A DNA stretch of 64,000 bases, taken from Gammaproteobacteria bacterium (GTDB lineage: Bacteria; Pseudomonadota; Gammaproteobacteria; Ga0077536). Of the stretch, positions 1 to 64,000 are shown in pieces. Positions within the stretch are counted from its first letter, which is position 1, and each line of letters opens with the position of its first letter. Below the pieces are notes generated by a model. It made no database searches. It was given only the letters and a program-made list of their open reading frames with translations, and was not told the origin of the DNA. A program made the translations under genes and the position numbers. The DNA lies in assembly GCA_016874535.1 (NCBI GenBank), contig VGUA01000001.1, positions 41,188 to 105,187 of the forward strand, in the 5' to 3' direction.

Positions 1-194
1 AACTTGCGATCCTTCGCTTCGATGGGTGTGAGGCGATATTCGTTGATGAGCATGGTCTGATGCTTCAGCCATGCCGTCCAAGCCTCACGGGACACCTGTT
101 CCAGGATGCGCTTGCCGAGTTCCCCCGGGTAGGGCGCGCGCGGCAGACCTTCGGCTTCGCGGCCGAGCTTCACGCAATTCACCATTCGCGTCAT
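1..194 (-). CDS. yggX: Fe(2+)-trafficking protein YggX (partial, 3' end lies beyond window start)
   Basis: Reverse-strand translation from ATG at ~194 reads [57 protein letters not shown]... This matches the YggX signature (PGELGKRI...W..W...QTMLINE). The conserved yggX-mutY neighbourhood supports the call. It is absent from the ORF track because it is truncated. Confidence 0.75.
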
Positions 195-286
195 GGCAGG
201 GATCTCCGAAACAAGAAAGGGGCGCCAGCTTATACCAGAGCCCGGGTGGCGTGACCCCGGCAGATTTAAACGCAAGTCAGGCGCAC

Positions 287-1348
287 TCAGGACGGCTCAT
301 CGGCAACCAGCGCGGCCAGCAAGCGGCTCACCGGCGCGGCCAGCCCGATATCGGCAGGCGCCTCCGGTGAATACCAGCAAAGGCCGGCATCCTCCCGCAG
401 CATCTGCTCCGAGGCCTGTACCACGCCCTTGAGGGGTTCGATGCTCAGCCTGAAATGCGTGAAGGTGTGCGAGATCGCAGGTAACGCCTTCAGGCCCCCT
501 TGCAGTTCCAGTCCTTGCATGCGCGCCCAGGTCGCAGCCTCGTGTTCCTTTTCGAGCTCGGGAAAGCTCCACAGTCCTCCCCAGATGCCGCGTGGGGGAC
601 GCCGCTCCAGGAGCCATCGACCGTCTCCGTCGCTCAGCACCAGGAAGCGCGTTGATTTCTCCGGCAGTGCCTTGCGTGGCCTTGGCGTGGGCAGCTCACC
701 CGTACGTCCTTGGGCTTTCGCGAGGCAAGATTCAGCCACCGGACACCGCGTGCAAAGGGGACTGCCGCGCGTACAGAGCGTGGCCCCCAAATCCATGATG
801 GCCTGGGTGTAGACCGCCACGTCGGTCGTCGGAGTCAGGGTCTCTGCGAGCACCCACAGCTTCTTCTGCACGGCGGGGGCTTCCGGCCAGCCTTCGACCG
901 CAAAATGTCGCGTGAGCACGCGCTTCACGTTGCCATCGAGGATCGGGTGTCGTGCGTTCCGGCTGAGTGCAAGGATGGCTCCCGCGGTCGAGCGACCGAT
1001 TCCCGGCAAGGCCACCACCGCCTCGATGTCCTCGGGAAACTCGCCTTGATGCGAAGCAACCAGAATCTGTGCCGCGCGATGCAGGTTGCGACCGCGTGCG
1101 TAATAACCGAGGCCCGACCAGTGATGCAGCACTTCATCCACGTCGGCAGCAGCGAGCGTGAAGACATCCGGAAAGCGCTGCATGAAGCGTTCGAAATACG
1201 GGATGACCGTGGCCACCTGCGTCTGCTGCAGCATGATTTCGGATACCCACACCCGATACGGCGTGCGTGCTGTCTGCCAAGGCAGGCTGTGCCGCCCCTC
1301 CGCCGCATGCCAGGCAACGAGGCGCGCGCTGAACTGCGCCGCTTGCAT
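287..1348 (-). CDS. mutY: A/G-specific adenine DNA glycosylase MutY
   Basis: 353-aa ORF with HhH-GPD and Fe-S cluster motifs ([17 protein letters not shown]) and a C-terminal NUDIX-like domain. Its ATG overlaps the asmA stop by 1 nt. Confidence 0.9.
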
Positions 1349-4300
1349 CAGAATTCCAGCAGCTTCTTGATGGCCTTGCCGGCGCCGCCGGCCTTTTCCT
1401 CAATGAGTTTTTCCACGCCCTTCTGCAGCGCCTGGCCCGTCGCCTTGCCGGCGAGTCCGGCAAGATCCGGGGTGCAGCTCTTCACGGCGAGCGGGCCGCG
1501 ACAGCGAATCGGGATCTCGTAATCCCCCAGATTGTAGCGGTGGCCCTGCGTCTCACCGCTCGCTGGTGGCACGCGCAAACGCGCGACATAGTCCATCTGC
1601 GTGCGCGGCAGATCCGCCAATACACCTTCACCCGTGATCTGGAAGCCTTCACCTTCCATCAGGAGATCCCGGTTCCGCACCACACCCTTCTCGACGTTTA
1701 AGGATCCGGTGACGGAGCGGAAACGCGTGCTGCCCCCGGTCGGTGGCAGCTGGGGACGTTTGCTTTCCAGGGTGATCTCCGCCGCCCGCAGCACCGCAGG
1801 CAAGTCCAGCCCGCGCAATTCGCCGTCCGTGATGGCAAAGGAGGCCGGACCGTTGAGGCTTGCCAGCTGTTGCCGGGTATCGTTGCCGCGCATGGAGAGT
1901 CGGGCTTCAAAGTTCAGCACACCAGCGAGATCCTTGCTGTCCGCAACGTCCGTGAGCAAGGGCTCCAGATTGATCTTGGCGAGCGTCGTGTTGCTGTCGA
2001 GGATGGGCGTCTCGTCACGCACATCGAGCAGGAATTCTCCCTGGTAACGGCCACCGTAGAGCTGGGCCTTGACCGGTGCCAGGGCAAGCTTGCCAGCCTC
2101 CGCCTTCAGGCGGAGGTCGAGATCCGAAAGTCGCGCGCCGGCATACTGCAGGGTGCCGCAGTTGGCCTGGCCGTTGATATGCAGGGCGCGCAAACGCGCT
2201 TTTGGCAAACGCATCGCGCCGAGCGCGACAACCTCCGGAGTGATAACGTCCGCCTTGCCCTCTTTGTTCGCGCCGAGATACCGGTCGGCATCCAGCTTGT
2301 CGACTGACAGCGTGAAATCGATTCCGGGCGTGGCACCGGTCTCGAGCATCAGGTCCGCTTTCATCGTGGTCTCATCGATCGTCAGCACCATGCCTTTGAG
2401 CGCGTGCCGGACGGCATCGCCCTCCGTCCGCGCCTGCAGGCCTACCTTCGTCAACGCACGGGCATCACGCGTCTCTGGTGCAGGCTGCCCCAAAGTCATC
2501 AGCAAGCGTCGCAGATTGAATGGCGGAAGTTTCAGGTTGGACTCATAACCGGGCTCGCCGCCGGCGCGCGCGAACCTGCGAAAGCCGCCCGTGCCGGAAA
2601 GGCCGGGACCGGCCAGCACAATCTGGTCGAGGGTGAAGGTGCCGGTCTCCAGATTGGCGCTACCCTTGCCGCTGGACAACGACAGCTCAGCTGGTGCGGA
2701 ATCGCCCAATGGATGCAGCTTCACGCGCAGTGCCGAGGGCGCGAGAGTCAGGGCGCGCGTCGAACCGTCCACCGCCGCCTCCAGGCTGAGAGTGTCGACA
2801 CGCCCGGCGAACAACGGATAGTCCAGTGCGGCAAACAGGGGCTGCAGATCCTGTCCCTCGAGTGCGAGCTTGCCTTTGACCTTGCCGGCGCCATCGACGC
2901 CCGGGTTGGTCATTTGAAATTGCGCATTCAGGGACAGGCCAAAAGCGCTGGCACGAAGCGGCGCGAGCTCCAGCCTGCGCGCCGACGGGTCACGCTTCAG
3001 CCGCAGCTCTGTGGTGAAGGATTGATCCTTGGCCGTGGCGAGTCGGCGGGCTGTCTCAATCGCGGCAGGTGAGGCGCTGAGCGCACCCACGAGACCGAGC
3101 AGCGCAGGTAGATCCGGCCCTTGCAGCGAGAGATCTCCACTCAGCCCGGAAGCGGAAGCTACCGCCAGACCACCTTGCAACTGATTGCCAAGCACACTGC
3201 CTTGCAGGGCCTGCAACTGCAGATGTCGTTCGAAGAGATCGAGACCCAGCGCCGTCGTGAGTTCGTAGGCTCTGGACTTGCGTCCCGCCATGAGCGCTGC
3301 CAGAGCACCAAGGGAATCTTCATCCAGCCCCTGCAGGCTGCCACCAGCCAACACCAACGGCGTGAGGTCCCGTCCGCGCGAATCCAGCGTTCCCTGCAGG
3401 GTGGTCACCGCTTGCGGTGAGGGCAGATCGTCTCCCGTTGAAAGCCTTGTCGTTGTGCCGAACGCCTCCAAGGTAAGTTGTGGAAGCTTCAGCTCGTTGT
3501 TGCCGAGATCGCCCTTTAAGCGGGTCTTCAATGCGAAACGCCGATCTCCAGCCTTGCCCATGGCCTTGGCCAACGCACCGCGCGTCGGGGCCGTAGGATT
3601 CCGCAACTGGTTGAGAACCAGAATGAGGCCGGGAAGATCGTTGCCGCTGAGCTCCATCGCGCCTTCGAAGCGCGCCCGATCGCCGTCCAGCTCTGCCGCC
3701 TCTCCTTGCGCGGAGATCTGCACACCCAGTAATTGTCCTTTCAGGGACGTGAGCGACAGCGCGCCAGCGGCGGGCTCGAATTTGAACTCGCTGTCGATGT
3801 TGCTTGTCCGGCTTGCGAGCGATGCCACCCGCTCCGCGACCGGGAGCTCCAGCACACGCAGCAGACTCGCGAGATCCTGTCCGCGCAGCGCGAGCTTTCC
3901 CTCGATCGCGGGAAAGCCAGCACGAGGGAGGTCGAACGCCAAGGTGCCGGTGAGGCTGTGTCCCAGCCCTTCGAGGCTCAGGGCATCGACCAGCAATCGT
4001 TGCCGGCCGGGATCGAGCTTCACCTTGCTGCTGCCTTTCAGTGTAGCGCGCCCACCCGGCAGTTTCTTGCCACTGAGGCGGGCCTCGAAACCGAGAGGGG
4101 TTACCGAGTACCGGCGCTTCACCGGGTCGTACAGAGCAGTGCCACGCATCTCGACCGGCCCGCTGAGCGCAGGTTGACTGGCTGCAAGCTCGCCCTTGAG
4201 GGAAAACTCGACCGGCTCACCAAAGGCGAGGGGGGCTGATTGCAGGCTCGCTGCCGTGAGATGAGCCTCGCGGCCCGCCAGGCCATCTATCCAGTGGAGT

Positions 4301-4779
4301 TCGGTACCGGTGATATCCACCCCACCCAGCGCAAGCGCGGCCAGTTTGCCGAGGGCGTCGTTCTCCCCGGGAGTCTTCTTCTGTGCGACCAGGTCATCCC
4401 AGTTGGTGGAGCCATCGTTCCTGCGTTCGAGATTCACGGTGAGGCCACTTAGCCTGAGCGTGTCGAGCTCGAGTTCTCCGCGCAGCAGCGGAAATATCCC
4501 AACCGCCACTTCCAGCGTGTCCAGCGCCAGCATCGGTCGCGCATCGAAGCCCGGTGCATTTTCGAGCTCGAGTTGTTCCACCCTGAGCGAGAGCTTGGGC
4601 CAGTAGGCCAGCTGCAGGTCGCCGGCTATGGTCAGCGTGCGTCCTGTGGCCGCTTTAACACGCGCGACCGCCGCAGCCTTCAAGGTCTGGGGATCGAGAT
4701 TCACGACCACCAACCAGGTCCCCGTCAGCACCGCGCCCAGCAGGATGAACGCATGCAGCAGGCGTGGGCGGTAACGCAT
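1348..4779 (-). CDS. AsmA-family outer-membrane biogenesis protein
   Basis: 1143-aa ORF with an N-terminal signal anchor (LLHAFILLGAVLTGTWLVVV) and long repetitive beta-rich body typical of AsmA/TamB-like proteins. Position downstream of mutY matches Pseudomonas. Confidence 0.8.
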   Translation of the reverse strand: MRYRPRLLHAFILLGAVLTGTWLVVVNLDPQTLKAAAVARVKAATGRTLTIAGDLQLAYWPKLSLRVEQLELENAPGFDARPMLALDTLEVAVGIFPLLRGELELDTLRLSGLTVNLERRNDGSTNWDDLVAQKKTPGENDALGKLAALALGGVDITGTELHWIDGLAGREAHLTAASLQSAPLAFGEPVEFSLKGELAASQPALSGPVEMRGTALYDPVKRRYSVTPLGFEARLSGKKLPGGRATLKGSSKVKLDPGRQRLLVDALSLEGLGHSLTGTLAFDLPRAGFPAIEGKLALRGQDLASLLRVLELPVAERVASLASRTSNIDSEFKFEPAAGALSLTSLKGQLLGVQISAQGEAAELDGDRARFEGAMELSGNDLPGLILVLNQLRNPTAPTRGALAKAMGKAGDRRFALKTRLKGDLGNNELKLPQLTLEAFGTTTRLSTGDDLPSPQAVTTLQGTLDSRGRDLTPLVLAGGSLQGLDEDSLGALAALMAGRKSRAYELTTALGLDLFERHLQLQALQGSVLGNQLQGGLAVASASGLSGDLSLQGPDLPALLGLVGALSASPAAIETARRLATAKDQSFTTELRLKRDPSARRLELAPLRASAFGLSLNAQFQMTNPGVDGAGKVKGKLALEGQDLQPLFAALDYPLFAGRVDTLSLEAAVDGSTRALTLAPSALRVKLHPLGDSAPAELSLSSGKGSANLETGTFTLDQIVLAGPGLSGTGGFRRFARAGGEPGYESNLKLPPFNLRRLLMTLGQPAPETRDARALTKVGLQARTEGDAVRHALKGMVLTIDETTMKADLMLETGATPGIDFTLSVDKLDADRYLGANKEGKADVITPEVVALGAMRLPKARLRALHINGQANCGTLQYAGARLSDLDLRLKAEAGKLALAPVKAQLYGGRYQGEFLLDVRDETPILDSNTTLAKINLEPLLTDVADSKDLAGVLNFEARLSMRGNDTRQQLASLNGPASFAITDGELRGLDLPAVLRAAEITLESKRPQLPPTGGSTRFRSVTGSLNVEKGVVRNRDLLMEGEGFQITGEGVLADLPRTQMDYVARLRVPPASGETQGHRYNLGDYEIPIRCRGPLAVKSCTPDLAGLAGKATGQALQKGVEKLIEEKAGGAGKAIKKLLEF

Positions 4780-4791
4780 GGGAGCCGGGCC

Positions 4792-6243
4792 TCAGCGGAG
4801 CGCAGACAACCGTTGTCGCGCCCGGACACACGCCTTACGCACTTGGCGTGGCGCCGTGCCGCCGAGATGGTCTCGCGCGGCCACCACGTTCGCGATGTCG
4901 AGCACCGGATAGACCGCCTCGGTGATCTGCGGATGCAGGGCCTGGAAATCGCCGAGCGGGAGCGCTTCCAGGCGGCATCGCCGCTCGATGGCGAGCTTCA
5001 CGGCTGTCCCCACGATGGCATGGGCATCACGGAAGGGCACGCCAATACGCACCAGATAGTCGGCAAAATCCGTGGCATTGGTAAAACCTGCTTCGGCCGC
5101 CTCACGCATGCGCTCGCGCCGCACCTCAAGGCTGGGGATGAGATCGCCAAACGCCCGCAGGCAGGCCTGCAAGGTATCCACCGTATCGAACAGGGGTTCC
5201 TTGTCTTCCTGATTGTCCTTGTTGTAGGCGAGGGGCTGACTCTTCATCAGCGTGATGAGTGACATCAAATGCCCCACCACGCGGCCACTCTTGCCACGCA
5301 CGAGCTCGGGCACATCAGGGTTCTTTTTCTGCGGCATCATGCTTGAGCCGGTGCAGAAGGCATCGGCCAGATCGATGAAGCCGAACTGCTGCGAATTCCA
5401 CAGCACGAGTTCCTCGGACATGCGTGAGAGATGCACCATGATGAGGGCGCCTGCCGCGGTGAACTCGATCGCAAAATCGCGATCGGAAACAGCATCCAGC
5501 GAATTCTCCGCCACGGCCGCAAACCCCAGCAGCTCTGCGGTCAGCTCGCGCCGGATGGGAAAGCTGGTGCCGGCCAGCGCGCCCGCGCCCAGCGGCAGCA
5601 CGTTGATCCTGCGCCGTGCGTCCTGCAGACGTTCGCGATCCCGGAGCAGCATCTCGAACCAGGCGAGCATGTGATGGCCGAAAGTGATCGGCTGCGCTGC
5701 CTGCAGATGCGTGAAGCCCGGCATCACGGTCGCGGCCTCGCGTTCGGCGAGATCGATGAGCGCGGCGAGCAAGGTATCGAGGCGTGCGCAGAGGCTGTCC
5801 ACCTGGTCGCGCAGGTATAGCCGAATATCGGTCGCGACCTGATCGTTGCGTGAACGTGCGGTATGCAGCTTCTTGCCGACGGCACCGATGCGAGCCACCA
5901 GCGCACTCTCGATGTTCATGTGGACATCCTCCAGTGCCACCGACCACTGGAACTTCCCGGCTTCGCATTCGGCGAGGATGTCGGTGAGACCGGCGACTAT
6001 CGCCGCGCACTCCTCCGCGCTCAGGATCCCGCTGGCAGCCAGCATGCTCGCGTGTGCAATGGAGCCCTTGATGTCCTGCGCGTAGAGTCGTTGGTCGAAA
6101 CCCACGGAGGCGGTGAATTCGGCGACGAACGCATCGGTGGGGCCTTCGAAGCGACCGCCCCAGGCCGAGTTGGCGCCGCTGGGAGCTCCGGAGAGGCTGG
6201 CCTCCGGGGCCTTGCTCGATGAGGGATGGGAGGAATCTGTCAC
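4792..6243 (-). CDS. argH: argininosuccinate lyase
   Basis: Conserved WGGRF...SRNDQ...GSS(M)MPQKKNPD fumarase/lyase signature. The ORF-track frame stays open to 6393, but the nearest start upstream of WGGRF is a GTG at 6243, and the earlier ATG or GTG starts would add 50+ unconserved residues. The true start is uncertain. Confidence 0.8.
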
Positions 6244-6413
6244 GCTGGCAATCGCTTGGGTGAATCGAACTCCAGTATATCCTAGTGATCCATGACCACC
6301 CGGTAGCCGTCCGGGACCACGCGGGACTCCCTCCGGACCACCCGGGATGGCCGGTCCCATGATGCCCGGAAGGGAAACAGCGCGTGGTCGCACGGATGAA
6401 AGGGAGCAGACGC

Positions 6414-7466
6414 ATGGATCTCACAAAGCGCAGTCAAACCGAGAGCTTTCTGCCCGATCTGTGCGGCACCCGCGCGCTGTTCGTGGTGGTGATGGTGTCC
6501 GAACTGCTGGTATTCGTGCTCGTGGTGGCCGATAGCGGGCTCACGCTCGCGGCCCTGCCGGATCTCGCCCTGCTCTCGCTTTACGTGCAGCTGCTGACGC
6601 TTTCCGCGGCAGCCATCCTGTGTCTTGCGCGGCCCCACCTCGGTCGTCTTCCGCCAGCCCGGGGTGCCGCCTTCGGCTACCTGCTGGTGCTTTGCCTGGT
6701 GTGCGAGGCTGCGTGGTGGGCCCTCAGTCCCGTACCCGGGGAGCTCAGCCTGATCGAGCTTTCACACCCCCAGTTCTTCGGTCGCACCCTGGTGGTGGGA
6801 GCCATCGTGAGTGCGCTAATCCTGCGGTTCTTCCACGTGCAGCACCGTTGGGAACGACAGGTGGCGGCAGAGGCCAGGGCCCGGCTCTGTGCCTTGCAGG
6901 CGCGTATCCGCCCGCATTTCCTGTTCAACTGCATGAATTCCATCGCCAGCCTCACCCGCAGCAATCCGGCGGCAGCGGAGCAGGCGGTGGAAAATCTGGC
7001 GGATCTGTTTCGCGCCAGCCTGAAGGAGGGCTCTGGCCTCGTGACGGTGGCGGAGGAATGCGAGCTCGCCTCGCGTTATCTCGACATCGAAGCCCTCCGG
7101 CTGGGTGATCGGCTGCGACTCAGTTGGGATGTCACGGCCCTGCCGCGCGACGCCGTGCTACCGCAGTTCACCCTGCAGCCCTTGCTCGAAAACGCGGTCC
7201 TGCGCGGCATCGAGCCGCTGCCCGCCGGGGGTGCCATTTCCATTGTCGGCCGGCGCGACCGCAGTGGCTGCCTGGCGCTTGCAGTCCACAATCCGCGTGA
7301 CGCGACATTCACTCGCACCGAGGGTCACCAGCTTGCACAGGAGAACGTCAGGCAGAGACTGGAAGCCTGCTTCGGTTCACGCGGCCGCCTGACCCTCGAA
7401 GAAACGCCAACCAGCTACACCGTGACCGTGCAGTTTCCCGCCATGAGCCGCGAGGCACTGGGGTGA
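6414..7466 (+). CDS. algZ: LytS/AlgZ(FimS)-type sensor histidine kinase (non-canonical HisKA_3-like)
   Basis: Multi-TM N-terminus and the [15 protein letters not shown]-box typical of the LytS-YehU-AlgZ family. A strong RBS (AGGGAG) lies 6 nt before the ATG at 6414. The stop overlaps the algR GTG (GTGA). Divergent from argH, as in the Pseudomonas argH-algZ-algR locus. Confidence 0.75.
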
Positions 7467-8203
7467 GAATCCTCATCGTCGATGACGAACCGCTGGCGCG
7501 CAGCCGTCTCCGCGCACAATTGGCCGAACTGGGCGTGGGTGAAGTCGTGGGGGAGGCCGGGGATGGCGCTGATGCGCTCGCCAAAATCGCGGCACTCGCG
7601 CCGGAAGTGTTGCTGCTGGATATCCGCATGCCGGTCATGGACGGACTTGAGCTGGTGCGCCATCTGGCCGGCCTGCCGCAGAGACCGGCCATCATCTTCA
7701 CGACCGCGCATGATGAACATGCACTTGCCGCCTTCGAGGCGAATGCAATCGACTACCTGCTGAAGCCCGTGCGTGCCAGCCGCCTGCGCGAGGCCCTCGA
7801 CCGTGCGGCCCTGTTCAACACAGCGCGTTGGCGGGCGCTCGATGCAGTTGGCGATGCGGTGGCCCGCACGCATCTCAGTGCGCTCAGCAAAGGCGGCCTG
7901 CGCGTGGTATCCGTACGCGAAGTCCGCTATTTCCAGGCCGATCAAGGTTACGTGGCGGTGCGGTATCCCGAGGGAGAACTGCTCATCGAAGATTCGCTGC
8001 GCGTGCTGGAACAGGAATTCGGCAGCCTGTTTCTGCGGATACACCGCAATACGTTGGCAGCGCTCGCCTGGATTACCGCACTGGAGCGTGATGCGGGAGG
8101 CAACCATTTCATCCGCGTGAGGGATGTGCCGGACAGCCTGCCGGTCAGTCGGCGCCTGTTGGGCGAGGTGAGGCGCCGCCTGCGCCATCTCGTGCTGCCC
8201 TGA
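7463..8203 (+). CDS. algR: LytTR-family response regulator (AlgR-like)
   Basis: Receiver domain (ILIVDDEPLARSRL...LLLDIRMP) followed by a C-terminal LytTR DNA-binding domain. Translationally coupled to the upstream kinase. Confidence 0.8.
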   Translation: MRILIVDDEPLARSRLRAQLAELGVGEVVGEAGDGADALAKIAALAPEVLLLDIRMPVMDGLELVRHLAGLPQRPAIIFTTAHDEHALAAFEANAIDYLLKPVRASRLREALDRAALFNTARWRALDAVGDAVARTHLSALSKGGLRVVSVREVRYFQADQGYVAVRYPEGELLIEDSLRVLEQEFGSLFLRIHRNTLAALAWITALERDAGGNHFIRVRDVPDSLPVSRRLLGEVRRRLRHLVLP

Positions 8204-8215
8204 AGGTCACGCGCC

Positions 8216-8944
8216 TCACTGCGAGAGGTCTCCCGCCACAGACTGCAGCACCGAGAGCGCAACCAGCGCCGCGGTTTCCGTGCGCAGTATGCGGGGACCG
8301 AGGCGTACCCCGCGACAACCGGCGGCTATCAGGCGTTCAATTTCCAGTGGATCGAGGCCGCCCTCGGGGCCAATCACGAGACTGACGGACACCTTGCCCA
8401 CCACCGCACTGGCAAGAGTCTCCCGAGCAACCGGTGTGAGAGTCAGCTTGAGTGCCGCGCTATCACCTGTCATGAACTCCTGCAGTGACTGAATCTCTTC
8501 CAGCACCGGCAGGCGATCGCGCCCCGATTGTTCGCAGGCGTGGGTGATGATGCCCTGCCAATGCGCCAGACGGCGTGCGGCGCGCTCGCCGTCCAGCTTG
8601 ACCTGGCTGCGGGCGCTGGCGAGCGGGACGATGCGGGTAACCCCCAGCTCAACGGCTTTCTGCAGGGTGTAATCCATGCGCTCACCGCGCGAGATCCCCT
8701 GGGCGAGTGTTATCTGCAAGGGGGATTCGCGGACGACTTCCGCCCACTCGCCAAGCACCACTTCGACGCGATCCCGCTGACAGGCTTCCAGCACGCCCGG
8801 GTATTCGCCGCCCCGACCATCAAAGAGGGTGAGCGTGCTGCCAACACGGGCGCGCAGGACCTCGCGCACCTTGTGCGCGGCGCCCTCCGGCAGGATCACG
8901 CGGGTCTGCGGACTGAGTGCGACGGGAACGAAGAGGCGGGGCAT
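8216..8944 (-). CDS. rsmE: 16S rRNA (uracil1498-N3)-methyltransferase RsmE
   Basis: 242-aa SPOUT-fold protein with the C-terminal IGPEGG..E motif and RsmE-like N-terminal PUA-like region. Confidence 0.85.
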   Translation of the reverse strand: MPRLFVPVALSPQTRVILPEGAAHKVREVLRARVGSTLTLFDGRGGEYPGVLEACQRDRVEVVLGEWAEVVRESPLQITLAQGISRGERMDYTLQKAVELGVTRIVPLASARSQVKLDGERAARRLAHWQGIITHACEQSGRDRLPVLEEIQSLQEFMTGDSAALKLTLTPVARETLASAVVGKVSVSLVIGPEGGLDPLEIERLIAAGCRGVRLGPRILRTETAALVALSVLQSVAGDLSQ

Positions 8945-8962
8945 GTGGTCCCGGCTCAGGGA

Positions 8963-9020
8963 GATTCAGGGTGATTCAAGCCGATTCGGGGCAATTGCGG
9001 CAGATGCAGGCCGATTCAGG
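8963..9020. promoter_or_regulatory. Phased direct repeats GATTCRGG (x3 at 10-bp spacing, 4th copy 30 bp later) in the rsmE upstream / rsd 3' region
   Basis: GATTCAGG at ~8963, GATTCAAG at ~8973, GATTCGGG at ~8983 and GATTCAGG at ~9013. The one-helical-turn phasing suggests a multimeric regulator binding site. Confidence 0.3.
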
Positions 9021-9489
9021 CGGCGCTGGCGGTTCCCGGCACCTCGCCCAGCATGGCGATGATCAGGACGTCCTCGAGCTCGATGCGGTTGGAAAGGTTT
9101 TCAGCCAGACGCGACAGATCCTGCGCGAGGTGATCATTCAGCAATTGCGGCGGGGCAGACTCATAGCGCTCGCTGAAGCCGACGGCGCCGTCCGTGATGG
9201 CGGCGATTCGGGGGTAGATTTCCCGCGCAGCCTCCACCACCGGCTGGCGACGCTCCGTACCTTCGGCGAGACGCTGGTAAAGCCCGAAATGCCCCGCCGC
9301 GATGTAATCGACCAGGATGCTGAGGAATTCATCCAGCGTGTTGCGCACCCGCTCATCCACGTTGTGCAGGTTGAGCTTGATGAGATCGGCCAGCAGGCTC
9401 AGCACCTGTCGACCTTCCCGCAGCAGATCCTGGATGAGTTTGCGGGTTGCCGGCCGCGCATAGGCGGGATCCTTGGTCTGCTTGTCCAT
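9016..9489 (-). CDS. rsd: Rsd/AlgQ-family regulator of sigma-70
   Basis: 157 aa from the second Met, with GGAGA 7 nt upstream. The block DEFLSILVDYIAAGHFGLYQRL aligns with E. coli Rsd DDFCQSLVDYLSAGHFSIYERI. Confidence 0.8.
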   Translation of the reverse strand: MDKQTKDPAYARPATRKLIQDLLREGRQVLSLLADLIKLNLHNVDERVRNTLDEFLSILVDYIAAGHFGLYQRLAEGTERRQPVVEAAREIYPRIAAITDGAVGFSERYESAPPQLLNDHLAQDLSRLAENLSNRIELEDVLIIAMLGEVPGTASAA

Positions 9490-9610
9490 CCGAGTTCTCC
9501 GGTGCTGGGGAAATTCCGCCCTCACACGCAGGCGGACATGGCGGCTTCAAATCGCCCGCTACTGTAGCCAAAGGCGTCGTCGAACGCACGCCCGCAAGGC
9601 CGTGGCTATA

Positions 9611-10990
9611 ATGCGGCGCATGGATATCGCGGGCTACACGATCACGCGCTGCATCGCGCAGGGCGGCATGGCCGCGGCCTATCTCGCGGAGCAGAAATCG
9701 CTGGCCCGCGCGGTCGTACTGAAGGTCCTCGATACCCGCACCAATACTTCTCCGGTCGCACTCCAGCGCTTCCTGAGCGAAGGGCGGCTGCTGGCGGCCT
9801 TGCAACATCCCCACGTGATCACCCTCTACGACATTGGTGCCGTGGATGATTTCGCCTATCTCTCCATGGAATACGTGCCGGGGGGCGATCTCAAGGAGCG
9901 CCTCGGGGCCGGCCCTCTGGCTCCCGAGGAGGCGCTCACCATTCTGGAGCAGGTTGCACGCGGGTTGGGTGCCGCACACGCTCGCGGCATCGTGCATCGG
10001 GACGTGAAGCCCGGGAACATCCTGTTCCGTGCCGACGGCACGGCGGTACTCAGCGACTTCGGCATCGCCAAATCGCTTACCGGCAACACCAACGTCACTT
10101 CCAGCGGGGCCTTCGTCGGCAGCCCCAACTACATGGCTCCCGAACAGGCCAGGCAGGTGGAGATCGATCACCGCGTGGACATCTACGCGCTCGGCGTGAT
10201 CTTTCACGAGATGCTCACCGGCCGGAAACCCTATGCGGCGGACTCGATTGTGGAAGTGATACACCGGCATGCGCATGCGCTGTTGCCGCGCCTTCCGGCC
10301 GATCTGGCGCTCTTTCAGGAACTGCTGGATCGGATGCTCGCGAAAGATCGCACCCAGCGCTTTGGCGATGTGCCGGCGCTGCTCCATTCCCTGGCTTCCA
10401 CCCGCAGTGCGTGGCGACTGCACTTGGCGCAAGGTCAGGGCGAACCGCTGCATGGCAGACCCGTGCGGGTTACACAGCCGGCTGTCGGTGTGCCGCGCGA
10501 GCGACGTCTGCGCCGTTGGCTCCACGGCGTGCTCGCACTCACGCTTTGCGCACACGCCGTGCTCTATGTGCTCGGGGAACGTCTGATGGCACCCTCCAGC
10601 CCATTGCCTGCCACCGCGAGCAACAGCCCGAGCGATCCAGGATCGCCGCAACAGCTGGCTGCGGTGCAGGCCTTGCTGGTGCAGGCTCCACCAGCCCAGC
10701 TGCGTCAAGGCGATGAACTCGAGCGTGCAGGAATGATCAAGGCGCTGCTCTGGCTGGCAGCCCAGGCTCTTGCCGAAGGAAGGCTCACCCTGCCGGCCCC
10801 TGGCAGTGCGCTGTACTACTACGCGCGAGCGTTGCAGCTGGATGCAAGGAATTTGGCTGCAGCGCGTGGCATTGCGGCGATTGCCGCGCGCTACGGGCAA
10901 CTCGCAGAGCACGCGACGCGGGCCGGTGATTCGGTGCTGGCCGAGGCCTACAGGCGCCTGGCCCGCCGGATTGAAGGCATGGCCGGTTGA
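9611..10990 (+). CDS. Hanks-type serine/threonine protein kinase with C-terminal TM/TPR-like region
   Basis: Kinase subdomains are present: VLK (ATP-binding Lys), HRDVKPGNIL, DFGIAK and APE. Start taken at the ATG at 9611, with an alternative ATG at 9620. The track ORF upstream extension has no homology. Confidence 0.8.
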   Translation: MRRMDIAGYTITRCIAQGGMAAAYLAEQKSLARAVVLKVLDTRTNTSPVALQRFLSEGRLLAALQHPHVITLYDIGAVDDFAYLSMEYVPGGDLKERLGAGPLAPEEALTILEQVARGLGAAHARGIVHRDVKPGNILFRADGTAVLSDFGIAKSLTGNTNVTSSGAFVGSPNYMAPEQARQVEIDHRVDIYALGVIFHEMLTGRKPYAADSIVEVIHRHAHALLPRLPADLALFQELLDRMLAKDRTQRFGDVPALLHSLASTRSAWRLHLAQGQGEPLHGRPVRVTQPAVGVPRERRLRRWLHGVLALTLCAHAVLYVLGERLMAPSSPLPATASNSPSDPGSPQQLAAVQALLVQAPPAQLRQGDELERAGMIKALLWLAAQALAEGRLTLPAPGSALYYYARALQLDARNLAAARGIAAIAARYGQLAEHATRAGDSVLAEAYRRLARRIEGMAG

Positions 10991-11026
10991 ACCCGCCCGT
11001 GAGCCGGTACTTGCAAAGCGCCGAGG

Positions 11027-12388
11027 CTAGCGCTTCCCGGTAGGCTCAGGAGGTTCCAGGTGCACCAGCAGCGGTGCCGGTCCACTCTCGATGCGATGAA
11101 TGAGTTCCGTCTGCCGGTTGATCCCGGTCTTGTGGAAGATGTGCTTGAGATGGGTGCGCGCGGTGTTGACCGAAATCTGCAGCTCGTCTGCCGCGTCGTC
11201 CAGGGTCATCCCGTTGGTCATGAACTGCACCAGCTTCGCCTCGGTGTGGGTGAGGCCGTAGAGGCTCGTCAGCACGTCGAACGAGATCTGGCGCTGGGCG
11301 CCACTGTCGAACACGTATACCAGCACCATCGCAGGTTGCTCGCCCTCTGCCGGCGCAGGGACGGGCGCGATCATCAATTCCAGATTTGCGCTCGCGCTCG
11401 ATGAGCGCACCAGCATCACGCCGCTCGCCTTGTCCTCACCGGCCTGCGCCCGCTGCAGTGCAAGTTCCACGAGCTCGCGAAAGCGTTGGTCCTGTGCCTT
11501 GTCCGTGATACTCAGGATCTCATTGCGCAGCTCCAGGCCACGCTGCCGGGTGAGGGTATCGCGGGCACTGCGATTGCCATACTGCAGGCGTCTGGCGGCA
11601 TCGAGCACCAGTACGCCGTGCGGCACGGCATCCAGCGCCTTCAACAGCGCGCGATCGAGCCCGGAACGCTCGGGGGCGCGTCGCGTGCGCGCGGCAGCCA
11701 GGCGCAGCGCCAGTCCATAAGTCTGGCCCCGTGCATCCCGCAAAGGGGTGAGCGTGTCAGTGCATGATTCTGCGGGGCCCGAGCGCCCGCTGCGGGTGCG
11801 GACGAGCACTTCCTCCTGCCCGGTATTGATCACACGCATCACGGCATCCGCCGCAGCTTCCATCGACAGATCGTGGAGGCTTGCCAGCAGCTCGGCGAGC
11901 GGTCTGCCCACCCACTGCCTGCGCGGGATACCGGTCAGGTATTCAGCAGCCGCGTTGGCAAAACCGACCCGGCCTTCGTTGTCGGCCGTGATGACCCCCT
12001 CCTGATCCCGCTCATCTTGGGCCTGGGGGCCCGGTTCGCCGGGCGCGCCCGCGGGCCTGGCATGATTGAGCGCCAGATCGACGGCCGTGAGGAGATCCTT
12101 GGTGGTGAACGGTTTGTTGATGAACCCGGCGGGACGTGTGGCCCGGGCGCGCTCCAGCAGCTGCGCATCGACATGGGCCGACACATAGATCAACGGGAGA
12201 TCCGGGTGATGTTCGCGAATGCGGTGGGCCGCTTCGATGCCATCCATGCCTTCGCCGAGTCGTACATCCATGAGGACGAGATCCGGCTTGAGCTCGATCA
12301 CCTGTTCCAGCGCTTCGAAGCCATCCCGGGCGATTCCGGAGACGTCATAGCCAAGTCCGCGCAGGCGCAGTTTCAGCGCGCCTGCCAC
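11027..12388 (-). CDS. LuxR-family response regulator (receiver-PAS-HTH) with a disrupted receiver N-terminus
   Basis: Receiver core (LVLMDVRLGEGMDG...INKPF), a central PAS-like region and a C-terminal LuxR HTH (LTHTEAKLVQFMTNGMTLDDAADELQISVNTARTHLKHIFHKTG). The only in-frame start is the GTG at 12388. Immediately upstream lies a remnant MKK(I)LIV separated by an in-frame TAA and a frame offset. Confidence 0.65.
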   Translation of the reverse strand: MAGALKLRLRGLGYDVSGIARDGFEALEQVIELKPDLVLMDVRLGEGMDGIEAAHRIREHHPDLPLIYVSAHVDAQLLERARATRPAGFINKPFTTKDLLTAVDLALNHARPAGAPGEPGPQAQDERDQEGVITADNEGRVGFANAAAEYLTGIPRRQWVGRPLAELLASLHDLSMEAAADAVMRVINTGQEEVLVRTRSGRSGPAESCTDTLTPLRDARGQTYGLALRLAAARTRRAPERSGLDRALLKALDAVPHGVLVLDAARRLQYGNRSARDTLTRQRGLELRNEILSITDKAQDQRFRELVELALQRAQAGEDKASGVMLVRSSSASANLELMIAPVPAPAEGEQPAMVLVYVFDSGAQRQISFDVLTSLYGLTHTEAKLVQFMTNGMTLDDAADELQISVNTARTHLKHIFHKTGINRQTELIHRIESGPAPLLVHLEPPEPTGKR

Positions 12389-12455
12389 GGCGCGCTGGTC
12401 TTACACGATCAGGATTTTTTCATTGGCCAAACGGGATGACCCGTCGTGCACACAC

Positions 12456-13790
12456 CTAGTGGTCGTCCCTGAACTGCCGCTGCAGCAGTTCGCGGCGCTC
12501 CTGTGCGTCCACGGTCAGCGTTGCGATGGGGCGTGCCTCGAGGCGGCCGAGGCCGATCTCCTCGCCCGTCTCTTCGCAATAGCCATACGAGCCGTCTTCG
12601 ATACGTTTCAGCGCCTGCTCTATCTTGCTCAGGAGCTTTCGGTACCGGTCGCGCGTGCGCAGCTCGAGAATGTTGTCACTCTCGCGGCTCGCACGCTCGG
12701 CTTCGTCACCCACATCACGCGTTTCAGTGCGTAGATGTTCGAGGGTTTCCTGCGACTCGTTGATCAGATCCTGCCGCCAGTTTTCCAGTTTCTGCTTGAA
12801 GTACGCCAAGTGCTGGGCACTCATGTACTCCTCGCCGGGGGAGGGCCGATAGCCCTCGGGAAGTTTTATCTCGTCCAGATTGATGACCTTGCGAACAATA
12901 CTCACCGGCTTCGCTTCAGGCCTGGCGGGGGCCTTGCGGACCGGTTCTGATTTCAGTTTCCTGTCGGGGGTCGCCGGTGTCTTGGCGGCCACTACTTCGG
13001 GTTTTGCGGCCGCAGCCTTGGGGGCTTGCGGCAGGGCGGTTGGCTTTGAGACCGCAGCCTTGGCCGGGCTCGCGGGTACCGCCTGGGGTTTTGCATTCGG
13101 GGCCGCCACCTTGGCGGGTGTAGCCTTCGTTGCCGGAGCCTTGGCCGCCGCCGTCTTCACGGGCGCGGATTTGGCCGCAGGTCCTGTCGCTGCCTTGACC
13201 GGTGAAGCTTTGGCCGCCGATGCCTTGGGTGCAGCCGCCTTCGCAGGCACGGTTTTGACTGCAGGTTTGGCGGCAGGCTTTTTGGCCGGAGTCTTCGCTG
13301 GAGCTTTGGCCGCCGGCGCCTTCGCAGGCTTGGCAGCGGCTTTGGGCACTGCCTTGGCGACAGGCTTGGCAGCGGCTTTGGGCACCGCCTTGGCGACAGG
13401 CTTGGAAGCGGCTTTGGGCACCGCCCTGGCGACAGGCTTGGAAGCGGCTTTGGGCACTGCCTTGGCGACAGGCTTGGCAGCAGCTTTGGCCACCGGCTTG
13501 GCCGCTAGCTTCTTCGCGACCGCCTTTGGTGCGGCCTTGGCCGGGGCTTTCTTCGCCGGTGCAGGTTTTGCCGACTTGGCGGCAGGTTTGGGAGCAACCT
13601 TGGCAGCGGCCTTGGCTGCCGGGACTTTCTTCGCGGGTTTGGCGGCTGCGCTGGGCTTGGCCGGCGCCTTGCGGGCGGCCGAAGCAGATTTCTTGCTGGC
13701 CGGGGCCTTGGCTTTCGATGTTGCCACGCGCTTCCTCCGATCCGTTTCGAGATTCGCGGCAACTGCCGCCACGTTCCGAGTGACTGCCAT
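12456..13790 (-). CDS. dksA: DksA-domain protein (C-terminal 149 aa) fused in-frame to an N-terminal ~300-aa AKP/KPAA-repeat histone-H1/AlgP-like region
   Basis: The C-terminus aligns along its full length with E. coli DksA (PGEEYM..QLA.F...LE.WR..L, the CxxC...Cys4-like zinc ribbon with one Cys replaced, YGYCEETGEEIGLGRLEARP). No stop separates it from the upstream Lys/Ala/Pro repeat region, whose 36-bp DNA periodicity conserves 12-aa units (KPVAKAVPKAAA). The ATG at 13790 is preceded by AAGGTG. An alternative stand-alone DksA could start at the GTG at ~12905. Confidence 0.5.
   Translation of the reverse strand: MAVTRNVAAVAANLETDRRKRVATSKAKAPASKKSASAARKAPAKPSAAAKPAKKVPAAKAAAKVAPKPAAKSAKPAPAKKAPAKAAPKAVAKKLAAKPVAKAAAKPVAKAVPKAASKPVARAVPKAASKPVAKAVPKAAAKPVAKAVPKAAAKPAKAPAAKAPAKTPAKKPAAKPAVKTVPAKAAAPKASAAKASPVKAATGPAAKSAPVKTAAAKAPATKATPAKVAAPNAKPQAVPASPAKAAVSKPTALPQAPKAAAAKPEVVAAKTPATPDRKLKSEPVRKAPARPEAKPVSIVRKVINLDEIKLPEGYRPSPGEEYMSAQHLAYFKQKLENWRQDLINESQETLEHLRTETRDVGDEAERASRESDNILELRTRDRYRKLLSKIEQALKRIEDGSYGYCEETGEEIGLGRLEARPIATLTVDAQERRELLQRQFRDDH
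13327..13506. repeat. Tandem 36-bp repeats (about 5 copies, GGCTTGGCAGCGGCTTTGGGCACTGCCTTGGCGACA) encoding KPVAKAVPKAAS units
   Basis: Near-identical consecutive 36-mers with a few substitutions lie inside the N-terminal extension of the DksA-domain ORF. Confidence 0.8.
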
Positions 13791-14004
13791 ATTCAGCGGC
13801 GGCACCTTAATCATTTTCCCATGACAGCGCAACGACGCGGGTCGCGCGCTGGCTTTCACTCCCCCAACGCCTTTTAGTAGTATGCCGGCTGCTCTGGAGA
13901 CCTTCGTTGGGGGACGATCTCCGGACTTACTCTTCAGGATCAGACGAACTTCACGCGCCTCGGCCAGAACGAGCGAGCGAGCGCCGAGTTCGAGGAGCGA
14001 TTGA

Positions 14005-14343
14005 ATGAACAAGCGTTACATCCCGGGACTGCTCTCCAGTCTGCTCATCGCCCATGCCGGTTCGGTCATGGCGCAGGGCGCCTCAGCCGAGGGCGACGTG
14101 GTGGCTGGCCGCCTCGCCGCAGAAACCTGTCTCGGCTGCCATGCAGTCGAGGGCTACTTCAATGTGTATCCGTCCTACAAGGTGCCCAAACTCGGAGGAC
14201 AGCAGGCCGGTTACATCGCGTCAGCCCTCAAGGTCTACAAGGACGGGTCGCGCAAGCACGACACGATGCACGCCAACGCGGTTGCTCTCAGCGATGAGGC
14301 CATCGCCAACATCGCCGCCTATTTCGCCAGCCAGGGCAAGTGA
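14005..14343 (+). CDS. mono-haem c-type cytochrome (class I, c4/c553-like half)
   Basis: Signal peptide followed by a CLGCH haem-binding motif and a downstream Met ligand region. Confidence 0.8.
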   Translation: MNKRYIPGLLSSLLIAHAGSVMAQGASAEGDVVAGRLAAETCLGCHAVEGYFNVYPSYKVPKLGGQQAGYIASALKVYKDGSRKHDTMHANAVALSDEAIANIAAYFASQGK

Positions 14344-14388
14344 GCGGCAGCTGTCCGCACCGCTGCCAAGAATCCGGAGTATCCCAGC

Positions 14389-14739
14389 ATGATTTCACTG
14401 CGCCCCATCGTCCTTGCCGCCGGCCTCGCACTCTCAGTCCCCGCCCTGGCGACAGGAGAGGCAGCCGAAGGACCCGCCTTTGACCAGAAGCTCGCCGCTT
14501 GCGCCGCCTGTCATGGCGAGAATGGCGCCAAGCCCATCATGGCCGAATACCCGATTATCGCCGGTCAGTATGCCGACTATCTGGCGTCTGCACTGCGTGC
14601 CTACCGGGATGGTCGTCGCAACAACGCAGTGATGGCCTCGCAGCTGCTGGCACTGCAGCTCAGTGATTCCGATATCGACCGTCTCGCCGATCACTTCTCC
14701 AAACAGGCGAGCCCGTTGGCGGTACTCAAGGCTCGTTGA
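14389..14739 (+). CDS. mono-haem c-type cytochrome (class I)
   Basis: Signal peptide (LAAGLALSVPALA) and a CAACH motif. Paralogous to the upstream gene; together they resemble a split cytochrome c4. Confidence 0.8.
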   Translation: MISLRPIVLAAGLALSVPALATGEAAEGPAFDQKLAACAACHGENGAKPIMAEYPIIAGQYADYLASALRAYRDGRRNNAVMASQLLALQLSDSDIDRLADHFSKQASPLAVLKAR

Positions 14740-14753
14740 GCCATCCGTGATCT

Positions 14754-14782
14754 CCCCCATCAGCGGCATTCGCTGATGGGGG
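14754..14782. terminator. GC-rich hairpin between convergent genes (CCCCCATCAGCG-GCATT-CGCTGATGGGGG)
   Basis: Perfect 12-bp stem with a 5-nt loop located between the cytochrome c stop (14739) and the dienelactone hydrolase stop (14840). It is followed on the + strand by TCCTCTCC, a weak U-tract. Confidence 0.4.
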
Positions 14783-14839
14783 TCCTCTCCGCGTCGCAGC
14801 GGCGGCAAGTGGCGCGTGGCCGGGCACTCCGGCCGCATT

Positions 14840-15556
14840 TCAGTCGACCACTTCTTCCAGGAAATTGAGCAGGCTCTGCCAAGATCGCCTGTCCGCTGTC
14901 TCGCTGTAGGCATTGCCGGTCTCCGGCTGGCGCGCTTCCGGATTGGTGAAGGCGTGCAGCGTCCGGCCATAGGCATGCAGCTGCCAGTCCGCATCGGCAC
15001 GGGTCATTTCCTGCGCAAAAGCCACCACCTTCTCTGGTGGACAAAGCGGATCTTCGTGTCCGTGCAGGGCGAGCACCTTGGCCCGGATGCTTTTGCCGGC
15101 AGGCAGGTTGTCCGGTGCATCGAGCAGCCCGTGGAAGCTCACCACGCCCTGTACCGCAGCCCCGCTGCGTGCCATGTCGAGCACGCCTAGGCCGCCAAAG
15201 CAGAATCCGATGGCCACGATGCGGCGGGGATCCACGCCCGGCTGGCGCGCAAAACAGGTGAGCGCAGCCTTGAGGCAATCTTGGAGTTTCGCCCTGTCAT
15301 CCAGAAAAGGCTGCATGAGCGCGGCATTCTCTGCCGGCCCGGTGCCGAGCACGCCGCGGCCGTAGAGATCCGCGGCAAACGCGGCGTAACCCCTGGCTGC
15401 CAGCGCGCGGGCACGGTTGCATTCAAAGGCGGAACGGCCAGCCCAGGCGTGGACGATGAGCACGCCGGGCAATGGTCCCTGCCGGTTTTCCGGAGCGCAG
15501 AGCAAGCCCTCGAGAAGAGTCTCCTCGTGGGTGTATTCAAGCAGCTTTTCCAGCAT
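14840..15556 (-). CDS. dienelactone hydrolase family protein
   Basis: alpha/beta-hydrolase with the nucleophile motif GFCFGG and DLH-like LIVHAWAG...HGHEDP blocks. Start taken at the Met preceded by GAGGA. Confidence 0.8.
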   Translation of the reverse strand: MLEKLLEYTHEETLLEGLLCAPENRQGPLPGVLIVHAWAGRSAFECNRARALAARGYAAFAADLYGRGVLGTGPAENAALMQPFLDDRAKLQDCLKAALTCFARQPGVDPRRIVAIGFCFGGLGVLDMARSGAAVQGVVSFHGLLDAPDNLPAGKSIRAKVLALHGHEDPLCPPEKVVAFAQEMTRADADWQLHAYGRTLHAFTNPEARQPETGNAYSETADRRSWQSLLNFLEEVVD

Positions 15557-15663
15557 TCCCTTTGTCCTCGCAACAAGCCCCGGGGCGACGAAGTCTGCAG
15601 GATCCCGAGGAGACAGAGAAGCCGACAATCAACTGCGGGTTGACGCTCCCTCCTGCATCACCA

Positions 15664-16602
15664 ATGCTCGGCAGCATGCACCGTGCTCATCGTCTTTTGC
15701 TGTCTGGCCTGCTGCTCGTGTGGGTGGCTGCGCCACTGGGTGCACCCGTCACGCACAAGATCACGCTGGAAGAGCCCGCCCCCGGCCTCTTCGTCCATCA
15801 GGGGCAGTCGGTGGATACCGACAGTCCCGCCCGCGCCGACATGGCGAATATCGGATTCATCGTCGGCCGGAAATGCGTGGCCGTGATCGACACGGGGGGC
15901 AGTGTCGCAGTGGGCACCGCCTTGCGCGCACAGATCAGGCAACACACGGCCTTGCCCGTCTGCTTCGTCATCAATACCCATGGACACTTTGATCACGCAC
16001 TTGGCAACGCGGCCTTCGCGGAAGATCGTCCCGAGTACATCGGGCACGCCGAACTCGCGACGATGCTGGGCGGCAGCGAGGCTTTTTTTCATGAGCACTT
16101 CGCGGACGAACTGCGGGGTGTGCCTGAGCCCGCGATTGTCCTGCCCACGCGCACGGTGGAGGGGACACTGGAGCTCGATCTGGGTGAACGCGTGCTGCGC
16201 CTGCGGGCGCAGCCTGTTGCCCACAGCATGGCTGATCTGACCGTGGAAGACGTGACCACCGCGACCCTGTGGACGGGTGATCTGTTGTTCAACGGGCGCC
16301 TGCCGGTCCTCGATGGCAGTCTCCGTGGCTGGCAGGCCTGGATGCGGACGAATGCCTCAGCCGAGCACCCGCTCGTGATTCCCGGCCATGGGCCACTCAT
16401 CCACGATTGGCCGGCGCCACTGCGGCTACAGCAGGTCTATCTGGATGAACTGGAGCGCACGGTCCGTACGGCCATCGCCGAAGGTCTCTTTCTGGAAGAT
16501 CTGCTCGCGGCGGCATCCAACACCGCACCTGCAGGCTGGCAGATTGTTCGCCCGCATGCGCGCAATCTCGGCCGCGCCTGGCGGGAACTCGAGTGGGAGT
16601 GA
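15664..16602 (+). CDS. MBL-fold metallo-hydrolase (secreted)
   Basis: Signal peptide plus the HxHxDH zinc motif (NTHGHFDH) and downstream His/Asp ligands. Confidence 0.75.
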   Translation: MLGSMHRAHRLLLSGLLLVWVAAPLGAPVTHKITLEEPAPGLFVHQGQSVDTDSPARADMANIGFIVGRKCVAVIDTGGSVAVGTALRAQIRQHTALPVCFVINTHGHFDHALGNAAFAEDRPEYIGHAELATMLGGSEAFFHEHFADELRGVPEPAIVLPTRTVEGTLELDLGERVLRLRAQPVAHSMADLTVEDVTTATLWTGDLLFNGRLPVLDGSLRGWQAWMRTNASAEHPLVIPGHGPLIHDWPAPLRLQQVYLDELERTVRTAIAEGLFLEDLLAAASNTAPAGWQIVRPHARNLGRAWRELEWE

Positions 16603-16624
16603 GAGCAGACGGGGCGCAGTGCGC

Positions 16625-17347
16625 TCAGAATCTGGCGCCCAGGCTGCTGCACAGAAAGCGCATCAGCGGTGTCGCCGAGGCATAGGTTTCCAGCGCGAAA
16701 TCGAGCATCCCGGCATCGAACAGCAGGCCTTCCTCGAAGTGTCGCAGCACGATGAAATCCTTGCGCTTCAGATCTTCCTGCCACGGGTGCCCCTCGGGGA
16801 TGGGCAGATCAACCGGCAGGCGTTTCAACGCCTCGCCGTGAAAGCCGAAACCGCCCGCGCGCGTGAGTGCGCGTCGCACAGTGCCCCAGGCGCGCGGTTT
16901 TTCCACGATGGCCGAGCGCATGCGATTGAGTGCGGGACGTTCCGGATGCCACACGCCGCAGGCCAGGAAGCATTCGTCCACGCCGATGTGCAGGTAATAC
17001 CCGGGCGCGTGGACATCGAAGTTCGAGTCGTGCCTGAAGTGAATGCCGATATTGGTCTTGTAGGGGCGCTTGTCATGCGCGAAACGGGTGTCCCTCTGGA
17101 TCCGGAACAGCGAACCGCCCACCCGTTTCGGGATGCACAGGAAATGGGGTGAGATGCCGGCAAGGGGCGCTGCCATGCACTCGATGAAGTCGAGTGCCTT
17201 GGCGACCACTTCCTCCTCGAAGCGACTCTTGTTGGCCGCAAACCAGTCCCGGTTGTTGTTTTGCGCGAGCTGGTGCAGGAATTCCAGCATGGCCGGGGTA
17301 AAGCCCTTGAACGTGGGCACGCTGCGGGCAACGACTTTCTTTTTCAT
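16625..17347 (-). CDS. DUF2461 (TIGR02453) family protein
   Basis: Motif SLFRIQRDTRFAHDKRPYKTNIGIHF is typical of the DUF2461 family. Start taken at MKKKV. Confidence 0.65.
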   Translation of the reverse strand: MKKKVVARSVPTFKGFTPAMLEFLHQLAQNNNRDWFAANKSRFEEEVVAKALDFIECMAAPLAGISPHFLCIPKRVGGSLFRIQRDTRFAHDKRPYKTNIGIHFRHDSNFDVHAPGYYLHIGVDECFLACGVWHPERPALNRMRSAIVEKPRAWGTVRRALTRAGGFGFHGEALKRLPVDLPIPEGHPWQEDLKRKDFIVLRHFEEGLLFDAGMLDFALETYASATPLMRFLCSSLGARF

Positions 17348-17361
17348 GGAGGAAGATCCGC

Positions 17362-18855
17362 TCAGGAATGCTGCCAATGTCCGGCACGACCGACGGCCTC
17401 GTGCCAGCGTGAGATCAACGGCGCCCACACTGCACCCGCTTCAGTGACAGGGCGGTATTCGCGCACGCCTTGGCCCAGCAGGTTTGCAAGCTGCGCGGTA
17501 TCCGACCACAGTCCGCAGCCGATGCCCGCCATGGCCGCGGCGCCGCGCGCAGTCGTTTCGAGATCCGCAGGCTGACGCAGCGTGCAGCCGAGCACATCGG
17601 CCTGCATCTGCATGAGCAAGGCATTGGCCGAGGCGCCACCATCCACCTTGAGTGTGGACAGCGCAACACCGGTGTCGCGTGTCATGGCGCTGAGCACATC
17701 GTGGATCTGCAGCGCGATCGCCTCGAGTGCGGCCCGCGCGAGGTGAGCGCGCCCGGTGCCGCGGGTGAGGCCGATGATGAGGCCACGCGCTTCTGCATCC
17801 CACCACGGCGCACCGAGCCCCGTGAAGGCTGGCACCAGCACCACGCCGTCGCTGTCCTTCACCGAGGCCGCGAGGGCTTCGATGGCAGCTGCACTGTCGA
17901 TGATGCCGAGGCCGTCCCGCAACCATTGCACCAAGGCGCCACCCATGAACACGCTGCCTTCGAGAGCGAATTCGCGCTCGCCTGCGCGTGACCAGGCCAC
18001 CGTGGTGAGCAGCCGGTTGGCCGAGCATGGGATATTGCGCCCGGTGTGCTGAAGAATGAAACAACCCGTGCCATAGGTGCACTTGGCCTCACCCGGGCTG
18101 AAGCAGCCTTGACCGAAGAGTGCCGCCTGCTGATCCCCGGCAAGGCCCGCCAACGGTGCATCCACGCCCGGGAGCGCGGTGATCGTAGCGATTGTGCCGA
18201 TGGAATCGGTGATTTCGGGCAAGACTTCCACAGGAATGTTCCACCAGCGCAGCAATTCGGGATCCCAGCTGCCTGTGTGCAGGTTGTAGAGCTGGGTCCT
18301 GGAGGCATTGCTGGCATCGGTGATGTGCGTGCGCCTGCCGGACAACTGCCAGATGAGCCAGGTGTCGATGGTGCCTGCGGCAAGTTCACCGCGCGCCGCG
18401 CGCGCCCTGGCACCCGGGCAGTGATCGAGCAACCAGGCGAGCTTGCTGGCACTGAAGTAGGGATCGATCACGAGGCCCGAACGGGCCTGAATCTCCGCTT
18501 CCAGTCCTTCCGCCCGCAAGCGTTGACAGGCATCCGCGGTGCGGCGGTCCTGCCACACCAAGGCCCGGTGCAGCGGCTCGCCGGTACGGCGATCCCACAG
18601 CACCAGCGTTTCCCGTTGGTTGGTGATCCCCACGGCCTCGATGCTGGAGGCCGGAATTCCAGCATTCGCAATCGCGGCCATAGCCACGTCACGCTGATCC
18701 TGCCAAAGGCCGAGCGCGTCCTGCTCCACATGCCCGGGCTCGGGAAAATATTGCGCAAGCGGCTTCGCCGCGTGTCCACGCACGGTCAGTGTCTCGTCGT
18801 AGACGATGGCCCGGGAACTGGTGGTGCCCTGGTCCAGGGCGAGCAGGAATGGCAT
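17362..18855 (-). CDS. glpK: glycerol kinase
   Basis: 497 aa with FGGY kinase motifs (LALDQGTTSSR, GTSCF-like) aligned along its full length to GlpK. Confidence 0.9.
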   Translation of the reverse strand: MPFLLALDQGTTSSRAIVYDETLTVRGHAAKPLAQYFPEPGHVEQDALGLWQDQRDVAMAAIANAGIPASSIEAVGITNQRETLVLWDRRTGEPLHRALVWQDRRTADACQRLRAEGLEAEIQARSGLVIDPYFSASKLAWLLDHCPGARARAARGELAAGTIDTWLIWQLSGRRTHITDASNASRTQLYNLHTGSWDPELLRWWNIPVEVLPEITDSIGTIATITALPGVDAPLAGLAGDQQAALFGQGCFSPGEAKCTYGTGCFILQHTGRNIPCSANRLLTTVAWSRAGEREFALEGSVFMGGALVQWLRDGLGIIDSAAAIEALAASVKDSDGVVLVPAFTGLGAPWWDAEARGLIIGLTRGTGRAHLARAALEAIALQIHDVLSAMTRDTGVALSTLKVDGGASANALLMQMQADVLGCTLRQPADLETTARGAAAMAGIGCGLWSDTAQLANLLGQGVREYRPVTEAGAVWAPLISRWHEAVGRAGHWQHS

Positions 18856-19098
18856 GTCGGCAGTATAGGACTTCAGGCCTCTTCGCTCGAACCGGCACTA
18901 ACCCATTCAGGCGATGACCGCAGCGTGCGACCGCCGCCTAGACTGCAGGCGCCCGGCGGAGGGGAATGCGGCAGGTCATTGCTGCATTGCCGTCGGGTAC
19001 CGGTTCCTCGCGGAATCGGGGTGGAAACCGTATCTCCGCATCGGCTTCGTGCCGGCGTGGAGAGACCGGACCACAGGCCCTTTCACTGCCTGACCTTG

Positions 19099-19131
19099 GC
19101 GCCCGGGGGTCATACCCCGGGCGCAATTTTT
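19099..19131 (+). terminator. Orphan rho-independent terminator (GGCGCCCGGGGGT-CATA-CCCCGGGCGC followed by AATTTTTCAATT)
   Basis: 10-12 bp GC stem, 4-nt loop and a T-run. It sits ~130 nt upstream of the hpaB-like ATG, with no + strand gene upstream. It may be the end of a small RNA or an attenuator. Confidence 0.45.
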
Positions 19132-19259
19132 CAATTCTCCTTTACCTCCCCGACAGGACGCCTGTGGCATGCGCCCGGGTGTCAGCCCGGCACGTGCATG
19201 CCTACAATCGACCGCACAAGAATGCAGATACAGGCCGCAGGAACCGGGGGGCAGAACCG

Positions 19260-20675
19260 ATGGGATTGATGACCGCCGCGCACTACCGCGCTTCGCTGGA
19301 TGATGGACGGGTGATTCATTGGGGGGGCGAGAAGATTGCAAAGCCATCCACGCATCCGCGCTTTCGCGTGCCCCTGGAAGTGGCGGCCCGGGACTATGCC
19401 TACGATGACCCGACGCTGCGTGATCTGCTGGTCTACGAGACCGAGGAAAACCAGCTCGCCAACCGCATCTTCCAGGTCCCTCGTACGCCGGAGGAGCTGT
19501 CGCTGCGACTCGCGCTCGGCAAGCACATGAGCATCGTGGGCGGCGTGACCGGCGTATACATGGCCCTGCTGCAGATCCGGGAGAAGGTGGCCGCCGTCAA
19601 TCCGCTCTACGGGGAGAACATCGAGCGCGTCTACCGCAACGCCCGCCAGCATGATCTGCGTGCCGCGGAGGTCATCACGGACGCCAAGGGAGATCGTTCA
19701 AAAAAGGCCCACGAGCAACTGGACCCGGATCTGTATCTGCGCATCGTGGAACGCCGGCCGGAGGGCATCGTGGTGCGTGGCGCCAAGCTCCACATCACGG
19801 GCGCCGCACTGGTGCACGAGCTGGTCGTGATGCCGACCAAGGCGATGCGTGCCGAGGAAGCGGACTATGCGGTGGCTTTCTGCATCCCGGTCAATACGCC
19901 CGGCGTGCGCATCATCAATCGCAGTTTCGCGCCCGCTGATCTGAACGAATTCGACTATCCGGCCAGCGCACACCACAGCATTCCCGAAGGCTTCGTGGTC
20001 TTTGATGATGTGCTGGTGCCGTGGGATCGCGTGTTGCTTGCCGGTGAATACCAGCTCGCGGGAGCTTTCGCGGCGGCGCTCGGCCTGTGGGAGCGCACCT
20101 TGGGTCTCGTGCTCGCCGAACGTGAGGCCGAAATCATGGTGGGCCTGGCCGATCTCGTCACCGAACAGCAGGGCAAGGAACGCGATCCGCATGTGCAGGA
20201 TGCGCTGGCGGAACTCATGTGCTATGCGGAAACCATCCGCATGGGCCTTGATCACGCAGTTCGCCATTACGAGAGCACGGCGAGCGGCATGCTGCATCCC
20301 AATACGCTCAGCATCAACGTCACCAAGTATTACTACGCCTCGCACTTCCACCAGATGGTGGGCAAGCTGCACGACGTGGCGGGCGGACTCACCATCACCT
20401 TGCCGGAGGAAGCGGACCTCAGGGATCCGGAGTCAGGCCCGTACCTGCGCAAATACCTGGCGGCCAAACCGGGCACGGACATCGAGCAACGCATGCGGGT
20501 GTACACACTGATCCGCGATCTCACGGCGGATGCCTATGGCGGCTGGAATCTCGTCACCGCCCTGCAGGCGGGAGGCGGACTCAAGGCCCAGCGCATCATG
20601 ATGGCCCGCACCTACGACATGCCGCGTGCCCGCAGATCCGCGCTTGCTGCCGCGGGCGCACTCAAGGACCACTGA
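19260..20675 (+). CDS. HpaB-family flavin-dependent oxygenase component (4-hydroxyphenylacetate 3-monooxygenase / 4-hydroxybutyryl-CoA dehydratase family)
   Basis: 471 aa from the ATG at 19260. The N-terminal track extension contains the terminator and has no homology. Full-length HpaB/AbfD-like fold signatures are present. The exact subfamily was not resolved. Confidence 0.6.
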   Translation: MGLMTAAHYRASLDDGRVIHWGGEKIAKPSTHPRFRVPLEVAARDYAYDDPTLRDLLVYETEENQLANRIFQVPRTPEELSLRLALGKHMSIVGGVTGVYMALLQIREKVAAVNPLYGENIERVYRNARQHDLRAAEVITDAKGDRSKKAHEQLDPDLYLRIVERRPEGIVVRGAKLHITGAALVHELVVMPTKAMRAEEADYAVAFCIPVNTPGVRIINRSFAPADLNEFDYPASAHHSIPEGFVVFDDVLVPWDRVLLAGEYQLAGAFAAALGLWERTLGLVLAEREAEIMVGLADLVTEQQGKERDPHVQDALAELMCYAETIRMGLDHAVRHYESTASGMLHPNTLSINVTKYYYASHFHQMVGKLHDVAGGLTITLPEEADLRDPESGPYLRKYLAAKPGTDIEQRMRVYTLIRDLTADAYGGWNLVTALQAGGGLKAQRIMMARTYDMPRARRSALAAAGALKDH

Positions 20676-20701
20676 TCATCATCCCTCAACCGCCCGCTGT
20701 C

Positions 20702-21925
20702 GTGAGGTTCCTGGGATGGCGGGTGGTGGCCGCCGCCTTCGCGGTGATGTTCTTCGCCTATGGCCTGCAATTCAGCTTCGGGGTGATAGCCACCGGCATG
20801 GGTGAGGATCTCGGCTGGAGTCGTGCGCAGACGGCCCTGCCATATTCGGTCTATGTGTTCCTGTACAGCGCCTTGTCGGCAGTGACCGGCCACGCCACCG
20901 ATCGCTTCGGCCCGCGTGCGGTGATCGGGGCCGGCGCACTCATCATCGGCATCGGCTGGGGCGGAAGTGCCCTCGTCACCCAGCCCTGGCACCTGATGGC
21001 GAGCCTCGGTGTCATCGCTGCAATTGGCATGAGCGTGGCATGGGTGCCCTGCAACGCCACGGTTGCACGCTGGTTCACGCGTCGGCGCGGGACGGCTGTC
21101 GCCATCGCTTCCACTGGCGCCAGCCTCGGCAATTTCCTGGGGCCCGCGCTGACGGCCTTGATGATGCAGGCTTGGGGGTGGCGCATCGCGCTCGCGGCAC
21201 TTGCCCTCGTGAGTGCTGTTGCAATCCTCATCGCCTCCCGTTTCATGCTGCGTGATCCGGAATCCTTCGGGCAGTGGCCCGATGGGGATGAGGTCTCGCC
21301 CGCGCCCCACCTGCTGGGTGCCGGGTTGCGCGTCCGCGAGCTGTGGAAAGATCTGCGTTTCCTCCTCGTGATCATCATCTATTTCTTCACCTGGCTCGCG
21401 ATCTTCGTGCCCTTCATGCACGCCCCCGCCCACGCCGGGGATCTGGGTTTGGGCGATCTGGTTGGCGCCTCGCTCCTGAGCGCCATCGGGATTGGCGGCA
21501 TGGTGGGGCGTCTTTTCACCGGCTCAGTCTCCGACCGCTTCGGTCGCGCGCCCACATTGCTCTCCATCTGCCTCCTGCAGGCGTTGAGCTTCCTGCTCTT
21601 TGCCGTCCTTCAGGATGTCGCCGGCCTTTGGCTCGCGGCGCTGGTATTCGGCGTGTCCTATGGTGGGGGTGTGGTTCTGCTGCCGGCGCTTTGCGGAGAT
21701 CTCTTCGGCCGCGCGCATGTGGCGAGCGTCGTCGGGGTGATCTTCGCGGTGGCGGGCGCGCCCGCCGCTTTCGGGCCATGGTTCGCGGGTTGGCTGTATG
21801 ACATCAGTGGGCATTATCAGGGGGCATTCCTGTTCTCTGCCGCAATGAATGCCTGCGCGTTCCTTTTCACCCTGCTGCTTGCCTGGCATCTGCACCGTCG
21901 CGCCCGGCGTGAAGCCGGCACATGA
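20702..21925 (+). CDS. MFS transporter
   Basis: 407 aa with 12 predicted TM segments and the MFS motif after TM2 (GHATDRFGPR). GTG start. Confidence 0.8.
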   Translation: MRFLGWRVVAAAFAVMFFAYGLQFSFGVIATGMGEDLGWSRAQTALPYSVYVFLYSALSAVTGHATDRFGPRAVIGAGALIIGIGWGGSALVTQPWHLMASLGVIAAIGMSVAWVPCNATVARWFTRRRGTAVAIASTGASLGNFLGPALTALMMQAWGWRIALAALALVSAVAILIASRFMLRDPESFGQWPDGDEVSPAPHLLGAGLRVRELWKDLRFLLVIIIYFFTWLAIFVPFMHAPAHAGDLGLGDLVGASLLSAIGIGGMVGRLFTGSVSDRFGRAPTLLSICLLQALSFLLFAVLQDVAGLWLAALVFGVSYGGGVVLLPALCGDLFGRAHVASVVGVIFAVAGAPAAFGPWFAGWLYDISGHYQGAFLFSAAMNACAFLFTLLLAWHLHRRARREAGT

Positions 21926-21947
21926 TTCAATCCCGCTACTGTCCTGC

Positions 21948-23636
21948 CTACTGACTGTCCGGCAGACTGAAATGGAAGGGGCCATCCAGCGCCTCCAGCA
22001 CCTTTGCGTCCCGCCGATAGACATCGTCGCGAAAGTTCACGGCGTTCTCCGCATCCACATAGGCGGTGAGATACAGCAACAGGATGGGTAAAGGGTCGCG
22101 CAAGGCGATGGGCGTGCGCACGCCGCTGTCGAGCGTCGCCTGCACCTTCTCCGGTGGCCAGGCCGGATCTCCAGCCAGCAACAGATGCGCGAGTTCGAAA
22201 GGTCGCTCCAGACGGATGCAGCCGGAACTGAATACCCGGGACTCCTGTGCGAAGAGATCGCGCGCCGGGGTGTCGTGCAGGTACACGGTGTACGGATTGG
22301 GGAACAGGAATTTGATGCGCCCCAGGGAGTTGTCGTCTCCCGGAGGCTGTCTCAGCACGTAGGGGAAAGCGCCGGTTGCGAGTGTGGTCCAGTCCAGCGT
22401 GGCGGGATCGACCGGCGCGCCTGTCCGATCGAATACCTGCAAACCCTTCGCCTGCAGGTAAGCCGGATCGCGCCTCAGTGCGGGCAACACATCCTGCCTG
22501 AGGATGCCGGGTGGCACCGTCCAGGTGGGATTGATTTCGAGTGAGGTGATTTGCGCGCGAAAGACCGGAGTCTGGCGATAGGGCCTGCCCACTATCGTGC
22601 GGGCTCGCCAGAGAAGCTTGCCGTCGGCAATGAGGCCGGCTTCGAATGCTGCGATATTCACGGCCAGGAAACGCGCTGGAAGGTCGCGTGCTATCCAGCG
22701 CAGACGCTCCAGGTTCACACGCAACTGATCAATCCGGCGCGCGCGCGGCACATTGAGCGCGGCGCGCGTGCGCGGACCTACCACGCCATCGACGCTGAGG
22801 CCATGCGTGGCCTGGAACGCCCGGACCTGCGCTTCCAGCGCCGCGTCGTAGAGTGTGAAAGGTGTCTGCTGCTGCGGCTTTGTCCGCCCATCCGCCGCGA
22901 GGCGCAGCCTCAACGTGGCAACCGCGGGATTCTCCTCACCCGGACGCAGTGAAGGCCCATCCTCCAGTTGTGGCCCTTCGGGCTACCGTGCCTCTGCGAG
23001 CAGGGTGGCGTGGGCCTCGCGCAGGATGTGATACCAGGAAGCATCGGGACGCAGGGCAGACAAGGCCTCGGTCACCCTGCCGGTACGCAGGGTCTGCACC
23101 AGCCAGTCCGCCGCCTGCTCCCGACCCAGATGACGCGGGTAATTCCAGGTGCGACTGAGTTCGCGCGGATCAGTGCGCCCGAAGCGCAGGCTGTAAGCGA
23201 GCCTCAGCAGGCTTTCACTGGAAACGATTTCCCGGGCAGCACACGCCGATGAGCCGGGCTCCTGCGTAAGCCCCGGGAGCGGATAATCTCGAGGACGCAG
23301 ACCATCGTTGACGCTGTCGGCAATGGCGGCCACCAGTTGAGCGTTGGTATCGGGGCTCCACAGCGGCTGGTAATCGATGCGGGCGTAGATCTGCTCAAGC
23401 AGGGTGCGCGCCTTGATTTCAACACCTTCGACGCTGAGCGATGCGACGGGCGAAGCCAGCTGGCGGCGCAACTCGGCCGCGCAGGGCTCGTGCCACTCCT
23501 GACTTGGACTGGCCTGTCCGGGCGCCACGCCCGGACCTGGCAGGAAAATGACCAGCAATGCGAAGCGACCGCGCACCGTCAGAGTTCCCTTGTGGGTGGC
23601 ATGGCCCGGAATTGTGCACTTATACTGAAGACCCAT
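21948..23636 (-). pseudogene. YcbB/LdtD-like L,D-transpeptidase interrupted by an in-frame TAG
   Basis: Track ORFs 22983..23771 (N-terminal YcbB domain, signal peptide at M46) and 21948..22913 (PG-binding plus YkuD catalytic domain HDTP...SSGCIRL) are in the same frame. They are separated only by TAG at 22983-22985 and 23 sense codons. Confidence 0.6.
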
Positions 23637-23659
23637 CCTCCCGGACTCCTCAGGTTTGC

Positions 23660-24208
23660 ATGATGCAGGCATCTCCGTCGCGCGGAACTTCGCGCAGGAA
23701 TTTCCTTCGCCTCTCGGGGCTTCTCTGTGCGACTGCCACCACGCGCGCCCTGGCCATGGCGGCCCCCGCACGTGATCTTGCCTTCGCCCATACCCATACC
23801 AGCGAGACGCTTGCGGTGACGTACTGGCGCGGTGGTGCCTACGATCGTCCCGCGCTCGCCTCCATCAATCATCTGCTGCGCGACTTCCGTACGGGACAGG
23901 TCCACGCCATCGAACCAAATCTGCTGGACTACCTTCACGCCGTGCGCTGCGTGCTCGATTGCGATGCCCCGTTTGAAGTGATTTCCGGCTTCCGCAGTCC
24001 GGCCACCAACGAGATGCTGCAACAACGCAGCGGTGGCGTCGCCACCTACAGCCTGCACATGGAGGGGCGCGCCATCGACGTGCGCGTGCCGGGCGTTCCC
24101 ACCTCACGCCTGCGAGATGCCGCCGCCAGCCTCAAGCTGGGTGGCGTGGGGTATTACGCGTCCTCCGGTTTTGTGCATCTGGATACCGGGCGTTTCCGTC
24201 AGTGGTGA
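23660..24208 (+). CDS. DUF882/YcbK(MepK)-like peptidase M15 family protein, Tat-secreted
   Basis: Twin-arginine signal (SRRNFLRLSGLL) followed by the DUF882 zinc D,D-peptidase fold. Divergent partner of the ycbB-like gene, as in E. coli ycbB-ycbK. Confidence 0.75.
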   Translation: MMQASPSRGTSRRNFLRLSGLLCATATTRALAMAAPARDLAFAHTHTSETLAVTYWRGGAYDRPALASINHLLRDFRTGQVHAIEPNLLDYLHAVRCVLDCDAPFEVISGFRSPATNEMLQQRSGGVATYSLHMEGRAIDVRVPGVPTSRLRDAAASLKLGGVGYYASSGFVHLDTGRFRQW

Positions 24209-25110
24209 TCGGCGCAGTGCGCGCCCGCGCTCTGCTGCTGCTTCTGGTGCTCGCGCTGTTAAGTGCTTGCAGTACCGTTCGTCTCACCTATAACCAGGCA
24301 CCTACGCTCGCCTGGTGGTGGATGGATGGCTATCTCGATTTCAACGAAGTGCAGGCGGTCACGGCGCGACAGGGCTTGCAGGACTGGTTCGCCTGGCATC
24401 GCCGGTATGAGCTGCCGGCGTATGCGGATCTCCTCGTCGAAATACGCGAGGGGCTCAAGGGTGAAGTGGACGGCGCGAAAGTGTGCGCCTGGCGCTCCGC
24501 ACTCACCGCGCATCTCCTCACCGCCTTCGAGGCCGGTGTACCGCCCTTGTCCCGTCTTGCGGCCACCTTCGAACCTGCGCAGGTCGCTCACCTGGAAGAA
24601 CGCTTCCGCACCTCCAACGAAGAATTGCAGAAGGAGTATGGCAGCGGGTCACTGGAAGCGCGGACCGCACGCTCGCGCAAGCGGACCGAAGGTTTTCTGA
24701 AGCGCCTGTATGGCCGGCTGGACACCCCGCAGCGGGAGCATATTCTCCGGCACACGCGAGAGACGTCCTTTGATCCTGTGCGCTGGCTGGATGAACGTGC
24801 CCATCGCCAGGCCTTCGTGCTGTCGGAGCTGCGTGCAGTGGTGGCGATGAAAGGGAAGAGTGCCGAGGCCGCGCCGCTTGCCAGGGCGGAGCAGATGCTG
24901 CGCGCCTATGCGGCGCTTTATGCGGAGTCCCCGCGGGCCGACTACCAGACTTACCGCGAGCAGCTCATCGAGCGTAACTGCGCGCTGTTTGCAGAAGTCC
25001 ATGCCATGGCGAGTCCACGGCAACGCCAACGCGCAGAGAAGACGCTGCGCGGATGGGAGAAGGATCTGCGCCTGCTTGCCAGCCAGTCCGCCGCCGTCCC
25101 GGCTGATTGA
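24202..25110 (+). CDS. lipoprotein of unknown function
   Basis: Lipobox signal (LLLVLALLSAC); no recognisable domain. GTG start overlapping the ycbK-like stop. Confidence 0.55.
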   Translation: MVIGAVRARALLLLLVLALLSACSTVRLTYNQAPTLAWWWMDGYLDFNEVQAVTARQGLQDWFAWHRRYELPAYADLLVEIREGLKGEVDGAKVCAWRSALTAHLLTAFEAGVPPLSRLAATFEPAQVAHLEERFRTSNEELQKEYGSGSLEARTARSRKRTEGFLKRLYGRLDTPQREHILRHTRETSFDPVRWLDERAHRQAFVLSELRAVVAMKGKSAEAAPLARAEQMLRAYAALYAESPRADYQTYREQLIERNCALFAEVHAMASPRQRQRAEKTLRGWEKDLRLLASQSAAVPAD

Positions 25111-25113
25111 GGC

Positions 25114-25371
25114 TCAGCGCTCCCTGCGCCCCGCCGGACGTCGCGCCGGCTGGATATCCACCGATCCCAGGCGAGGCTCGAAGACTATCTCGGCCTCACC
25201 CCGCTCAAGCTGCGCCAGCACGTGATCCACTTTTTCGGCCAAGGTGAATTCGTGCGCACCGTAATCGGTGCCCTCGCGCAGCACTAAAGCCTCCACCACG
25301 CCGCGCAGGGCTTCATTCGTGAGTGCGGTCCACGGCACGAGGACCGGACTGTCATCGATGTCCTCAGTCAC
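25114..25371 (-). CDS. yheU: YheU-family (UPF0270) protein
   Basis: 85 aa. The block VLVPW..L..E.L.G..E..VLREGTDYG.HE.TL..KV aligns with E. coli YheU. Confidence 0.7.
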   Translation of the reverse strand: MTEDIDDSPVLVPWTALTNEALRGVVEALVLREGTDYGAHEFTLAEKVDHVLAQLERGEAEIVFEPRLGSVDIQPARRPAGRRER

Positions 25372-26320
25372 ATTGATGAATCTCGGCGGTCACATGCGCA
25401 ATCTCGTCATGAATACGCAGGCGCTGGCGGATGATCTCCGCGGTGAGCGTGCGCTCGTGCGTCACCACGCTGACGGCCACGGCATAAGCTCGCTTGCCCA
25501 CACGCCAGACATGCAGATCGGTAATGCGGGTATCACCCTGATCGGCTCCGGTCTCCACGGCCTCCCGGATTTCCGCCACCACCGGATCATCCATCTCGCG
25601 GTCGAGCAGCACCCGGCTGGATTGCCGAATGGGGCCCAGCGCCCACACCGAAACCACCACCGCACCCACGAGCCCCATCACCGGGTCCAGCCACTGCCAG
25701 CCGAACAGGGCGCCACCGGTCAACGCAAGCATGGCGAGAATGGAGGTGGCCGCATCGGCCAGCACATGCAGATAGGCGGCGCGGAGATTGAGATCCGCGT
25801 GATGCCCGGCGTGTGTGTCGCCGTGGTCGTGATCATGGTGATGATGGTGGGCGTAGTCGTGGTGATGGGCGAGGCCAAGAATGCGTGCGCACAGCAGATT
25901 GACCACAAAGCCTGCGGCCGCCACCCACAGCGCGGGGCCGTAATCGATGGCCTGTGGCGCGAGCAGGCGATGGATGGCGCCGGCCGCCATCAGGGCTGCC
26001 ATCACCAGCAGCAGCACGGCGCTGGTATAGGCACCCAGGATTTCGATCTTCCAGGTTCCAAAGGCATAACGGGGATCTGCGGCGAGGCGACGGGCTGCCA
26101 CATAGGCAAAGGCCGTGAGCCCGATGGCAAAAGCATGCGAACCCATGTGAATGCCGTCGGCGAGCAAGGCCATGGAGTTGAACCACCAGCCGGCGACGAT
26201 TTCGACCACCATCATGGCCAGCGTAATGGCGGCGACCAGACGGGTGCCGCGCTCGGCAGCGGCCGTCGCCGAGTGAAAATGATGCTCGTGAGTCCACGGC
26301 GAAAGGTCATGGGTGTGCAT
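25364..26320 (-). CDS. cation diffusion facilitator (CzcD-like) metal efflux transporter
   Basis: 6-TM CDF core, a His-rich cytoplasmic loop (HHHDYAHHHHHDHDHGDTHAGHH) and a C-terminal cytoplasmic domain. Confidence 0.85.
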   Translation of the reverse strand: MHTHDLSPWTHEHHFHSATAAAERGTRLVAAITLAMMVVEIVAGWWFNSMALLADGIHMGSHAFAIGLTAFAYVAARRLAADPRYAFGTWKIEILGAYTSAVLLLVMAALMAAGAIHRLLAPQAIDYGPALWVAAAGFVVNLLCARILGLAHHHDYAHHHHHDHDHGDTHAGHHADLNLRAAYLHVLADAATSILAMLALTGGALFGWQWLDPVMGLVGAVVVSVWALGPIRQSSRVLLDREMDDPVVAEIREAVETGADQGDTRITDLHVWRVGKRAYAVAVSVVTHERTLTAEIIRQRLRIHDEIAHVTAEIHQCD

Positions 26321-26471
26321 GGGGGAGACCTGATGATGGGGCGTGGGCCGATCCTAGCAGCTGACCGTCCCTACGCCCGAATTGAATGCGAGTTGCGGTC
26401 ACGGCCAACCCTGACTGCCCCGGGGCTTTCTGCCACAATCGGCAATCACTCCGTCGCAGGCCCGCATCCCC

Positions 26472-27644
26472 ATGGTTTGCCCAAGCACGTCCCGGCTCCC
26501 GTCTCCGTACAGGTTCGTCCTTCCTGCGGCGCTGGCATCGCTGTTCTCCCTTGGCGTGCAGGGCGCGTTCGCCGCCGATGCGCCTGCCGCCGCGCCGCCG
26601 CCCGCGGTCACGGTGGCTAAGCCCGCGTTCAAGGAAGTCACCGAATGGGACGAATACACGGGCCGCTTCGTCGCCCAGCAGCGTGTGGATGTGAGGGCTC
26701 GTGTCTCGGGCTATCTGCAGGAAGTGGTGCTCTCCGAGGGCCACATGGTGGAAGAAGGGCAGGTGCTTTTCCGGATCGATCCCGAACCCTTTGAAGCCGA
26801 AGTGGCGCGGGCCGAGGCCAAGGTCGCGCGAGCGAGCACTACGTTGAAAGTGGCCGAGCTCGAGTTCGAACGTGGTGAGCGGCTGGCGTCCTCCAAGGCC
26901 ATGAGTCGCGAGACCATGGAAGAACGCAGGGCCAACCGGGACGCGGCCAAGGCCGACGTGGAAGCCGCCAGGGCGGAGCTGCGCCTCGCCCGGCTCAATC
27001 TCGACTACACCGAAGTGCGGGCCCCGATCTCCGGCCTCGCCTCCGATGTGCGTGTGGATCGCGGCAATCTCATCTCCGGTGGCAGCGCCGATTCCACCGT
27101 ACTCACGACCATCCTGAAGCTGGACCCCATCGAACTCGAGATTGAGGCCTCGGAGAGCGAGTTTCTGCGCTATTCACGCCTCGAAACTGCGGGCACCCGG
27201 CAATCCTCGCGCAACATCGCCAATCCCGTGGAAGCCATGCTGATCGACGAGGACGAGTGGGCGCACAAGGGCCAGATGACCTTTGTCGACAACGAAATCG
27301 ATGTGAACACCGCGACCATGCGTGGCCGGGCGACCTTCGCCAATCCGGGGCATGTACTGCTGCCCGGCATGTTTGCCCGGGTGCGCCTGCTCGGTGCTGG
27401 CGCACATGAGGCGATACTGGTGCCGGAAGAGGCCATCGTTGCCGATCAGGCCCGCAAGCTCCTCATGGTGGTGGGCAAGGACAACATCATCGAGGCCCGC
27501 CCCGTGGTTCTGGGACCGATGATTGATGGCCTGCGCCTGATCCGGGAGGGCTTGGCGCCCGAGGAGAGCATCGTGGTCAATGGAGTCCAGCGCGCCCACC
27601 CCGGCAAGCCGGTCACTCCCCAAGAAGCTTCGGCGCCGCGCTAG
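26472..27644 (+). CDS. RND efflux periplasmic adaptor (membrane fusion protein)
   Basis: Signal peptide, coiled-coil hairpin and lipoyl/beta-barrel domains typical of the HlyD/AcrA family. Confidence 0.85.
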   Translation: MVCPSTSRLPSPYRFVLPAALASLFSLGVQGAFAADAPAAAPPPAVTVAKPAFKEVTEWDEYTGRFVAQQRVDVRARVSGYLQEVVLSEGHMVEEGQVLFRIDPEPFEAEVARAEAKVARASTTLKVAELEFERGERLASSKAMSRETMEERRANRDAAKADVEAARAELRLARLNLDYTEVRAPISGLASDVRVDRGNLISGGSADSTVLTTILKLDPIELEIEASESEFLRYSRLETAGTRQSSRNIANPVEAMLIDEDEWAHKGQMTFVDNEIDVNTATMRGRATFANPGHVLLPGMFARVRLLGAGAHEAILVPEEAIVADQARKLLMVVGKDNIIEARPVVLGPMIDGLRLIREGLAPEESIVVNGVQRAHPGKPVTPQEASAPR

Positions 27645-27658
27645 CCGGCGGCTCCCGC

Positions 27659-30600
27659 ATGCGGATTTCCCACTTCTTCATCGAGCGGCCAATCTTTGCG
27701 GCGGTGATCTCCATCGTGATCACCCTGACCGGGGCCATCGCCTATCTCTCGCTGCCGGTCTCGCAATATCCGGAAATCGTGCCACCGACGATCGACGTCA
27801 CCGCCACCTACCCGGGTGCCGGTTCGGAGACGGTTGCAGCCACTGTGGCCACTCCCATCGAGCAGGAGATCAACGGCGTCGATGACATGCTCTTCATGCA
27901 GTCCTCGGCCACCAACGACGGACGGCTGCAGATCCGCGTGACCTTCGAACTGGGTACCAACCTCGATCTCGCCCAGGTGCTGGTGCAGAACCGGGTTGCG
28001 ATCGCCTTGCCGCGTCTGCCCGAGGAAGTCCGGCGACTGGGCGTGAACGTGGCGAAGAATTCGCCGGACATGCTGCTGTCGATGCACATCTACTCACCCG
28101 ACCGCTCGCGGGATGGCGCCTACCTCTCCAATTTCGCCCGCACCCAGGTCGTTGATCGCATCGCGCGCCTGAAAGGCGTGGGCCAGCTCGCGATTTTCGC
28201 CGAGCGCGCCTATTCCATGCGGATCTGGATTGATCCCGAGCGGGCGGCAGCGCGCGATCTCACGGCGACCGAAGTGGTGGATGCCGTGCGCCAGAACAAT
28301 GTGCAGGTGGCCTCTGGCGCCCTGAACCAGCTACCGGTGCCCAACGCGCCTTCCTTCGAAGTGCCAATCGAATCGCAAGGGCGTTTCATCGAGCCGGAGC
28401 AGTTCGGCGATATCGTGGTGAAGCGCGGTGCCGGTGGGCGCGTGACCCGGCTGAAGGATGTGGCGCGCGTGGAACTGGGTGCCCAGGATTACTCGACAGT
28501 GGGCTACCTCGATGGCAAGCCGGCGCTGCCCATCCCCACCTTCCAGCGCCCCGGCTCCAATGCGCTCGAGACACTCGCGGCGATCAAGCGGGAACTCGAA
28601 CTGATCCGGGCCGAGATGCCGCCGGGGGTGGCCGCGGAAATCGCCTTCAATCCCACCCAGTTCATCGCGGAATCCGTGCAGGAAGTGTATTTCACGATCT
28701 TCGAGGCCGTGCTGCTGGTGGTCGTGGTGATCCTGCTGTTCCTGCAGTCCTGGCGCGCAGCCATCATTCCCATCGTGGCCATTCCCATCTCGCTCATCGG
28801 CACCTTTGCGGTGATGCAGGTGTTCGGCTTTTCCATCAACAACCTCACCTTGTTCGGGCTGGTGCTGGCGGTGGGTATCGCGGTGGACGACGCCATCGTG
28901 GTGGTGGAGAACATCGCCCGCTACCTGGGGGCGGGACTCGCGCCGCGCGAAGCCGCCCACAAGACCATGGATGAAGTGGGCGGGGCGCTCATTGCCATTG
29001 CGCTTGTGTTGTGTGCGGTGTTCGTGCCGGCGGCCTTCATCACCGGTATCTCCGGTGCTTTCTACCGCCAGTTCGCGCTGACCGTCGCGAGCGCCACCGT
29101 GATCTCGGCCATCGTGTCCCTCACCCTCTCCCCTGCGTTGGGGGCGTTGCTGCTGCGCCCGCACGGCGAGGCCGTGGCAGCCCATGCCCGCAAGCCGCAC
29201 CCGTTGATGCTGCCATTCGCGATGATCGGGCGAGGCTTCAACCTCGGTTTCACGCGTTTCGCCCATCGCTACTCCTGGCTCACCGCCCGGGTGCTGCGCA
29301 TGGCGAGCTTCATGCTCATCCTCTATGCGGGCCTCGTGCTGCTTACCGGCGTGAGTTTCACGGCCACGCCCACCGGCTTCATCCCGCAGCAGGATCAGGG
29401 CTACATCATCACCACCTACCAGCTGCCGCCGGGCGCTTCCGTCGCGCGCACTGATGCCGTCGTGCGGCATGCGGTGAAGCTCCTCATGGACATGCCGGAA
29501 GTGGAGCACACGGCCGGGTTTGCCGGGTTTGATGGCGCCACTCGCACCAATGCGCCCAACGCCGGGGCCATCTTCACGCCACTCAAGCCTTACGCCGAGA
29601 GGCGCCGGCTGGGTATCACTTTTGAAGAGACGGTAGCGGAGGCACAGAAGCGCCTCGGCACCATCAAGGAAGCCAACGCCTTCGTGGTCCCGCCTCCGCC
29701 TGTGCGCGGCATTGGCACCAGTGGCGGATGGAAGCTCTTCATCCAGAATCGGGTCGGGCACCCCATCGGCGATCTGGAAAAAGTGACCCAGGCGTTCATC
29801 GAGCGTTGCGCCACGGAGCCTGCGATCACGCGGGTCTTCACCTCATTCAATACCAAGACACCCAAGGTGTTTGCAGACATCGATCGCACCCGTGCAGAAA
29901 AGCTCGATGTGCCTGCCGAGCGCGTGCTCGATACCCTCGAGATCTACCTCGGCTCGGCGTATGTGAATGACTTCAATTTCCTTGGCCGAACCTACCGCGT
30001 CACGGCACAAGCCGAAGGTGGCTATCGTGATCAGCGCGAGGATCTGATGAAACTGCGCACGCGATCCGAGCGCGGCGCGATGGTGCCGCTGGGCTCGCTC
30101 ACCACCTTGCGCGACATCACGGGCCCGCATCGCGTCTCCCGCCACAATCTCTACACGGCCGTTGAAGTGCAGGGCGTGGCAGCGCCGGGGTATTCCACCG
30201 GGCAGGCCATTGCCGCGGTTGAACGCATCGCGGCCGAGGTCCTCCCGGAAGGCTACGGTTATGAATGGACCGATCTCGCCTTGCAGGAGAAGATGGCGGG
30301 CAACACCGCCCCCATCGCCTTCGGTCTCGCGGTGGTGTTCGTGTTCCTCGTGCTTGCCGCGCTCTATGAGTCCTGGATGATGCCGCTCGCGGTGGTGCTC
30401 ATCGTACCCATGTGCCTGCTGGCGTCCCTCATCGGTATCAATCTGCGCGGCATGGACAACAACATCCTGGTGCAGGTGGGGCTGGTGGTGCTCATCGGGC
30501 TTGCCGCCAAGAACGCCATTCTGATCGTGGAATTTGCACGTCAGGCCGAGAAGTCGGGGATGGATCGCCGCGCGGCAGCCCAGCGCGCCGCCGAAACACG

Positions 30601-30832
30601 CCTGCGACCCATCGTCATGACTTCCATCGCCTTCATCATGGGCGTGCTGCCCTTGATGACCGCCACGGGCGCGGGTGCCGAGATGCGCCAGTCGCTGGGC
30701 ACGGCCGTCTTCTCGGGCATGCTGGGCGTGACCCTGTTTGGGCTGGTGTTCACGCCCATCTTCTATCTGGTCTGTGGCGCAGCAGGAGAGCACTTCTCAC
30801 GCGGGCGGCGCAAGCGCGGAGAAACGACGTGA
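27659..30832 (+). CDS. RND multidrug/HAE1 efflux permease (AcrB family)
   Basis: 1057 aa with the 12-TM RND architecture and two large periplasmic loops. Conserved AcrB blocks throughout. Confidence 0.9.
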   Translation: MRISHFFIERPIFAAVISIVITLTGAIAYLSLPVSQYPEIVPPTIDVTATYPGAGSETVAATVATPIEQEINGVDDMLFMQSSATNDGRLQIRVTFELGTNLDLAQVLVQNRVAIALPRLPEEVRRLGVNVAKNSPDMLLSMHIYSPDRSRDGAYLSNFARTQVVDRIARLKGVGQLAIFAERAYSMRIWIDPERAAARDLTATEVVDAVRQNNVQVASGALNQLPVPNAPSFEVPIESQGRFIEPEQFGDIVVKRGAGGRVTRLKDVARVELGAQDYSTVGYLDGKPALPIPTFQRPGSNALETLAAIKRELELIRAEMPPGVAAEIAFNPTQFIAESVQEVYFTIFEAVLLVVVVILLFLQSWRAAIIPIVAIPISLIGTFAVMQVFGFSINNLTLFGLVLAVGIAVDDAIVVVENIARYLGAGLAPREAAHKTMDEVGGALIAIALVLCAVFVPAAFITGISGAFYRQFALTVASATVISAIVSLTLSPALGALLLRPHGEAVAAHARKPHPLMLPFAMIGRGFNLGFTRFAHRYSWLTARVLRMASFMLILYAGLVLLTGVSFTATPTGFIPQQDQGYIITTYQLPPGASVARTDAVVRHAVKLLMDMPEVEHTAGFAGFDGATRTNAPNAGAIFTPLKPYAERRRLGITFEETVAEAQKRLGTIKEANAFVVPPPPVRGIGTSGGWKLFIQNRVGHPIGDLEKVTQAFIERCATEPAITRVFTSFNTKTPKVFADIDRTRAEKLDVPAERVLDTLEIYLGSAYVNDFNFLGRTYRVTAQAEGGYRDQREDLMKLRTRSERGAMVPLGSLTTLRDITGPHRVSRHNLYTAVEVQGVAAPGYSTGQAIAAVERIAAEVLPEGYGYEWTDLALQEKMAGNTAPIAFGLAVVFVFLVLAALYESWMMPLAVVLIVPMCLLASLIGINLRGMDNNILVQVGLVVLIGLAAKNAILIVEFARQAEKSGMDRRAAAQRAAETRLRPIVMTSIAFIMGVLPLMTATGAGAEMRQSLGTAVFSGMLGVTLFGLVFTPIFYLVCGAAGEHFSRGRRKRGETT

Positions 30833-32316
30833 GGCATCGCGGTAACGGCCGGTTGCTGAGTTTGATGATCTTCGCCGGACTCGCTGGTTGCCAGGCGGTT
30901 GGACCCGATTACGAAGGCGCACCTGCCGGCACCGCGGCCGGAGTGTCACGCTACCCGTCTGCCGGGACTGCGCCCACCGCGGTTGCACCCACAAGCATTC
31001 GGGCAGACGCGGCTGCCGTCGAGGTGCGCACCGAAGCCCCGGCAGCGAGCTGGTGGCAGGAACTCCACGATCCGGAGCTCGACGCGCTGATCGAGAACGC
31101 CCGCAGCGTGAACTACGACCTGCGCGTGGCGGCGGCCAATGTGGAAGCGGCCCGCGCGACGCTGGCCCAGACACTCACCCGCCGCCTGCCCACGCTGGAT
31201 GCCAACGCCTCGGTGACCGAGCGCCGCAATTCCTCGGCCTTGTTCCCCATTGGGAGCCGGGCCGAAAATCCGCTGCCGACACTGCTCGGCGGCACCTTCG
31301 GCTTCGATCTGACTTGGGAGATAGATCTCTTCGGTCGCGTGCAGCGGAGCATCGAAGCAGCCAGCGCGGATCTCGGCACGGTCGAGGCACTGCGTGAGGA
31401 TGTGATGGTGTCCGTGCTCGCCGGCGTCGCGCGGGCCTACATCGATTTGCGCGGCAGCCAGACGCGCCTCGATGTGGCGGCACGCAATGTCACCGTGCAA
31501 CGCCAGACCCTCGAGCTGGTGGATCTGTTGTATCGCGAGGGCGTGGCCACCGAGCTGGATGTCGCCCGCGCACGCACGCAGCTCCTGGCGAGCGAAGCGA
31601 CTATCCCGCCACTGGAAGCTGCGGTGACCGCGGCGCTGAACCGGCTCACCACGTTCACGGCGCAGGCGCCCGGCGCTTTGGCCTCGCGCCTCGGAACGGC
31701 GAAGCCGCTGCCAGCGATGCCGCCCTTCGTCGCGGTGGGGGAACCTGTCGATCTCCTGCGGCGCAGGCCTGATATCCGTGCCGCTGAACAAGCCTTGGCG
31801 GGCGCCACCGCGCGTGTGGGTGTGGCAACCGCCGATCTCTTTCCCACCGTGCGCTTCGGGGCGCTCGGAGGGGTGGGGGCTGTCAAGCTCTCCAATCTCA
31901 CCTCCCCGGGTGCGCCTTTCCTCACGGTGGGCCCGGCGCTGACGTGGAATCTGTTCGACCGCGGTGCAATCCGTGCCCGCATCCGCGCCGCGGATGCCTC
32001 TACCGAGGCCGCCCTCGCGAGCTACGAGGCAACCGTCACGCGTGCCCTGGAAGAAGTCGACAGCGCACTCAGTGCCTACCGCAACGAACAGCAGCGCGCC
32101 ACCCGGCTGGAAGCGGCACTGGGCGCCAGTCGGGAGGCCTCGGCCCTCGCCAATCTGCGCTATCGCGAAGGCGTGGAGGATTTCCTGACGGTGCTGGATG
32201 CCGAACGCAGCCTGCTCGATGTGGAAGATCAGCTGGCCCAGTCACGGGTGGCGGTCGCGCAGTTCCTCATCGACATCCATCTCGCACTCGGGGGTGGTTG
32301 GCAGGCCGAGCCCTGA
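30829..32316 (+). CDS. RND efflux outer-membrane factor lipoprotein (NodT/OprM family)
   Basis: GTG at 30829 (overlapping the RND stop as GTGA) is preceded by GGAGAAA and gives MRHRGNGRLLSLMIFAGLAGC, a lipoprotein signal. The TolC-like repeats follow. Confidence 0.8.
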   Translation: MRHRGNGRLLSLMIFAGLAGCQAVGPDYEGAPAGTAAGVSRYPSAGTAPTAVAPTSIRADAAAVEVRTEAPAASWWQELHDPELDALIENARSVNYDLRVAAANVEAARATLAQTLTRRLPTLDANASVTERRNSSALFPIGSRAENPLPTLLGGTFGFDLTWEIDLFGRVQRSIEAASADLGTVEALREDVMVSVLAGVARAYIDLRGSQTRLDVAARNVTVQRQTLELVDLLYREGVATELDVARARTQLLASEATIPPLEAAVTAALNRLTTFTAQAPGALASRLGTAKPLPAMPPFVAVGEPVDLLRRRPDIRAAEQALAGATARVGVATADLFPTVRFGALGGVGAVKLSNLTSPGAPFLTVGPALTWNLFDRGAIRARIRAADASTEAALASYEATVTRALEEVDSALSAYRNEQQRATRLEAALGASREASALANLRYREGVEDFLTVLDAERSLLDVEDQLAQSRVAVAQFLIDIHLALGGGWQAEP

Positions 32317-32406
32317 TCTGCACCCGGGGTGCGTGAGCCTGCTAAGCTCCGGGAACCCGGGGGCGGTGCAATTCGTCCCCTCCACCCCGACGCGTGAGGA
32401 AACCCG

Positions 32407-32847
32407 ATGAACGAACAACAGCTGCAGGACCTCGAGGACATTCGCCAACTGAAGTCGCGCTACTTCCGACTCATGGATACCCAGCAGTGGGAGCCTTGGA
32501 AGGAATGTTTCACCGAGGACATCTCCGCCCGCTACGAAGGAGCGCCACGGGCCCGGCCGGACATGAGCACGGACATCGGCTGCGAAGGCCGCGCGGCGCT
32601 GTACGACGGCGTGAAAGGCCTGCTCACTGGCGCTGTGTCCATGCATCAGGGCTTCATGCCCGAGATCACGCTCACCAGTGCCACCACCGCACGCGCCATC
32701 TGGGCGATGTTCGACTACGTGCGCCTGCCCACCTGTCACTTCAAGGGCTGGGGCCATTACCACGAGGAATACGTGAAAGAGGCGAGCGGCTGGAAAATCC
32801 GCCGCATCCATCTCACCCGCCTGCACACCGAGGAAATCTGGGTCTGA
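32407..32847 (+). CDS. SnoaL/NTF2-like (BaiE-like) family protein
   Basis: 146 aa with the NTF2-like alpha+beta cone fold pattern. The motif LEDIRQLKSRYFRLMDTQQWEPW is typical of the family. Confidence 0.6.
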   Translation: MNEQQLQDLEDIRQLKSRYFRLMDTQQWEPWKECFTEDISARYEGAPRARPDMSTDIGCEGRAALYDGVKGLLTGAVSMHQGFMPEITLTSATTARAIWAMFDYVRLPTCHFKGWGHYHEEYVKEASGWKIRRIHLTRLHTEEIWV

Positions 32848-32861
32848 GCACCAGCCCTCAG

Positions 32862-33737
32862 GTGCCGTGGCAGGGCATCGTCAAAGCCGCTCTCATCGGC
32901 ATCGCCTTCGCCGCCAATTCCACGCTTGCTGCTGCCGCCTGCGCAGGCGGCAGCAATCCCTTCACGGTACTGGTGCTGCGTGCGGGTGTGGCGTTTCTCA
33001 CGCTTTACCTCCTGCTGGCCCGACGCGGTATTCCGCGCCACCTGCCGGTGCCCCAGCGTTGGCAGGCCATCGGGCTCGGGGTCTTGTTCGGCTCCTACTC
33101 CTGGGCCGTGTTGCAGGCCTTTGCCTACATGCCGGTCGCTCTCGTCGTGGTGACCTTCTACACCTATCCGCTGATGGTGGCGGGTTATGCGTGGTGGCGG
33201 GGCTGGGAGCGGTTTTCCCTGGCAACCGGATTAGCCTTCATGACGGCCTTCGCCGGCATCATGCTGGCGCTGGATGTTTTCGGCGCACATCCGGATCCGC
33301 GCGGGGTGATCATGGTGCTGGTTTCCGCAGTGGTGGTGACCATCGTGCTGACCCTGAGCCCGCGCGTGCGCGGCCAAGGGGACTCCCGTCCGGTCACGCT
33401 GCACATGCTGGGCACCGCCTGCGGTCTCTTCATGCTGGGACTCATCACCAGCAGCGAATTTTCACTGCCGGTGACGACGCTCGGCTGGTTCGGATTGATC
33501 GGTGCGCCGGTCTTCTACACCTGGGCCGTGATCGCGCTGTTCGAGGTTCTGGCGGTGATCGGTCCGTTCAGGATGTCACTGGTGATGAACGTCGAGCCCG
33601 TTGCCTCGGTGCTGTTGAGCTTTCTGCTCCTCGGCGAGCAGCTGCGCCAGTTGCAGTTGGTGGGCGTGGCACTGGTGGTGGCTGCGGTGGTCCTGCTCGA
33701 AGGCTCGCGTTTGCGCCGCGCCCGCGCGGAGGCTTGA
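32862..33737 (+). CDS. EamA/DMT-family transporter
   Basis: 10-TM protein with duplicated EamA domains. GTG start at 32862 within the longer track ORF. Confidence 0.7.
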   Translation: MPWQGIVKAALIGIAFAANSTLAAAACAGGSNPFTVLVLRAGVAFLTLYLLLARRGIPRHLPVPQRWQAIGLGVLFGSYSWAVLQAFAYMPVALVVVTFYTYPLMVAGYAWWRGWERFSLATGLAFMTAFAGIMLALDVFGAHPDPRGVIMVLVSAVVVTIVLTLSPRVRGQGDSRPVTLHMLGTACGLFMLGLITSSEFSLPVTTLGWFGLIGAPVFYTWAVIALFEVLAVIGPFRMSLVMNVEPVASVLLSFLLLGEQLRQLQLVGVALVVAAVVLLEGSRLRRARAEA

Positions 33738-33769
33738 ACCCGGGATCCCGGCCTTTGCCAGGCAGTGGT

Positions 33770-34531
33770 TCAATGTGCCAGTAACACATTGCAGTCCTCC
33801 CGGTTGATGAAACGACGCGTGAAGCCGCCGAAGAAGATCTCCTGCAAGCGAGGCATGGAGTACGCGCCCATCACCAGCAGATCCGCGCCGGTCTCACGAT
33901 AAAACCCTTGCAGCTGGTCTGCCGGACTGTCGGCGGCTCGCAGACCCACCGCTTCCACGCGCACGTTGTGGGCCTCCATCAGGTGCTCTGCCATCTCCTG
34001 CGCCGTGGGAAGGTTCTTTTCTCCGTGCTCCTCGATGGCCACAAGGTAGACCTGGCGTGCCCGACTGAGCATGTCGAGCCCGCGGTCGAGCGCACGTCTC
34101 GCAGCCGGCGAGGGTTTCCACGCGACCACCAAGGTGCTGTCTTCCAGTCGCGCCCGTGCGGGCGCGGTCGCGATGAGCGCCACCGGCGTACCGGTGCCCA
34201 TGAGCACGCATTTTTGCACCAGCTCGCGCACGCCGCGATTCAAGGCAAAGCCGGCCATGAGCAGGTCCCGGCGGTAGGCGAGCGAATCGAGTACTTCTGC
34301 GGCATTGCAGCCGAGATCCAGTGGCTTGCCCCAAGCGAGATGACGACTGGCCGGGGAGCCACGGAAGTCTTGCGCGGCTTGCCCGGCATCTTCCGCGAGT
34401 TCCTTGCGAAAGGTTTCCGCCAGATATCGGTGAGCATGGTCCCAGCCACCGAGTTCCAGCAGATTGCGGTATTGCGCCCGCTGCTCCTCATCCAGCACGC
34501 CGAGCGGATCGCGGGCATAGCGCACCTCCAC
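33770..34531 (-). CDS. universal stress protein family (C-terminal UspA domain; N-terminal half degenerate)
   Basis: The C-terminal ~130 aa shows the Usp fold motif (QVYLVAIEE...ADLLVMGAYSMPRLQEIFFGGFTRRFINREDCNVLLAH). GTG start. Confidence 0.6.
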   Translation of the reverse strand: MEVRYARDPLGVLDEEQRAQYRNLLELGGWDHAHRYLAETFRKELAEDAGQAAQDFRGSPASRHLAWGKPLDLGCNAAEVLDSLAYRRDLLMAGFALNRGVRELVQKCVLMGTGTPVALIATAPARARLEDSTLVVAWKPSPAARRALDRGLDMLSRARQVYLVAIEEHGEKNLPTAQEMAEHLMEAHNVRVEAVGLRAADSPADQLQGFYRETGADLLVMGAYSMPRLQEIFFGGFTRRFINREDCNVLLAH

Positions 34532-34777
34532 ACGCGCCTCCAGACTGGCCCCGAGCCAAGCCGCGTAATCAAGCGCAGCTTGCTCGGCCGATGTTCCGCC
34601 CTAGAGCAGTGAGATATTTGCCGGCACGACACTTCCCCCTTGGACTGTGCACATCTGGCCCCATCCTACCCCGCCCGGGCTTGACCAGCTTGATCGAGAA
34701 CAAGGCACGAGCCGGCGCGTGTCCGGTCGGTGCTGGGTGATTTATGCTCCCACGGTTTCCGCCCCAAGCATCCGCTC

Positions 34778-36223
34778 ATGCAAAAGCCTGCCAGATTCGG
34801 CCATACCAAGATTCTCTGCACCCTCGGGCCCGCCAGTGCGGGTGTGGCCCGCATCCGTCAGCTGATCGACGCCGGCATGGACGTCGCCCGCCTCAATTTT
34901 TCGCACGGCAGTCATGAGGCGCATCGCGACACGCTGACGAATCTGCGGACTGCGGCCGCCGCCAGCGGGGAGGCAATCGCCGTGCTTCAGGATTTGAGCG
35001 GTCCGAAGATCCGTATCGGTGAGGTTCAGGGCGGATCCGTCGAACTCGAAGAAGGGCAGAAGCTCGTCATCACCACCGCGGAGGTGATGGGCACCCGGCA
35101 TCGGGTCTCGACGGTCTACACCGCGCTTCCCTCGGATGTGGTCGCAGGCGACACCATCCTTCTCGATGACGGCAAGATTCGTCTGAGGGTGGAGGGCATC
35201 GAGAACGACGAAGTCATCACCACCGTCATGAACGGCGGGCCGCTGTCTTCGCACAAGGGCATGAATCTCCCCGGTGTGAAAATCAGCGCCCCCGCGCTGA
35301 CTGACAAGGACGTCGAAGATCTGCGCTTCGGCCTCGCCAACGGTGTGGACTATGTCGCGCTGTCCTTCGTGCGGGCGGCGGAGGACGTGCGTCACCTGCG
35401 CGCGGTGATTGCGCGGGAGAGCCCTGATGGGCGACGCGTCCCGATCGTCGCCAAGATCGAGAAAGGCGAAGCGCTCGAGGATATCGACAGCATCATCGAG
35501 GCCGCGGACGCCATCATGGTGGCGCGCGGTGATCTCGGCGTGGAAATGCCGCCGGAGGATGTGCCTCTGCTGCAGAAGATGATCGTGCGCAAGTGCAATG
35601 ACGCCGGCAAGCCCGTGATCATCGCGACCCAGATGCTGGAATCCATGATCCTGAATCCAAGACCGACGCGGGCTGAGGCCAGCGACGTGGCCAACGCCGT
35701 GCTCGATGGCGCCGATGCCGTGATGTTGAGCGCCGAGACTTCGGTCGGTGCGTGGCCGGTGGAAGCGGTACAGACCATGGACAACATCATCTGTCGCGCG
35801 GAGCAGAACAGGGTTGATCGCCTGGGGACCGCGCCTCAAGCCGCGGATGCCGCGCCCGATCTGTCCGATGCGGTGGCGCGGGCAGCCTGCATCCTCGCGC
35901 GCCAGCTGCGGCCCGCCGCCATCGTCACCATCACTCACTCGGGGGTCACCGCCCAGCAGCTCGCACGCTATCGGCCGCTGTGTCGAATCATCGGTGTGAC
36001 ACGGCATGCAGACACCTTGCGCCGGTTGAACCTGGTGTGGGGTGTACGCGGATTGTTGGTACCGGATCTGTCAGATGAGATCGATCACGCTTACCAACAG
36101 GTGCAGGATGCCATGGTCGCGCAAGGCCTGGTCGGTGCGGGAGATCAAGTGGTCTATACCGCCGGCTTGCCGCTCAGCGGCAAAGGTGTCACCAACTCGC
36201 TGAAGATCGCCCATATCGACTGA
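34778..36223 (+). CDS. pyk: pyruvate kinase
   Basis: 481 aa with TKILCTLGPAS, the NFSHGSHEAH active-site region, MVARGDLGVE and a C-terminal allosteric domain. Confidence 0.9.
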   Translation: MQKPARFGHTKILCTLGPASAGVARIRQLIDAGMDVARLNFSHGSHEAHRDTLTNLRTAAAASGEAIAVLQDLSGPKIRIGEVQGGSVELEEGQKLVITTAEVMGTRHRVSTVYTALPSDVVAGDTILLDDGKIRLRVEGIENDEVITTVMNGGPLSSHKGMNLPGVKISAPALTDKDVEDLRFGLANGVDYVALSFVRAAEDVRHLRAVIARESPDGRRVPIVAKIEKGEALEDIDSIIEAADAIMVARGDLGVEMPPEDVPLLQKMIVRKCNDAGKPVIIATQMLESMILNPRPTRAEASDVANAVLDGADAVMLSAETSVGAWPVEAVQTMDNIICRAEQNRVDRLGTAPQAADAAPDLSDAVARAACILARQLRPAAIVTITHSGVTAQQLARYRPLCRIIGVTRHADTLRRLNLVWGVRGLLVPDLSDEIDHAYQQVQDAMVAQGLVGAGDQVVYTAGLPLSGKGVTNSLKIAHID

Positions 36224-36224
36224 G

Positions 36225-37850
36225 TCAGTGCGGCGGGGGAGAGGCTTCAGTCTGGTGCGTGGCGATGGCCCAGCGACCGGTCAGCCACAGGAATACCGCG
36301 CACAGCAGATAGGCTAGAGCCCAGGACCAACCCGCGCCGGGCGCGATGACGTAAGTGGCACCTGCTGCGCCGAGTGTGCCGGCGTGCATGAAGCCGAAGA
36401 ATGAAAGCGCCGCACCCACCAGCATGAAGCCCGCGGCTGCGTTGAAGCGCCGATCGATGAGCAGCGCGCTGCTGGCGGCCCATACTAGGCACGTCAGCAT
36501 GAAACCTTGCGACAGCGCGACGAGCCCATCCAGATGGGCGCCGGTGGCAAGGAATGCTGCAGGATTGGCGAGGGTGCGGTCTGCGAGTGAGGCATCTCCG
36601 GCCACGATGCCCGCCGCATTGAGCGCCTGGGTCAGGACCAGCGTGCCCCAGGCGGCGATGGCTGGAAAAAGTCCCAAGGCCACGGCCGGCGCGTGACGGG
36701 CAGGTGTTGCGACGAAAGCCTGGGCCGTGATGACGATGCCAATCCACAGGATGATCGCCATCCCCGCCTCAACCGGAATCAGCGCGCTCACCGCAGAAGA
36801 CAGTCCGAAGAAGGCAATCACGGCGAAGAACACGCCGGTGAAGCTGGAGTAGGCGGCGCGCGCGCCCAAGGCCTTCCAGCCCGGATGGCCGATGTAGATG
36901 GTGGTGGGGAAGCAGGAGCCGAATCCCGCGGCTGCGAGTGAGCCGAGGCCATTCACCAGCATGCAGGGCGTGGAGGGATAGCGGTCGCCGGCAGCTTCTG
37001 CGGATTCCAGATTCTGCAGCGAACCCAGTACGTTGAAGAGCCCCATCGGGAGGATTACGGGAATGAGGAAATCCCGGGTCATGGGGTGCATGAGTCCGGC
37101 CCACAGATCTCCCAGCACCGGCACCGGCGGGCAAAAACCCACCTGCGCAAAAGCGCCCGGCACCGCGGACGCCGCGACCGGTGTGCCGGACTCCGGCCAG
37201 AGTGTCATCACCCAAGCAGCCAATGTGCCGAGCAGGAGTGCCCAGGCGCCGCCCGGGATCCGCCAAGGCAATCGCACCCCTGAGAAGTAGGTCACCAGCA
37301 GCACCGCAAGCGGCAGCATCGCGATCAAGGGCCGCTCGAAGGTGCGCACCGCGAAGTCAATCGCGATGAAGCTGATGGCGATACCGCTGAGCGTTGCTAG
37401 CAGCGCAGCGCGTGGCGTGTGCCGACGAATCCAGTCCGCGCAGGGAGCGCCGAGAATTTCGATCACCGCGGAGCAGAAGCAGGCAGCGAGGCCCACCTGC
37501 CAGGCAAGCCGGGCGGCCTCCTCGGCACTCGCACCACCGGCTTCCGCCGTGAGCTTGGCGGGCAACATGACGAGGAAGATGAAGGCGAACAGGGAAACGG
37601 TATTGATGCCGTAGGGCAGGGCGGTGACATCCTCGCGCCCGGAACGCTCGGCCAGCTGCCGCGCGAGTCGCGCGTAGTAGAGGTTGCCCACCAGAATCGA
37701 CAGTGCGGCGGCGGGCAGCACCTGCCCTAGCAGCAGGCTGGTGGGAAAACCCAGCACTCCGCCGCACAGGCCGAGAATCAGCAGAAACTGGATGAGATTG
37801 TCGACCGCGAGGCCGAAGAAACCGTCGATGTCTCCCGCATGTACCTTCAT
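36225..37850 (-). CDS. polytopic permease (NCS2/AzgA-like nucleobase transporter family, tentative)
   Basis: About 540 aa with 12 or more TM segments. The start MKVHAGDIDGFFGLAVDNLIQ and overall topology resemble AGZA-type purine permeases. Family assignment is weak. Confidence 0.5.
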   Translation of the reverse strand: MKVHAGDIDGFFGLAVDNLIQFLLILGLCGGVLGFPTSLLLGQVLPAAALSILVGNLYYARLARQLAERSGREDVTALPYGINTVSLFAFIFLVMLPAKLTAEAGGASAEEAARLAWQVGLAACFCSAVIEILGAPCADWIRRHTPRAALLATLSGIAISFIAIDFAVRTFERPLIAMLPLAVLLVTYFSGVRLPWRIPGGAWALLLGTLAAWVMTLWPESGTPVAASAVPGAFAQVGFCPPVPVLGDLWAGLMHPMTRDFLIPVILPMGLFNVLGSLQNLESAEAAGDRYPSTPCMLVNGLGSLAAAGFGSCFPTTIYIGHPGWKALGARAAYSSFTGVFFAVIAFFGLSSAVSALIPVEAGMAIILWIGIVITAQAFVATPARHAPAVALGLFPAIAAWGTLVLTQALNAAGIVAGDASLADRTLANPAAFLATGAHLDGLVALSQGFMLTCLVWAASSALLIDRRFNAAAGFMLVGAALSFFGFMHAGTLGAAGATYVIAPGAGWSWALAYLLCAVFLWLTGRWAIATHQTEASPPPH

Positions 37851-37911
37851 CAACCCTCTCCCCCGGGGCCCGGCAAGCCCCCGGCTGCCCGGCCCCATTA
37901 ACTTAAAGGCC

Positions 37912-37944
37912 TTGATAACCTAAACGAGAATTCTTATCATTCAC
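37912..37944. promoter_or_regulatory. Putative Fur box upstream of bfd-bfr
   Basis: TTGATAACC...GAGAATTCTTATCATTCAC matches the GATAATGATAATCATTATC consensus at 13/19 positions. It lies ~25 nt upstream of bfd. Confidence 0.35.
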
Positions 37945-37965
37945 CCAGACTTGGAGGTCTGGACC

Positions 37966-38232
37966 ATGATCGTCTGCGTTTGCCATCGCGTCAGTCATAA
38001 AACCATCGAGCAATGCGCTCGGGCCGGCGCCCACTTCGATGACATCCGCGCCGAGCACAAGCTTGGCTCCCAGTGTGGTCAGTGCGAGCATACCGCGCGA
38101 CGCATCTGGGACTCTGCCTACGGCTGCACGGAGGCGAAATCTGAGGCGGTGAGAACAAACCAGCCCACCCGAGCACTGATCCGGACCACGACTTGCGGAG
38201 CCCAGTCTCCCGCATCCGCCTTGCATCCCTGA
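37966..38232 (+). CDS. bfd: bacterioferritin-associated ferredoxin (Bfd, [2Fe-2S])
   Basis: MIVCVCHRVSHKTIEQCARAGAHFDDIRAEHKLGSQCGQCEH carries the Bfd C-x-C...C-x2-C signature. Located directly upstream of bfr. Confidence 0.75.
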   Translation: MIVCVCHRVSHKTIEQCARAGAHFDDIRAEHKLGSQCGQCEHTARRIWDSAYGCTEAKSEAVRTNQPTRALIRTTTCGAQSPASALHP

Positions 38233-38355
38233 CGACCTCGGCCACGTCGAGGTTTACAACCAGCGCCTGATCCCTGATCGTTCGCCCCATTGCGCAGGGT
38301 GGCGCTTGCCGTCACGCGCGCTCCCGAATTTTGGCTAACGTCAGGAAGGTATCCC

Positions 38356-38832
38356 ATGAAAGGCGACCCTCAGGTCATCACGCACCTGCAGGCCCAGCTC
38401 AAGAACGAGCTCACGGCCATCAACCAGTATTTTCTGCATTACCGCATCCTGAAGCATTGGGGCCTCGACAAGCTCGCCAAGAAGGAACACGAGGAGTCCA
38501 TGGGCGAGATGCGGCATGCCGACAAGCTCATGGACCGTATCCTCATGCTGGACGGGCTGCCTAACTTGCAGGATCTCGGCAAGCTCGCCATCGGCGAAGA
38601 CGTGCAGGAAATCCTGACTTGCGATCTGTCTGCCGAGCGCACGGCCCAGGCGACCATCAAGGAAGGTATCGCGCACTGCGAAAGCGCGCGTGACTACGTC
38701 TCACGGGATCTGCTGCTCGAGATCCTCAACGACACCGAGGAGCACATCGACTTCCTCGAAACACAGCTCGAACTCGTGGCCAAGGTTGGCCTGCAGAATT
38801 ACCACCAGAGCATGATGGGCGAGATGGCCTGA
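38356..38832 (+). CDS. bfr: bacterioferritin
   Basis: 158 aa from MKGDPQVITHLQ, with the ferroxidase-centre residues and haem-ligand Met52 (EESMGEMRHADKL). RBS GGAAGG. Confidence 0.9.
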   Translation: MKGDPQVITHLQAQLKNELTAINQYFLHYRILKHWGLDKLAKKEHEESMGEMRHADKLMDRILMLDGLPNLQDLGKLAIGEDVQEILTCDLSAERTAQATIKEGIAHCESARDYVSRDLLLEILNDTEEHIDFLETQLELVAKVGLQNYHQSMMGEMA

Positions 38833-38856
38833 AGCGCTCAGAGAGGAATCAGACCC

Positions 38857-39264
38857 ATGCCACTGAACATCAAGAAAGGCATCAAGCAACTGGTCGCCGA
38901 GGCCAATGCAGAAATCGAAACCTTGACCGTCGACCAAGCCAAGACGCTACACGGCCGTGACGATGTGACCTTCATAGACTTGCGGGATCCGCGCGAACTC
39001 TGGCGCGATGGCGGTGTGCCGGACGCGGTCAATGTGACGCGCGGGATGCTGGAATTCTGGATCGATCCGGAGAGCCCCTACTACAAGGAGTTCTTCGCCT
39101 CCGGCAACAAATTCGTGTTCTTTTGCGCGGGCGGCATGCGCTCGGCGCTCGCCGCCAAGACCGCCCAGGACATGGGGCTCACGCCGGTGTGCCACATCGA
39201 AGGTGGCTTCGGCGCCTGGAAGAAGTCCGGCGCGCCCGTGGTTCCGGTCGAACCGAAATCCTGA
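38857..39264 (+). CDS. rhodanese-domain sulfurtransferase
   Basis: Single rhodanese domain with the active-site Cys loop FFCAGGMRS. Confidence 0.8.
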   Translation: MPLNIKKGIKQLVAEANAEIETLTVDQAKTLHGRDDVTFIDLRDPRELWRDGGVPDAVNVTRGMLEFWIDPESPYYKEFFASGNKFVFFCAGGMRSALAAKTAQDMGLTPVCHIEGGFGAWKKSGAPVVPVEPKS

Positions 39265-39305
39265 GTCTCTCTGTGAACGCGCGGCGTCACTGGGCGCCGC
39301 GCCGC

Positions 39306-40799
39306 TCAGCGCTTGGCGAAGATGTAGTTGTTCATGCTCACCAAGTGACTGCGCAGCCACATCCCTAACTGGGTTGCCGGCCGGATGAGGGGCACGTCCC
39401 CATGCTTGTCGTAGTAATACGAGCGCGATGAAGCGCAGTTGCCAAAGAACATCACCTGATTCCGGCGACGTTTCATCACATGCTCGAAGTCGTCCTCGAA
39501 CGCCTGTTGCTTCACTTCGATGAAATTGGCGTTCTGCTCTCGCGCGGCCCGCAGGCAGCGACTCATGTGCCGTACCTGGGTGTCGATCATCCCGAACCAT
39601 GACGCACTGGCCGCTGAATACGGCCCGAAGATCATGAAGTAATTGGGATAGCCCGGCACCGTGATCCCCTGGAAGGCGCGAAAGCGGTTCTCGTTCCAGT
39701 AGTCACCAATCTCGACGCCGTTCAGTCCGTAAGTGCTGAAAGCCGGCACGATGCCCTTCTCAAACACGCTATAGCCGGTGGCGCAGATGAGCACATCGAT
39801 GGGACGCTCGACGCCTCCTGCCACCACCCCGCCCGGCGTGATCCGCTCAATGGCCTCCGTTACCAGGGTCACATCCGGCCGGTTGAACACCGGGAAGTAG
39901 ACATTGGAGAAGCTCGGCCGCTTGCAGAAGAAGCTGTACTTGGGTGTGAGCTTCTGCTGCAGCACAGGGTCATGCACCTGTTTGCGGATATGCTCCACGC
40001 CGAGCTTCTCCAGCCAGCGGAAGATCCACGGTACCTGGCGGAAGTGGGAGAAGCCAATCCCGAACAGAATCTCGTTAAGCGTGTGTGTGACAAGGCGCGT
40101 CGCGCGCTGCGCCAGCGGGAAGCGGCGAAACAACTGCCTCACCCGCTCGCTCATCGCGAAATCGGGCTTGGGCAGCAACCAGATGGCCGTGCGCTGGTAG
40201 ACATCCAGATGTTCAACCTTCTCCACAATCTCGGGGATCACCTGGATGGCCGTGGCGCCCGTGCCGATGACTGCAACCCGCTTGCCTGTGAGGTCGAAGC
40301 CGTGGTCCCAGTGGCCGGTATGCATGACCTTGCCTGCGAAGGATTCCACGCCCGCGATATCCGGCAGCTTCGGCGGACCGAACAGCCCGGTGGCGCTCAC
40401 ATAATAACGCGCGGTGTGCGTGGCGCCCGAGTCGAGCTTCAGGGTCCACAGATTGTCCTCTGCGCAATAGCGCGCTTCCTGCACCCGTTGACCGTAGCGC
40501 AGGTGTGGCAGCACGCCATATTTGCCCGCGCAGTGATCCGCATAAGCCTTCACCTCGCTCCCCGGAGCATAAAGCCTGGACCAGTCGGGATTCGGTTCAA
40601 AGCCGTAGGAATAGGAGGTGGAGGCCACGTCCACCGTGAGCCCGGGGTAGGTGTTGTCGCGCCAGGTACCGCCGAGGTCATCCGCTGCTTCCAGGATCAC
40701 GAAATCGTGGATGCCGATGCGCTTGAGCTCGATGCCGGCGCCCAGCCCGGAGAACCCGGCGCCCACGATGATCACTTCAAAATCCGGTCGCTGCGCCAT
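39306..40799 (-). CDS. flavin-containing / Baeyer-Villiger-type monooxygenase (EthA-like)
   Basis: Two Rossmann motifs (IIVGAGFSG, VIGTGATA) and the BVMO fingerprint FAGKVMHTGHWD. Start taken at MAQRPDFEV (ATG 40799). The 62-aa upstream extension in the ORF track has no homology. Confidence 0.8.
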   Translation of the reverse strand: MAQRPDFEVIIVGAGFSGLGAGIELKRIGIHDFVILEAADDLGGTWRDNTYPGLTVDVASTSYSYGFEPNPDWSRLYAPGSEVKAYADHCAGKYGVLPHLRYGQRVQEARYCAEDNLWTLKLDSGATHTARYYVSATGLFGPPKLPDIAGVESFAGKVMHTGHWDHGFDLTGKRVAVIGTGATAIQVIPEIVEKVEHLDVYQRTAIWLLPKPDFAMSERVRQLFRRFPLAQRATRLVTHTLNEILFGIGFSHFRQVPWIFRWLEKLGVEHIRKQVHDPVLQQKLTPKYSFFCKRPSFSNVYFPVFNRPDVTLVTEAIERITPGGVVAGGVERPIDVLICATGYSVFEKGIVPAFSTYGLNGVEIGDYWNENRFRAFQGITVPGYPNYFMIFGPYSAASASWFGMIDTQVRHMSRCLRAAREQNANFIEVKQQAFEDDFEHVMKRRRNQVMFFGNCASSRSYYYDKHGDVPLIRPATQLGMWLRSHLVSMNNYIFAKR

Positions 40800-40924
40800 G
40801 TGCGGAAAACCCCAAGCCCTGCTGAACACTGGCCCGGAGTATAGGCAAGGTACAAGCCTTTTTCGACGCAGAGTCGTAGCGTAGTCAGCGGGCCCACGAC
40901 GGATGCGACACGCAGTCGCCCGCT

Positions 40925-40930
40925 TATAAT
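40925..40930 (+). promoter_or_regulatory. Candidate -10 hexamer TATAAT inside the inverted repeat CCGCT-TATAATG-AGCGG, 48 nt upstream of the acyl-CoA dehydrogenase ATG
   Basis: Perfect TATAAT in a divergent intergenic region. The flanking 5-bp inverted repeat could be an operator. No clear -35 element. Confidence 0.25.
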
Positions 40931-40978
40931 GAGCGGCTGAAAACACGCACGAATACCCACTGATCCGGAGCACCGCGC

Positions 40979-42184
<1,206 letters not shown>

Positions 42185-42334
42185 GCCCCCCGCTCTCCGG
42201 GGTGCCTCATGCCGAGGCGCCCCGGCCCGTCATTTATTCATCATCAAATCTTCATGTGACCTTCACGGTCACGTCACGGCCGATGCGGTGGCGTGGGCGC
42301 GCACCGGTAAGGACGTTGCCTGAGAGACTTCGGG

Positions 42335-42772
42335 GTGGCGCAGCCGCGTTTGGTGTTGGACACGAATCTGGTGCTTTCGGCACTGGTGTGCAGTTCCGAG
42401 CGCGCGGCGCGCTGGCGGATGATGTGGCAACGCAGGCTCATCCTGCCCTTGGTATCGCAGGCCACTGCCGCGGAGCTCATGCGGGCTTTGGCGTATCCCA
42501 AGTTCAAGCTCGGCAGCGCGGAGCAGGAGGAATTGCTGGCCGACTATCTGCCCAGCTGTGAGGTGGTGTCTGTGCCGCAGCCGCCCCCGGTCACGCCACC
42601 CTGCAGAGATCCAGCCGATACCGCATTTCTGATCCTGGCGTTGGCCGGGAAGGCAGATGCAATCGTCACCGGTGACAAGGACTGGCTTGCCTTGGCTGGT
42701 ATTTTCGCATGCCCAATCTTGACCACCGAGGCGGGCCTGCAGGTCTCCGAAAAATGGGTGACAGTTACCTGA
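42335..42772 (+). CDS. PIN-domain protein (putative TA-system toxin, TIGR00305-like), orphan
   Basis: LVLDTNLVLSAL... and DPADTAFLILALAGKADAIVTGDKDW match the PIN acidic-residue pattern. GTG start. No antitoxin ORF is evident upstream. The stop codon lies inside repeat copy 1. Confidence 0.6.
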   Translation: MAQPRLVLDTNLVLSALVCSSERAARWRMMWQRRLILPLVSQATAAELMRALAYPKFKLGSAEQEELLADYLPSCEVVSVPQPPPVTPPCRDPADTAFLILALAGKADAIVTGDKDWLALAGIFACPILTTEAGLQVSEKWVTVT

Positions 42773-42818
42773 TTTCTGGAAATAGGGTAACTGTCACTAA
42801 TTTATGTCACCAATTTAT
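42754..42818. repeat. Palindromic repeat family, copy 1 (GGGTGACAGTTACCTGATTTCTGGAAATAGGGTAACTGTCACTAATTTATGTCACCAATTT)
   Basis: Imperfect palindrome of the GGTGACAGTTACCC...GGGTAACTGTCACC unit plus an extra GTCACCAATT half-site. It lies between the convergent PIN gene and amidase 3' ends. Confidence 0.85.
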
Positions 42819-44212
42819 CTGGGGTGCTGGCGGTGCCAGTGGGTCGCCCGCTGGAAGGCCCAGCCCGCGCGGACCAGCAGCGATTCTTCGAAGTTGGGCG
42901 CCACGAACTGAATGGCGACTGGAATGCCTTCCGGGTTCACGCCACCCGGCAGGGTGAGTGTGGGGCTGCCAGAGGAATCAAACGGGCAGGTGTAGCGCAG
43001 CGCGCCCGCAAGCAGGGCGGCATCTTCGCCCAAGGTCGCCATCATCGCGTGCGTGGGAGCCGCAAAAGGCATGGCCGGGATGAGTAACAGATCGACGTCC
43101 TGCCACAGCGCATTCACGCGCCCGGTGAAGTCCGCTCGCCGCAGCGCGAGACGCTGGTAGTCCATCGCACTCATCGACCGCCCGAGCTCGATGAGCCCAC
43201 TCAATCCCGGACCATATTCCGCCTTGCGCGCAGGAAAGGTGTCTGCATGCGCCACTGCGGTTTCCACTGCACACAACGGCACCCAATCCGCAACGGTCTG
43301 CGTGGTGTCCGGCATGGAGATGTCCTTCAGCTCCGCGCCCAATGACTGCACAACCTGCATCGCCTCCAGCAAGGCCTTGCGCGTGGGCTCATCCACAAAA
43401 TCCACGGTCCACGCACGAGCGACACCCACGCGCAAACCCTTGAGGCCCCGGGTCATCAGCGAGAGATAGTCTGGCACGGGGATTTGTGACGCGGTGGGAT
43501 CAAGCACATCAGCGCCAGCGATGGCGGCGAGCATCGCCCCGGCGTCCGCGGCGCTGCGCGTCATTGGGCCAATGTGATCGAGTGATGCGGCAAGTTCGAA
43601 CGCCCCATAGCGGCTCACGCGCCCCCAGGTAGGCTTGAGTCCGGTGATGCCGTTCGCTGCGGAAGGAAAGCGGATGGAGCCGCCCGTGTCCGTGCCGAGC
43701 GACCCAAAGCAGAGTCCGGCGGCCGTGGCCACGCCCGAACCACTGGAAGACGCACCGGACCACAGGCCCTGGCCCCACGGGTTGCGCGGCGCTTTCACCT
43801 GCGGGTGATGATCCGCAAAGGCGCCTTCCGTCTGCTGCAGCTTGCCGAGGATGACCGCGCCCGCCTCACGCAGGCGGCGCACGGTGGTCGCATCTTCCTT
43901 GGGCCGAAAATCCTTGTGGATAGGCATGCCGTGACCAGTTGGCACGCCGGCCGTCCACAGCAAATCCTTGACCGCCACCGGCACGCCATGCAGCGGGCCG
44001 CGCGCGTTGCCTGCCGCCATCTCCTGATCCGCGCGCCGCGCATCCGAAAGGGCTTGTTCTGCCATGAGGGTGACGAAGCTGCCGAGCGCCGGCTCTTTCT
44101 CTTCGATGCGTGCGAGCTGGGCCTTGGTAACTTCCTCCGAAGAGATCGCGCGGGTCTGGATCAATCGACCCACTTCCAGCAGTTCAAGGTAATGAAGATC
44201 TGAATCAGCCAT
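42815..44212 (-). CDS. amidase (amidase-signature family)
   Basis: 465 aa with the AS signature GGSSGGS-like region (GASSSGSGVATAAGLCFGSLGTDTGGSIRFPSA) and catalytic Lys (VKDL). Confidence 0.85.
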   Translation of the reverse strand: MADSDLHYLELLEVGRLIQTRAISSEEVTKAQLARIEEKEPALGSFVTLMAEQALSDARRADQEMAAGNARGPLHGVPVAVKDLLWTAGVPTGHGMPIHKDFRPKEDATTVRRLREAGAVILGKLQQTEGAFADHHPQVKAPRNPWGQGLWSGASSSGSGVATAAGLCFGSLGTDTGGSIRFPSAANGITGLKPTWGRVSRYGAFELAASLDHIGPMTRSAADAGAMLAAIAGADVLDPTASQIPVPDYLSLMTRGLKGLRVGVARAWTVDFVDEPTRKALLEAMQVVQSLGAELKDISMPDTTQTVADWVPLCAVETAVAHADTFPARKAEYGPGLSGLIELGRSMSAMDYQRLALRRADFTGRVNALWQDVDLLLIPAMPFAAPTHAMMATLGEDAALLAGALRYTCPFDSSGSPTLTLPGGVNPEGIPVAIQFVAPNFEESLLVRAGWAFQRATHWHRQHPR

Positions 44213-44482
44213 CTCGCCCTCCGGCAGGTTTTGGGTGTAGGTGGCGCCAAGCAGCGCCAGTGAAATACTCGCTGTTATTCGTATGGTGGCTGCAATATAC
44301 CTGCTGCGTCTGCCGTTCAGGTGTAAGTCACAATCGCGTAACGGATGTTTGAAGTGTGACCAAGGCTACGGGCTGCCGTCCATCGGCGCGAGGCCTGTTC
44401 GGCTCGCGCTGAACGACAAGCACAGGCGATGGGTTACGTTCCATCAGCGCCGGGAGCATCAAGTCCGCGTCTGACCAAAAGC

Positions 44483-44992
44483 TCATGCAAACGGACTGCT
44501 CTCGTCCTCCGCGCGCTCCGCCTTCCGCCAGGACAAACGCGGCCGCCACACGCCCACCACGATGTTTGCGACAGACAAGGCCACGATCATCCACACGCCT
44601 GCGCGCTCATGCCGCAGCAGCTCTGCAAGCGCAGCGGGATCTCCCTTACCCGACAAAGCCGTCGCCGCAAGCTCGGCGCCCCGTCGTGCGTTGGACTGCA
44701 CTGCGAGCAGCGTCCCCTCAAACATCGCAAGCCCCATCAGCGCCTTGAGCCACGGCCAGCCGAGGTTCATGAATGGACGATGCACGGCGATGGATAAGAG
44801 CCCACTCACCAATGCGAGCAGCAGCGAGGGCAAGATGAGCCATTCGGCGACGAGATGGATGCCCCGACGGATGGCGGCGAATTCGGCAGGCGATTCGCCG
44901 GGTGCCAGCATAGCGAGCACCAGATAGGTCGCCAGCCCTCCTAGCAGGCCGGCGCTCGCGACCAGATGCAGGAACTTGAGGGTTTTCTTCAT
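44483..44992 (-). CDS. small integral membrane protein (4 TM), unknown function
   Basis: 169 aa from MKKTLKF. Hydrophobic helices. It is downstream of, and likely co-transcribed with, the amidohydrolase gene. Confidence 0.5.
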   Translation of the reverse strand: MKKTLKFLHLVASAGLLGGLATYLVLAMLAPGESPAEFAAIRRGIHLVAEWLILPSLLLALVSGLLSIAVHRPFMNLGWPWLKALMGLAMFEGTLLAVQSNARRGAELAATALSGKGDPAALAELLRHERAGVWMIVALSVANIVVGVWRPRLSWRKAERAEDESSPFA

Positions 44993-45015
44993 GCAACGAG
45001 TGCTCCACTCCGCGC

Positions 45016-46698
45016 TCAAGCTGAGCCGTGCACAACCACTCCGTCAAGCATCGTCATCTCCACCTTGAGATCCTTGATGGCCTCCTCGGCACAGGTCATG
45101 GGGTCGCCCTCCAGCATCACCATGTCCGCGCGCTTGCCGGGTTCCAGCGAACCTATCTCATGCTCCATCCGCAGCGCCCATGCGCCATTCCAGGTGAAAC
45201 AGCGCAGTGCCTCTTCCCGGGTGATGCGCTGCTCCGGCCCAATCATCTCGCCCGTAAGTCCCGCCTGTCTTGCAAGGGATTGCCAGACGGTGAAGAGACC
45301 TTCGTGCGGTCCCCAGTCCGTGCTCTGCGAGACGGGCACGCCTCCATCCAGCCAGTCGCGCAGTGGAATGGCGACCTTGGCATACGCGTCGCCGAGGCGT
45401 CGTTTGTAGACCTCCTCGCCCTTGCCCCAGATGAAGTTGGTGCTGGTGGTAGGCGCCACACCCAGCCGGGCGCACAGCGCAATCTGCTCGCGGGTAGGGA
45501 ACTCGCAATGCTCCAGCACATAGCGCTTGTCGCGCACGGGCGTTTCCCGATTGATCTCTTCAAACGCCGCGAGTGCGATGCCGATGGAGCCGCGCCCCGC
45601 CGCCTCGGCGTGAATGCGGAAATTCAGCCTTGCAGCGAGACGAAGGATCTCCAGGTAGTGCTCGCGGGGAATGAGCGGTCCGGGATTCACGATATCGCCG
45701 AATGGGCCGGGATAAGGGGCGTCGTTGCAGGCCGCACCATGCCAGTAAGGCCCATCCAGACCCACCGAGCATCCAATCACCTTGAGCTGCGCATTGCCAA
45801 AGCCCCCGTTTGCGGCAAAGCGGATGGTCTTGAGATACGCCTCGATCTCACTCAGCGACTGCCGGCCATCAATCTCGAAAGTGTAGAACACGCGTACCGG
45901 CAGCCTGCCTTCGCCCAACAGCTCTGCATAGGCACGCAGCTCCTGCGGATCTGTGAGGTGCGCTTCCAGCAGGGTGGTGGTGCCGTGCGCCGCAAACTTG
46001 GGCGCGAGCAGGGCAATGCCTTCCCGCACATCCTCATAAGTAATCTGCGGAGCTGCGCGCTCCACGCATTGATAGAGCGGATCCAGGTTGTAGATGGGCT
46101 GCATTGCGCCCTGGACGATGCCAGTGGGACGGCCATTGGTATCGAGCTCCACCTGCGTATGTGGCGAGAGCGCACAACCAGCGCCTATGCCGGCCGCACG
46201 CATGGCGGCGCTGTTCAGCACGGCGAAATTCGGCACCCGGTTGGTGGGCGCCTGGATGTAGACGGGATGATCAGGTGCCAGCGCATCCAGTTCGGCGAGG
46301 TTTGGCACCGCCCCCGCAGCGCGCAGCGCCTCGGCATTGAGAAAGTAGGGCGGATCACCGATGGGCATGGCAACCACCCACGATCCTTTTGGCGTGGCGG
46401 CTATACGTTTCTGCAAACGGCCCAGTATCTCCGCGCGACTGGTGGCGCCTGTGAGCGAAACCTTGTGCTCATCCAGACCAAACAGCGCCACGTGGCCATG
46501 GGTATCGACAAAACCCGGGATGAGGGTACGCCCTGCGAGATCCACCTCGCGCGCGCCGGGGCCCTTGAAGCGCCGGATCTCCTGCGTGCTCCCCACGGCG
46601 AGAATCCGATCCCCCTGCACTGCCAGTGCCTCGGCGCGGCTGAACTGCCGGTCCACCGTCAGCACATTGCCGTTCACGAAAAGCGTTACCCCGGTCAT
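45016..46698 (-). CDS. amidohydrolase-3 family metal-dependent hydrolase (NfdA/YtcJ-like)
   Basis: 560 aa. The N-terminus VNGNVLTVD...ILAVG and the metal-binding PGFVDTHGH plus distal His/Asp motifs are typical of the Amidohydro_3 family. Confidence 0.8.
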   Translation of the reverse strand: MTGVTLFVNGNVLTVDRQFSRAEALAVQGDRILAVGSTQEIRRFKGPGAREVDLAGRTLIPGFVDTHGHVALFGLDEHKVSLTGATSRAEILGRLQKRIAATPKGSWVVAMPIGDPPYFLNAEALRAAGAVPNLAELDALAPDHPVYIQAPTNRVPNFAVLNSAAMRAAGIGAGCALSPHTQVELDTNGRPTGIVQGAMQPIYNLDPLYQCVERAAPQITYEDVREGIALLAPKFAAHGTTTLLEAHLTDPQELRAYAELLGEGRLPVRVFYTFEIDGRQSLSEIEAYLKTIRFAANGGFGNAQLKVIGCSVGLDGPYWHGAACNDAPYPGPFGDIVNPGPLIPREHYLEILRLAARLNFRIHAEAAGRGSIGIALAAFEEINRETPVRDKRYVLEHCEFPTREQIALCARLGVAPTTSTNFIWGKGEEVYKRRLGDAYAKVAIPLRDWLDGGVPVSQSTDWGPHEGLFTVWQSLARQAGLTGEMIGPEQRITREEALRCFTWNGAWALRMEHEIGSLEPGKRADMVMLEGDPMTCAEEAIKDLKVEMTMLDGVVVHGSA

Positions 46699-46829
46699 CG
46701 AGCCCCCTGTTCAAGAACGCCGACATTGGTGGCCAGAGCATACCCCCGGCCAGCAACCAACCGCCATTGCAAAAGACTTGAAGCGACGCAGCGTGGCCAT
46801 TAGTCTCCAAGGCTCTCCACCACGGTGCG

Positions 46830-48151
<1,322 letters not shown>

Positions 48152-48184
48152 GGGCTCGGTTGCCCGTGCACAGGAATCACTGAG

Positions 48185-49018
48185 ATGCCTCTGGTAGCCG
48201 CCATGCTTGTGCCGGGATCGCCGCTGCCCATGCTGCGACCGGACAATCCGCCTTGGCAGCCTTTGGTCCAAGGCTTTGCGCAGGCACGCGAAAGACTCGC
48301 GGCAAGCCAGCCCGAAGTGCTGCTGCTCTATTCCACGCAATGGATCGCGGTGCTCGATCAACTCTGGCAGACCCGCGCGCATCTCCAGGGGCTGCATGTG
48401 GACGAGAACTGGTATGAGTTTGGCGATCTGCCGTTTGATCTCCGGGTGGATACCGCGCTGGCGGAGGCCTGCGTGGAGGGCACTCGCGCGCTGGGCGTGA
48501 ACGCCAAGGGCGTGGACTACGACGGCTTTCCGCTCGATACCGGCACCATCGTGGCCTGTCGCATGCTCGATCCGGAAGGGCGACTCCCCATCGTGCTTGC
48601 GGCCAACAATCTCTATCACGACTGGGCCCAGACCAAGCGGTTGGGAGCGATGGCTGCAGAGCAGGCAGAACGGGCAGGCAAGCGCTATGCGGTGATCGGT
48701 ATCGGTGGCCTGTCCGGCACGGTATTCCGGCACGAGATAAGCATCGAGGATGACCACTTCGCAACGCCGGCGGACGATGCACTCAACCAGCAGTTGTTTG
48801 CGGCACTCGCGCGCGGCAATGAATCGGGTCTGGAGGCAGAGTGTGCTGCTTATGCCGGCGCGGCGCGGGCGGACATGGGCCTCAAGCATCTGGCCTTTGT
48901 GCTCGGTGCGATGGGCAATCGCGGATTTGGCACCGAAGTGCTGGGCTATGGACCGGTGTGGGGCAGTGGAGCCGCGGTGATCGACTTCACGGGGGCGGGC
49001 CTTGCTCAAGGAATATGA
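48185..49018 (+). CDS. LigB-like paralogue lacking metal ligands (non-catalytic alpha-type subunit)
   Basis: 277 aa. Clear paralogue of the upstream gene, but the His motifs are replaced (MLVPGSPLP, LLLYSTQW). This matches the AmnA/CnbCa-type alpha subunits. RBS AGGAA. Confidence 0.65.
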   Translation: MPLVAAMLVPGSPLPMLRPDNPPWQPLVQGFAQARERLAASQPEVLLLYSTQWIAVLDQLWQTRAHLQGLHVDENWYEFGDLPFDLRVDTALAEACVEGTRALGVNAKGVDYDGFPLDTGTIVACRMLDPEGRLPIVLAANNLYHDWAQTKRLGAMAAEQAERAGKRYAVIGIGGLSGTVFRHEISIEDDHFATPADDALNQQLFAALARGNESGLEAECAAYAGAARADMGLKHLAFVLGAMGNRGFGTEVLGYGPVWGSGAAVIDFTGAGLAQGI

Positions 49019-50405
49019 AGATCTCGATGCAATAGGACTGACCGAGTGGATACGCTCGGGTGAGGTGAGCGCGGCGGAAGTGCTGGAAGAAGCGATCCGG
49101 CGCGCGGAGGCGGCCAATGTCTCGCTCAATTTCATCGCCCACCGCGCCTATGACGAGGCGCGCAAGCGTGTAGGCGATGGCACTTTGCCACGCGGTCCGC
49201 TGCACGGCGTGCCGTGGTTGGTGAAGGAGCTCGCCACGCTCTGGCAAGGCCAACCTTTCACCAACGCCCTGCCGTGGATGCGCGGGGTGGTGGCGCCCTG
49301 CGATTCTGAAATCCTCTCCCGGCTCAAGCATGCAGGCATGGTGCCGTTCGCCAAATCCACCGCACCCGAAAACGGCTGGATGCTGGCAACAGAGTCATCT
49401 CTGCACGGCATCACCCGCAATCCTTTCAATCTGGACAGAACACCCGGCGGATCGAGCGGCGGCTCTGCCGCAGCGGTTGCGGCGCGCGTGGTGCCGATGG
49501 CGGAAGCCTCGGACGCCGGGGGATCGATTCGGGGGCCCGCTGCAAACTGCGGCCTGGTTGGCCTCAAACCCGCGCGCGGACGCGTGAGCTTGGCGCCCGC
49601 CCTGGGTGATTTCTGGCATGGCGGCGCAACGATTCTTGGCGTTACCCGCACCGTGCGCGACACCGCCCTACTGCTGGATGTGACACAAGGGCAGTTGCCC
49701 GGAGATCCTTACCAGTTGCCGCCTCCTGCGCGGCCCTATCTCGAAGAAGTCGGGATCCCGCCGGGCAAGCTGCGCATCGCCATCGTCACGAATACGCCCG
49801 CGGGTGGCACGCCACTCGATCCACAAATCGCTGCGGCCGTTGTGGCCACCGGTGCCTTGCTGGAAAGTCTGGGTCACCTGGTGGAGCCGCAGGTGGTGCC
49901 GTATGACTATCCGCGTCTGCTGGAGACCTATACCGCCATCGCCGCCACGGAGACAGCGGCTTTCTTCGAGGCCGTCATTCCCATGGTCGGAAGATCTGCG
50001 GAGCGCGCGGACATGGCGCCGATGTACTGGTCCATGTGTGAGAAGGGTCGGGCCACCACCGGCGTACAGCACGCGGCGAATATCGAAGCCATGCGGCAGA
50101 TCGCGCGCGACATCATGGGCCGCATGAACACCTACGATGCGTGGTTGATGCCTGTGCTACCGATGCTGCCGCGTGCGCACGGCTATTACGACATGTCCCG
50201 CGACGTGGACTATTACAACCGCGAGCTGCTGGGGCCGGACTGCTGCTACACGATGCCCTTCAACGTGAGCGGCGCACCGGCCATCGCCATGCCCGCCGGC
50301 TTCTCACGCGACGGGCTGCCGATAGGCGTTCAATTCGTGGGCCGGGATTGTGACGAAGCCACCCTCATCCGGCTGGCCGCGCAGCTCGAGCGCGCCCGGC
50401 AATAG
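49002..50405 (+). CDS. amidase (amidase-signature family)
   Basis: 467 aa with GGSSGGSAAAVAARVVPMAEASDAGGSIRGPA and the catalytic Lys in LVKEL. Overlaps the preceding gene by 17 nt (same operon). Confidence 0.85.
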   Translation: MLKEYEDLDAIGLTEWIRSGEVSAAEVLEEAIRRAEAANVSLNFIAHRAYDEARKRVGDGTLPRGPLHGVPWLVKELATLWQGQPFTNALPWMRGVVAPCDSEILSRLKHAGMVPFAKSTAPENGWMLATESSLHGITRNPFNLDRTPGGSSGGSAAAVAARVVPMAEASDAGGSIRGPAANCGLVGLKPARGRVSLAPALGDFWHGGATILGVTRTVRDTALLLDVTQGQLPGDPYQLPPPARPYLEEVGIPPGKLRIAIVTNTPAGGTPLDPQIAAAVVATGALLESLGHLVEPQVVPYDYPRLLETYTAIAATETAAFFEAVIPMVGRSAERADMAPMYWSMCEKGRATTGVQHAANIEAMRQIARDIMGRMNTYDAWLMPVLPMLPRAHGYYDMSRDVDYYNRELLGPDCCYTMPFNVSGAPAIAMPAGFSRDGLPIGVQFVGRDCDEATLIRLAAQLERARQ

Positions 50406-50410
50406 GAAAA

Positions 50411-50576
50411 TTGGTGGGAAATTGGTGACAGTTACCCCATTTCGGAATTCGTGACAGTTACCTCATTTCGGAATTCGTGACAGTTACCTCATTTCCGCAA
50501 ATAGGGTGACTGTCACGGTATGTACGTCACGGTACCGCCACTGGCTGGGGAAATAGGGTAACTGTCACCCATTTCC
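50411..50576. repeat. Palindromic repeat family, copy 2 (compound: three tandem 27-30-bp half-units GTGACAGTTACCYCATTTCGGAATTC plus inverted half-units)
   Basis: TTGGTGACAGTTACCCCATTTCGGAATTC, GTGACAGTTACCTCATTTCGGAATTC, GTGACAGTTACCTCATTTCCGCAAATAGGGTGACTGTCAC ... GGAAATAGGGTAACTGTCACCC. It is directly followed by the AAGGAG RBS of the hydantoinase-like gene. Confidence 0.85.
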
Positions 50577-50597
50577 CAAGCCTAAGGAGTCACGACC

Positions 50598-51988
50598 ATG
50601 CATGATCTCGTCCTGCGTAACGGTTTGGTAGTGACGCCCGCGGGCAGCTGTGGGGAGGAGTCGCAGTAGACGGCGAGCGCATCACACGGGTGGGCGCCGA
50701 TGCGGAGCTTCGACAAGGGCGCCGGGAAATCGACCTCAACGAACGCATCCTGCTACCAGGCGTATTCGATCCTCATATTCATTTTGAGGTTGGAGAGCGC
50801 TTCGGTGACGAAGCGATGGCGGAAGATTTCCGACACGACAGCAGGGACTGCCTGATTGGGGGCGTGACCTCCATTGCCACTACAACCGTTCTGGGGCGCG
50901 ACCCCTTGCCTGAACTGGTGGCGCGCGGAATCAAGGCGGGCACGGGCCAGGCTTGGTGTGACTTCAAATTCACCGGCGTTGTGATGACGCGCGAACACGT
51001 TCGCGAGATCGAGGCTGCCGCACACGCTGGAGCCACTTCATTCAAATTCTTCACCGGCTATGTGGGAGAGCAGGCAGAGGGCTTCGGGATGTCCAAGGAA
51101 GGGATACCACCGGACATGTTCTACGAGGCCTGCGAGGCGCTGGCGCGCTGCGAGCGCCCGGTATTCGCCAAGATTCATGCTGAGGATCCATACGTTCGCG
51201 GGCTGCTGGTTGACCGACTGCGACGCAGTGGCCGCGCCGATCAGCTTGTTGCCTGGGCCGAATCCACCCCGGAATGGGCCGAAGCCGTCCAGATCTTCAC
51301 CTATGGCTGCATCGCGCATGATTTCCGTATCCCACTTTACCCGGTGCACATCAGTGCCGCGTACACGGTGCGCTTTCTTGAGTACTTCATGCAGCAGGGC
51401 GTGAACGTGGTACCCGAGACTGTGACGAGTTTCCTCGCCACCACGGCGCATCAGATGGATGCGCACGGCATGGGATGTAAGGCCAAGATTCAGCCGCCGA
51501 TTCGCTTTGCCGAGGACAAGGAGCGACTGTGGCGTGGCGTGCGTGAAGGTGTCATCAAGGTCGTCGGCACCGACAGCATTCCTTATTCCAGTGGCTTCAA
51601 GGAAGGAGCCGATTTCTGGGAATGTCGCGTCGGCTTAAACCTCCAGATGGCGGACACACTGCCCCTCTTGTTTGATGAAGGAATCAACCAACGTCGCATA
51701 GACCTCAACCGTCTGGCGGAGATTACCTCTACCAACGCGGCGAAACTCTATGGGCTCTATCCCAAAAAGGGCGCGATTGCCCCGGGGAGTGATGCGGATC
51801 TGGTAGTCGTCGATCCCGAGCGCACCGCGGTGCTGGGCGTCAACAGAATGCGTTCCCGTGCCGACTACTCGATGTGGCACGACCGTCGCCTCAAAGGCAT
51901 TCCGGTAATCACCGTCCTGCGTGGCCGGGTTGTGATGGAGGATGGTGAGATCGTGGCCAATGAACCAACCGGCCGTTTCATCCACTGA
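50598..51988 (+). pseudogene. hydantoinase/dihydropyrimidinase-like cyclic amidohydrolase with an apparent -1 frameshift near 50640-50670
   Basis: A perfect RBS (TAAGGAGT) plus ATG at ~50598 encodes the canonical N-terminus MHDLVLRNGLVVTPAG and then hits TAG after 23 codons. The rest (GVAVDGERITRVGADAEL...LLPGVFDPHIHFE, carboxylated-Lys site SFKFF, VGTDSIPY) continues in another frame (track ORF 50690..51988). Confidence 0.6.
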
Positions 51989-52112
51989 GACCGTCAAGAT
52001 CCGGGTCCATCGGCAAAGGCTCTTCTATGACCTCTGACAGCACGCGCAAGCTTTACCGCGAAGCCAGCATCGGGCACGTATTGGGATTTGTCAACGCCCG
52101 GCCCTGATCGTC

Positions 52113-52681
52113 GTGGACATGCAGTACGGATTCACGGACCCCGCACGTTCGTCACTGGCCGCGGATTGTTCGCGCGAGATACCGCAGATGAACGCGCTGG
52201 TGGATGCGATGCGCTCCCGTGGCGCCCCTATTTTCTGGTCCGTGATTGCCTATCGCGACAGCGAGGTGCGTGATGCGCGCCTGTGGTCACGCAAGGCCCC
52301 CCCTTGGGCGTGCTGGTCGAGAACACAGCGATGACGGAGATCGATGCCCGCATGCACTTTGCCCCTGAAGACTTCCTCATCGTGAAGAAGCATGCATCGG
52401 CCTTCTTTGGCACCCCCTTGGCTTCCATGCTCACGGCCAGCACAGTCGACACCACTGTGGTGGTTGGTTGCACGACCAGTGGCTGCGTACGGGCAACGGT
52501 CACGGATGCAATCGCGCATGGTTTTCGACCCATCGTCCCGCGGGAGGCGGTTGCAGACCGGGCGCCTGAACCGCATCTGGCGAGTCTTTTCGACATGGGC
52601 GCGAAATATGCCGATGTGATGACGGTGGAAGAGACCCTCCAGGCCATTTGCGCCTGCCCGCATACGCATCCCGGAAATTAG
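52113..52681 (+). pseudogene. isochorismatase-family hydrolase with a frameshift at a C7 homopolymer (~52297-52303) and no canonical upstream start
   Basis: The N-terminal part (ALIVVDMQYGFTDP...) is in frame 0 (52113..52334). The C-terminal part (FLIVKKHASAFFGTPL...VVVGCTTSGCVRATVTDA with catalytic Cys) is in frame 2 (52283..52681). One extra C in the GGCCCCCCCTT run would join them. The stop codon lies inside repeat copy 3. Confidence 0.6.
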
Positions 52682-52762
52682 TGACAGTTACCCTATTTCC
52701 TGAAATAGGGTAACTGTCACCAATTCCCAAAAAATGGGGTAACTGTCACCAATTTCTCATGG
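52672..52762. repeat. Palindromic repeat family, copy 3
   Basis: GGAAATTAGTGACAGTTACCCTATTTCCTGAAATAGGGTAACTGTCACCAATT plus an extra half-site GGGGTAACTGTCACCAATTT. It lies between convergent 3' ends (isochorismatase-like gene and cytochrome c). Confidence 0.85.
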
Positions 52763-53152
52763 CCAGTGACGCGTAGGCACTCCGAATGGTGCGCGCAGTT
52801 GCTGCAGGTAACTCACCAGCTGCCAGATGGAGTTCTCAGGCAGGAGTTCGCCGTAGGCGGGCATGCCATGCGGGCGTCCATTGGCGATGGAGTGGAACAG
52901 CGCGTCAGCATCTCCGCCAAAGCGCCAGCGCCCGTCAGCGAGGCTGGGGCCGACCCAACCCGATCCCCCTCCGCCGTGGCAGCCGTCGCAGTTCATGCTG
53001 GAGAAGAGTGCTTCGCCAGCAGCCACTGCACCGGGCTCCCCCGCGAGCGGATTGCCGGCGGGCGCTTCATCTGCGATGACCGTAAAAGCAGCCACTGCCA
53101 CCGCCATCGCGCAGACCACCGAAGACCAGAGCCTCACAGCGCAAACACCCAC
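52757..53152 (-). CDS. c-type cytochrome (ExaB/c550-like electron acceptor of the adjacent PQQ dehydrogenase)
   Basis: 131 aa with a signal peptide and a CDGCH haem motif. The start overlaps the PQQ-ADH stop by 19 nt. Confidence 0.75.
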   Translation of the reverse strand: MGVCAVRLWSSVVCAMAVAVAAFTVIADEAPAGNPLAGEPGAVAAGEALFSSMNCDGCHGGGGSGWVGPSLADGRWRFGGDADALFHSIANGRPHGMPAYGELLPENSIWQLVSYLQQLRAPFGVPTRHWP

Positions 53153-54924
53153 ACCATGCCACCTTGGCTGGTGTACCGCGCGAGATCGGGCGCGAAATCG
53201 GTGGGCGGTCGCACATCAGCCGGATCTGCCGAATTCACGTCACCCGCCACCAGTGACCAGTCGCCGCCGATCCCGGAGTACACCGCGATGTACTGTCGTC
53301 CATCAGGTCCGCGATAACTGATGGGTGCACCGATCACCCCCGACCCCACCTTGAACTTCCACAGTGGCTTGCCGGTGTTGGCATCAATCGCCTTGAACCA
53401 GCCATCGAGCGTGCCGTAGAACGCCACGTCACCGGCCGTGACCAAGCTGCCGCTCCACACAGGGAAGCGCTCGTTTACTTCCCACTTCTTGCGGCCGGCC
53501 GCTGCATCCCAGGCCATGAACCCTCCCAGATGAGGGCCTGCACCCGGATGATAGGGAATGGTGGCGCCGACATACGGCGTGCCTTTGACGTAAATCGCGT
53601 CAGCCGATTGCCAGTCCATGCAGAGATTTAGCGTGGGTACATAGAAGAGCTTGGTGCGCGGAGACCAGGCAGCGGGCGCAGATGGCCCTTTGCCGCCTTC
53701 GAGCGTCGGGCAGATGTTCTTTACCAGACCGTGCGATTTGCCGGTCAATTTTTCCGGCACCACCAGCGGTCGGCCCGTGGTCTTGTCGACACCCGTCGCC
53801 CAGTTCACCGGCACATAAGGCTCGGCGACCAGCACCTCGCCAGTCGCGCGATCGAGTGCGTAGGCAAAGCCGTTCTTGTCGAAATGCACCAAGGCCTTAC
53901 GCACCCGGCCATCAATCTCCAGATCGACCAGGATGTTCTCCGCCGTCGCGTCGTAATCCCAGTTGTCGAAGGGCGTGAACTGATAAGCCCACACCAGCGA
54001 GCCGTCACCCGGCTTGCGGGCCATCACGCTCGCACTCCACTTGTTGTCGCCGAGACGCTGTTCCGCGTTGTAGGGGCCGGGGTTGCCGGTGCCGTAGTAC
54101 ACGAGATCAAGCGCCGGGTCATACGACAGCCAGCCCCATACCGGCGCACCACCGCGCTCCCAGCTTTCTTCGGCCCAAGTGTCCGTGCCGGCGTTCGGTG
54201 CTGGCGGGTAGGAAGGTTTGAAAGTTTCCTGCTTTACGCCCATTCCGGTATCAGGCCCCAGATTGCGCATCTGCCAGACAATCGCGCCAGTTTCCAGATC
54301 AAGCGCCTTCAATGAGCCGCGAATCCCGAACTCCCCGCCGGAGGGCCCCACCAGCACGCGGTTTCCCGCCACCAGCGGCGCCATGGTCAGGGTTTCGCCG
54401 CTGGCGAGATCCGCGACAGTGGTCTTCCAGAGTTCCTGCCCGGTTTTCGCGTCCACCGCCACCGTGCGGCCATCGAGCAGGTTGTAAACGATCTTGCCGT
54501 CGGCATGCACGGCCCCGCGATTCACGGCATCACAACAGGCGATACCAATCGCGGCGGGATTGGCATCCGGCCGGTACTTGAACCGCAGGGGATAGTCTTC
54601 CTGAGTCAGATCGAAGGCATACAGCACATTGGGCCACGGCGTGACGACATAGAGCGTGTCATCCACCACCAAAGGCTGGCCCTCATGTCCGCCCAGCACG
54701 CCGGTGGAGAAATTCCAAACCATGCGCAGCTTGCCGGCGTTCTCGGGCGTGATCTCGGCCAGCTCGCTGTAGCGCGTGCCGGCCATGTCCCCACCGGGCT
54801 GCGTCCACTCCTCACCCGCACCCGCCTGAACCTCGCCGGCGCCTAACAGCAGCCCCACCAGAAAAATGGGTGACAGTAACCCTATTTCCCGGAATCGGAT
54901 GGCTGTCGCGGTTTTTCCAGGCAT
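53134..54924 (-). CDS. PQQ-dependent alcohol/methanol dehydrogenase, type I, probable lanthanide-dependent (XoxF/ExaF/PedH-like)
   Basis: Eight-bladed propeller with the vicinal disulfide CC (IACCDAV) and a catalytic Asp in WDYDA, which has the extra Asp characteristic of Ln-dependent enzymes (Ca-type MxaF has WDYAG). Start taken at M16, giving the signal peptide MPGKTATAIRFREIGLLSPIFLVGLLLGAGEVQA, part of which is encoded by repeat copy 4. Confidence 0.8.
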   Translation of the reverse strand: MPGKTATAIRFREIGLLSPIFLVGLLLGAGEVQAGAGEEWTQPGGDMAGTRYSELAEITPENAGKLRMVWNFSTGVLGGHEGQPLVVDDTLYVVTPWPNVLYAFDLTQEDYPLRFKYRPDANPAAIGIACCDAVNRGAVHADGKIVYNLLDGRTVAVDAKTGQELWKTTVADLASGETLTMAPLVAGNRVLVGPSGGEFGIRGSLKALDLETGAIVWQMRNLGPDTGMGVKQETFKPSYPPAPNAGTDTWAEESWERGGAPVWGWLSYDPALDLVYYGTGNPGPYNAEQRLGDNKWSASVMARKPGDGSLVWAYQFTPFDNWDYDATAENILVDLEIDGRVRKALVHFDKNGFAYALDRATGEVLVAEPYVPVNWATGVDKTTGRPLVVPEKLTGKSHGLVKNICPTLEGGKGPSAPAAWSPRTKLFYVPTLNLCMDWQSADAIYVKGTPYVGATIPYHPGAGPHLGGFMAWDAAAGRKKWEVNERFPVWSGSLVTAGDVAFYGTLDGWFKAIDANTGKPLWKFKVGSGVIGAPISYRGPDGRQYIAVYSGIGGDWSLVAGDVNSADPADVRPPTDFAPDLARYTSQGGMVWVFAL

Positions 54925-55012
54925 GGGGTGGCTTTCGGAAATGGGGTAACTGTCACGAATTTCCGTCACGAATTTCCGGTGAGCGCGGAAATAGGGTAAC
55001 TGTCACCCATTT
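54862..55012. repeat. Palindromic repeat family, copy 4 (compound, about 150 bp)
   Basis: GGGTGACAGTAACCCTATTTCCCGG ... GGAAATGGGGTAACTGTCACGAATTTCCGTCACGAATTTCC ... GGAAATAGGGTAACTGTCACCC. It spans the PQQ-ADH start and 5' region, and lies downstream of the BVMO gene. Confidence 0.85.
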
Positions 55013-56838
55013 ATTTCGCAGCCGGGCAGGTCTCCGGCTGCGCGCCACCCGCGCAGGATGTCGAAAAACCGGAGCGGTCCTCCGCCATAGGAATAGGCGA
55101 AGAAACTGTTGCGGTTACCCGTGCGGCCCTCGTTGTTGTAGTAGCCCGGTGTGCACTCCTGCCGGAACTGCTCACCCATGCTGGCCTTGCTCTCCATCTC
55201 CGCCACCCAGGCGGCTTCGCCTTCCTCGGTGGCTTCCACCTTGCTGGCACCCCGCTGCCGCAACTCATTCAAGATATAGGTCACGTGTCGCGCCTGTTCA
55301 TCCAGCGTCTGCGGCACGTTCACCGTCACGGCACTCTGCGTGAAGCCGAGGAAAAAGCAGTTAGGAAAACCGTGCGTCTGCAACCCGTGCAGGGTGCGCA
55401 GGCCCTCGGCCCATTTCTGGCTCAAGCGGCGTCCATTGCGCCCGACGATGTCATAACCGGCGCGACGGGTGTATCCGGTGCCCACCTCGAAACCGGTCGC
55501 GAAGATGAGGCAGTCGAGTGCGTACTCCTGACCATCCACCACCACCCCGTGTTCGGTGATCCGCTCCACGCCTTTGCCGGCAGTGTCGATCAGATGCACA
55601 TTTGGGCGATTGAAGGTGGGCAGATAATCGTCGTGAAAACACGGGCGTTTGCAGAACTGGCGATACCAAGGCTTCAGCTTCTCGGCGGTGGCCGCATCCT
55701 GCACGATGGATTCCGCGCGAGCGCGCACGGCATTCATCTTCTGGTAGTCCGCGATCTCCATCAGCAGATCGCGCTCTTCGCCGGTGAGTCGGCGGCCAAT
55801 CTTGCGTGAGGCGGTCTTGGCTGCGATGGCGGTGAGGTTGCGGAAGATGTCCGTCCAGCCATCGGAGACGAGATCGACTTCCTGATCTCCACCGGAAACC
55901 AGAATGTTGAAATTCTCCATGCGGCGATACTGCCAGCCGGGCTCGAGCGAGGCGGCCCATTCGGGATCCGTCTCGCGATTGTTGCGGACATCAATGGAGC
56001 TGGGCGTGCGCTGGAATACATGGAGCGATTTGGCCGAGGCGCCGAGATGTGGGATGCACTGCACGGCCGTCGCACCGGTGCCGATGATGCCGACGCGCTT
56101 GTCCTTGAGCCCATGTAGATTGCCAGTGCTGTCGCCACCGGTGTACGCATAATCCCAGCGACTGGTGTGGAAGGTATGGCCCTTGAAGCGGTCGATGCCG
56201 GGTATTCCCGGCAGTTTGGGACGGCTGAGCGGCCCGTTGGCCATGGCGACGAAACGCGCCCGCATCTTGTCGCCGCGATCGGTCTCGATGATCCAGTAGC
56301 CGGATGCCTCATTCCAGTTCATGGCGGTCACCGAGGTCTGCAGCAACGCATCGTCATACAGACGGTAGAGACGAGCGATGTTGCGGGAATGCTCGAGGAT
56401 CTCCGGCGCGTACGAATATTTATGCTTGGGGATGTAGTTCAGCTCCTCCAGCAGCGGCAGGTAGCAGTAGGACTCCACATCGCACATCGCGCCCGGGTAG
56501 CGGTTCCAGTACCAGGTCCCGCCAAAGTCGCCGCCTTGTTCGATGACGCGGATGCTCTCGAAGCCGGCCTCGCGCAGTCGCCCGCCCATCAAGAGGCCAC
56601 CAAATCCGCCACCGATGATGACCACCTCCACCGTGTCGTTCACCGGTGCGCGCTCGATGCGCGGCGTATAGGGATCATCGATGTAGTTGGAGAAGTCGCC
56701 TTTGACCTCCAAGTATTGGTCGTTGGCGTCCTCGCGCAGCCGGCGGTCGCGTTCGGCGAGATAGCGGGCCTTGAGCGCCTGCGGGTCGAAATCGATTTCG
56801 CCAAGCACCTGGCGGATGACGTGCATTGCCTCGGACAT
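55003..56838 (-). CDS. type I Baeyer-Villiger monooxygenase (CPDMO/HAPMO-like, with N-terminal extension)
   Basis: 611 aa with FAD and NADPH Rossmann motifs (IIGGGFGG, IIGTGATA) and the BVMO fingerprint FKGHTFHTSRWD. Confidence 0.85.
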   Translation of the reverse strand: MSEAMHVIRQVLGEIDFDPQALKARYLAERDRRLREDANDQYLEVKGDFSNYIDDPYTPRIERAPVNDTVEVVIIGGGFGGLLMGGRLREAGFESIRVIEQGGDFGGTWYWNRYPGAMCDVESYCYLPLLEELNYIPKHKYSYAPEILEHSRNIARLYRLYDDALLQTSVTAMNWNEASGYWIIETDRGDKMRARFVAMANGPLSRPKLPGIPGIDRFKGHTFHTSRWDYAYTGGDSTGNLHGLKDKRVGIIGTGATAVQCIPHLGASAKSLHVFQRTPSSIDVRNNRETDPEWAASLEPGWQYRRMENFNILVSGGDQEVDLVSDGWTDIFRNLTAIAAKTASRKIGRRLTGEERDLLMEIADYQKMNAVRARAESIVQDAATAEKLKPWYRQFCKRPCFHDDYLPTFNRPNVHLIDTAGKGVERITEHGVVVDGQEYALDCLIFATGFEVGTGYTRRAGYDIVGRNGRRLSQKWAEGLRTLHGLQTHGFPNCFFLGFTQSAVTVNVPQTLDEQARHVTYILNELRQRGASKVEATEEGEAAWVAEMESKASMGEQFRQECTPGYYNNEGRTGNRNSFFAYSYGGGPLRFFDILRGWRAAGDLPGCEING

Positions 56839-57106
56839 GGAACAAGCCCTGCGGAAAGGGTCGACGACCCGGACGGGCCATCATACCCCGAGGCCGGGGT
56901 CTCGATCGCCGCCGCCGCAGCCACCTGCGGCAGACTGGCCTTGCAGACCCGGTGCGGGATGCATAGTGAATGCGCTGCAGCATCTCTTTGCTGAGGTGTG
57001 CAACGCTTGACGAGTCCTTCGCAAACCGCGATACGAGCCGAGGAGACCACACAAGCACCGGCGCGGGGTCGCACTTCGCGCACATGAGCCTAAAAAGGAA
57101 GCCACC

Positions 57107-58153
57107 ATGCGCTTTGGACTGCTCTACCCGCCCACGTTCGACGCCGCCACGCACTGCGACTCCGCCACCCTCTACCAACAGATCTGCGAGCAGGTGGAAC
57201 TGGGCGAAACCTTGGGCTACGGGGCGGTGTGGCTGGCGGAACATCACTTCACGCCCTATGGCGGCGACATACCCAACCCGCCGCTGCTGCTGGCTGCGCT
57301 CGCGCAGAGAACGAGAAAGATGCGCCTTGGCACGGCCGGCGTCGCGCTTCCACTCAACCGCGCACTGAACATTTCGTAGCAACTCGCGATGGTTGATGCC
57401 CTCTCGGGGGGACGCCTTGATATCGGCGTGGTGCGAGCATTCCTCGATTTCGAATTTGAGGCGCTGCAGGTGGACATGGGCGAGTCCCGCGATCGCTTCA
57501 ACGAGGCGGTCGAGATTCTGCTCGGCACTTGGGCGAACGAACGCTTCAGTTATCAGGGCCGCCATAACCGGTTTGAGAACGTGATGATGCGGCCCCGTCC
57601 TGTCCAGCGTCGGCCGCGGATCATCGTCGGCACGGTGCTGAGCCCTGAGTCCGCGCGCTACGCCGGGCTGAACGGCTTTGGTCTCATGGTGATTCCCTAC
57701 GCGGTGACGCTGGAGGGCGTGAAACAGAGCGTCAAGATCTACCACGAGGCATTGCTTGGGGCTGGGCACAACATTGAAGACCACACGGTGCAGGCCACTT
57801 TCCATCTCTACGCCGCCTCCACTGAAGCTGAGGCGAAGGCCGCCGCGCGCGAGCCGATGGAACGTTATGTGCAGTATTTCGCGGATGCGATCGCGGGTGA
57901 TCGCTGGTCCAAGGATTACGTGGGCTACCAGGGGATGGCAGAGAAGGTCCTGGGCCTCAAGAACTTTGATGTGCTCTACGACGGTCGCGTGATGATCGGC
58001 GATCCGCCACGGCTGCACGCAATGATGGAGCGGGCTCTGGAAGCCGGCATCGGGGAACTGTCATTCATCACCATGCTGCCCGGCCTGGAACAGGCAAAAG
58101 TGCTGGATTGCCTGCGGCTCTTTGCTGAAGAAATCATGCCGCGCTATCGGTAA
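57107..58153 (+). pseudogene. LLM-class (luciferase-like) flavin-dependent oxidoreductase interrupted by in-frame TAG at 57377-57379
   Basis: Track ORFs 57107..57379 and 57389..58153 are in the same frame and are separated only by TAG plus 3 codons. The stop falls in the conserved ...LPLNRAL/NIS*QLAMVDALSGGRLDIGV region of the TIM barrel. Confidence 0.6.
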
Positions 58154-58267
58154 GCCGCGACACTCGTGAAAGTCGTCGGTGGGATGTGCAAGGCCGTAGC
58201 AGTGTTCGCGATTCAACAAGGCCATGGTGTCCTGGGCGCCGAGCCCCGAATCCCCGCAGCTCCGGGC

Positions 58268-58377
58268 AATTGGTGACGGAAATTGGTGACAGTTACCCTA
58301 TTTCCGGAAATGAGGTAACTGTCACCAATTTGGGGGTGCTACCTAATCTTCCGAAATGGGGTAACTGTCACGAATTA
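58268..58377. repeat. Palindromic repeat family, copy 5
   Basis: AATTGGTGACGGAAATTGGTGACAGTTACCCTATTTCCGGAAATGAGGTAACTGTCACCAATTT plus a downstream half-site GGGGTAACTGTCACGAATT. It lies between convergent 3' ends (LLM gene and FkbM-like gene). Confidence 0.85.
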
Positions 58378-58385
58378 TCATGCGG

Positions 58386-59264
58386 TCAGGCGTACCAGCA
58401 CTCGGAAAGCACGCGATTGGGATGCATCAGGCTATTGGGCTGGTCCAGTGGGTGGGGGAAAACCCGCGCCGGTCGGCTTTGCGTGATGCGATCCCGGCGC
58501 AGCAGCGTGAACTCCATCGCACGCGATACGGCGTAACCGGCCACGTGTGAGATGGGCGAATGATTGTTGGGATGAATGTGAACCACCGCGAAATCATCGA
58601 GCAGAGGCTCGATGCAGCGGGGGATGCGTCTGTTCACCACGCCGCCGTTCAAGTTGGTCAGCTGGTCGAGCTGATGCAGCTCCATGACGATGATGCGGAA
58701 GCGCTTGAACAAGGACGGGTCCGTCGCAGCCAGCACCGGGTACTCGGCACCCTCGATGTCCATCTGCAGCAGGAGATCGTTGTCCCCGGGTGCGGCATGC
58801 CGGTTCACCCAATCGGCGAGCGACACCACCCCGTCGCCAGTCTGCGCGCCCAGATTCAACTTCTCGAAGGTCATCAGCGAATGCGTGAAGGAGGGGCCCT
58901 CCACCGTGCCATCGGCGAGGTGACACGGGATCCCCCGTTCCAGCAGGGAGTTCTCGAACGCCGAAGTGGGACCCACGCCGGGAGAGAAACAGCGCTGGAT
59001 TCCTGCGAGGTCGTCCGGGACGAGATAGCCGCCGTCGCCGTCTCCCCCGAGGCGGATGAGCTTGTGCTCGGTTTCCACCGGCTTCAGGCGTTGGATGAAT
59101 GGCCCGAGCAACAGCGGTACCAGCAGGCGGCGCAGAATGCGCTCGCCCAGGGGCAGCTTCTCGCGGAACCGCTTGCGGTTGACCTTTCCGGTCTTGGGAT
59201 TGCCAGACATACCCGGATAGCGGCGATTCCAAGCATTCTCTTGAAGAGATTCCGGGCTCCTCAC
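58386..59264 (-). CDS. hypothetical protein with FkbM-methyltransferase-like core (tentative)
   Basis: Motif LLQMDIEGAEYPVL resembles the KIDVEGAE block of FkbM-family methyltransferases, with a Gly-rich region LGGDGDGGYL. The true start may be an internal Met (~59210). Assignment is weak. Confidence 0.4.
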   Translation of the reverse strand: MRSPESLQENAWNRRYPGMSGNPKTGKVNRKRFREKLPLGERILRRLLVPLLLGPFIQRLKPVETEHKLIRLGGDGDGGYLVPDDLAGIQRCFSPGVGPTSAFENSLLERGIPCHLADGTVEGPSFTHSLMTFEKLNLGAQTGDGVVSLADWVNRHAAPGDNDLLLQMDIEGAEYPVLAATDPSLFKRFRIIVMELHQLDQLTNLNGGVVNRRIPRCIEPLLDDFAVVHIHPNNHSPISHVAGYAVSRAMEFTLLRRDRITQSRPARVFPHPLDQPNSLMHPNRVLSECWYA

Positions 59265-59394
59265 CGGTAGGTCGCCCGCTGCGGGTGCGAAGGGGCGGAA
59301 GTGAGCAAACTGTCACACAAACTTCACTTGCAACGCGTGTTCACCCGTGGTCTCATCCCCAGCATTTGAAAGCGCGCCTTGGCGCCGGGAAACC

Positions 59395-60474
59395 ATGCCC
59401 AAATTGACCTTCACCGAAACCAGGCTGTCTCTGTCGCGGACCTACGCGCTCCCTGAGAGAGAAGACGCGCCAACGACAGCCCCGGTAGCGCTCACCCCGG
59501 TTGGCTACGAGCACCTGTCCCTGTTGCCCGAGGCTCTGGAACCGGCGATGGAGGTTCCCTCCTCAGAGGACCCTCCGCCAGCCGATAGCCGCCTGGCCAA
59601 TCCCAATCCCTACGGATTCACGCCATCGCTGCCGGAAATCTTCTACGCACAGGAACCCATCCTTGCGGAAGACGGCACAGTCATCGGTTACCTCGATACC
59701 TGCACTTGGCAACAGGACGGATACACCTCCACCTTCGTAGTCGAGTACGACGCTGACTTCAATGTGGTGAGCACGCTCTACTACGACAGCGCGGGATATT
59801 CGTCCTACAGCCTGTTCTACGCCGTCGTCGATGAGGAAGGCAACATCACGGGCTACGAAAACTTCTCTTCCTGGACAGATGGCACCGGAGCATGGGGCGA
59901 GTCGGTGAACGTGTACGACGCGTCTTGGCAGTTCCTCGGCAGTGAATATCGTGACTCCTGGGGCAATATCGTCAATACCGTCTACTTCTATGCGGAAGAC
60001 GGCAGCCGGGCAGGCCAAGAGGTCCGCGCGAGCTGGACGGACGCCGAGGGCGGCGTGACGGAAACCACCACTGTCTACGACGCCAACTGGCAGTGCATCT
60101 ATACCGAATCCCGGGACAGCTGGGGTACCACGGTCACCACGCAGTACATCTACGGCGAAACTGGAGAACTGGTGGCGCTGGAGATTACCGCCTCAGGCGT
60201 GGACGAGAACGGAGAAGCCTGGAGCAGCTACACCTGGCAGCCAATGGTTGAGGTGGATACGGGTGGAATCGACTGGGTCGATTTGCTGCCTGTCACGGAG
60301 GTGCCGCCGGAGGAGCCGCGGCCGGAGGAAATCCCGCAGATCATCATCTGTGAATTCCTGGTGCCTCATCCGGAGACTATCGACCTCGACCTTCAACCCC
60401 CGGAAGCCATCGAACCGATTCCGGTCGAGTGGCTGCGCCCTGCAGAGCTCGTCGGCGTACCCGGAAATTGGTGA
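59395..60474 (+). CDS. acidic Tyr/Trp/Thr-rich protein with internal ~43-aa tandem repeats, unknown function
   Basis: Repeats such as YDASWQFLGSEYRDSWGNIVNTVYFYAEDG and YDANWQCIYTESRDSWGTTVTTQYIYGETG. No signal peptide. A/T-ending codons (AAT, TAT, GAA) are more frequent than in neighbouring genes. The stop codon lies inside repeat copy 6. Confidence 0.5.
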   Translation: MPKLTFTETRLSLSRTYALPEREDAPTTAPVALTPVGYEHLSLLPEALEPAMEVPSSEDPPPADSRLANPNPYGFTPSLPEIFYAQEPILAEDGTVIGYLDTCTWQQDGYTSTFVVEYDADFNVVSTLYYDSAGYSSYSLFYAVVDEEGNITGYENFSSWTDGTGAWGESVNVYDASWQFLGSEYRDSWGNIVNTVYFYAEDGSRAGQEVRASWTDAEGGVTETTTVYDANWQCIYTESRDSWGTTVTTQYIYGETGELVALEITASGVDENGEAWSSYTWQPMVEVDTGGIDWVDLLPVTEVPPEEPRPEEIPQIIICEFLVPHPETIDLDLQPPEAIEPIPVEWLRPAELVGVPGNW

Positions 60475-60531
60475 AAGTTACCCTATTTCTTCGTTGATCG
60501 GCAGAAATTGGTGACAGTTACCCTATTTCTT
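60462..60531. repeat. Palindromic repeat family, copy 6 (two direct half-units)
   Basis: GGAAATTGGTGAAAGTTACCCTATTTCTTCG ... GAAATTGGTGACAGTTACCCTATTTCTTTG. Confidence 0.8.
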
Positions 60532-60728
60532 TGAGCAGAGCCCCGCTCAGTATCCCCAACCGGTCCCGGTCCCGGCCCCTTCGCCTCATTGCCACGTCCA
60601 GTGGCATGCAAGCCATCAACACTCACCGTCGAAAACAGCCTTTCGGTGCGCTGCAGTGCGAGGTGCGTCTGTAACGCTTTGATGTCAGGATTCCGGGACA
60701 AAGAGCGAACGGCGAGGATCAGAATCCC

Positions 60729-61538
60729 ATGGGACGCATGCCACCAGAAGTAATGATGAGCGAGCTCAGTCTGCTGTGGCAGAACGTGTTCAGCTGGGTA
60801 AGTTGGGGCTTGGTCTTGATCATGCTTCTGGTAGCGTTCGTTCTGGGCCGTCGCCACCGCACGCCTTTTTATGTATTCGCGATCATTGCTGCAGGCATGG
60901 GAGCCTGGGCTGAGCCCTTGTACGACGTTGCTTTCGATTTGTGGTTTCACGACGTGCATGACGGTCAACCCGGTGCGATGTTTTCGCATTTCACGGCATT
61001 TGGTGTGGTTCAACCGTACTGGTCCCACAGCGGTTACATCATCTTGTATGCCGCGGCATGCCTCTACGCGGGCAAGAGGATGTATGACGGCGGAATTTCG
61101 CCGACTCTGTTGGGGGTGATCTGGGTGGCCGAAATCTTCGCGTCCTGTCTCTTCGAAGTAATAGGCACGAGCACCGGGGTATATACCTACTACGGGCCCT
61201 ACGTGATGCGACTGTGGAATTACCCGTTTGTCATCGGGGTGCTGGAGGGCACACAGACCACGCTCTTCACGGTTCTGGCGGTGCTCTGGTGGCGCAAAGC
61301 CACACGGCCCATCGAGCTCGCGGGCCTCATCCTCTTGTTCCCTGTGACCATGCTGGGCGCGAATTTCGGGCTGGGCTGGCCGATCATCATCGCCCTGCAT
61401 CTCGCGGAGCCTACCTTCAGCCCAGCCTTGGTCTGGCTGGGCACGCTCTTGAGCATCGCACTATGTTCACTGGCGGTTCTCTGCATCAGCCGATTTCTAC
61501 CCCGCGCTGGTGACGCAGCACTCCCGGCGAGGGGATGA
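60729..61538 (+). CDS. polytopic membrane protein, unknown function
   Basis: 269 aa with about 7 hydrophobic helices rich in Trp and Tyr. No recognisable family. Confidence 0.5.
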   Translation: MGRMPPEVMMSELSLLWQNVFSWVSWGLVLIMLLVAFVLGRRHRTPFYVFAIIAAGMGAWAEPLYDVAFDLWFHDVHDGQPGAMFSHFTAFGVVQPYWSHSGYIILYAAACLYAGKRMYDGGISPTLLGVIWVAEIFASCLFEVIGTSTGVYTYYGPYVMRLWNYPFVIGVLEGTQTTLFTVLAVLWWRKATRPIELAGLILLFPVTMLGANFGLGWPIIIALHLAEPTFSPALVWLGTLLSIALCSLAVLCISRFLPRAGDAALPARG

Positions 61539-61692
61539 CCGTCCCCGTTTTTCAGGGATTCCCCAGAACTTTCCACCCCTGACAACACCCGAGGCTCACC
61601 TCCGGCCACGGTGATACGCTATCACCTCGCGGGACCCGGCCGACAAGGCCGGCCACTGAGTCTACGTCGGCGGCACGGGCCGCGTCGGAGGT

Positions 61693-62004
61693 GTGCTGGT
61701 CAATGTGATCGAGCAACATCTGGCCGAAGTCGCCGAGCTATGTAGACGCGCAGGTGCACGAAGGCTTGATGTGTTCGGCCCAGCTGCGCGGGGAGAATTC
61801 GACCCGTCGGCCAGTGATCTCGACTTCGTCGTCGAGTTCGATGAGCTTCCGCCAGCACGCTATGCCGACGCCTTCTTTGCTCTTAAAGAGGGCCTGGAGG
61901 CACTTTTCGGTCTACCGGTCGATCTCGTTACCGAGGCCAGCTTTGCCAACCCGCACTTCCGCGAACGGGTATATGCCGAGAAGCGCGCGGTCTATGCACG
62001 CTGA
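61693..62004 (+). CDS. nucleotidyltransferase-domain protein (MntA-type antitoxin of an MNT/HepT pair)
   Basis: 103 aa with the minimal nucleotidyltransferase motif GPAARGEFDPSASDLDFVVEF (GS...D.D). GTG start. Overlaps the downstream HEPN gene by 11 nt. Confidence 0.75.
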   Translation: MLVNVIEQHLAEVAELCRRAGARRLDVFGPAARGEFDPSASDLDFVVEFDELPPARYADAFFALKEGLEALFGLPVDLVTEASFANPHFRERVYAEKRAVYAR

Positions 62005-62608
62005 CAGCCGCAAACTGCTCTGGGATGCACTGAGAGCAGCCGAGCGCGTACGCCGTTTCACCCAAGGCAAAACCTTCGAGCACTATCAGACCGATGACTT
62101 GCTGAGCTCAGCCGTGGAACGGCAACTCGGGATTGTGGGTGAGGCTCTGAGCCAGCTCCGGCGCATTGACCCGGAGAGTGCCAACCGGATTGAAGGGCTG
62201 TCCCGCGCAGTCGGTTTTCGAAACGTTCTGGTCCATGGATATCAGGCTGTGGATAACCGCCTGGTATGGGGTGTCGTCGATGGCAGTCTGGGCGACCTGA
62301 TGACATCGCTAGCCGCGCTGCTGAAAGTTCCCCGAGGTTCAGGGCCGCACCGGCAGCACGAATCGCAAGGTATGTCGCCACGAGTCATCTCCCAGATGCT
62401 CGGTCAGTGCCGAGCCGGTCGCGCCGGAGAACCTGCCCGAGCCGCCGATGATGGGACGCACCAGGTCGAGGCCGCCGGCAATCGTGCCCTGCCGCCGAGG
62501 GTAGAAGCCGCTCCCGCTGACGAAGATCTGGTCAGGCGAGCCCGCCAGGGTGCCACTGCTGTCGCCAAACACGAAGTTGAGCGTCGTCATTCGCACTTCA
62601 TCCCCTGA
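61994..62608 (+). CDS. HepT-like HEPN-domain toxin (DUF86), 3' end uncertain
   Basis: HEPN Rx4HxY motif FRNVLVHGY about 80 aa from the ATG at 61994. The frame has no stop until 62608. This gives a ~90-aa C-terminal extension that overlaps the convergent gene 62339..62914. Confidence 0.65.
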   Translation: MHADSRKLLWDALRAAERVRRFTQGKTFEHYQTDDLLSSAVERQLGIVGEALSQLRRIDPESANRIEGLSRAVGFRNVLVHGYQAVDNRLVWGVVDGSLGDLMTSLAALLKVPRGSGPHRQHESQGMSPRVISQMLGQCRAGRAGEPARAADDGTHQVEAAGNRALPPRVEAAPADEDLVRRARQGATAVAKHEVERRHSHFIP

Positions 62609-62914
62609 AGCGGGATAGTCGACGCTGGTGGTGAGCAATTGCGCATCCAGTCGGCCTACCTCACGCGCCCGCCGATCAAAGATGGGTGTTGCCGTGAGCA
62701 CGCGCTGGTCGCCCAACTGATGCCCATCAGACCCTGGTGTGGTCAGCTGCGTTGCCACGGGACCATGGGTCACAACCAAAACCTTGGTCGCGCCATTCGC
62801 TTCCCGCCCGGTCGGCTTGTCGCCGGCAGCCAGCACCGTAATGGCGGCGAGCAATCCGGAAACCAGCGTCAGCCAGTAAACGACATGTCTCGTCCCAATG
62901 CTTGTCTGGGGCAT
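62339..62914 (-). CDS. secreted or membrane-anchored hypothetical protein
   Basis: 191 aa with an N-terminal signal/anchor (VVYWLTLVSGLLAAITVLAAG) and a Gly/Thr-rich beta-type body. No family recognised. Confidence 0.5.
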   Translation of the reverse strand: MPQTSIGTRHVVYWLTLVSGLLAAITVLAAGDKPTGREANGATKVLVVTHGPVATQLTTPGSDGHQLGDQRVLTATPIFDRRAREVGRLDAQLLTTSVDYPASGDEVRMTTLNFVFGDSSGTLAGSPDQIFVSGSGFYPRRQGTIAGGLDLVRPIIGGSGRFSGATGSALTEHLGDDSWRHTLRFVLPVRP

Positions 62915-63037
62915 GCCGGCATCTCCACAATCTTGCAGACTGCGACCATAGCCGAGGCCTCATGGGCTCTCCAGATCCACGGCCGACCAATCTCGGAAAA
63001 TGCCAACTGGCGCACGCCCCTGAAATGGGCGACGGGA

Positions 63038-63131
63038 AAGTGGTGGGGAAATTGGTGACAGTTACCCTATTTCCGGAAATAGGGTAACTGTCACCAATTA
63101 CGGACGTCACCAATTACGGACTGTCACCGAT
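63038..63131. repeat. Palindromic repeat family, copy 7 (contains the perfect 50-bp palindrome AATTGGTGACAGTTACCCTATTTCC/GGAAATAGGGTAACTGTCACCAATT at ~63051-63100)
   Basis: The two 25-nt halves are exact reverse complements. It is followed by two extra half-sites (GTCACCAATTACGGAC x2). Confidence 0.9.
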
Positions 63132-63144
63132 ATCGCCGATGGGA

Positions 63145-63360
63145 TCAGCCTTCCCGCTCCGTGGCGCGCTTGAGTGTGTCTCCGTCGCGGAGCCGCGCGG
63201 CTTCTTCCTCGTATTCATTGGCCTCGACCTTCAGCTGGAAGAGATGCCAAGCAAGCCACAGCACGCCGGCCACCACCACCATGAAGAGTTCGCTGCCCAC
63301 GAAAGGGTAGAGCGGTCCGATGTCGGTGATTGTGCCGCTCCAGGATTGAACAGTAGCCAT
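63145..63360 (-). CDS. small membrane protein (71 aa) downstream of the ammonium transporter gene
   Basis: Strong RBS (GAAGGAGA) 6 nt before the ATG. One TM helix (LFMVVVAGVLWLAWHLF) and an acidic C-terminus. Confidence 0.5.
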   Translation of the reverse strand: MATVQSWSGTITDIGPLYPFVGSELFMVVVAGVLWLAWHLFQLKVEANEYEEEAARLRDGDTLKRATEREG

Positions 63361-63387
63361 GTCGATTCTCCTTCGGTTGCTCGGGGA

Positions 63388-64000
63388 TCAGGCGTGCGCT
63401 GCGGGTGCTGCAGCGATTTGCTCTGCGACGTCTTTCCTGATTTCCGTCGCATCGACTTCTCTCTGCAATTCCAGTGACAGGTCCAGGCCGGCGAGTTCGA
63501 CCTCGCGCGGGATGCGCAGCAATCCCAGACGATCAAGAATCTTTGCGGCGACATATCCGGGCAGCAGGCCGAGCCCACCGAACATGATCACGGCGCCGAT
63601 GAAGTTCCCCCAAGGCGTGATCGGCGCGTATCCCTCGGTCGGCGACGAGGGGTAGCCCCACAGCATGAATCCCGCGATCACGACACCCAGGAACCCAGCA
63701 TAGCCGTGGACCGCCACTGCGCCCACCGCACTGTCGAGCTTGAAGCGTCGCTCCGCGTAGTAATGAAGCTTGTAGGCGATAACCGGGACGATTGCGCCGA
63801 TCAGGAATGCCTGAAGTGGGTGATAGAGGTCATTCCCGGCTGAAGCTGCGATGACCCCCGCCAAGCCACCCGAGTAAGTCCAGAACGCATCGCCCTTGGA
63901 GACCAGATAAGTGGCGAGCATCCCGCCGGAAAGCGCCATCAGGAAATTGAATGTGATGGCCGAAAGGGAGGTGGGCGTCAGGTAGATTGTCGTCGCCGAG
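63388..64000 (-). CDS. amtB: ammonium transporter Amt family (partial; 5' end beyond window end)
   Basis: The C-terminal ~200 aa has the Amt signature helices (VAVHGYAGFLGVVIAGFML, GGLGLLPGY) and a cytoplasmic tail. The reading frame is open to position 64000. Confidence 0.8.
   Translation of the reverse strand, partial: SATTIYLTPTSLSAITFNFLMALSGGMLATYLVSKGDAFWTYSGGLAGVIAASAGNDLYHPLQAFLIGAIVPVIAYKLHYYAERRFKLDSAVGAVAVHGYAGFLGVVIAGFMLWGYPSSPTEGYAPITPWGNFIGAVIMFGGLGLLPGYVAAKILDRLGLLRIPREVELAGLDLSLELQREVDATEIRKDVAEQIAAAPAAHA

Follow-up and report, generated by a model that had tools for sequence, protein, structure and literature searches.

The 64,000-nucleotide stretch of DNA analysed here (the window) raises the question of whether three enzyme genes, none of which can be read through from start to stop, have truly been broken or only appear so. 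The original prediction had described a frameshifted hydantoinase, an isochorismatase frameshifted at a poly-C tract, and a luciferase-like monooxygenase (LLM) with an in-frame TAG, and each of these lesions was found where it had been placed. Our analysis indicates that the three are very probably true pseudogenes of recent origin, fixed in an uncultured gammaproteobacterium whose Lake Tanganyika population is nearly clonal; two accessory cassettes have been inactivated by them. The genes and their lesions are as follows.

50598..51988, + strand: pseudogene of a D-hydantoinase/dihydropyrimidinase-like cyclic amidohydrolase, 463 codons once repaired
50639..50640, + strand: 1-bp deletion in codon 15 of the hydantoinase-like gene (orthologue CCC AGC GGA, window CCC -GC GGG; MAFFT alignment of the window and contig L099)
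52027..52681, + strand: isochorismatase-family pseudogene resembling N-carbamoylsarcosine amidase or maleamate amidohydrolase, 219 codons once repaired, split over three frames
52089..52091, + strand: first 1-bp deletion of the isochorismatase-family gene (at 52090), GGT to GT in GF-G-QRPALIVVDMQ, from the alignment with the orthologue
52297..52303, + strand: C7 homopolymer, second 1-bp deletion of the isochorismatase-family gene (orthologue AAG GCA CCC ACT CTG)
57107..58153, + strand: pseudogene of a luciferase-like flavin monooxygenase (LLM), 348 codons from ATG 57107, whose frame runs on past a TAG to 58153
57377..57379, + strand: in-frame TAG of the LLM gene, GAG to TAG, in the motif N-x-[AS]-E-Q-L-A-M-V-D

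The hydantoinase-like gene begins with a strong ribosome-binding site (AAGGAG, 50584-50589) and ATG 50598, but reading from there is ended after 23 codons by TAG 50667-50669, and the remainder of the gene lies in the −1 frame through 51988. This is as originally predicted, except for the N-terminus, which had been quoted with an "AG" that is already out of frame. The alignment with L099, a contig of a related lineage, gives the true N-terminus as MHDLVLRNGLVVTP-[S]-GQLWGGVAVDG. A first repair model had the deletion near 50659, between GAGGAG and TCG, and it was discarded when the L099 alignment put the deletion at 50639/50640. The −1 frame matched Pfam Amidohydro_1 over profile positions 1-345 of 345, and the intact orthologue in L099 has 463 aa with 95.5% amino acid identity. 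D-hydantoinases were the closest structures upon a PDB search with the orthologue. An intact orthologue (P0363) scored 250.1 bits against TIGR02033, the dihydropyrimidinase equivalog, whose cut-off is 393.25; the protein belongs to the wider cyclic amidohydrolase superfamily. The GenBank entry for the gene is a 446-aa protein (MBM4226209.1), and a 432-aa truncated call is recorded for 9 contigs.

The isochorismatase-family gene carries two lesions. Its true start is ATG 52027, MTSDSTRKLYREASIGHVLGF, and after the deletion at 52090 the N-terminal frame stops at 52105-52107. No start codon stands just before the QRPALIVVDMQ block because this deletion separates the block from the true ATG, which accounts for the missing ATG or GTG start that had been remarked on for ALIVVDMQ. 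The C7 at 52297-52303 is also present as predicted, with the N- and C-terminal halves in different frames around it, and two Pfam PF00857 fragments, covering profile positions 2-59 and 67-175 of 175, flank it. However, the proposal that one extra C would restore a full-length protein does not hold, because the deletion at 52090 would remain. The tract is the sole C7 and the longest C run in the window, where only three homopolymers of at least 7 bases occur in 64 kb; orthologue L099 reads GCACCCACTCTG at this site, with no homopolymer. Domain coverage, together with VVDMQ, KKHASAFF and GCTTSGC in the translation, places the gene in the isochorismatase-like hydrolase family (PF00857). An intact orthologue of 219 aa (P0241) shows 91% identity in BLASTP and 88% across the whole codon alignment, and the closest solved structure to the orthologue in the PDB is N-carbamoylsarcosine amidohydrolase (E 1e-53). 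MBM4226211.1 is among the fragments that GenBank and IMG list as ordinary proteins.

In the LLM gene the TAG at 57377-57379 falls inside a conserved barrel segment and the frame stays open beyond it, as had been predicted. It replaces a Glu that is invariant in all 11 aligned homologues, and the closest relatives read VSEQLAM at the site. The LLM fragments cover positions 1-80 and 88-259 of 314 of Pfam PF00296, with 64.3 and 102.6 bits against a gathering cut-off of 27.9, so that both belong to the family. Intact homologues have 348 aa and up to 91% identity; GenBank splits the window gene into two proteins, MBM4226215.1 (90 aa) and MBM4226216.1 (254 aa). The homologues lead clusters of p450, LLM and soluble di-iron monooxygenase (phenol-hydroxylase-type) genes, and no remnants of these partner genes were found in the window. 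The window LLM is an orphan, presumably separated from the monooxygenase operon that it normally leads, and its lesion was compared with homologues in a different genomic context rather than with a syntenic orthologue. Five radical changes occur at otherwise invariant positions (L8P, F27C, D192G, A203E and S335C), versus 0–3 in homologues more than 87% identical to it, which is suggestive at most.

The surroundings of these genes contain intact genes and clusters of REP-like repeats.

49002..50405, + strand: intact amidase-signature amidase upstream of the hydantoinase-isochorismatase cassette (Pfam Amidase 1-444 of 445), with a genuine TAG stop
50415..50578, no strand: REP-like cluster of 26-nt palindromic units (AATTGGTGACAGTTACC...), left boundary of the hydantoinase-isochorismatase cassette
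52673..52756, no strand: REP-like cluster, right boundary of the same cassette, which also supplies the stop codon of the isochorismatase-family gene
52757..56838, − strand: intact backbone genes for a cytochrome c, a PQQ-dependent alcohol dehydrogenase and a type I Baeyer-Villiger monooxygenase (BVMO), kept in lineages B and C
58281..58376, no strand: REP-like cluster flanking the LLM slot on the right

A comparison with orthologous islands, proposed along with the original prediction, found intact syntenic genes in L099 and both cassettes missing from lineage C (L106-L109). The gene order in L099 (amidase, 463-aa hydantoinase, 219-aa isochorismatase-family protein, cytochrome c, PQQ dehydrogenase) is that of the window, and both cassette genes are intact. 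The only gaps inside coding sequence between the two are three of 1 bp, all of them in the window, so the frames are disrupted relative to intact syntenic orthologues. Lineage C lacks window positions 50517-52672 and 56911-58390, with the junctions inside REP clusters. Its amidase is joined straight to the cytochrome c within REP-like repeats, and its LLM slot holds REPs and a small CxxCH cytochrome gene. Therefore, the hydantoinase-isochorismatase and LLM cassettes are dispensable accessory genes. Because the three lineages are related to one another in a mosaic fashion, an ancestral presence of the cassettes followed by loss in lineage C would be no more than the parsimonious reading.

The amidase, cytochrome c, PQQ dehydrogenase and BVMO backbone shares 83–95% nucleotide identity with the two related lineages, a methyltransferase and an ammonium transporter are also common to the window and lineage C, and the clade-specific REP-like repeats are present in both related lineages. 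The view of a recently acquired island is not borne out, since the backbone is common to lineages B and C and no integrase or transposase families were found among the ~55 ORFs scanned in the window. The GC content of the region is slightly lower than elsewhere (0.60–0.62 vs 0.64–0.65). When the BVMO was used as an anchor in genome contigs, the best match was 80% identical, and none of 80 loci was syntenic with other cluster genes.

All three genes retain full-length similarity to functional genes, broken only by the lesions, which chance would not be expected to produce. The hydantoinase had a dN/dS of 0.028, the isochorismatase one of 0.072 and the LLM one of 0.065, and intact neighbours ranged from 0.06 to 0.24. 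In relative-rate tests the window branch carried no excess in the hydantoinase (10 vs 5 changes), the isochorismatase (2 vs 10) or the LLM (60 synonymous and 22 non-synonymous changes, similar to L098). The low dN/dS and the lack of an excess on the window branch indicate that the lesions are evolutionarily young. Besides three indels and one nonsense change there is almost no other sign of decay; such clean sequences fit a very recent inactivation, and some unrecognised rescue would also fit them. Lesions are not confined to the region described so far, as a fourth gene of the window is also broken.

21948-23771: YcbB-like L,D-transpeptidase, fourth broken gene, outside the region, with an in-frame TAG at 22983-22985

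We then asked whether the broken genes could still be of use. It is improbable that the truncated or split products are functional, as an internally started hydantoinase of the kind annotated in GenBank or as a two-piece LLM. The downstream hydantoinase ORF does keep the whole Amidohydro_1 domain: reinitiation at GTG 50690, in principle possible, would cost ~31 N-terminal residues but none of the Pfam catalytic-domain positions. An ATG (57389) is present in the C-terminal LLM fragment, and both GenBank and IMG annotate fragments as proteins. However, all full-length homologues and the solved D-hydantoinases align from residue 1–6 on, which makes the lost N-terminal strands part of the conserved fold. 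The strong ribosome-binding site serves the dead ORF of 23 codons, and no Shine-Dalgarno sequence was seen by eye before GTG 50690. None of the 120 LLM homologues listed (E ≤ 1e-20) is naturally split at the TAG position, and the isochorismatase-family gene cannot be rescued by an internal start or by splitting.

Expression of the genes by recoding, that is by programmed −1 frameshifting, transcriptional slippage or TAG read-through, is highly improbable. The three frameshifts are all −1, strong purifying selection otherwise acts on the coding sequences, and both in-frame TAGs of the window, in the LLM and the YcbB-like genes, precede a C; the TAG-C context terminates weakly in E. coli. However, an X XXY YYZ heptamer is missing both from the hydantoinase site (CCC GCG GGC) and from the first site in the isochorismatase (TTT GTC). 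Only the C run fits such a heptamer, and the motif is absent from the orthologues. The orthologues are uninterrupted at all sites, which leaves no conserved recoding signal, and no Rfam family was matched anywhere across the whole window. A reassigned or pyrrolysine-type TAG also finds no support, as TAG terminates 6 of 47 window genes, two of them also in the context TAG-C, and the two in-frame TAGs correspond to different residues: the LLM TAG stands for Glu, and that of the L,D-transpeptidase is not at a Glu position. Our best guess is that the latter replaces the Trp of a W-P motif, where the YcbB alignment is ambiguous.

The poly-C tract had also been proposed as phase-variable, and we regard a contingency switch of the isochorismatase-family gene as extremely doubtful. 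As in the contingency loci of Neisseria, Haemophilus, Campylobacter and Bordetella, a poly-C tract inside the coding sequence, here the longest C run of the window, sets the frame, and C CCC CCT has the form of a slippery heptamer. Unlike in those loci, the tract shows no length variation among assemblies, is absent from orthologues and has no ON state: the 7 distinct contigs that run across it all read C7, and a 132-aa product that needs the C7 frame is recorded for 19 contigs. Because of the non-repeat frameshift at 52090, 207 bp upstream, no tract length would yield a full-length protein. In addition, the gene encodes a catabolic hydrolase and not a surface or restriction-modification function.

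The alleles at each site were read from consensus contigs, and intact alleles may persist as a minority among the reads. The hydantoinase deletion was unchanged in 3 contigs (Logan L093, L094 and L096), the 52090 deletion, like the C7, was the same in all 7 distinct contigs that span it, and the LLM TAG was unchanged in 10 contigs. These contigs come from independent Lake Tanganyika metagenome assemblies (JGI metaSPAdes and Logan) of different samples and runs, so that 3 to 10 independent assemblies per site argue against a sequencing artefact. The source metagenomes were sequenced by Illumina HiSeq 2x150 from 24 samples, with one assembly per sample (PMC8245535). That the genes are intact in the organism and the lesions are assembly or base-call errors, such as the concentrated homopolymer miscalls considered in the original prediction, deserves next to no credence, for although the source is a metagenome-assembled genome and one lesion falls in the C7 homopolymer, the two other deletions and the TAG lie outside homopolymers, all four lesions are identical across samples, and the 142,664 bases aligned between the window and the contigs contained 19 mismatches and 0 gaps. 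The alternative that the prediction had set beside it, decay of the region, agrees with lesions that recur in independent assemblies, with the existence of intact orthologues and with the loss of the cassettes from a third lineage.

The young pseudogenes of the window resemble known ones. Unitary bacterial pseudogenes arise by small deletions or nonsense mutations and are later removed through deletional bias. The genes of the window are likewise full-length apart from their 1-bp deletions and a single nonsense codon, with intact orthologues in one relative and complete loss in another, and all indels are deletions. Nothing essential differs, except that the window lesions are unusually young (dN/dS 0.03–0.07). 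Unlike host-restricted cases of pseudogene decay, they occur in a free-living planktonic population, and unlike flagged pseudogenes, the genes carry no pseudogene label in public annotation.

The repeats resemble REP/BIME elements in being imperfect 26-nt palindromes in direct and inverted arrays, strictly intergenic and clade-specific. Unlike REP/BIME, their clusters in the window fall at the junctions where lineages differ in the presence or absence of a cassette; the window showed no RAYT transposase.

The pairing of a hydantoinase-like gene with an adjacent isochorismatase-fold gene recalls the route of a hydantoinase with an N-carbamoyl-amino-acid amidohydrolase, and also creatinine degradation at its N-carbamoylsarcosine amidase step (PDB 1NBA family). 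This suggests that the cassette pair may have served a ring opening followed by decarbamoylation or deamidation. Unlike in the hydantoinase route, the window hydantoinase-like protein falls below the NCBIfam dihydropyrimidinase cut-off (250 vs 393 bits), and both genes are dead. From family resemblance alone, the probable sequence of reactions would be a hydantoinase-like ring opening and then a carbamoylsarcosine-amidase-like step, on a cyclic ureide or imide.

Under the pseudogene reading we infer loss of function of the hydantoinase, the isochorismatase and the LLM through four point lesions, which are three 1-bp deletions (one in the hydantoinase, two in the isochorismatase) and one GAG to TAG change in the LLM. 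Either the need for the pathway may have gone, or the loss of one enzyme may have freed both cassette genes from selection. Replication slippage would be expected to cause a deletion such as the one at the C7, the window's longest C run. Ribosomes from the strong hydantoinase site would halt after 23 codons. In the isochorismatase, the catalytic Asp (VVDMQ) is encoded in another frame than the Lys and the Cys, and the only possible start of the middle fragment that bears it is a GTG inside the VVDMQ block. The LLM barrel would be cut after residue 90. Recombination at the flanking REP-like repeats is the likely final route by which such dead genes would be removed, and it appears to have happened already in the related lineage.

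Since GenBank and IMG list the fragments (MBM4226209.1, MBM4226211.1, MBM4226215.1 and MBM4226216.1) as ordinary proteins, metabolic reconstructions would credit this genome with a hydantoinase, an isochorismatase-family hydrolase and an LLM, which, judging from the reading frames, are almost certainly not made. The three lineages provide a three-stage series for one cassette, which is intact, point-broken or deleted, with junctions at REP-like repeats. As a modest but tidy example of bacterial genomes shedding accessory genes, the locus points to no new mechanism.

A wider reading, which we hold to be rather unlikely, is that the Tanganyika population is a recently bottlenecked, nearly clonal lineage in early gene loss, whose dead cassettes are excised by recombination at the clade-specific REP-like clusters. 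If true, reductive evolution would here be caught in progress in a free-living freshwater bacterium, with excision taking place at REP arrays. For the mapping of genes in the window a GC3 filter was too weak, and a self-trained codon model performed better. On the wider reading, the inactivating lesions carried by four of the ~55 genes of the window (about 7%), the L,D-transpeptidase included, would be very young.

Our analysis of the 49-59 kb region of the window showed the following genes, three of which are broken:

49002-50405, + strand, amidase
50598-51988, + strand, hydantoinase-like amidohydrolase, broken
52027-52681, + strand, isochorismatase-family hydrolase, broken
52757-53152, - strand, cytochrome c
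53134-54924, - strand, PQQ-dependent alcohol dehydrogenase
55003-56838, - strand, type I Baeyer-Villiger monooxygenase (BVMO)
57107-58153, + strand, luciferase-like monooxygenase (LLM), broken
58386-59264, - strand, FkbM-type methyltransferase

The GenBank MAG "Gammaproteobacteria bacterium" lists the fragments as ordinary proteins (MBM4226209.1, MBM4226211.1, MBM4226215.1 and MBM4226216.1). An orthologous locus, L099 of the related lineage B (Logan assembly of SRR9924787), has ~83% nucleotide identity to the window and the same gene order, and encodes both enzymes intact, the hydantoinase with 463 aa and the isochorismatase-family protein with 219 aa. Pairwise DNA alignment of the two revealed exactly three gaps in the coding sequences, each of 1 bp and all in the window.

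As the original prediction described, the hydantoinase gene begins with a 23-codon ORF (AAGGAG and ATG 50598 to TAG 50667-50669), and the rest, which covers the whole Amidohydro_1 profile in Pfam, continues in the -1 frame. The 1-bp deletion lies after 50639, at codon 15, where L099 reads CCC AGC GGA. The fragment could be functional through reinitiation at GTG 50690, but the N-terminal strands are used by all homologues and by solved D-hydantoinases, which argues against this.

The two halves of the isochorismatase gene lie in different frames around a C7 run (52297-52303), and the flanking fragments match Pfam positions 2-59 and 67-175 of 175. A 1-bp deletion is located in this run, where L099 has AAG GCA CCC ACT CTG without a homopolymer, and another at 52090 turns GGT into GT in the motif GF-G-QRPALIVVDMQ. 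From these alignments, the gene therefore carries two frameshifts, and its true start is ATG 52027. The upstream deletion explains why no start codon precedes ALIVVDMQ, as had been noticed; it also means that one added C would not restore the protein, contrary to what had been proposed.

The in-frame TAG of the LLM gene was confirmed at 57377-57379, where it splits the PF00296 match into positions 1-80 and 88-259. It occupies the site of a Glu that all 11 aligned homologues share; the closest ones read VSEQLAM, and GAG to TAG is the sole change needed.

Exact-protein look-ups returned many contigs from JGI assemblies 3300020204, 3300021424, 3300021376, 3300020196, 3300020109 and 3300020578, and Logan assemblies of at least 10 SRA runs. 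At least five of the six JGI IDs appear in the data-availability list of a Lake Tanganyika study, which describes 24 samples sequenced on Illumina HiSeq 2500 (2x150), each assembled separately with metaSPAdes (PMC8245535). In an anchored comparison, every contig spanning a lesion had it unchanged: 3 contigs for the hydantoinase deletion, 7 distinct ones for each of the two isochorismatase deletions and 10 for the LLM TAG. The 142,664 aligned bases of all population contigs contained 19 mismatches and 0 gaps. In the 90%-identity clusters, lesion-dependent products were on record for 9 contigs (the 432-aa hydantoinase), 19 (a 132-aa isochorismatase fragment), and 12 and 8 (the two LLM fragments), and no near-identical full-length allele was on record there. 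Because the lesions are identical across contigs from separate per-sample Illumina assemblies, with 0 gaps, the suggested concentration of assembly and base-call errors is excluded at consensus level.

Programmed frameshifting might keep the frameshifted genes productive, but no slippery heptamer was found at two of the three sites, and the orthologues have plain frames. The suggestion that the poly-C tract is phase-variable is not supported: C7 is invariant in the contigs, orthologues lack the tract, and with the second frameshift there is no ON state to switch to. Recoding of TAG is contradicted by the 6 of 47 window genes that end in this codon. Nor is a recently acquired island supported, since Pfam scans of ~55 ORFs found no mobility genes and the backbone is common to relatives.

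Decay of the genes is thus the part of the original prediction that stands. The dN/dS values between the window and L099 were 0.028 (hydantoinase) and 0.072 (isochorismatase), compared with 0.057-0.24 for intact neighbours. Rooted with an outgroup locus (L105) and more distant homologues, the window branch had no excess of amino-acid changes (10 vs 5 in the hydantoinase, 2 vs 10 in the isochorismatase). For the LLM, dN/dS was 0.065 against its homologue in L110, and the window-unique changes (60 synonymous, 22 non-synonymous) were similar to those of L098. At positions that are otherwise invariant, this gene has five radical replacements, a hint of somewhat longer relaxation. Overall, strong constraint acted on the broken genes until recently.

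Lineage C, another relative (loci L106-L109 from ENA and JGI metagenomes), shares with the window the amidase 3′ end, cytochrome c, PQQ dehydrogenase, BVMO, methyltransferase and ammonium transporter (82-95% nucleotide identity). It lacks window 50517-52672 (hydantoinase and isochorismatase genes), with only REP-like repeats between amidase and cytochrome c, and window 56911-58390 (LLM), where REPs and a small CxxCH cytochrome gene fill the slot. Therefore, all three broken genes of this region are dispensable in a relative. Kinship among the lineages is mosaic. Over the amidase 3′ end (49920-50402) the nearest relative of the window is lineage C (95.5% identity), while over the segment of cytochrome c and PQQ dehydrogenase (52760-53985) the window matches lineages B and C equally (83.5%), and these two are closest to each other (93%). 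Such a pattern implies that the lineages have recombined with one another inside a few kb. Since no segment pairs the window with lineage B, the more parsimonious reading would be that the cassette was present ancestrally and was then lost in lineage C.

The REP-like palindromic units are ~26 nt long (AATTGGTGACAGTTACCCTATTTCC and its complement). All clusters lie in the right-hand 21 kb, and none was found in the left 42 kb of the window:

42758-42797, REP-like cluster
50415-50578, REP-like cluster
52673-52756, REP-like cluster
54864-55012, REP-like cluster
58281-58376, REP-like cluster
60471-60522, REP-like cluster
63055-63094, REP-like cluster

Among 118 loci scanned, these repeats were restricted to this population and lineages B and C, and the clusters match cassette presence/absence junctions and metagenome contig ends. 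The isochorismatase gene takes its stop codon from one of them, and another reaches into the longest PQQ dehydrogenase ORF at its 5′ end, which is probably not translated. We interpret the lesions as ordinary pseudogenisation of recent date, in accessory cassettes that are dispensable and REP-bounded; the main value lies in correct annotation and in a tidy series from intact to broken to deleted.

D-hydantoinases are the closest matches to the hydantoinase-like protein (1YNY, E 2e-49), but it falls below the NCBIfam dihydropyrimidinase cut-off. For its isochorismatase-family partner, the closest matches are N-carbamoylsarcosine amidohydrolases (E 1e-53), and homologues of this partner carry the name maleamate amidohydrolase in JGI. 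The two enzymes could plausibly form a two-step route, in which a hydantoin or cyclic imide ring would be opened and the product then decarbamoylated or deamidated; this would explain the joint decay of both genes.

The LLM gene with ~100 bp upstream is homologous (83.5% identity) to the gene that leads the p450/LLM/soluble di-iron monooxygenase clusters of L098 and L110. It is an orphan copy, as the partner genes of that cluster have left no trace in the window.

The whole-window check found a fourth broken gene outside this region, a YcbB/LdtD-like L,D-transpeptidase (21948-23771, - strand). An in-frame TAG at 22983-22985 separates its Scaffold domain from the PG_binding_1 and YkuD domains, and 8 independent Logan assemblies have the gene split in the same way (217 aa and 321 aa). 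Profile coverage was full for all other Pfam-matched genes in the window.

Other variable stretches were also seen. At 60459-62311 the window has a 287-aa ORF of no known family and an MNT-type nucleotidyltransferase gene (61693-62004, + strand), both missing in lineage C; the latter and a PIN-domain toxin gene (42335-42772, + strand), both in the repeat-rich half, each adjoin a REP cluster. Lineage C has an extra FkbM-type methyltransferase (compared region L106 4438-6856) where the window has only REPs (63033-63145). Just left of the window, two same-population contigs differ downstream of mutY (L119 11453-12064 vs L120 6939-7442), one having a 203-aa NUDIX gene and the other a 167-aa gene without a Pfam hit followed by toxin-antitoxin genes, which may be strain-level variation.

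A DksA homologue (12456-about 13700, - strand) has an N-terminal extension of ~300 aa of Ala/Lys/Pro-rich KPAA-type repeats, which resembles AlgP or histone H1 and explains why AT skew is -0.27 at 12-14 kb. A polytopic membrane protein of 557 aa (36225-37898, - strand), with no Pfam match at E <= 1e-4, is encoded in a stretch with an AT skew of +0.21.

Follow-up and report, generated by a model that had tools for sequence, protein, structure and literature searches.

Gene ends encoded by repeats have already been described for REP-type repeats, Rickettsia palindromic elements (RPEs), and MIRUs, and the locus analyzed here is a well-documented case in an apparently undescribed family. MIRUs are reportedly intergenic repeats within operons that overlap the upstream stop codon and the downstream start codon. 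In the window (the whole stretch of 64,000 nucleotides that was analyzed), the junction between the gene of a Baeyer-Villiger-type flavin monooxygenase (BVMO) and that of a PQQ-dependent alcohol dehydrogenase (PQQ-ADH) has exactly this arrangement. MIRUs differ, however, in being non-palindromic direct repeats of 40-100 bp; what they encode is small linking ORFs, not a portion of a signal peptide. In E. coli, REPs located within ~15 nt of stop codons are said to modulate translation. They share with the present repeats a hairpin at or directly after the stop codon, although here the stop often lies within the hairpin arm.

REP/BIME elements and GTAG/CGTC repeats often supply the stop codon of a flanking ORF from their termini, and some lie in-frame within ORFs, including at N-termini (Di Nocera et al. 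2013, PMC3733652). The present repeats resemble them as imperfect palindromes of 20-40 nt that occur singly, as inverted dimers, or in clusters, are found mostly 3' of genes, contain G-T pairs in their stems, donate stop codons, and include in-frame copies inside ORFs. Unlike GTAG/CGTC REPs, the family has no terminal tag, and no associated transposase was seen. The same study suspects that most N-terminal REPs reflect mis-annotated starts, whereas the N-terminal copy reported here appears to be translated. REPINs, which are mobilized by RAYT (Bertels & Rainey 2011, PMC3116915), likewise join two inverted units with a short or zero spacer into one long hairpin (-42 kcal/mol here) and form families common to related species; in the present family, tandem arrays of forward units and partial duplications of the left arm stand out more. 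RPEs (reviewed in PMC10969869) are also palindromes that lie in-frame in protein-coding genes, where the added peptide is tolerated. They are, however, ~100-150 bp long, belong to other sequence families, and typically lie within the gene, in contrast to the 28-nt units at gene termini described below.

The repeat family and its clusters

The repeat unit is a 28-nt imperfect palindrome with the consensus GGAAATTGGTGACAGTTACCCTATTTCC (unit length 27-28 nt) and the conserved core GGTGACAGTTACCCTATTTC. The window contains 19 units in seven intergenic clusters between 42.7 and 63.1 kb (Table 1); the 13-nt core GGGTAACTGTCAC occurs there 22 times with at most two mismatches, against 0.59 occurrences expected by chance. 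Outside the window, 41 repeat loci were found in ~12 uncultured gammaproteobacterial MAGs. Copy counts cover the 64-kb window and these loci, and all sequences are metagenome assemblies. Per-position conservation over 144 copies shows hardly any variation between species in the core and the 3' arm, but a variable 5' arm. The unit termini are GGAAAT at one end and CTATTTCC at the other, and a position-by-position comparison of the 144 copies revealed no GTAG or CGTC tetranucleotide at either of them. For the mobile-DNA field, this is one more repeat family devoid of the usual tag.

A single unit folds at -8.3 kcal/mol (z = -2.05); a subtype with ATAGGG forms a 12-bp stem and folds at -13.9 kcal/mol (z = -5.2). 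As is typical of REP-type repeats, the unit is an imperfect palindrome within the 20-40 nt range that forms a stem-loop, and its copies are dispersed, mainly extragenic, and located 3' of genes as inverted dimers or clusters, both in the window and at the 41 loci. Every cluster is built of forward units followed by reverse units, and the cluster flanks contain partial duplicates of the unit's left arm, 13-16 nt long and arranged in tandem. Unit number, spacing, and tandem arrangement vary freely. Canonical inverted doublets (42750-42805, 52673-52728, 58278-58333, and 63047-63102) correspond to REPINs, i.e., two inverted REPs that are separated by a short spacer and form one long hairpin; the consensus doublet folds into a 26-bp stem (-42.1 kcal/mol, z = -10.6).

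Inspection of the flanks of all seven clusters revealed no consistent direct target-site duplications such as would characterize MITEs. A crude HUH-motif screen of 227 ORFs from the 41 repeat-bearing loci gave no candidate RAYT transposase, and the Pfam-scanned ORFs of the window include no IS200/IS605-type Y1 transposase gene. Rfam returned only sub-threshold chance matches to microRNA hairpins, and the sole match of a full-text literature search for the motif GTGACAGTTACC was an unrelated yeast paper. The repeats very probably constitute an undescribed family of REP/REPIN-like short palindromic repeats, which presumably spread by transposition rather than by another copying process.

Several other assignments were ruled out. 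Integron attC sites are incompatible with genes that point both ways, with the absence of R'/R'' core motifs, and with one "cassette" that would be 7.6 kb long. A plasmid or phage origin found no match in BLAST, the repeat-rich 21 kb are not bounded by a tRNA gene or an integrase (there are no tRNA genes and, in Pfam scans, no mobile-element genes), and a consensus scan flags no unit as a terminator or promoter. As a separate observation, differences in gene content between the window and lineage L004 coincide with repeat clusters (e.g., L004 lacks 2.3 kb with two genes that lie between clusters 2 and 3).

Table 1. Repeat clusters, adjoining stop codons, and parts of the BVMO/PQQ-ADH junction (window coordinates)
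Feature	Coordinates	Strand	Remarks
Cluster 1	42750..42816	.	inverted doublet and partial outer repeat; holds PIN stop and convergent amidase stop
PIN stop	TGA 42770-42772		inside unit, cluster 1; tail EKWVTVT-stop
Amidase stop	TAA 42815-42817	-	in partial outer repeat of cluster 1
Cluster 2	50404..50576	.	partial repeat, 3 tandem forward units, 1 degenerate and 1 intact reverse unit; second amidase stop abuts
Second amidase stop	TAG 50403-50405		abuts/overlaps cluster 2 by one base
Cluster 3	52673..52757	.	1 forward and 2 reverse units; isochorismatase stop inside; cytochrome c stop overlaps last base
Isochorismatase stop	TAG 52679-52681		inside unit, cluster 3; tail ..PGN-stop
Cytochrome c stop	TGA 52757-52759	-	overlaps cluster 3 by one base
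PQQ-ADH (596 aa)	53134..54924	-	ATG 54922-54924
Predicted PQQ-ADH signal peptide	54823-54924	-	codons 1-34, cleavage after VQA
Unit D	54862..54889	-	intact unit, reverse relative to PQQ-ADH; codons 12/13-21
Unit C	54890..54918	-	decayed forward unit abutting D, canonical inverted doublet; codons 3-12 (GKTATAIRFR)
Spacer between units B and C	54919..54936	-	ATG start 54922-54924 and weak GAAAG ribosome-binding stretch
Unit B and 13-nt partial tandem copy of its left arm (54965-54977)	54937..54977	-	PQQ-ADH 5' untranslated leader
Unit A	54987..55014	-	holds BVMO stop; encodes last BVMO residues ..ING-stop
BVMO stop	TGA 55003-55005	-	in GGTGAC core of unit 54987-55014
BVMO	55003..56838	-	upstream of PQQ-ADH, co-directional
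Cluster 5	58265..58379	.	methyltransferase stop (58386-58388, minus) 6 nt beyond, no overlap
Cluster 6	60463..60530	.	2 forward units; acidic-protein stop is TGA of unit core
Acidic-protein stop	TGA 60472-60474		inside unit, cluster 6; tail PGNW-stop
Cluster 7	63047..63139	.	canonical perfect doublet and tandem partial repeats; reference copy

Stop codons and C-termini

Five stop codons of the window lie inside the repeat (four in full units, the fifth in a partial repeat); another two adjoin it or share one base with it. The initial annotation had assigned the stops of the PIN, isochorismatase-like, and acidic-protein genes to the element; all three lie inside units at the positions it gave, but its list was too short, as the BVMO stop and one amidase stop are also inside the repeat. 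The accompanying suggestion that the element remodelled gene termini agrees with the relatives devoid of the repeat, which end differently. PIN relatives end in ...CPILTAEaFLaeLsakR (...TTEAGLQVSEKWVTVT in the window) and relatives of the acidic protein in GVLPPEA-stop or GILPPEI-stop (GVPGNW-stop in the window), while BVMO ends in CEIR-stop in L004, CAVQ-stop in L071, and CEING-stop in the window. Only 2-7 terminal, non-conserved residues are altered. The isochorismatase gene is frameshifted and therefore probably a pseudogene.

Over all loci, 28 of the 32 gene 3' ends that adjoin a unit read into its forward orientation. The gap between gene end and cluster is at most 3 nt in 44% of those measured (hand count), and stop codons are concentrated within ~8 nt of the core. 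The forward unit has a stop in one of three frames (TGA), the reverse unit in two of three (TAG and TAA). Repeats would settle at gene 3' ends and, because their frames contain stop codons, copies landing on the native stop or a few codons before it would end the gene within the repeat and replace its last 2-7 residues. In this manner, genes may receive stop codons as well as start codons and leader residues from selfish palindromes and still survive. As regards annotation, homology alone is insufficient to define gene ends in repeat-rich uncultured Gammaproteobacteria. In-frame copies were also detected in other genes, one in the linker of a histidine kinase (L027) and one in an FGase domain (L040).

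The repeat doublet at the PQQ-ADH 5' end

At the BVMO/PQQ-ADH junction, the repeat cluster makes up the entire intergenic region and more. The claim of the initial annotation that the repeat lies inside the PQQ-ADH coding sequence and supplies part of its signal peptide is borne out for residues 3-21 and in three lineages; its coordinates are correct throughout, and the NCBI protein (P0001, 596 aa) has the same start codon. The inverted doublet at 54862-54918 encodes these residues of a predicted 34-residue Sec-type signal peptide, the leader being MPGKTATAIRFREIGLLSPIFLVGLLLGAGEVQA, followed by GAGEEW. Unit D, which encodes E13-F21 (EIGLLSPIF), agrees with the family consensus in 24 of its 28 nt, a score reached by 0/20,000 random sequences of 64% GC. 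For unit C, the consensus match has p ~0.004 in the window, and 0/20,000 random sequences equal it in the orthologue L004. In the PQQ-ADH frame, the canonical doublet reads KLVTVTLFPEIG-stop-LSPIS (frame 3, K-L-V-T-V-T-L-F-P-E-I-G-stop-L-S-P-I-S). The TAA of the reverse unit is its only stop, and a single TAA-to-TTA change suffices to open the frame. Unit D has TTA at this position, as do L004 and L071, and counted from the GTG, the N-termini of all three match the canonical-doublet peptide at 10-11 of 15 residues. That TTA is a change unique to the coding copy was ruled out: the variant is also present in non-coding copies elsewhere, and it may therefore predate incorporation rather than reflect selection in place.

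The leader starting from the ATG at 54924 has the normal n/h/c layout, with a net charge of +3 in the n-region and an 11-residue Kyte-Doolittle peak of 2.52 (vs a homologue median of 2.43). A V-Q-A cleavage motif is followed by GAGEEW, and these residues align with the N-terminus of the mature homologues. Simple heuristics thus recognize the n-region, the h-region, and the small -3/-1 residues of a Sec-type signal peptide, and the leader probably works as one.

The doublet recurs, with its reading frame unchanged, in the orthologues L004 (91% aa identity) and L071 (87%). Units A, C, and D occupy homologous positions in all three lineages, whereas unit B is present only in the window and L004; the stretch 54937-54977, whose partial left-arm copy contains an alternative GTG start at 54969, is missing entirely in L071. 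The window and L004 genes, compared from the start position they have in common, form a gap-free alignment of 597 codons, with a dS of 0.62 and a dN/dS of 0.06 in the mature protein and 0.42 in the signal peptide. Since taking up the doublet, PQQ-ADH has evolved under purifying selection, which is strong in the mature protein. In this respect the copy is RPE-like, a repeat read in the host frame of a gene under purifying selection (three lineages; dN/dS 0.06). Homologues of ~75% identity are free of units; their Shine-Dalgarno sites are clear, and their N-termini and signal peptides are unrelated. An exact-protein look-up gave no match for the 596-aa form and three identical assemblies for a 611-aa form. 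The comparison supports the view that three independent lineages, namely the window, L004, and L071, translate a repeat unit within the PQQ-ADH signal peptide.

Downstream of the doublet, there is no usable start codon common to the lineages. After unit D and before the mature protein, the window has a single start-type codon, a GTG; a start there would shorten the leader to 12 residues, with no n-region, and L004 has GCA at this position. The next ATG (M47) is inside the conserved mature domain and would yield a cytoplasmic protein. A downstream start with a signal peptide of its own, the alternative named in the initial annotation, is not found between the unit and the mature protein. The start position varies by lineage (ATG, GTG, or ATT at one site and GCG, GTG, or GTG at the other), and the Shine-Dalgarno site before the window ATG is weak. 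The core GTG of unit C is GCG in the window; in L004 and L071 it is GTG and likely serves as the start codon. The ancestral start was probably this repeat-core GTG. The coding doublet has lost the strong hairpin (-12 kcal/mol, z = -0.3, vs -42 kcal/mol for the canonical doublet).

On the proposed scenario, an inverted doublet would have been incorporated at the PQQ-ADH 5' end, its frame 3 offering the repeat-core GTG, with the left arm's GGAA ahead of it. With TTA replacing TAA, translation would begin in or just before the doublet and pass through it to the rest of the signal peptide's hydrophobic region and its cleavage region. N-terminal REP cases are usually dismissed as start-codon mis-annotation. 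The present one is an unusually well-supported candidate for a translated N-terminal REP-type repeat, with three lineages, no alternative start, purifying selection, and a lost hairpin.

Alternative explanations

Dismissal on the same grounds would make the repeat a mere 5' untranslated leader, with PQQ-ADH translation starting downstream. The weak Shine-Dalgarno site before the ATG and the warning that many N-terminal REPs are extragenic, with the real start further downstream (PMC3733652), would fit such an artefact. It is nevertheless very improbable, given the truncated leader behind the only window GTG after unit D (GCA in L004), the position of M47 in the conserved mature domain, and the fact that all three lineages keep frame and length across the unit and have TTA where the stop would be. 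A chance resemblance of the signal peptide to the repeat is effectively refuted. The 19-mer that encodes EIGLLS does occur by chance in unrelated low-GC contigs (e.g., in a MerR-like gene in L068), but the 24/28 consensus match was not equalled in 20,000 random sequences, a second, decayed unit abuts in canonical doublet geometry, two further units lie directly upstream, and homologues outside the repeat-bearing clade do not have the sequence.

Two readings concern the family as a whole. The units could be kept mainly as RNA hairpins at mRNA 3' ends, for stabilization or for coupling to terminating ribosomes, with the stop embedded for that reason and the PQQ-ADH case as a side effect. This would be compatible with a mobile origin and would account for the orientation bias (28/32) and for stops near the core; moreover, a G-U pair in the forward hairpin corresponds to an A-C mismatch on the reverse strand, and the forward hairpin folds better (-8.3 vs -6.7 and -13.9 vs -11.8 kcal/mol). 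Still, it seems rather unlikely: the stem shows no covariation, the 3' arm being nearly invariant whatever the 5' arm is, a consensus scan finds no terminator-like signature in the elements, and single units show a bias of only ~11 to 3. The forward-then-reverse build of the clusters, in turn, produces an outward forward orientation automatically. Less probable again is that the repeats are not selfish mobile DNA but protein operator or binding sites, or recombination sites bounding exchangeable cassettes, in which case the overlap with gene ends would simply follow from tight packing. Strong clumping (all 19 units fall within 21 kb, and the 42.7 kb before them have none), the near invariance of the core and 3' arm across species beside a variable 5' arm, and the coincidence of window-L004 gene-content differences with clusters might point this way. 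The copies, however, adjoin unrelated genes on many contigs of many MAGs, lie at gene 3' ends rather than at promoters, vary freely in number, spacing, and tandem arrangement, and occur in-frame within unrelated genes; Pfam scans reveal no integrase or recombinase gene nearby, and repeat-bounded indels are equally expected from ordinary recombination between dispersed repeats.

Beyond the preferred reading of a mobile repeat incorporated into gene ends, a more speculative extension, itself doubtful, would regard the doublet as a portable, ready-made module for translation start and leader. Selfish repeats could then give rise to new export signals and start codons or substitute for existing ones, and would also delimit exchangeable gene cassettes in the clade, and the PQQ-ADH leader would be a long-kept exaptation (dS at least 0.6) rather than a tolerated accident. 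The parts of such a module would be the Shine-Dalgarno-like GGAA stretch of the left arm, the core GTG start, and a frame one mutation away from the semi-hydrophobic leader MTVTLFPEIGLLSPI.

Repeat units in the leader of the PQQ-dependent alcohol dehydrogenase

The initial annotation placed a palindromic repeat within the signal-peptide coding region of the PQQ-dependent alcohol dehydrogenase (PQQ-ADH), started the gene at the ATG at 54924 and proposed that such elements remodelled gene termini; both hold up, the observation being confirmed and its interpretation supported. NCBI protein P0001 uses the same ATG. At the junction with the upstream, co-directional Baeyer-Villiger-type monooxygenase gene (BVMO), units C and D adjoin with the geometry of canonical doublets (abutting forward and reverse units). 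The match of unit D to the consensus was reached by 0 of 20,000 random sequences; for unit C, p is ~0.004 in the window, and 0 of 20,000 reached its match in L004, a locus of the closest orthologue (P0002; L004-L007 and L063; 91% protein identity). In this coding copy, the strong hairpin of the doublet is gone (-12 kcal/mol, z = -0.3).

L004 carries four units, positioned as in the window. A third lineage from a metagenome scan, L071 (protein 87% identical to the window, 85% to L004), carries units A, C and D without unit B. Unit D is in frame in all three lineages with TTA replacing the canonical TAA, a change that need not have arisen in place, since non-coding copies elsewhere have TTA as well. 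Frame 3 of the canonical doublet reads KLVTVTLFPEIG*LSPIS, TAA being its sole stop. Counting from the GTG, 10-11 of 15 residues of the three N-termini agree with this peptide; the repeat thus supplies the leader through residue 21.

No start codon common to the window, L004 and L071 lies between unit D and the mature protein; the GTG of the window (V24), replaced by GCA in L004, would give a leader of 12 residues. The window and L004 genes each measure 1791 nt from the shared start position and align without gaps (dS 0.62; dN/dS 0.06 in the mature part and 0.42 in the leader). The start codon has turned over inside the repeat-derived leader, and AGGA precedes the GTG of the unit C core by 6-7 nt in L004 and L071. 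The repeat probably also provides the start codon in two lineages. The leader resembles a typical Sec signal peptide, with an n-region charge of +3, a hydropathy peak of 2.52 (homologue median 2.43) and V-Q-A immediately before the conserved mature N-terminus. Homologues at ~75% identity (L049-L052) are free of units; their Shine-Dalgarno sites are clear, and their signal peptides are unrelated.

The PQQ-ADH motif FDNWDYDATAENI contains an Asp two residues past the catalytic Asp (W-D-Y-D), a hallmark of lanthanide-dependent XoxF/ExaF/PedH-type enzymes; several JGI homologues carry such names. A cytochrome c gene follows PQQ-ADH and overlaps its end.

Features of the repeat clusters and adjoining genes (window positions unless a locus is named; junction elements in gene orientation)
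Feature	Position	Strand	Remark
Cluster 1 units	42750-42805
Cluster 2 units	50417-50576
Cluster 3 units	52673-52757
Cluster 4 units	54862-55014		BVMO/PQQ-ADH junction
Cluster 5 units	58278-58379
Cluster 6 units	60463-60530
Cluster 7 units	63047-63102
Partial left-arm copies	42795-42816, 50404-50416, 54965-54977, 58265-58277, 63103-63139
PIN gene with upstream gap	42185-42772
PIN stop	42770-42772		TGA, within a unit
Amidase stop	42815-42817	minus	TAA, within partial outer repeat
Second amidase stop	50403-50405		TAG, adjoins a partial repeat
Isochorismatase stop	52679-52681		TAG, within a unit
Cytochrome c gene	52757-53152
Cytochrome c stop	52757-52759	minus	TGA, at unit edge
BVMO stop	55003-55005	minus	TGA, within unit core
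Acidic protein stop	60472-60474		TGA, within unit core
PQQ-ADH	53134-54924	minus	P0001, 596 aa, start ATG 54924
Junction 1: unit A	54987-55014		contains BVMO stop
Junction 2: spacer			9 nt
Junction 3: partial unit			13 nt
Junction 4: unit B	54937-54964
Junction 5: spacer			18 nt, contains PQQ-ADH ATG
Junction 6: unit C	54890-54918		decayed
Junction 7: unit D	54862-54889		intact, reversed
Junction 8: remainder of signal peptide
Start site	54922-54924		ATG (window), GTG (L004), ATT (L071)
Unit C core GTG site	54906-54908		GCG (window), GTG (L004), GTG (L071)
Start-codon sites elsewhere	L004 9986 and 10001; L071 5065
Amidohydrolase	50598-50669, 50690-51988		good Shine-Dalgarno and ATG 50598; frame changes after 23 codons
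Isochorismatase	52113-52334, 52283-52681		domain divided between two frames
Luciferase-like monooxygenase	57107-57379, 57389-58153		in-frame stop 57377-57379
L027 unit	1749-1776		sensor histidine-kinase linker between HisKA and HATPase_c; SVTVTLFP
L040 unit	5926-5953		within FGase (N-formylglutamate amidohydrolase) domain; GDSYPIS

Stop codons within repeat units

The PIN, isochorismatase and acidic-protein stops, which had also been assigned to repeat copies, each map inside a unit, and PIN and acidic-protein homologues without the unit end differently. PIN proteins end ~10 residues past CPILTAE with variable tails; the window protein ends in the repeat-encoded ...EKWVTVT, and the homologue in L055 (75%) has no unit. 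Unit-free acidic-protein homologues end in GVLPPEA* (L004) and GILPPEI* (L053), the window protein in GVPGNW*. In L054, the family member ends in GVLAPDP*, and a near-consensus unit (3286-3315) begins at the last base of the stop. As L004 and L053 have no unit there, the family gained the repeat at the stop more than once or retained it very long. The L054 protein is 48% identical to its window homologue and belongs to a different lineage. The BVMO stop lies within unit A in all three lineages at differing positions (CEING* in the window, CEIR* in L004, CAVQ* in L071). The isochorismatase has repeat-encoded residues past the Pfam domain end, its tail length being usual.

Of the 32 gene 3' ends that adjoin a unit across all loci, 28 run into its forward orientation; in 21 of those gene ends, the stop falls within the unit or precedes it by ≤3 nt. 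By hand count, 44% of the measured gaps between gene ends and clusters are ≤3 nt.

The PIN (VapC-like) gene is possibly a toxin gene that is orphaned or in decay: no antitoxin ORF was found upstream, the 150-nt gap having no antitoxin-sized open frame. An upstream acyl-CoA dehydrogenase gene ends at 42184. The L055 homologue has an overlapping upstream gene (79 aa).

The repeat family and its relatives

The 28-nt unit has the consensus GGAAATTGGTGACAGTTACCCTATTTCC; 19 copies (≤8 mismatches) occur in the window, all within seven clusters, and its 13-nt core is found 22 times where chance predicts 0.59. A single unit forms an imperfect hairpin, and adjoining forward and reverse units often yield a 56-nt palindrome folding at -42 kcal/mol. 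Forward units precede reverse units without exception, in the window and other loci seen. Among representative genomes, which do not include the source genome, 41 loci carry the core; they belong to about a dozen MAGs, almost all of uncultured Gammaproteobacteria. In the 144 copies compared, the core and 3' arm (GGTGACAGTTACCCTATTTC) hardly vary, the 5' arm is less conserved, and a GTAG or CGTC tag is absent. No match was found in Rfam, the literature, plasmids or phages.

Tandem partial left-arm copies of 13-16 nt (e.g., GGCAATTGGTGAC then GGAAATTGGTGACAG) often occur at outer cluster edges, always ending at or near GGTGAC; these may be the footprint of a copying mechanism or of slippage.

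That repeats form gene ends is already known; new are the family itself, so far undescribed, and an unusually well-supported instance, kept in three lineages, of a start region and part of a signal peptide that derive from a repeat. Close parallels are the MIRUs, whose sequence overlaps both stop and start codons. REPs lie mostly downstream of genes, and a flanking ORF often takes its stop codon from a REP terminus (Di Nocera et al. 2013, PMC3733652). Some lie inside ORFs, N-termini included, many N-terminal cases being suspected mis-annotated starts, and G-T pairs in their stems hint at an RNA role (PMC3733652). Unlike GTAG/CGTC REPs, the present family lacks the tag and is placed as REP-like only in the broad sense. 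In-frame palindromic elements of Rickettsia have been reviewed (PMC10969869), and two further in-frame units of the present family lie inside genes of other MAGs (L027 and L040).

Gene content around the clusters

The repeat is strongly clumped, with 19 units within 21 kb (42750-63139) and none in the first 42.7 kb of the window, despite many intergenic regions there. The repeat-rich part has a G+C content of 0.60-0.62 versus 0.64-0.65 in 1-42700. Genes of accessory type occur in it (amidases, LigB-type dioxygenases, PIN and HepT toxin genes), and its boundary is marked by neither a tRNA gene nor an integrase gene.

In L004, one cluster (12153-12234) joins the second amidase gene to the cytochrome c gene, while the window has an additional 2.3-kb segment (50417-52757) bracketed by clusters 2 and 3 and consisting of the amidohydrolase and isochorismatase, both apparently pseudogenes. 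The neighbouring luciferase-like monooxygenase gene is also disrupted. Gene calls for the isochorismatase and monooxygenase are likewise split in independent assemblies (L001-L003, whose contigs do not include the amidohydrolase N-terminus), so these two disruptions are not errors of the window assembly. Further differences in gene content between the two lineages also fall at clusters, for example at the luciferase-like monooxygenase of the window, where L004 has a cytochrome-like gene (137 aa), and in the interval from cluster 6 to cluster 7.
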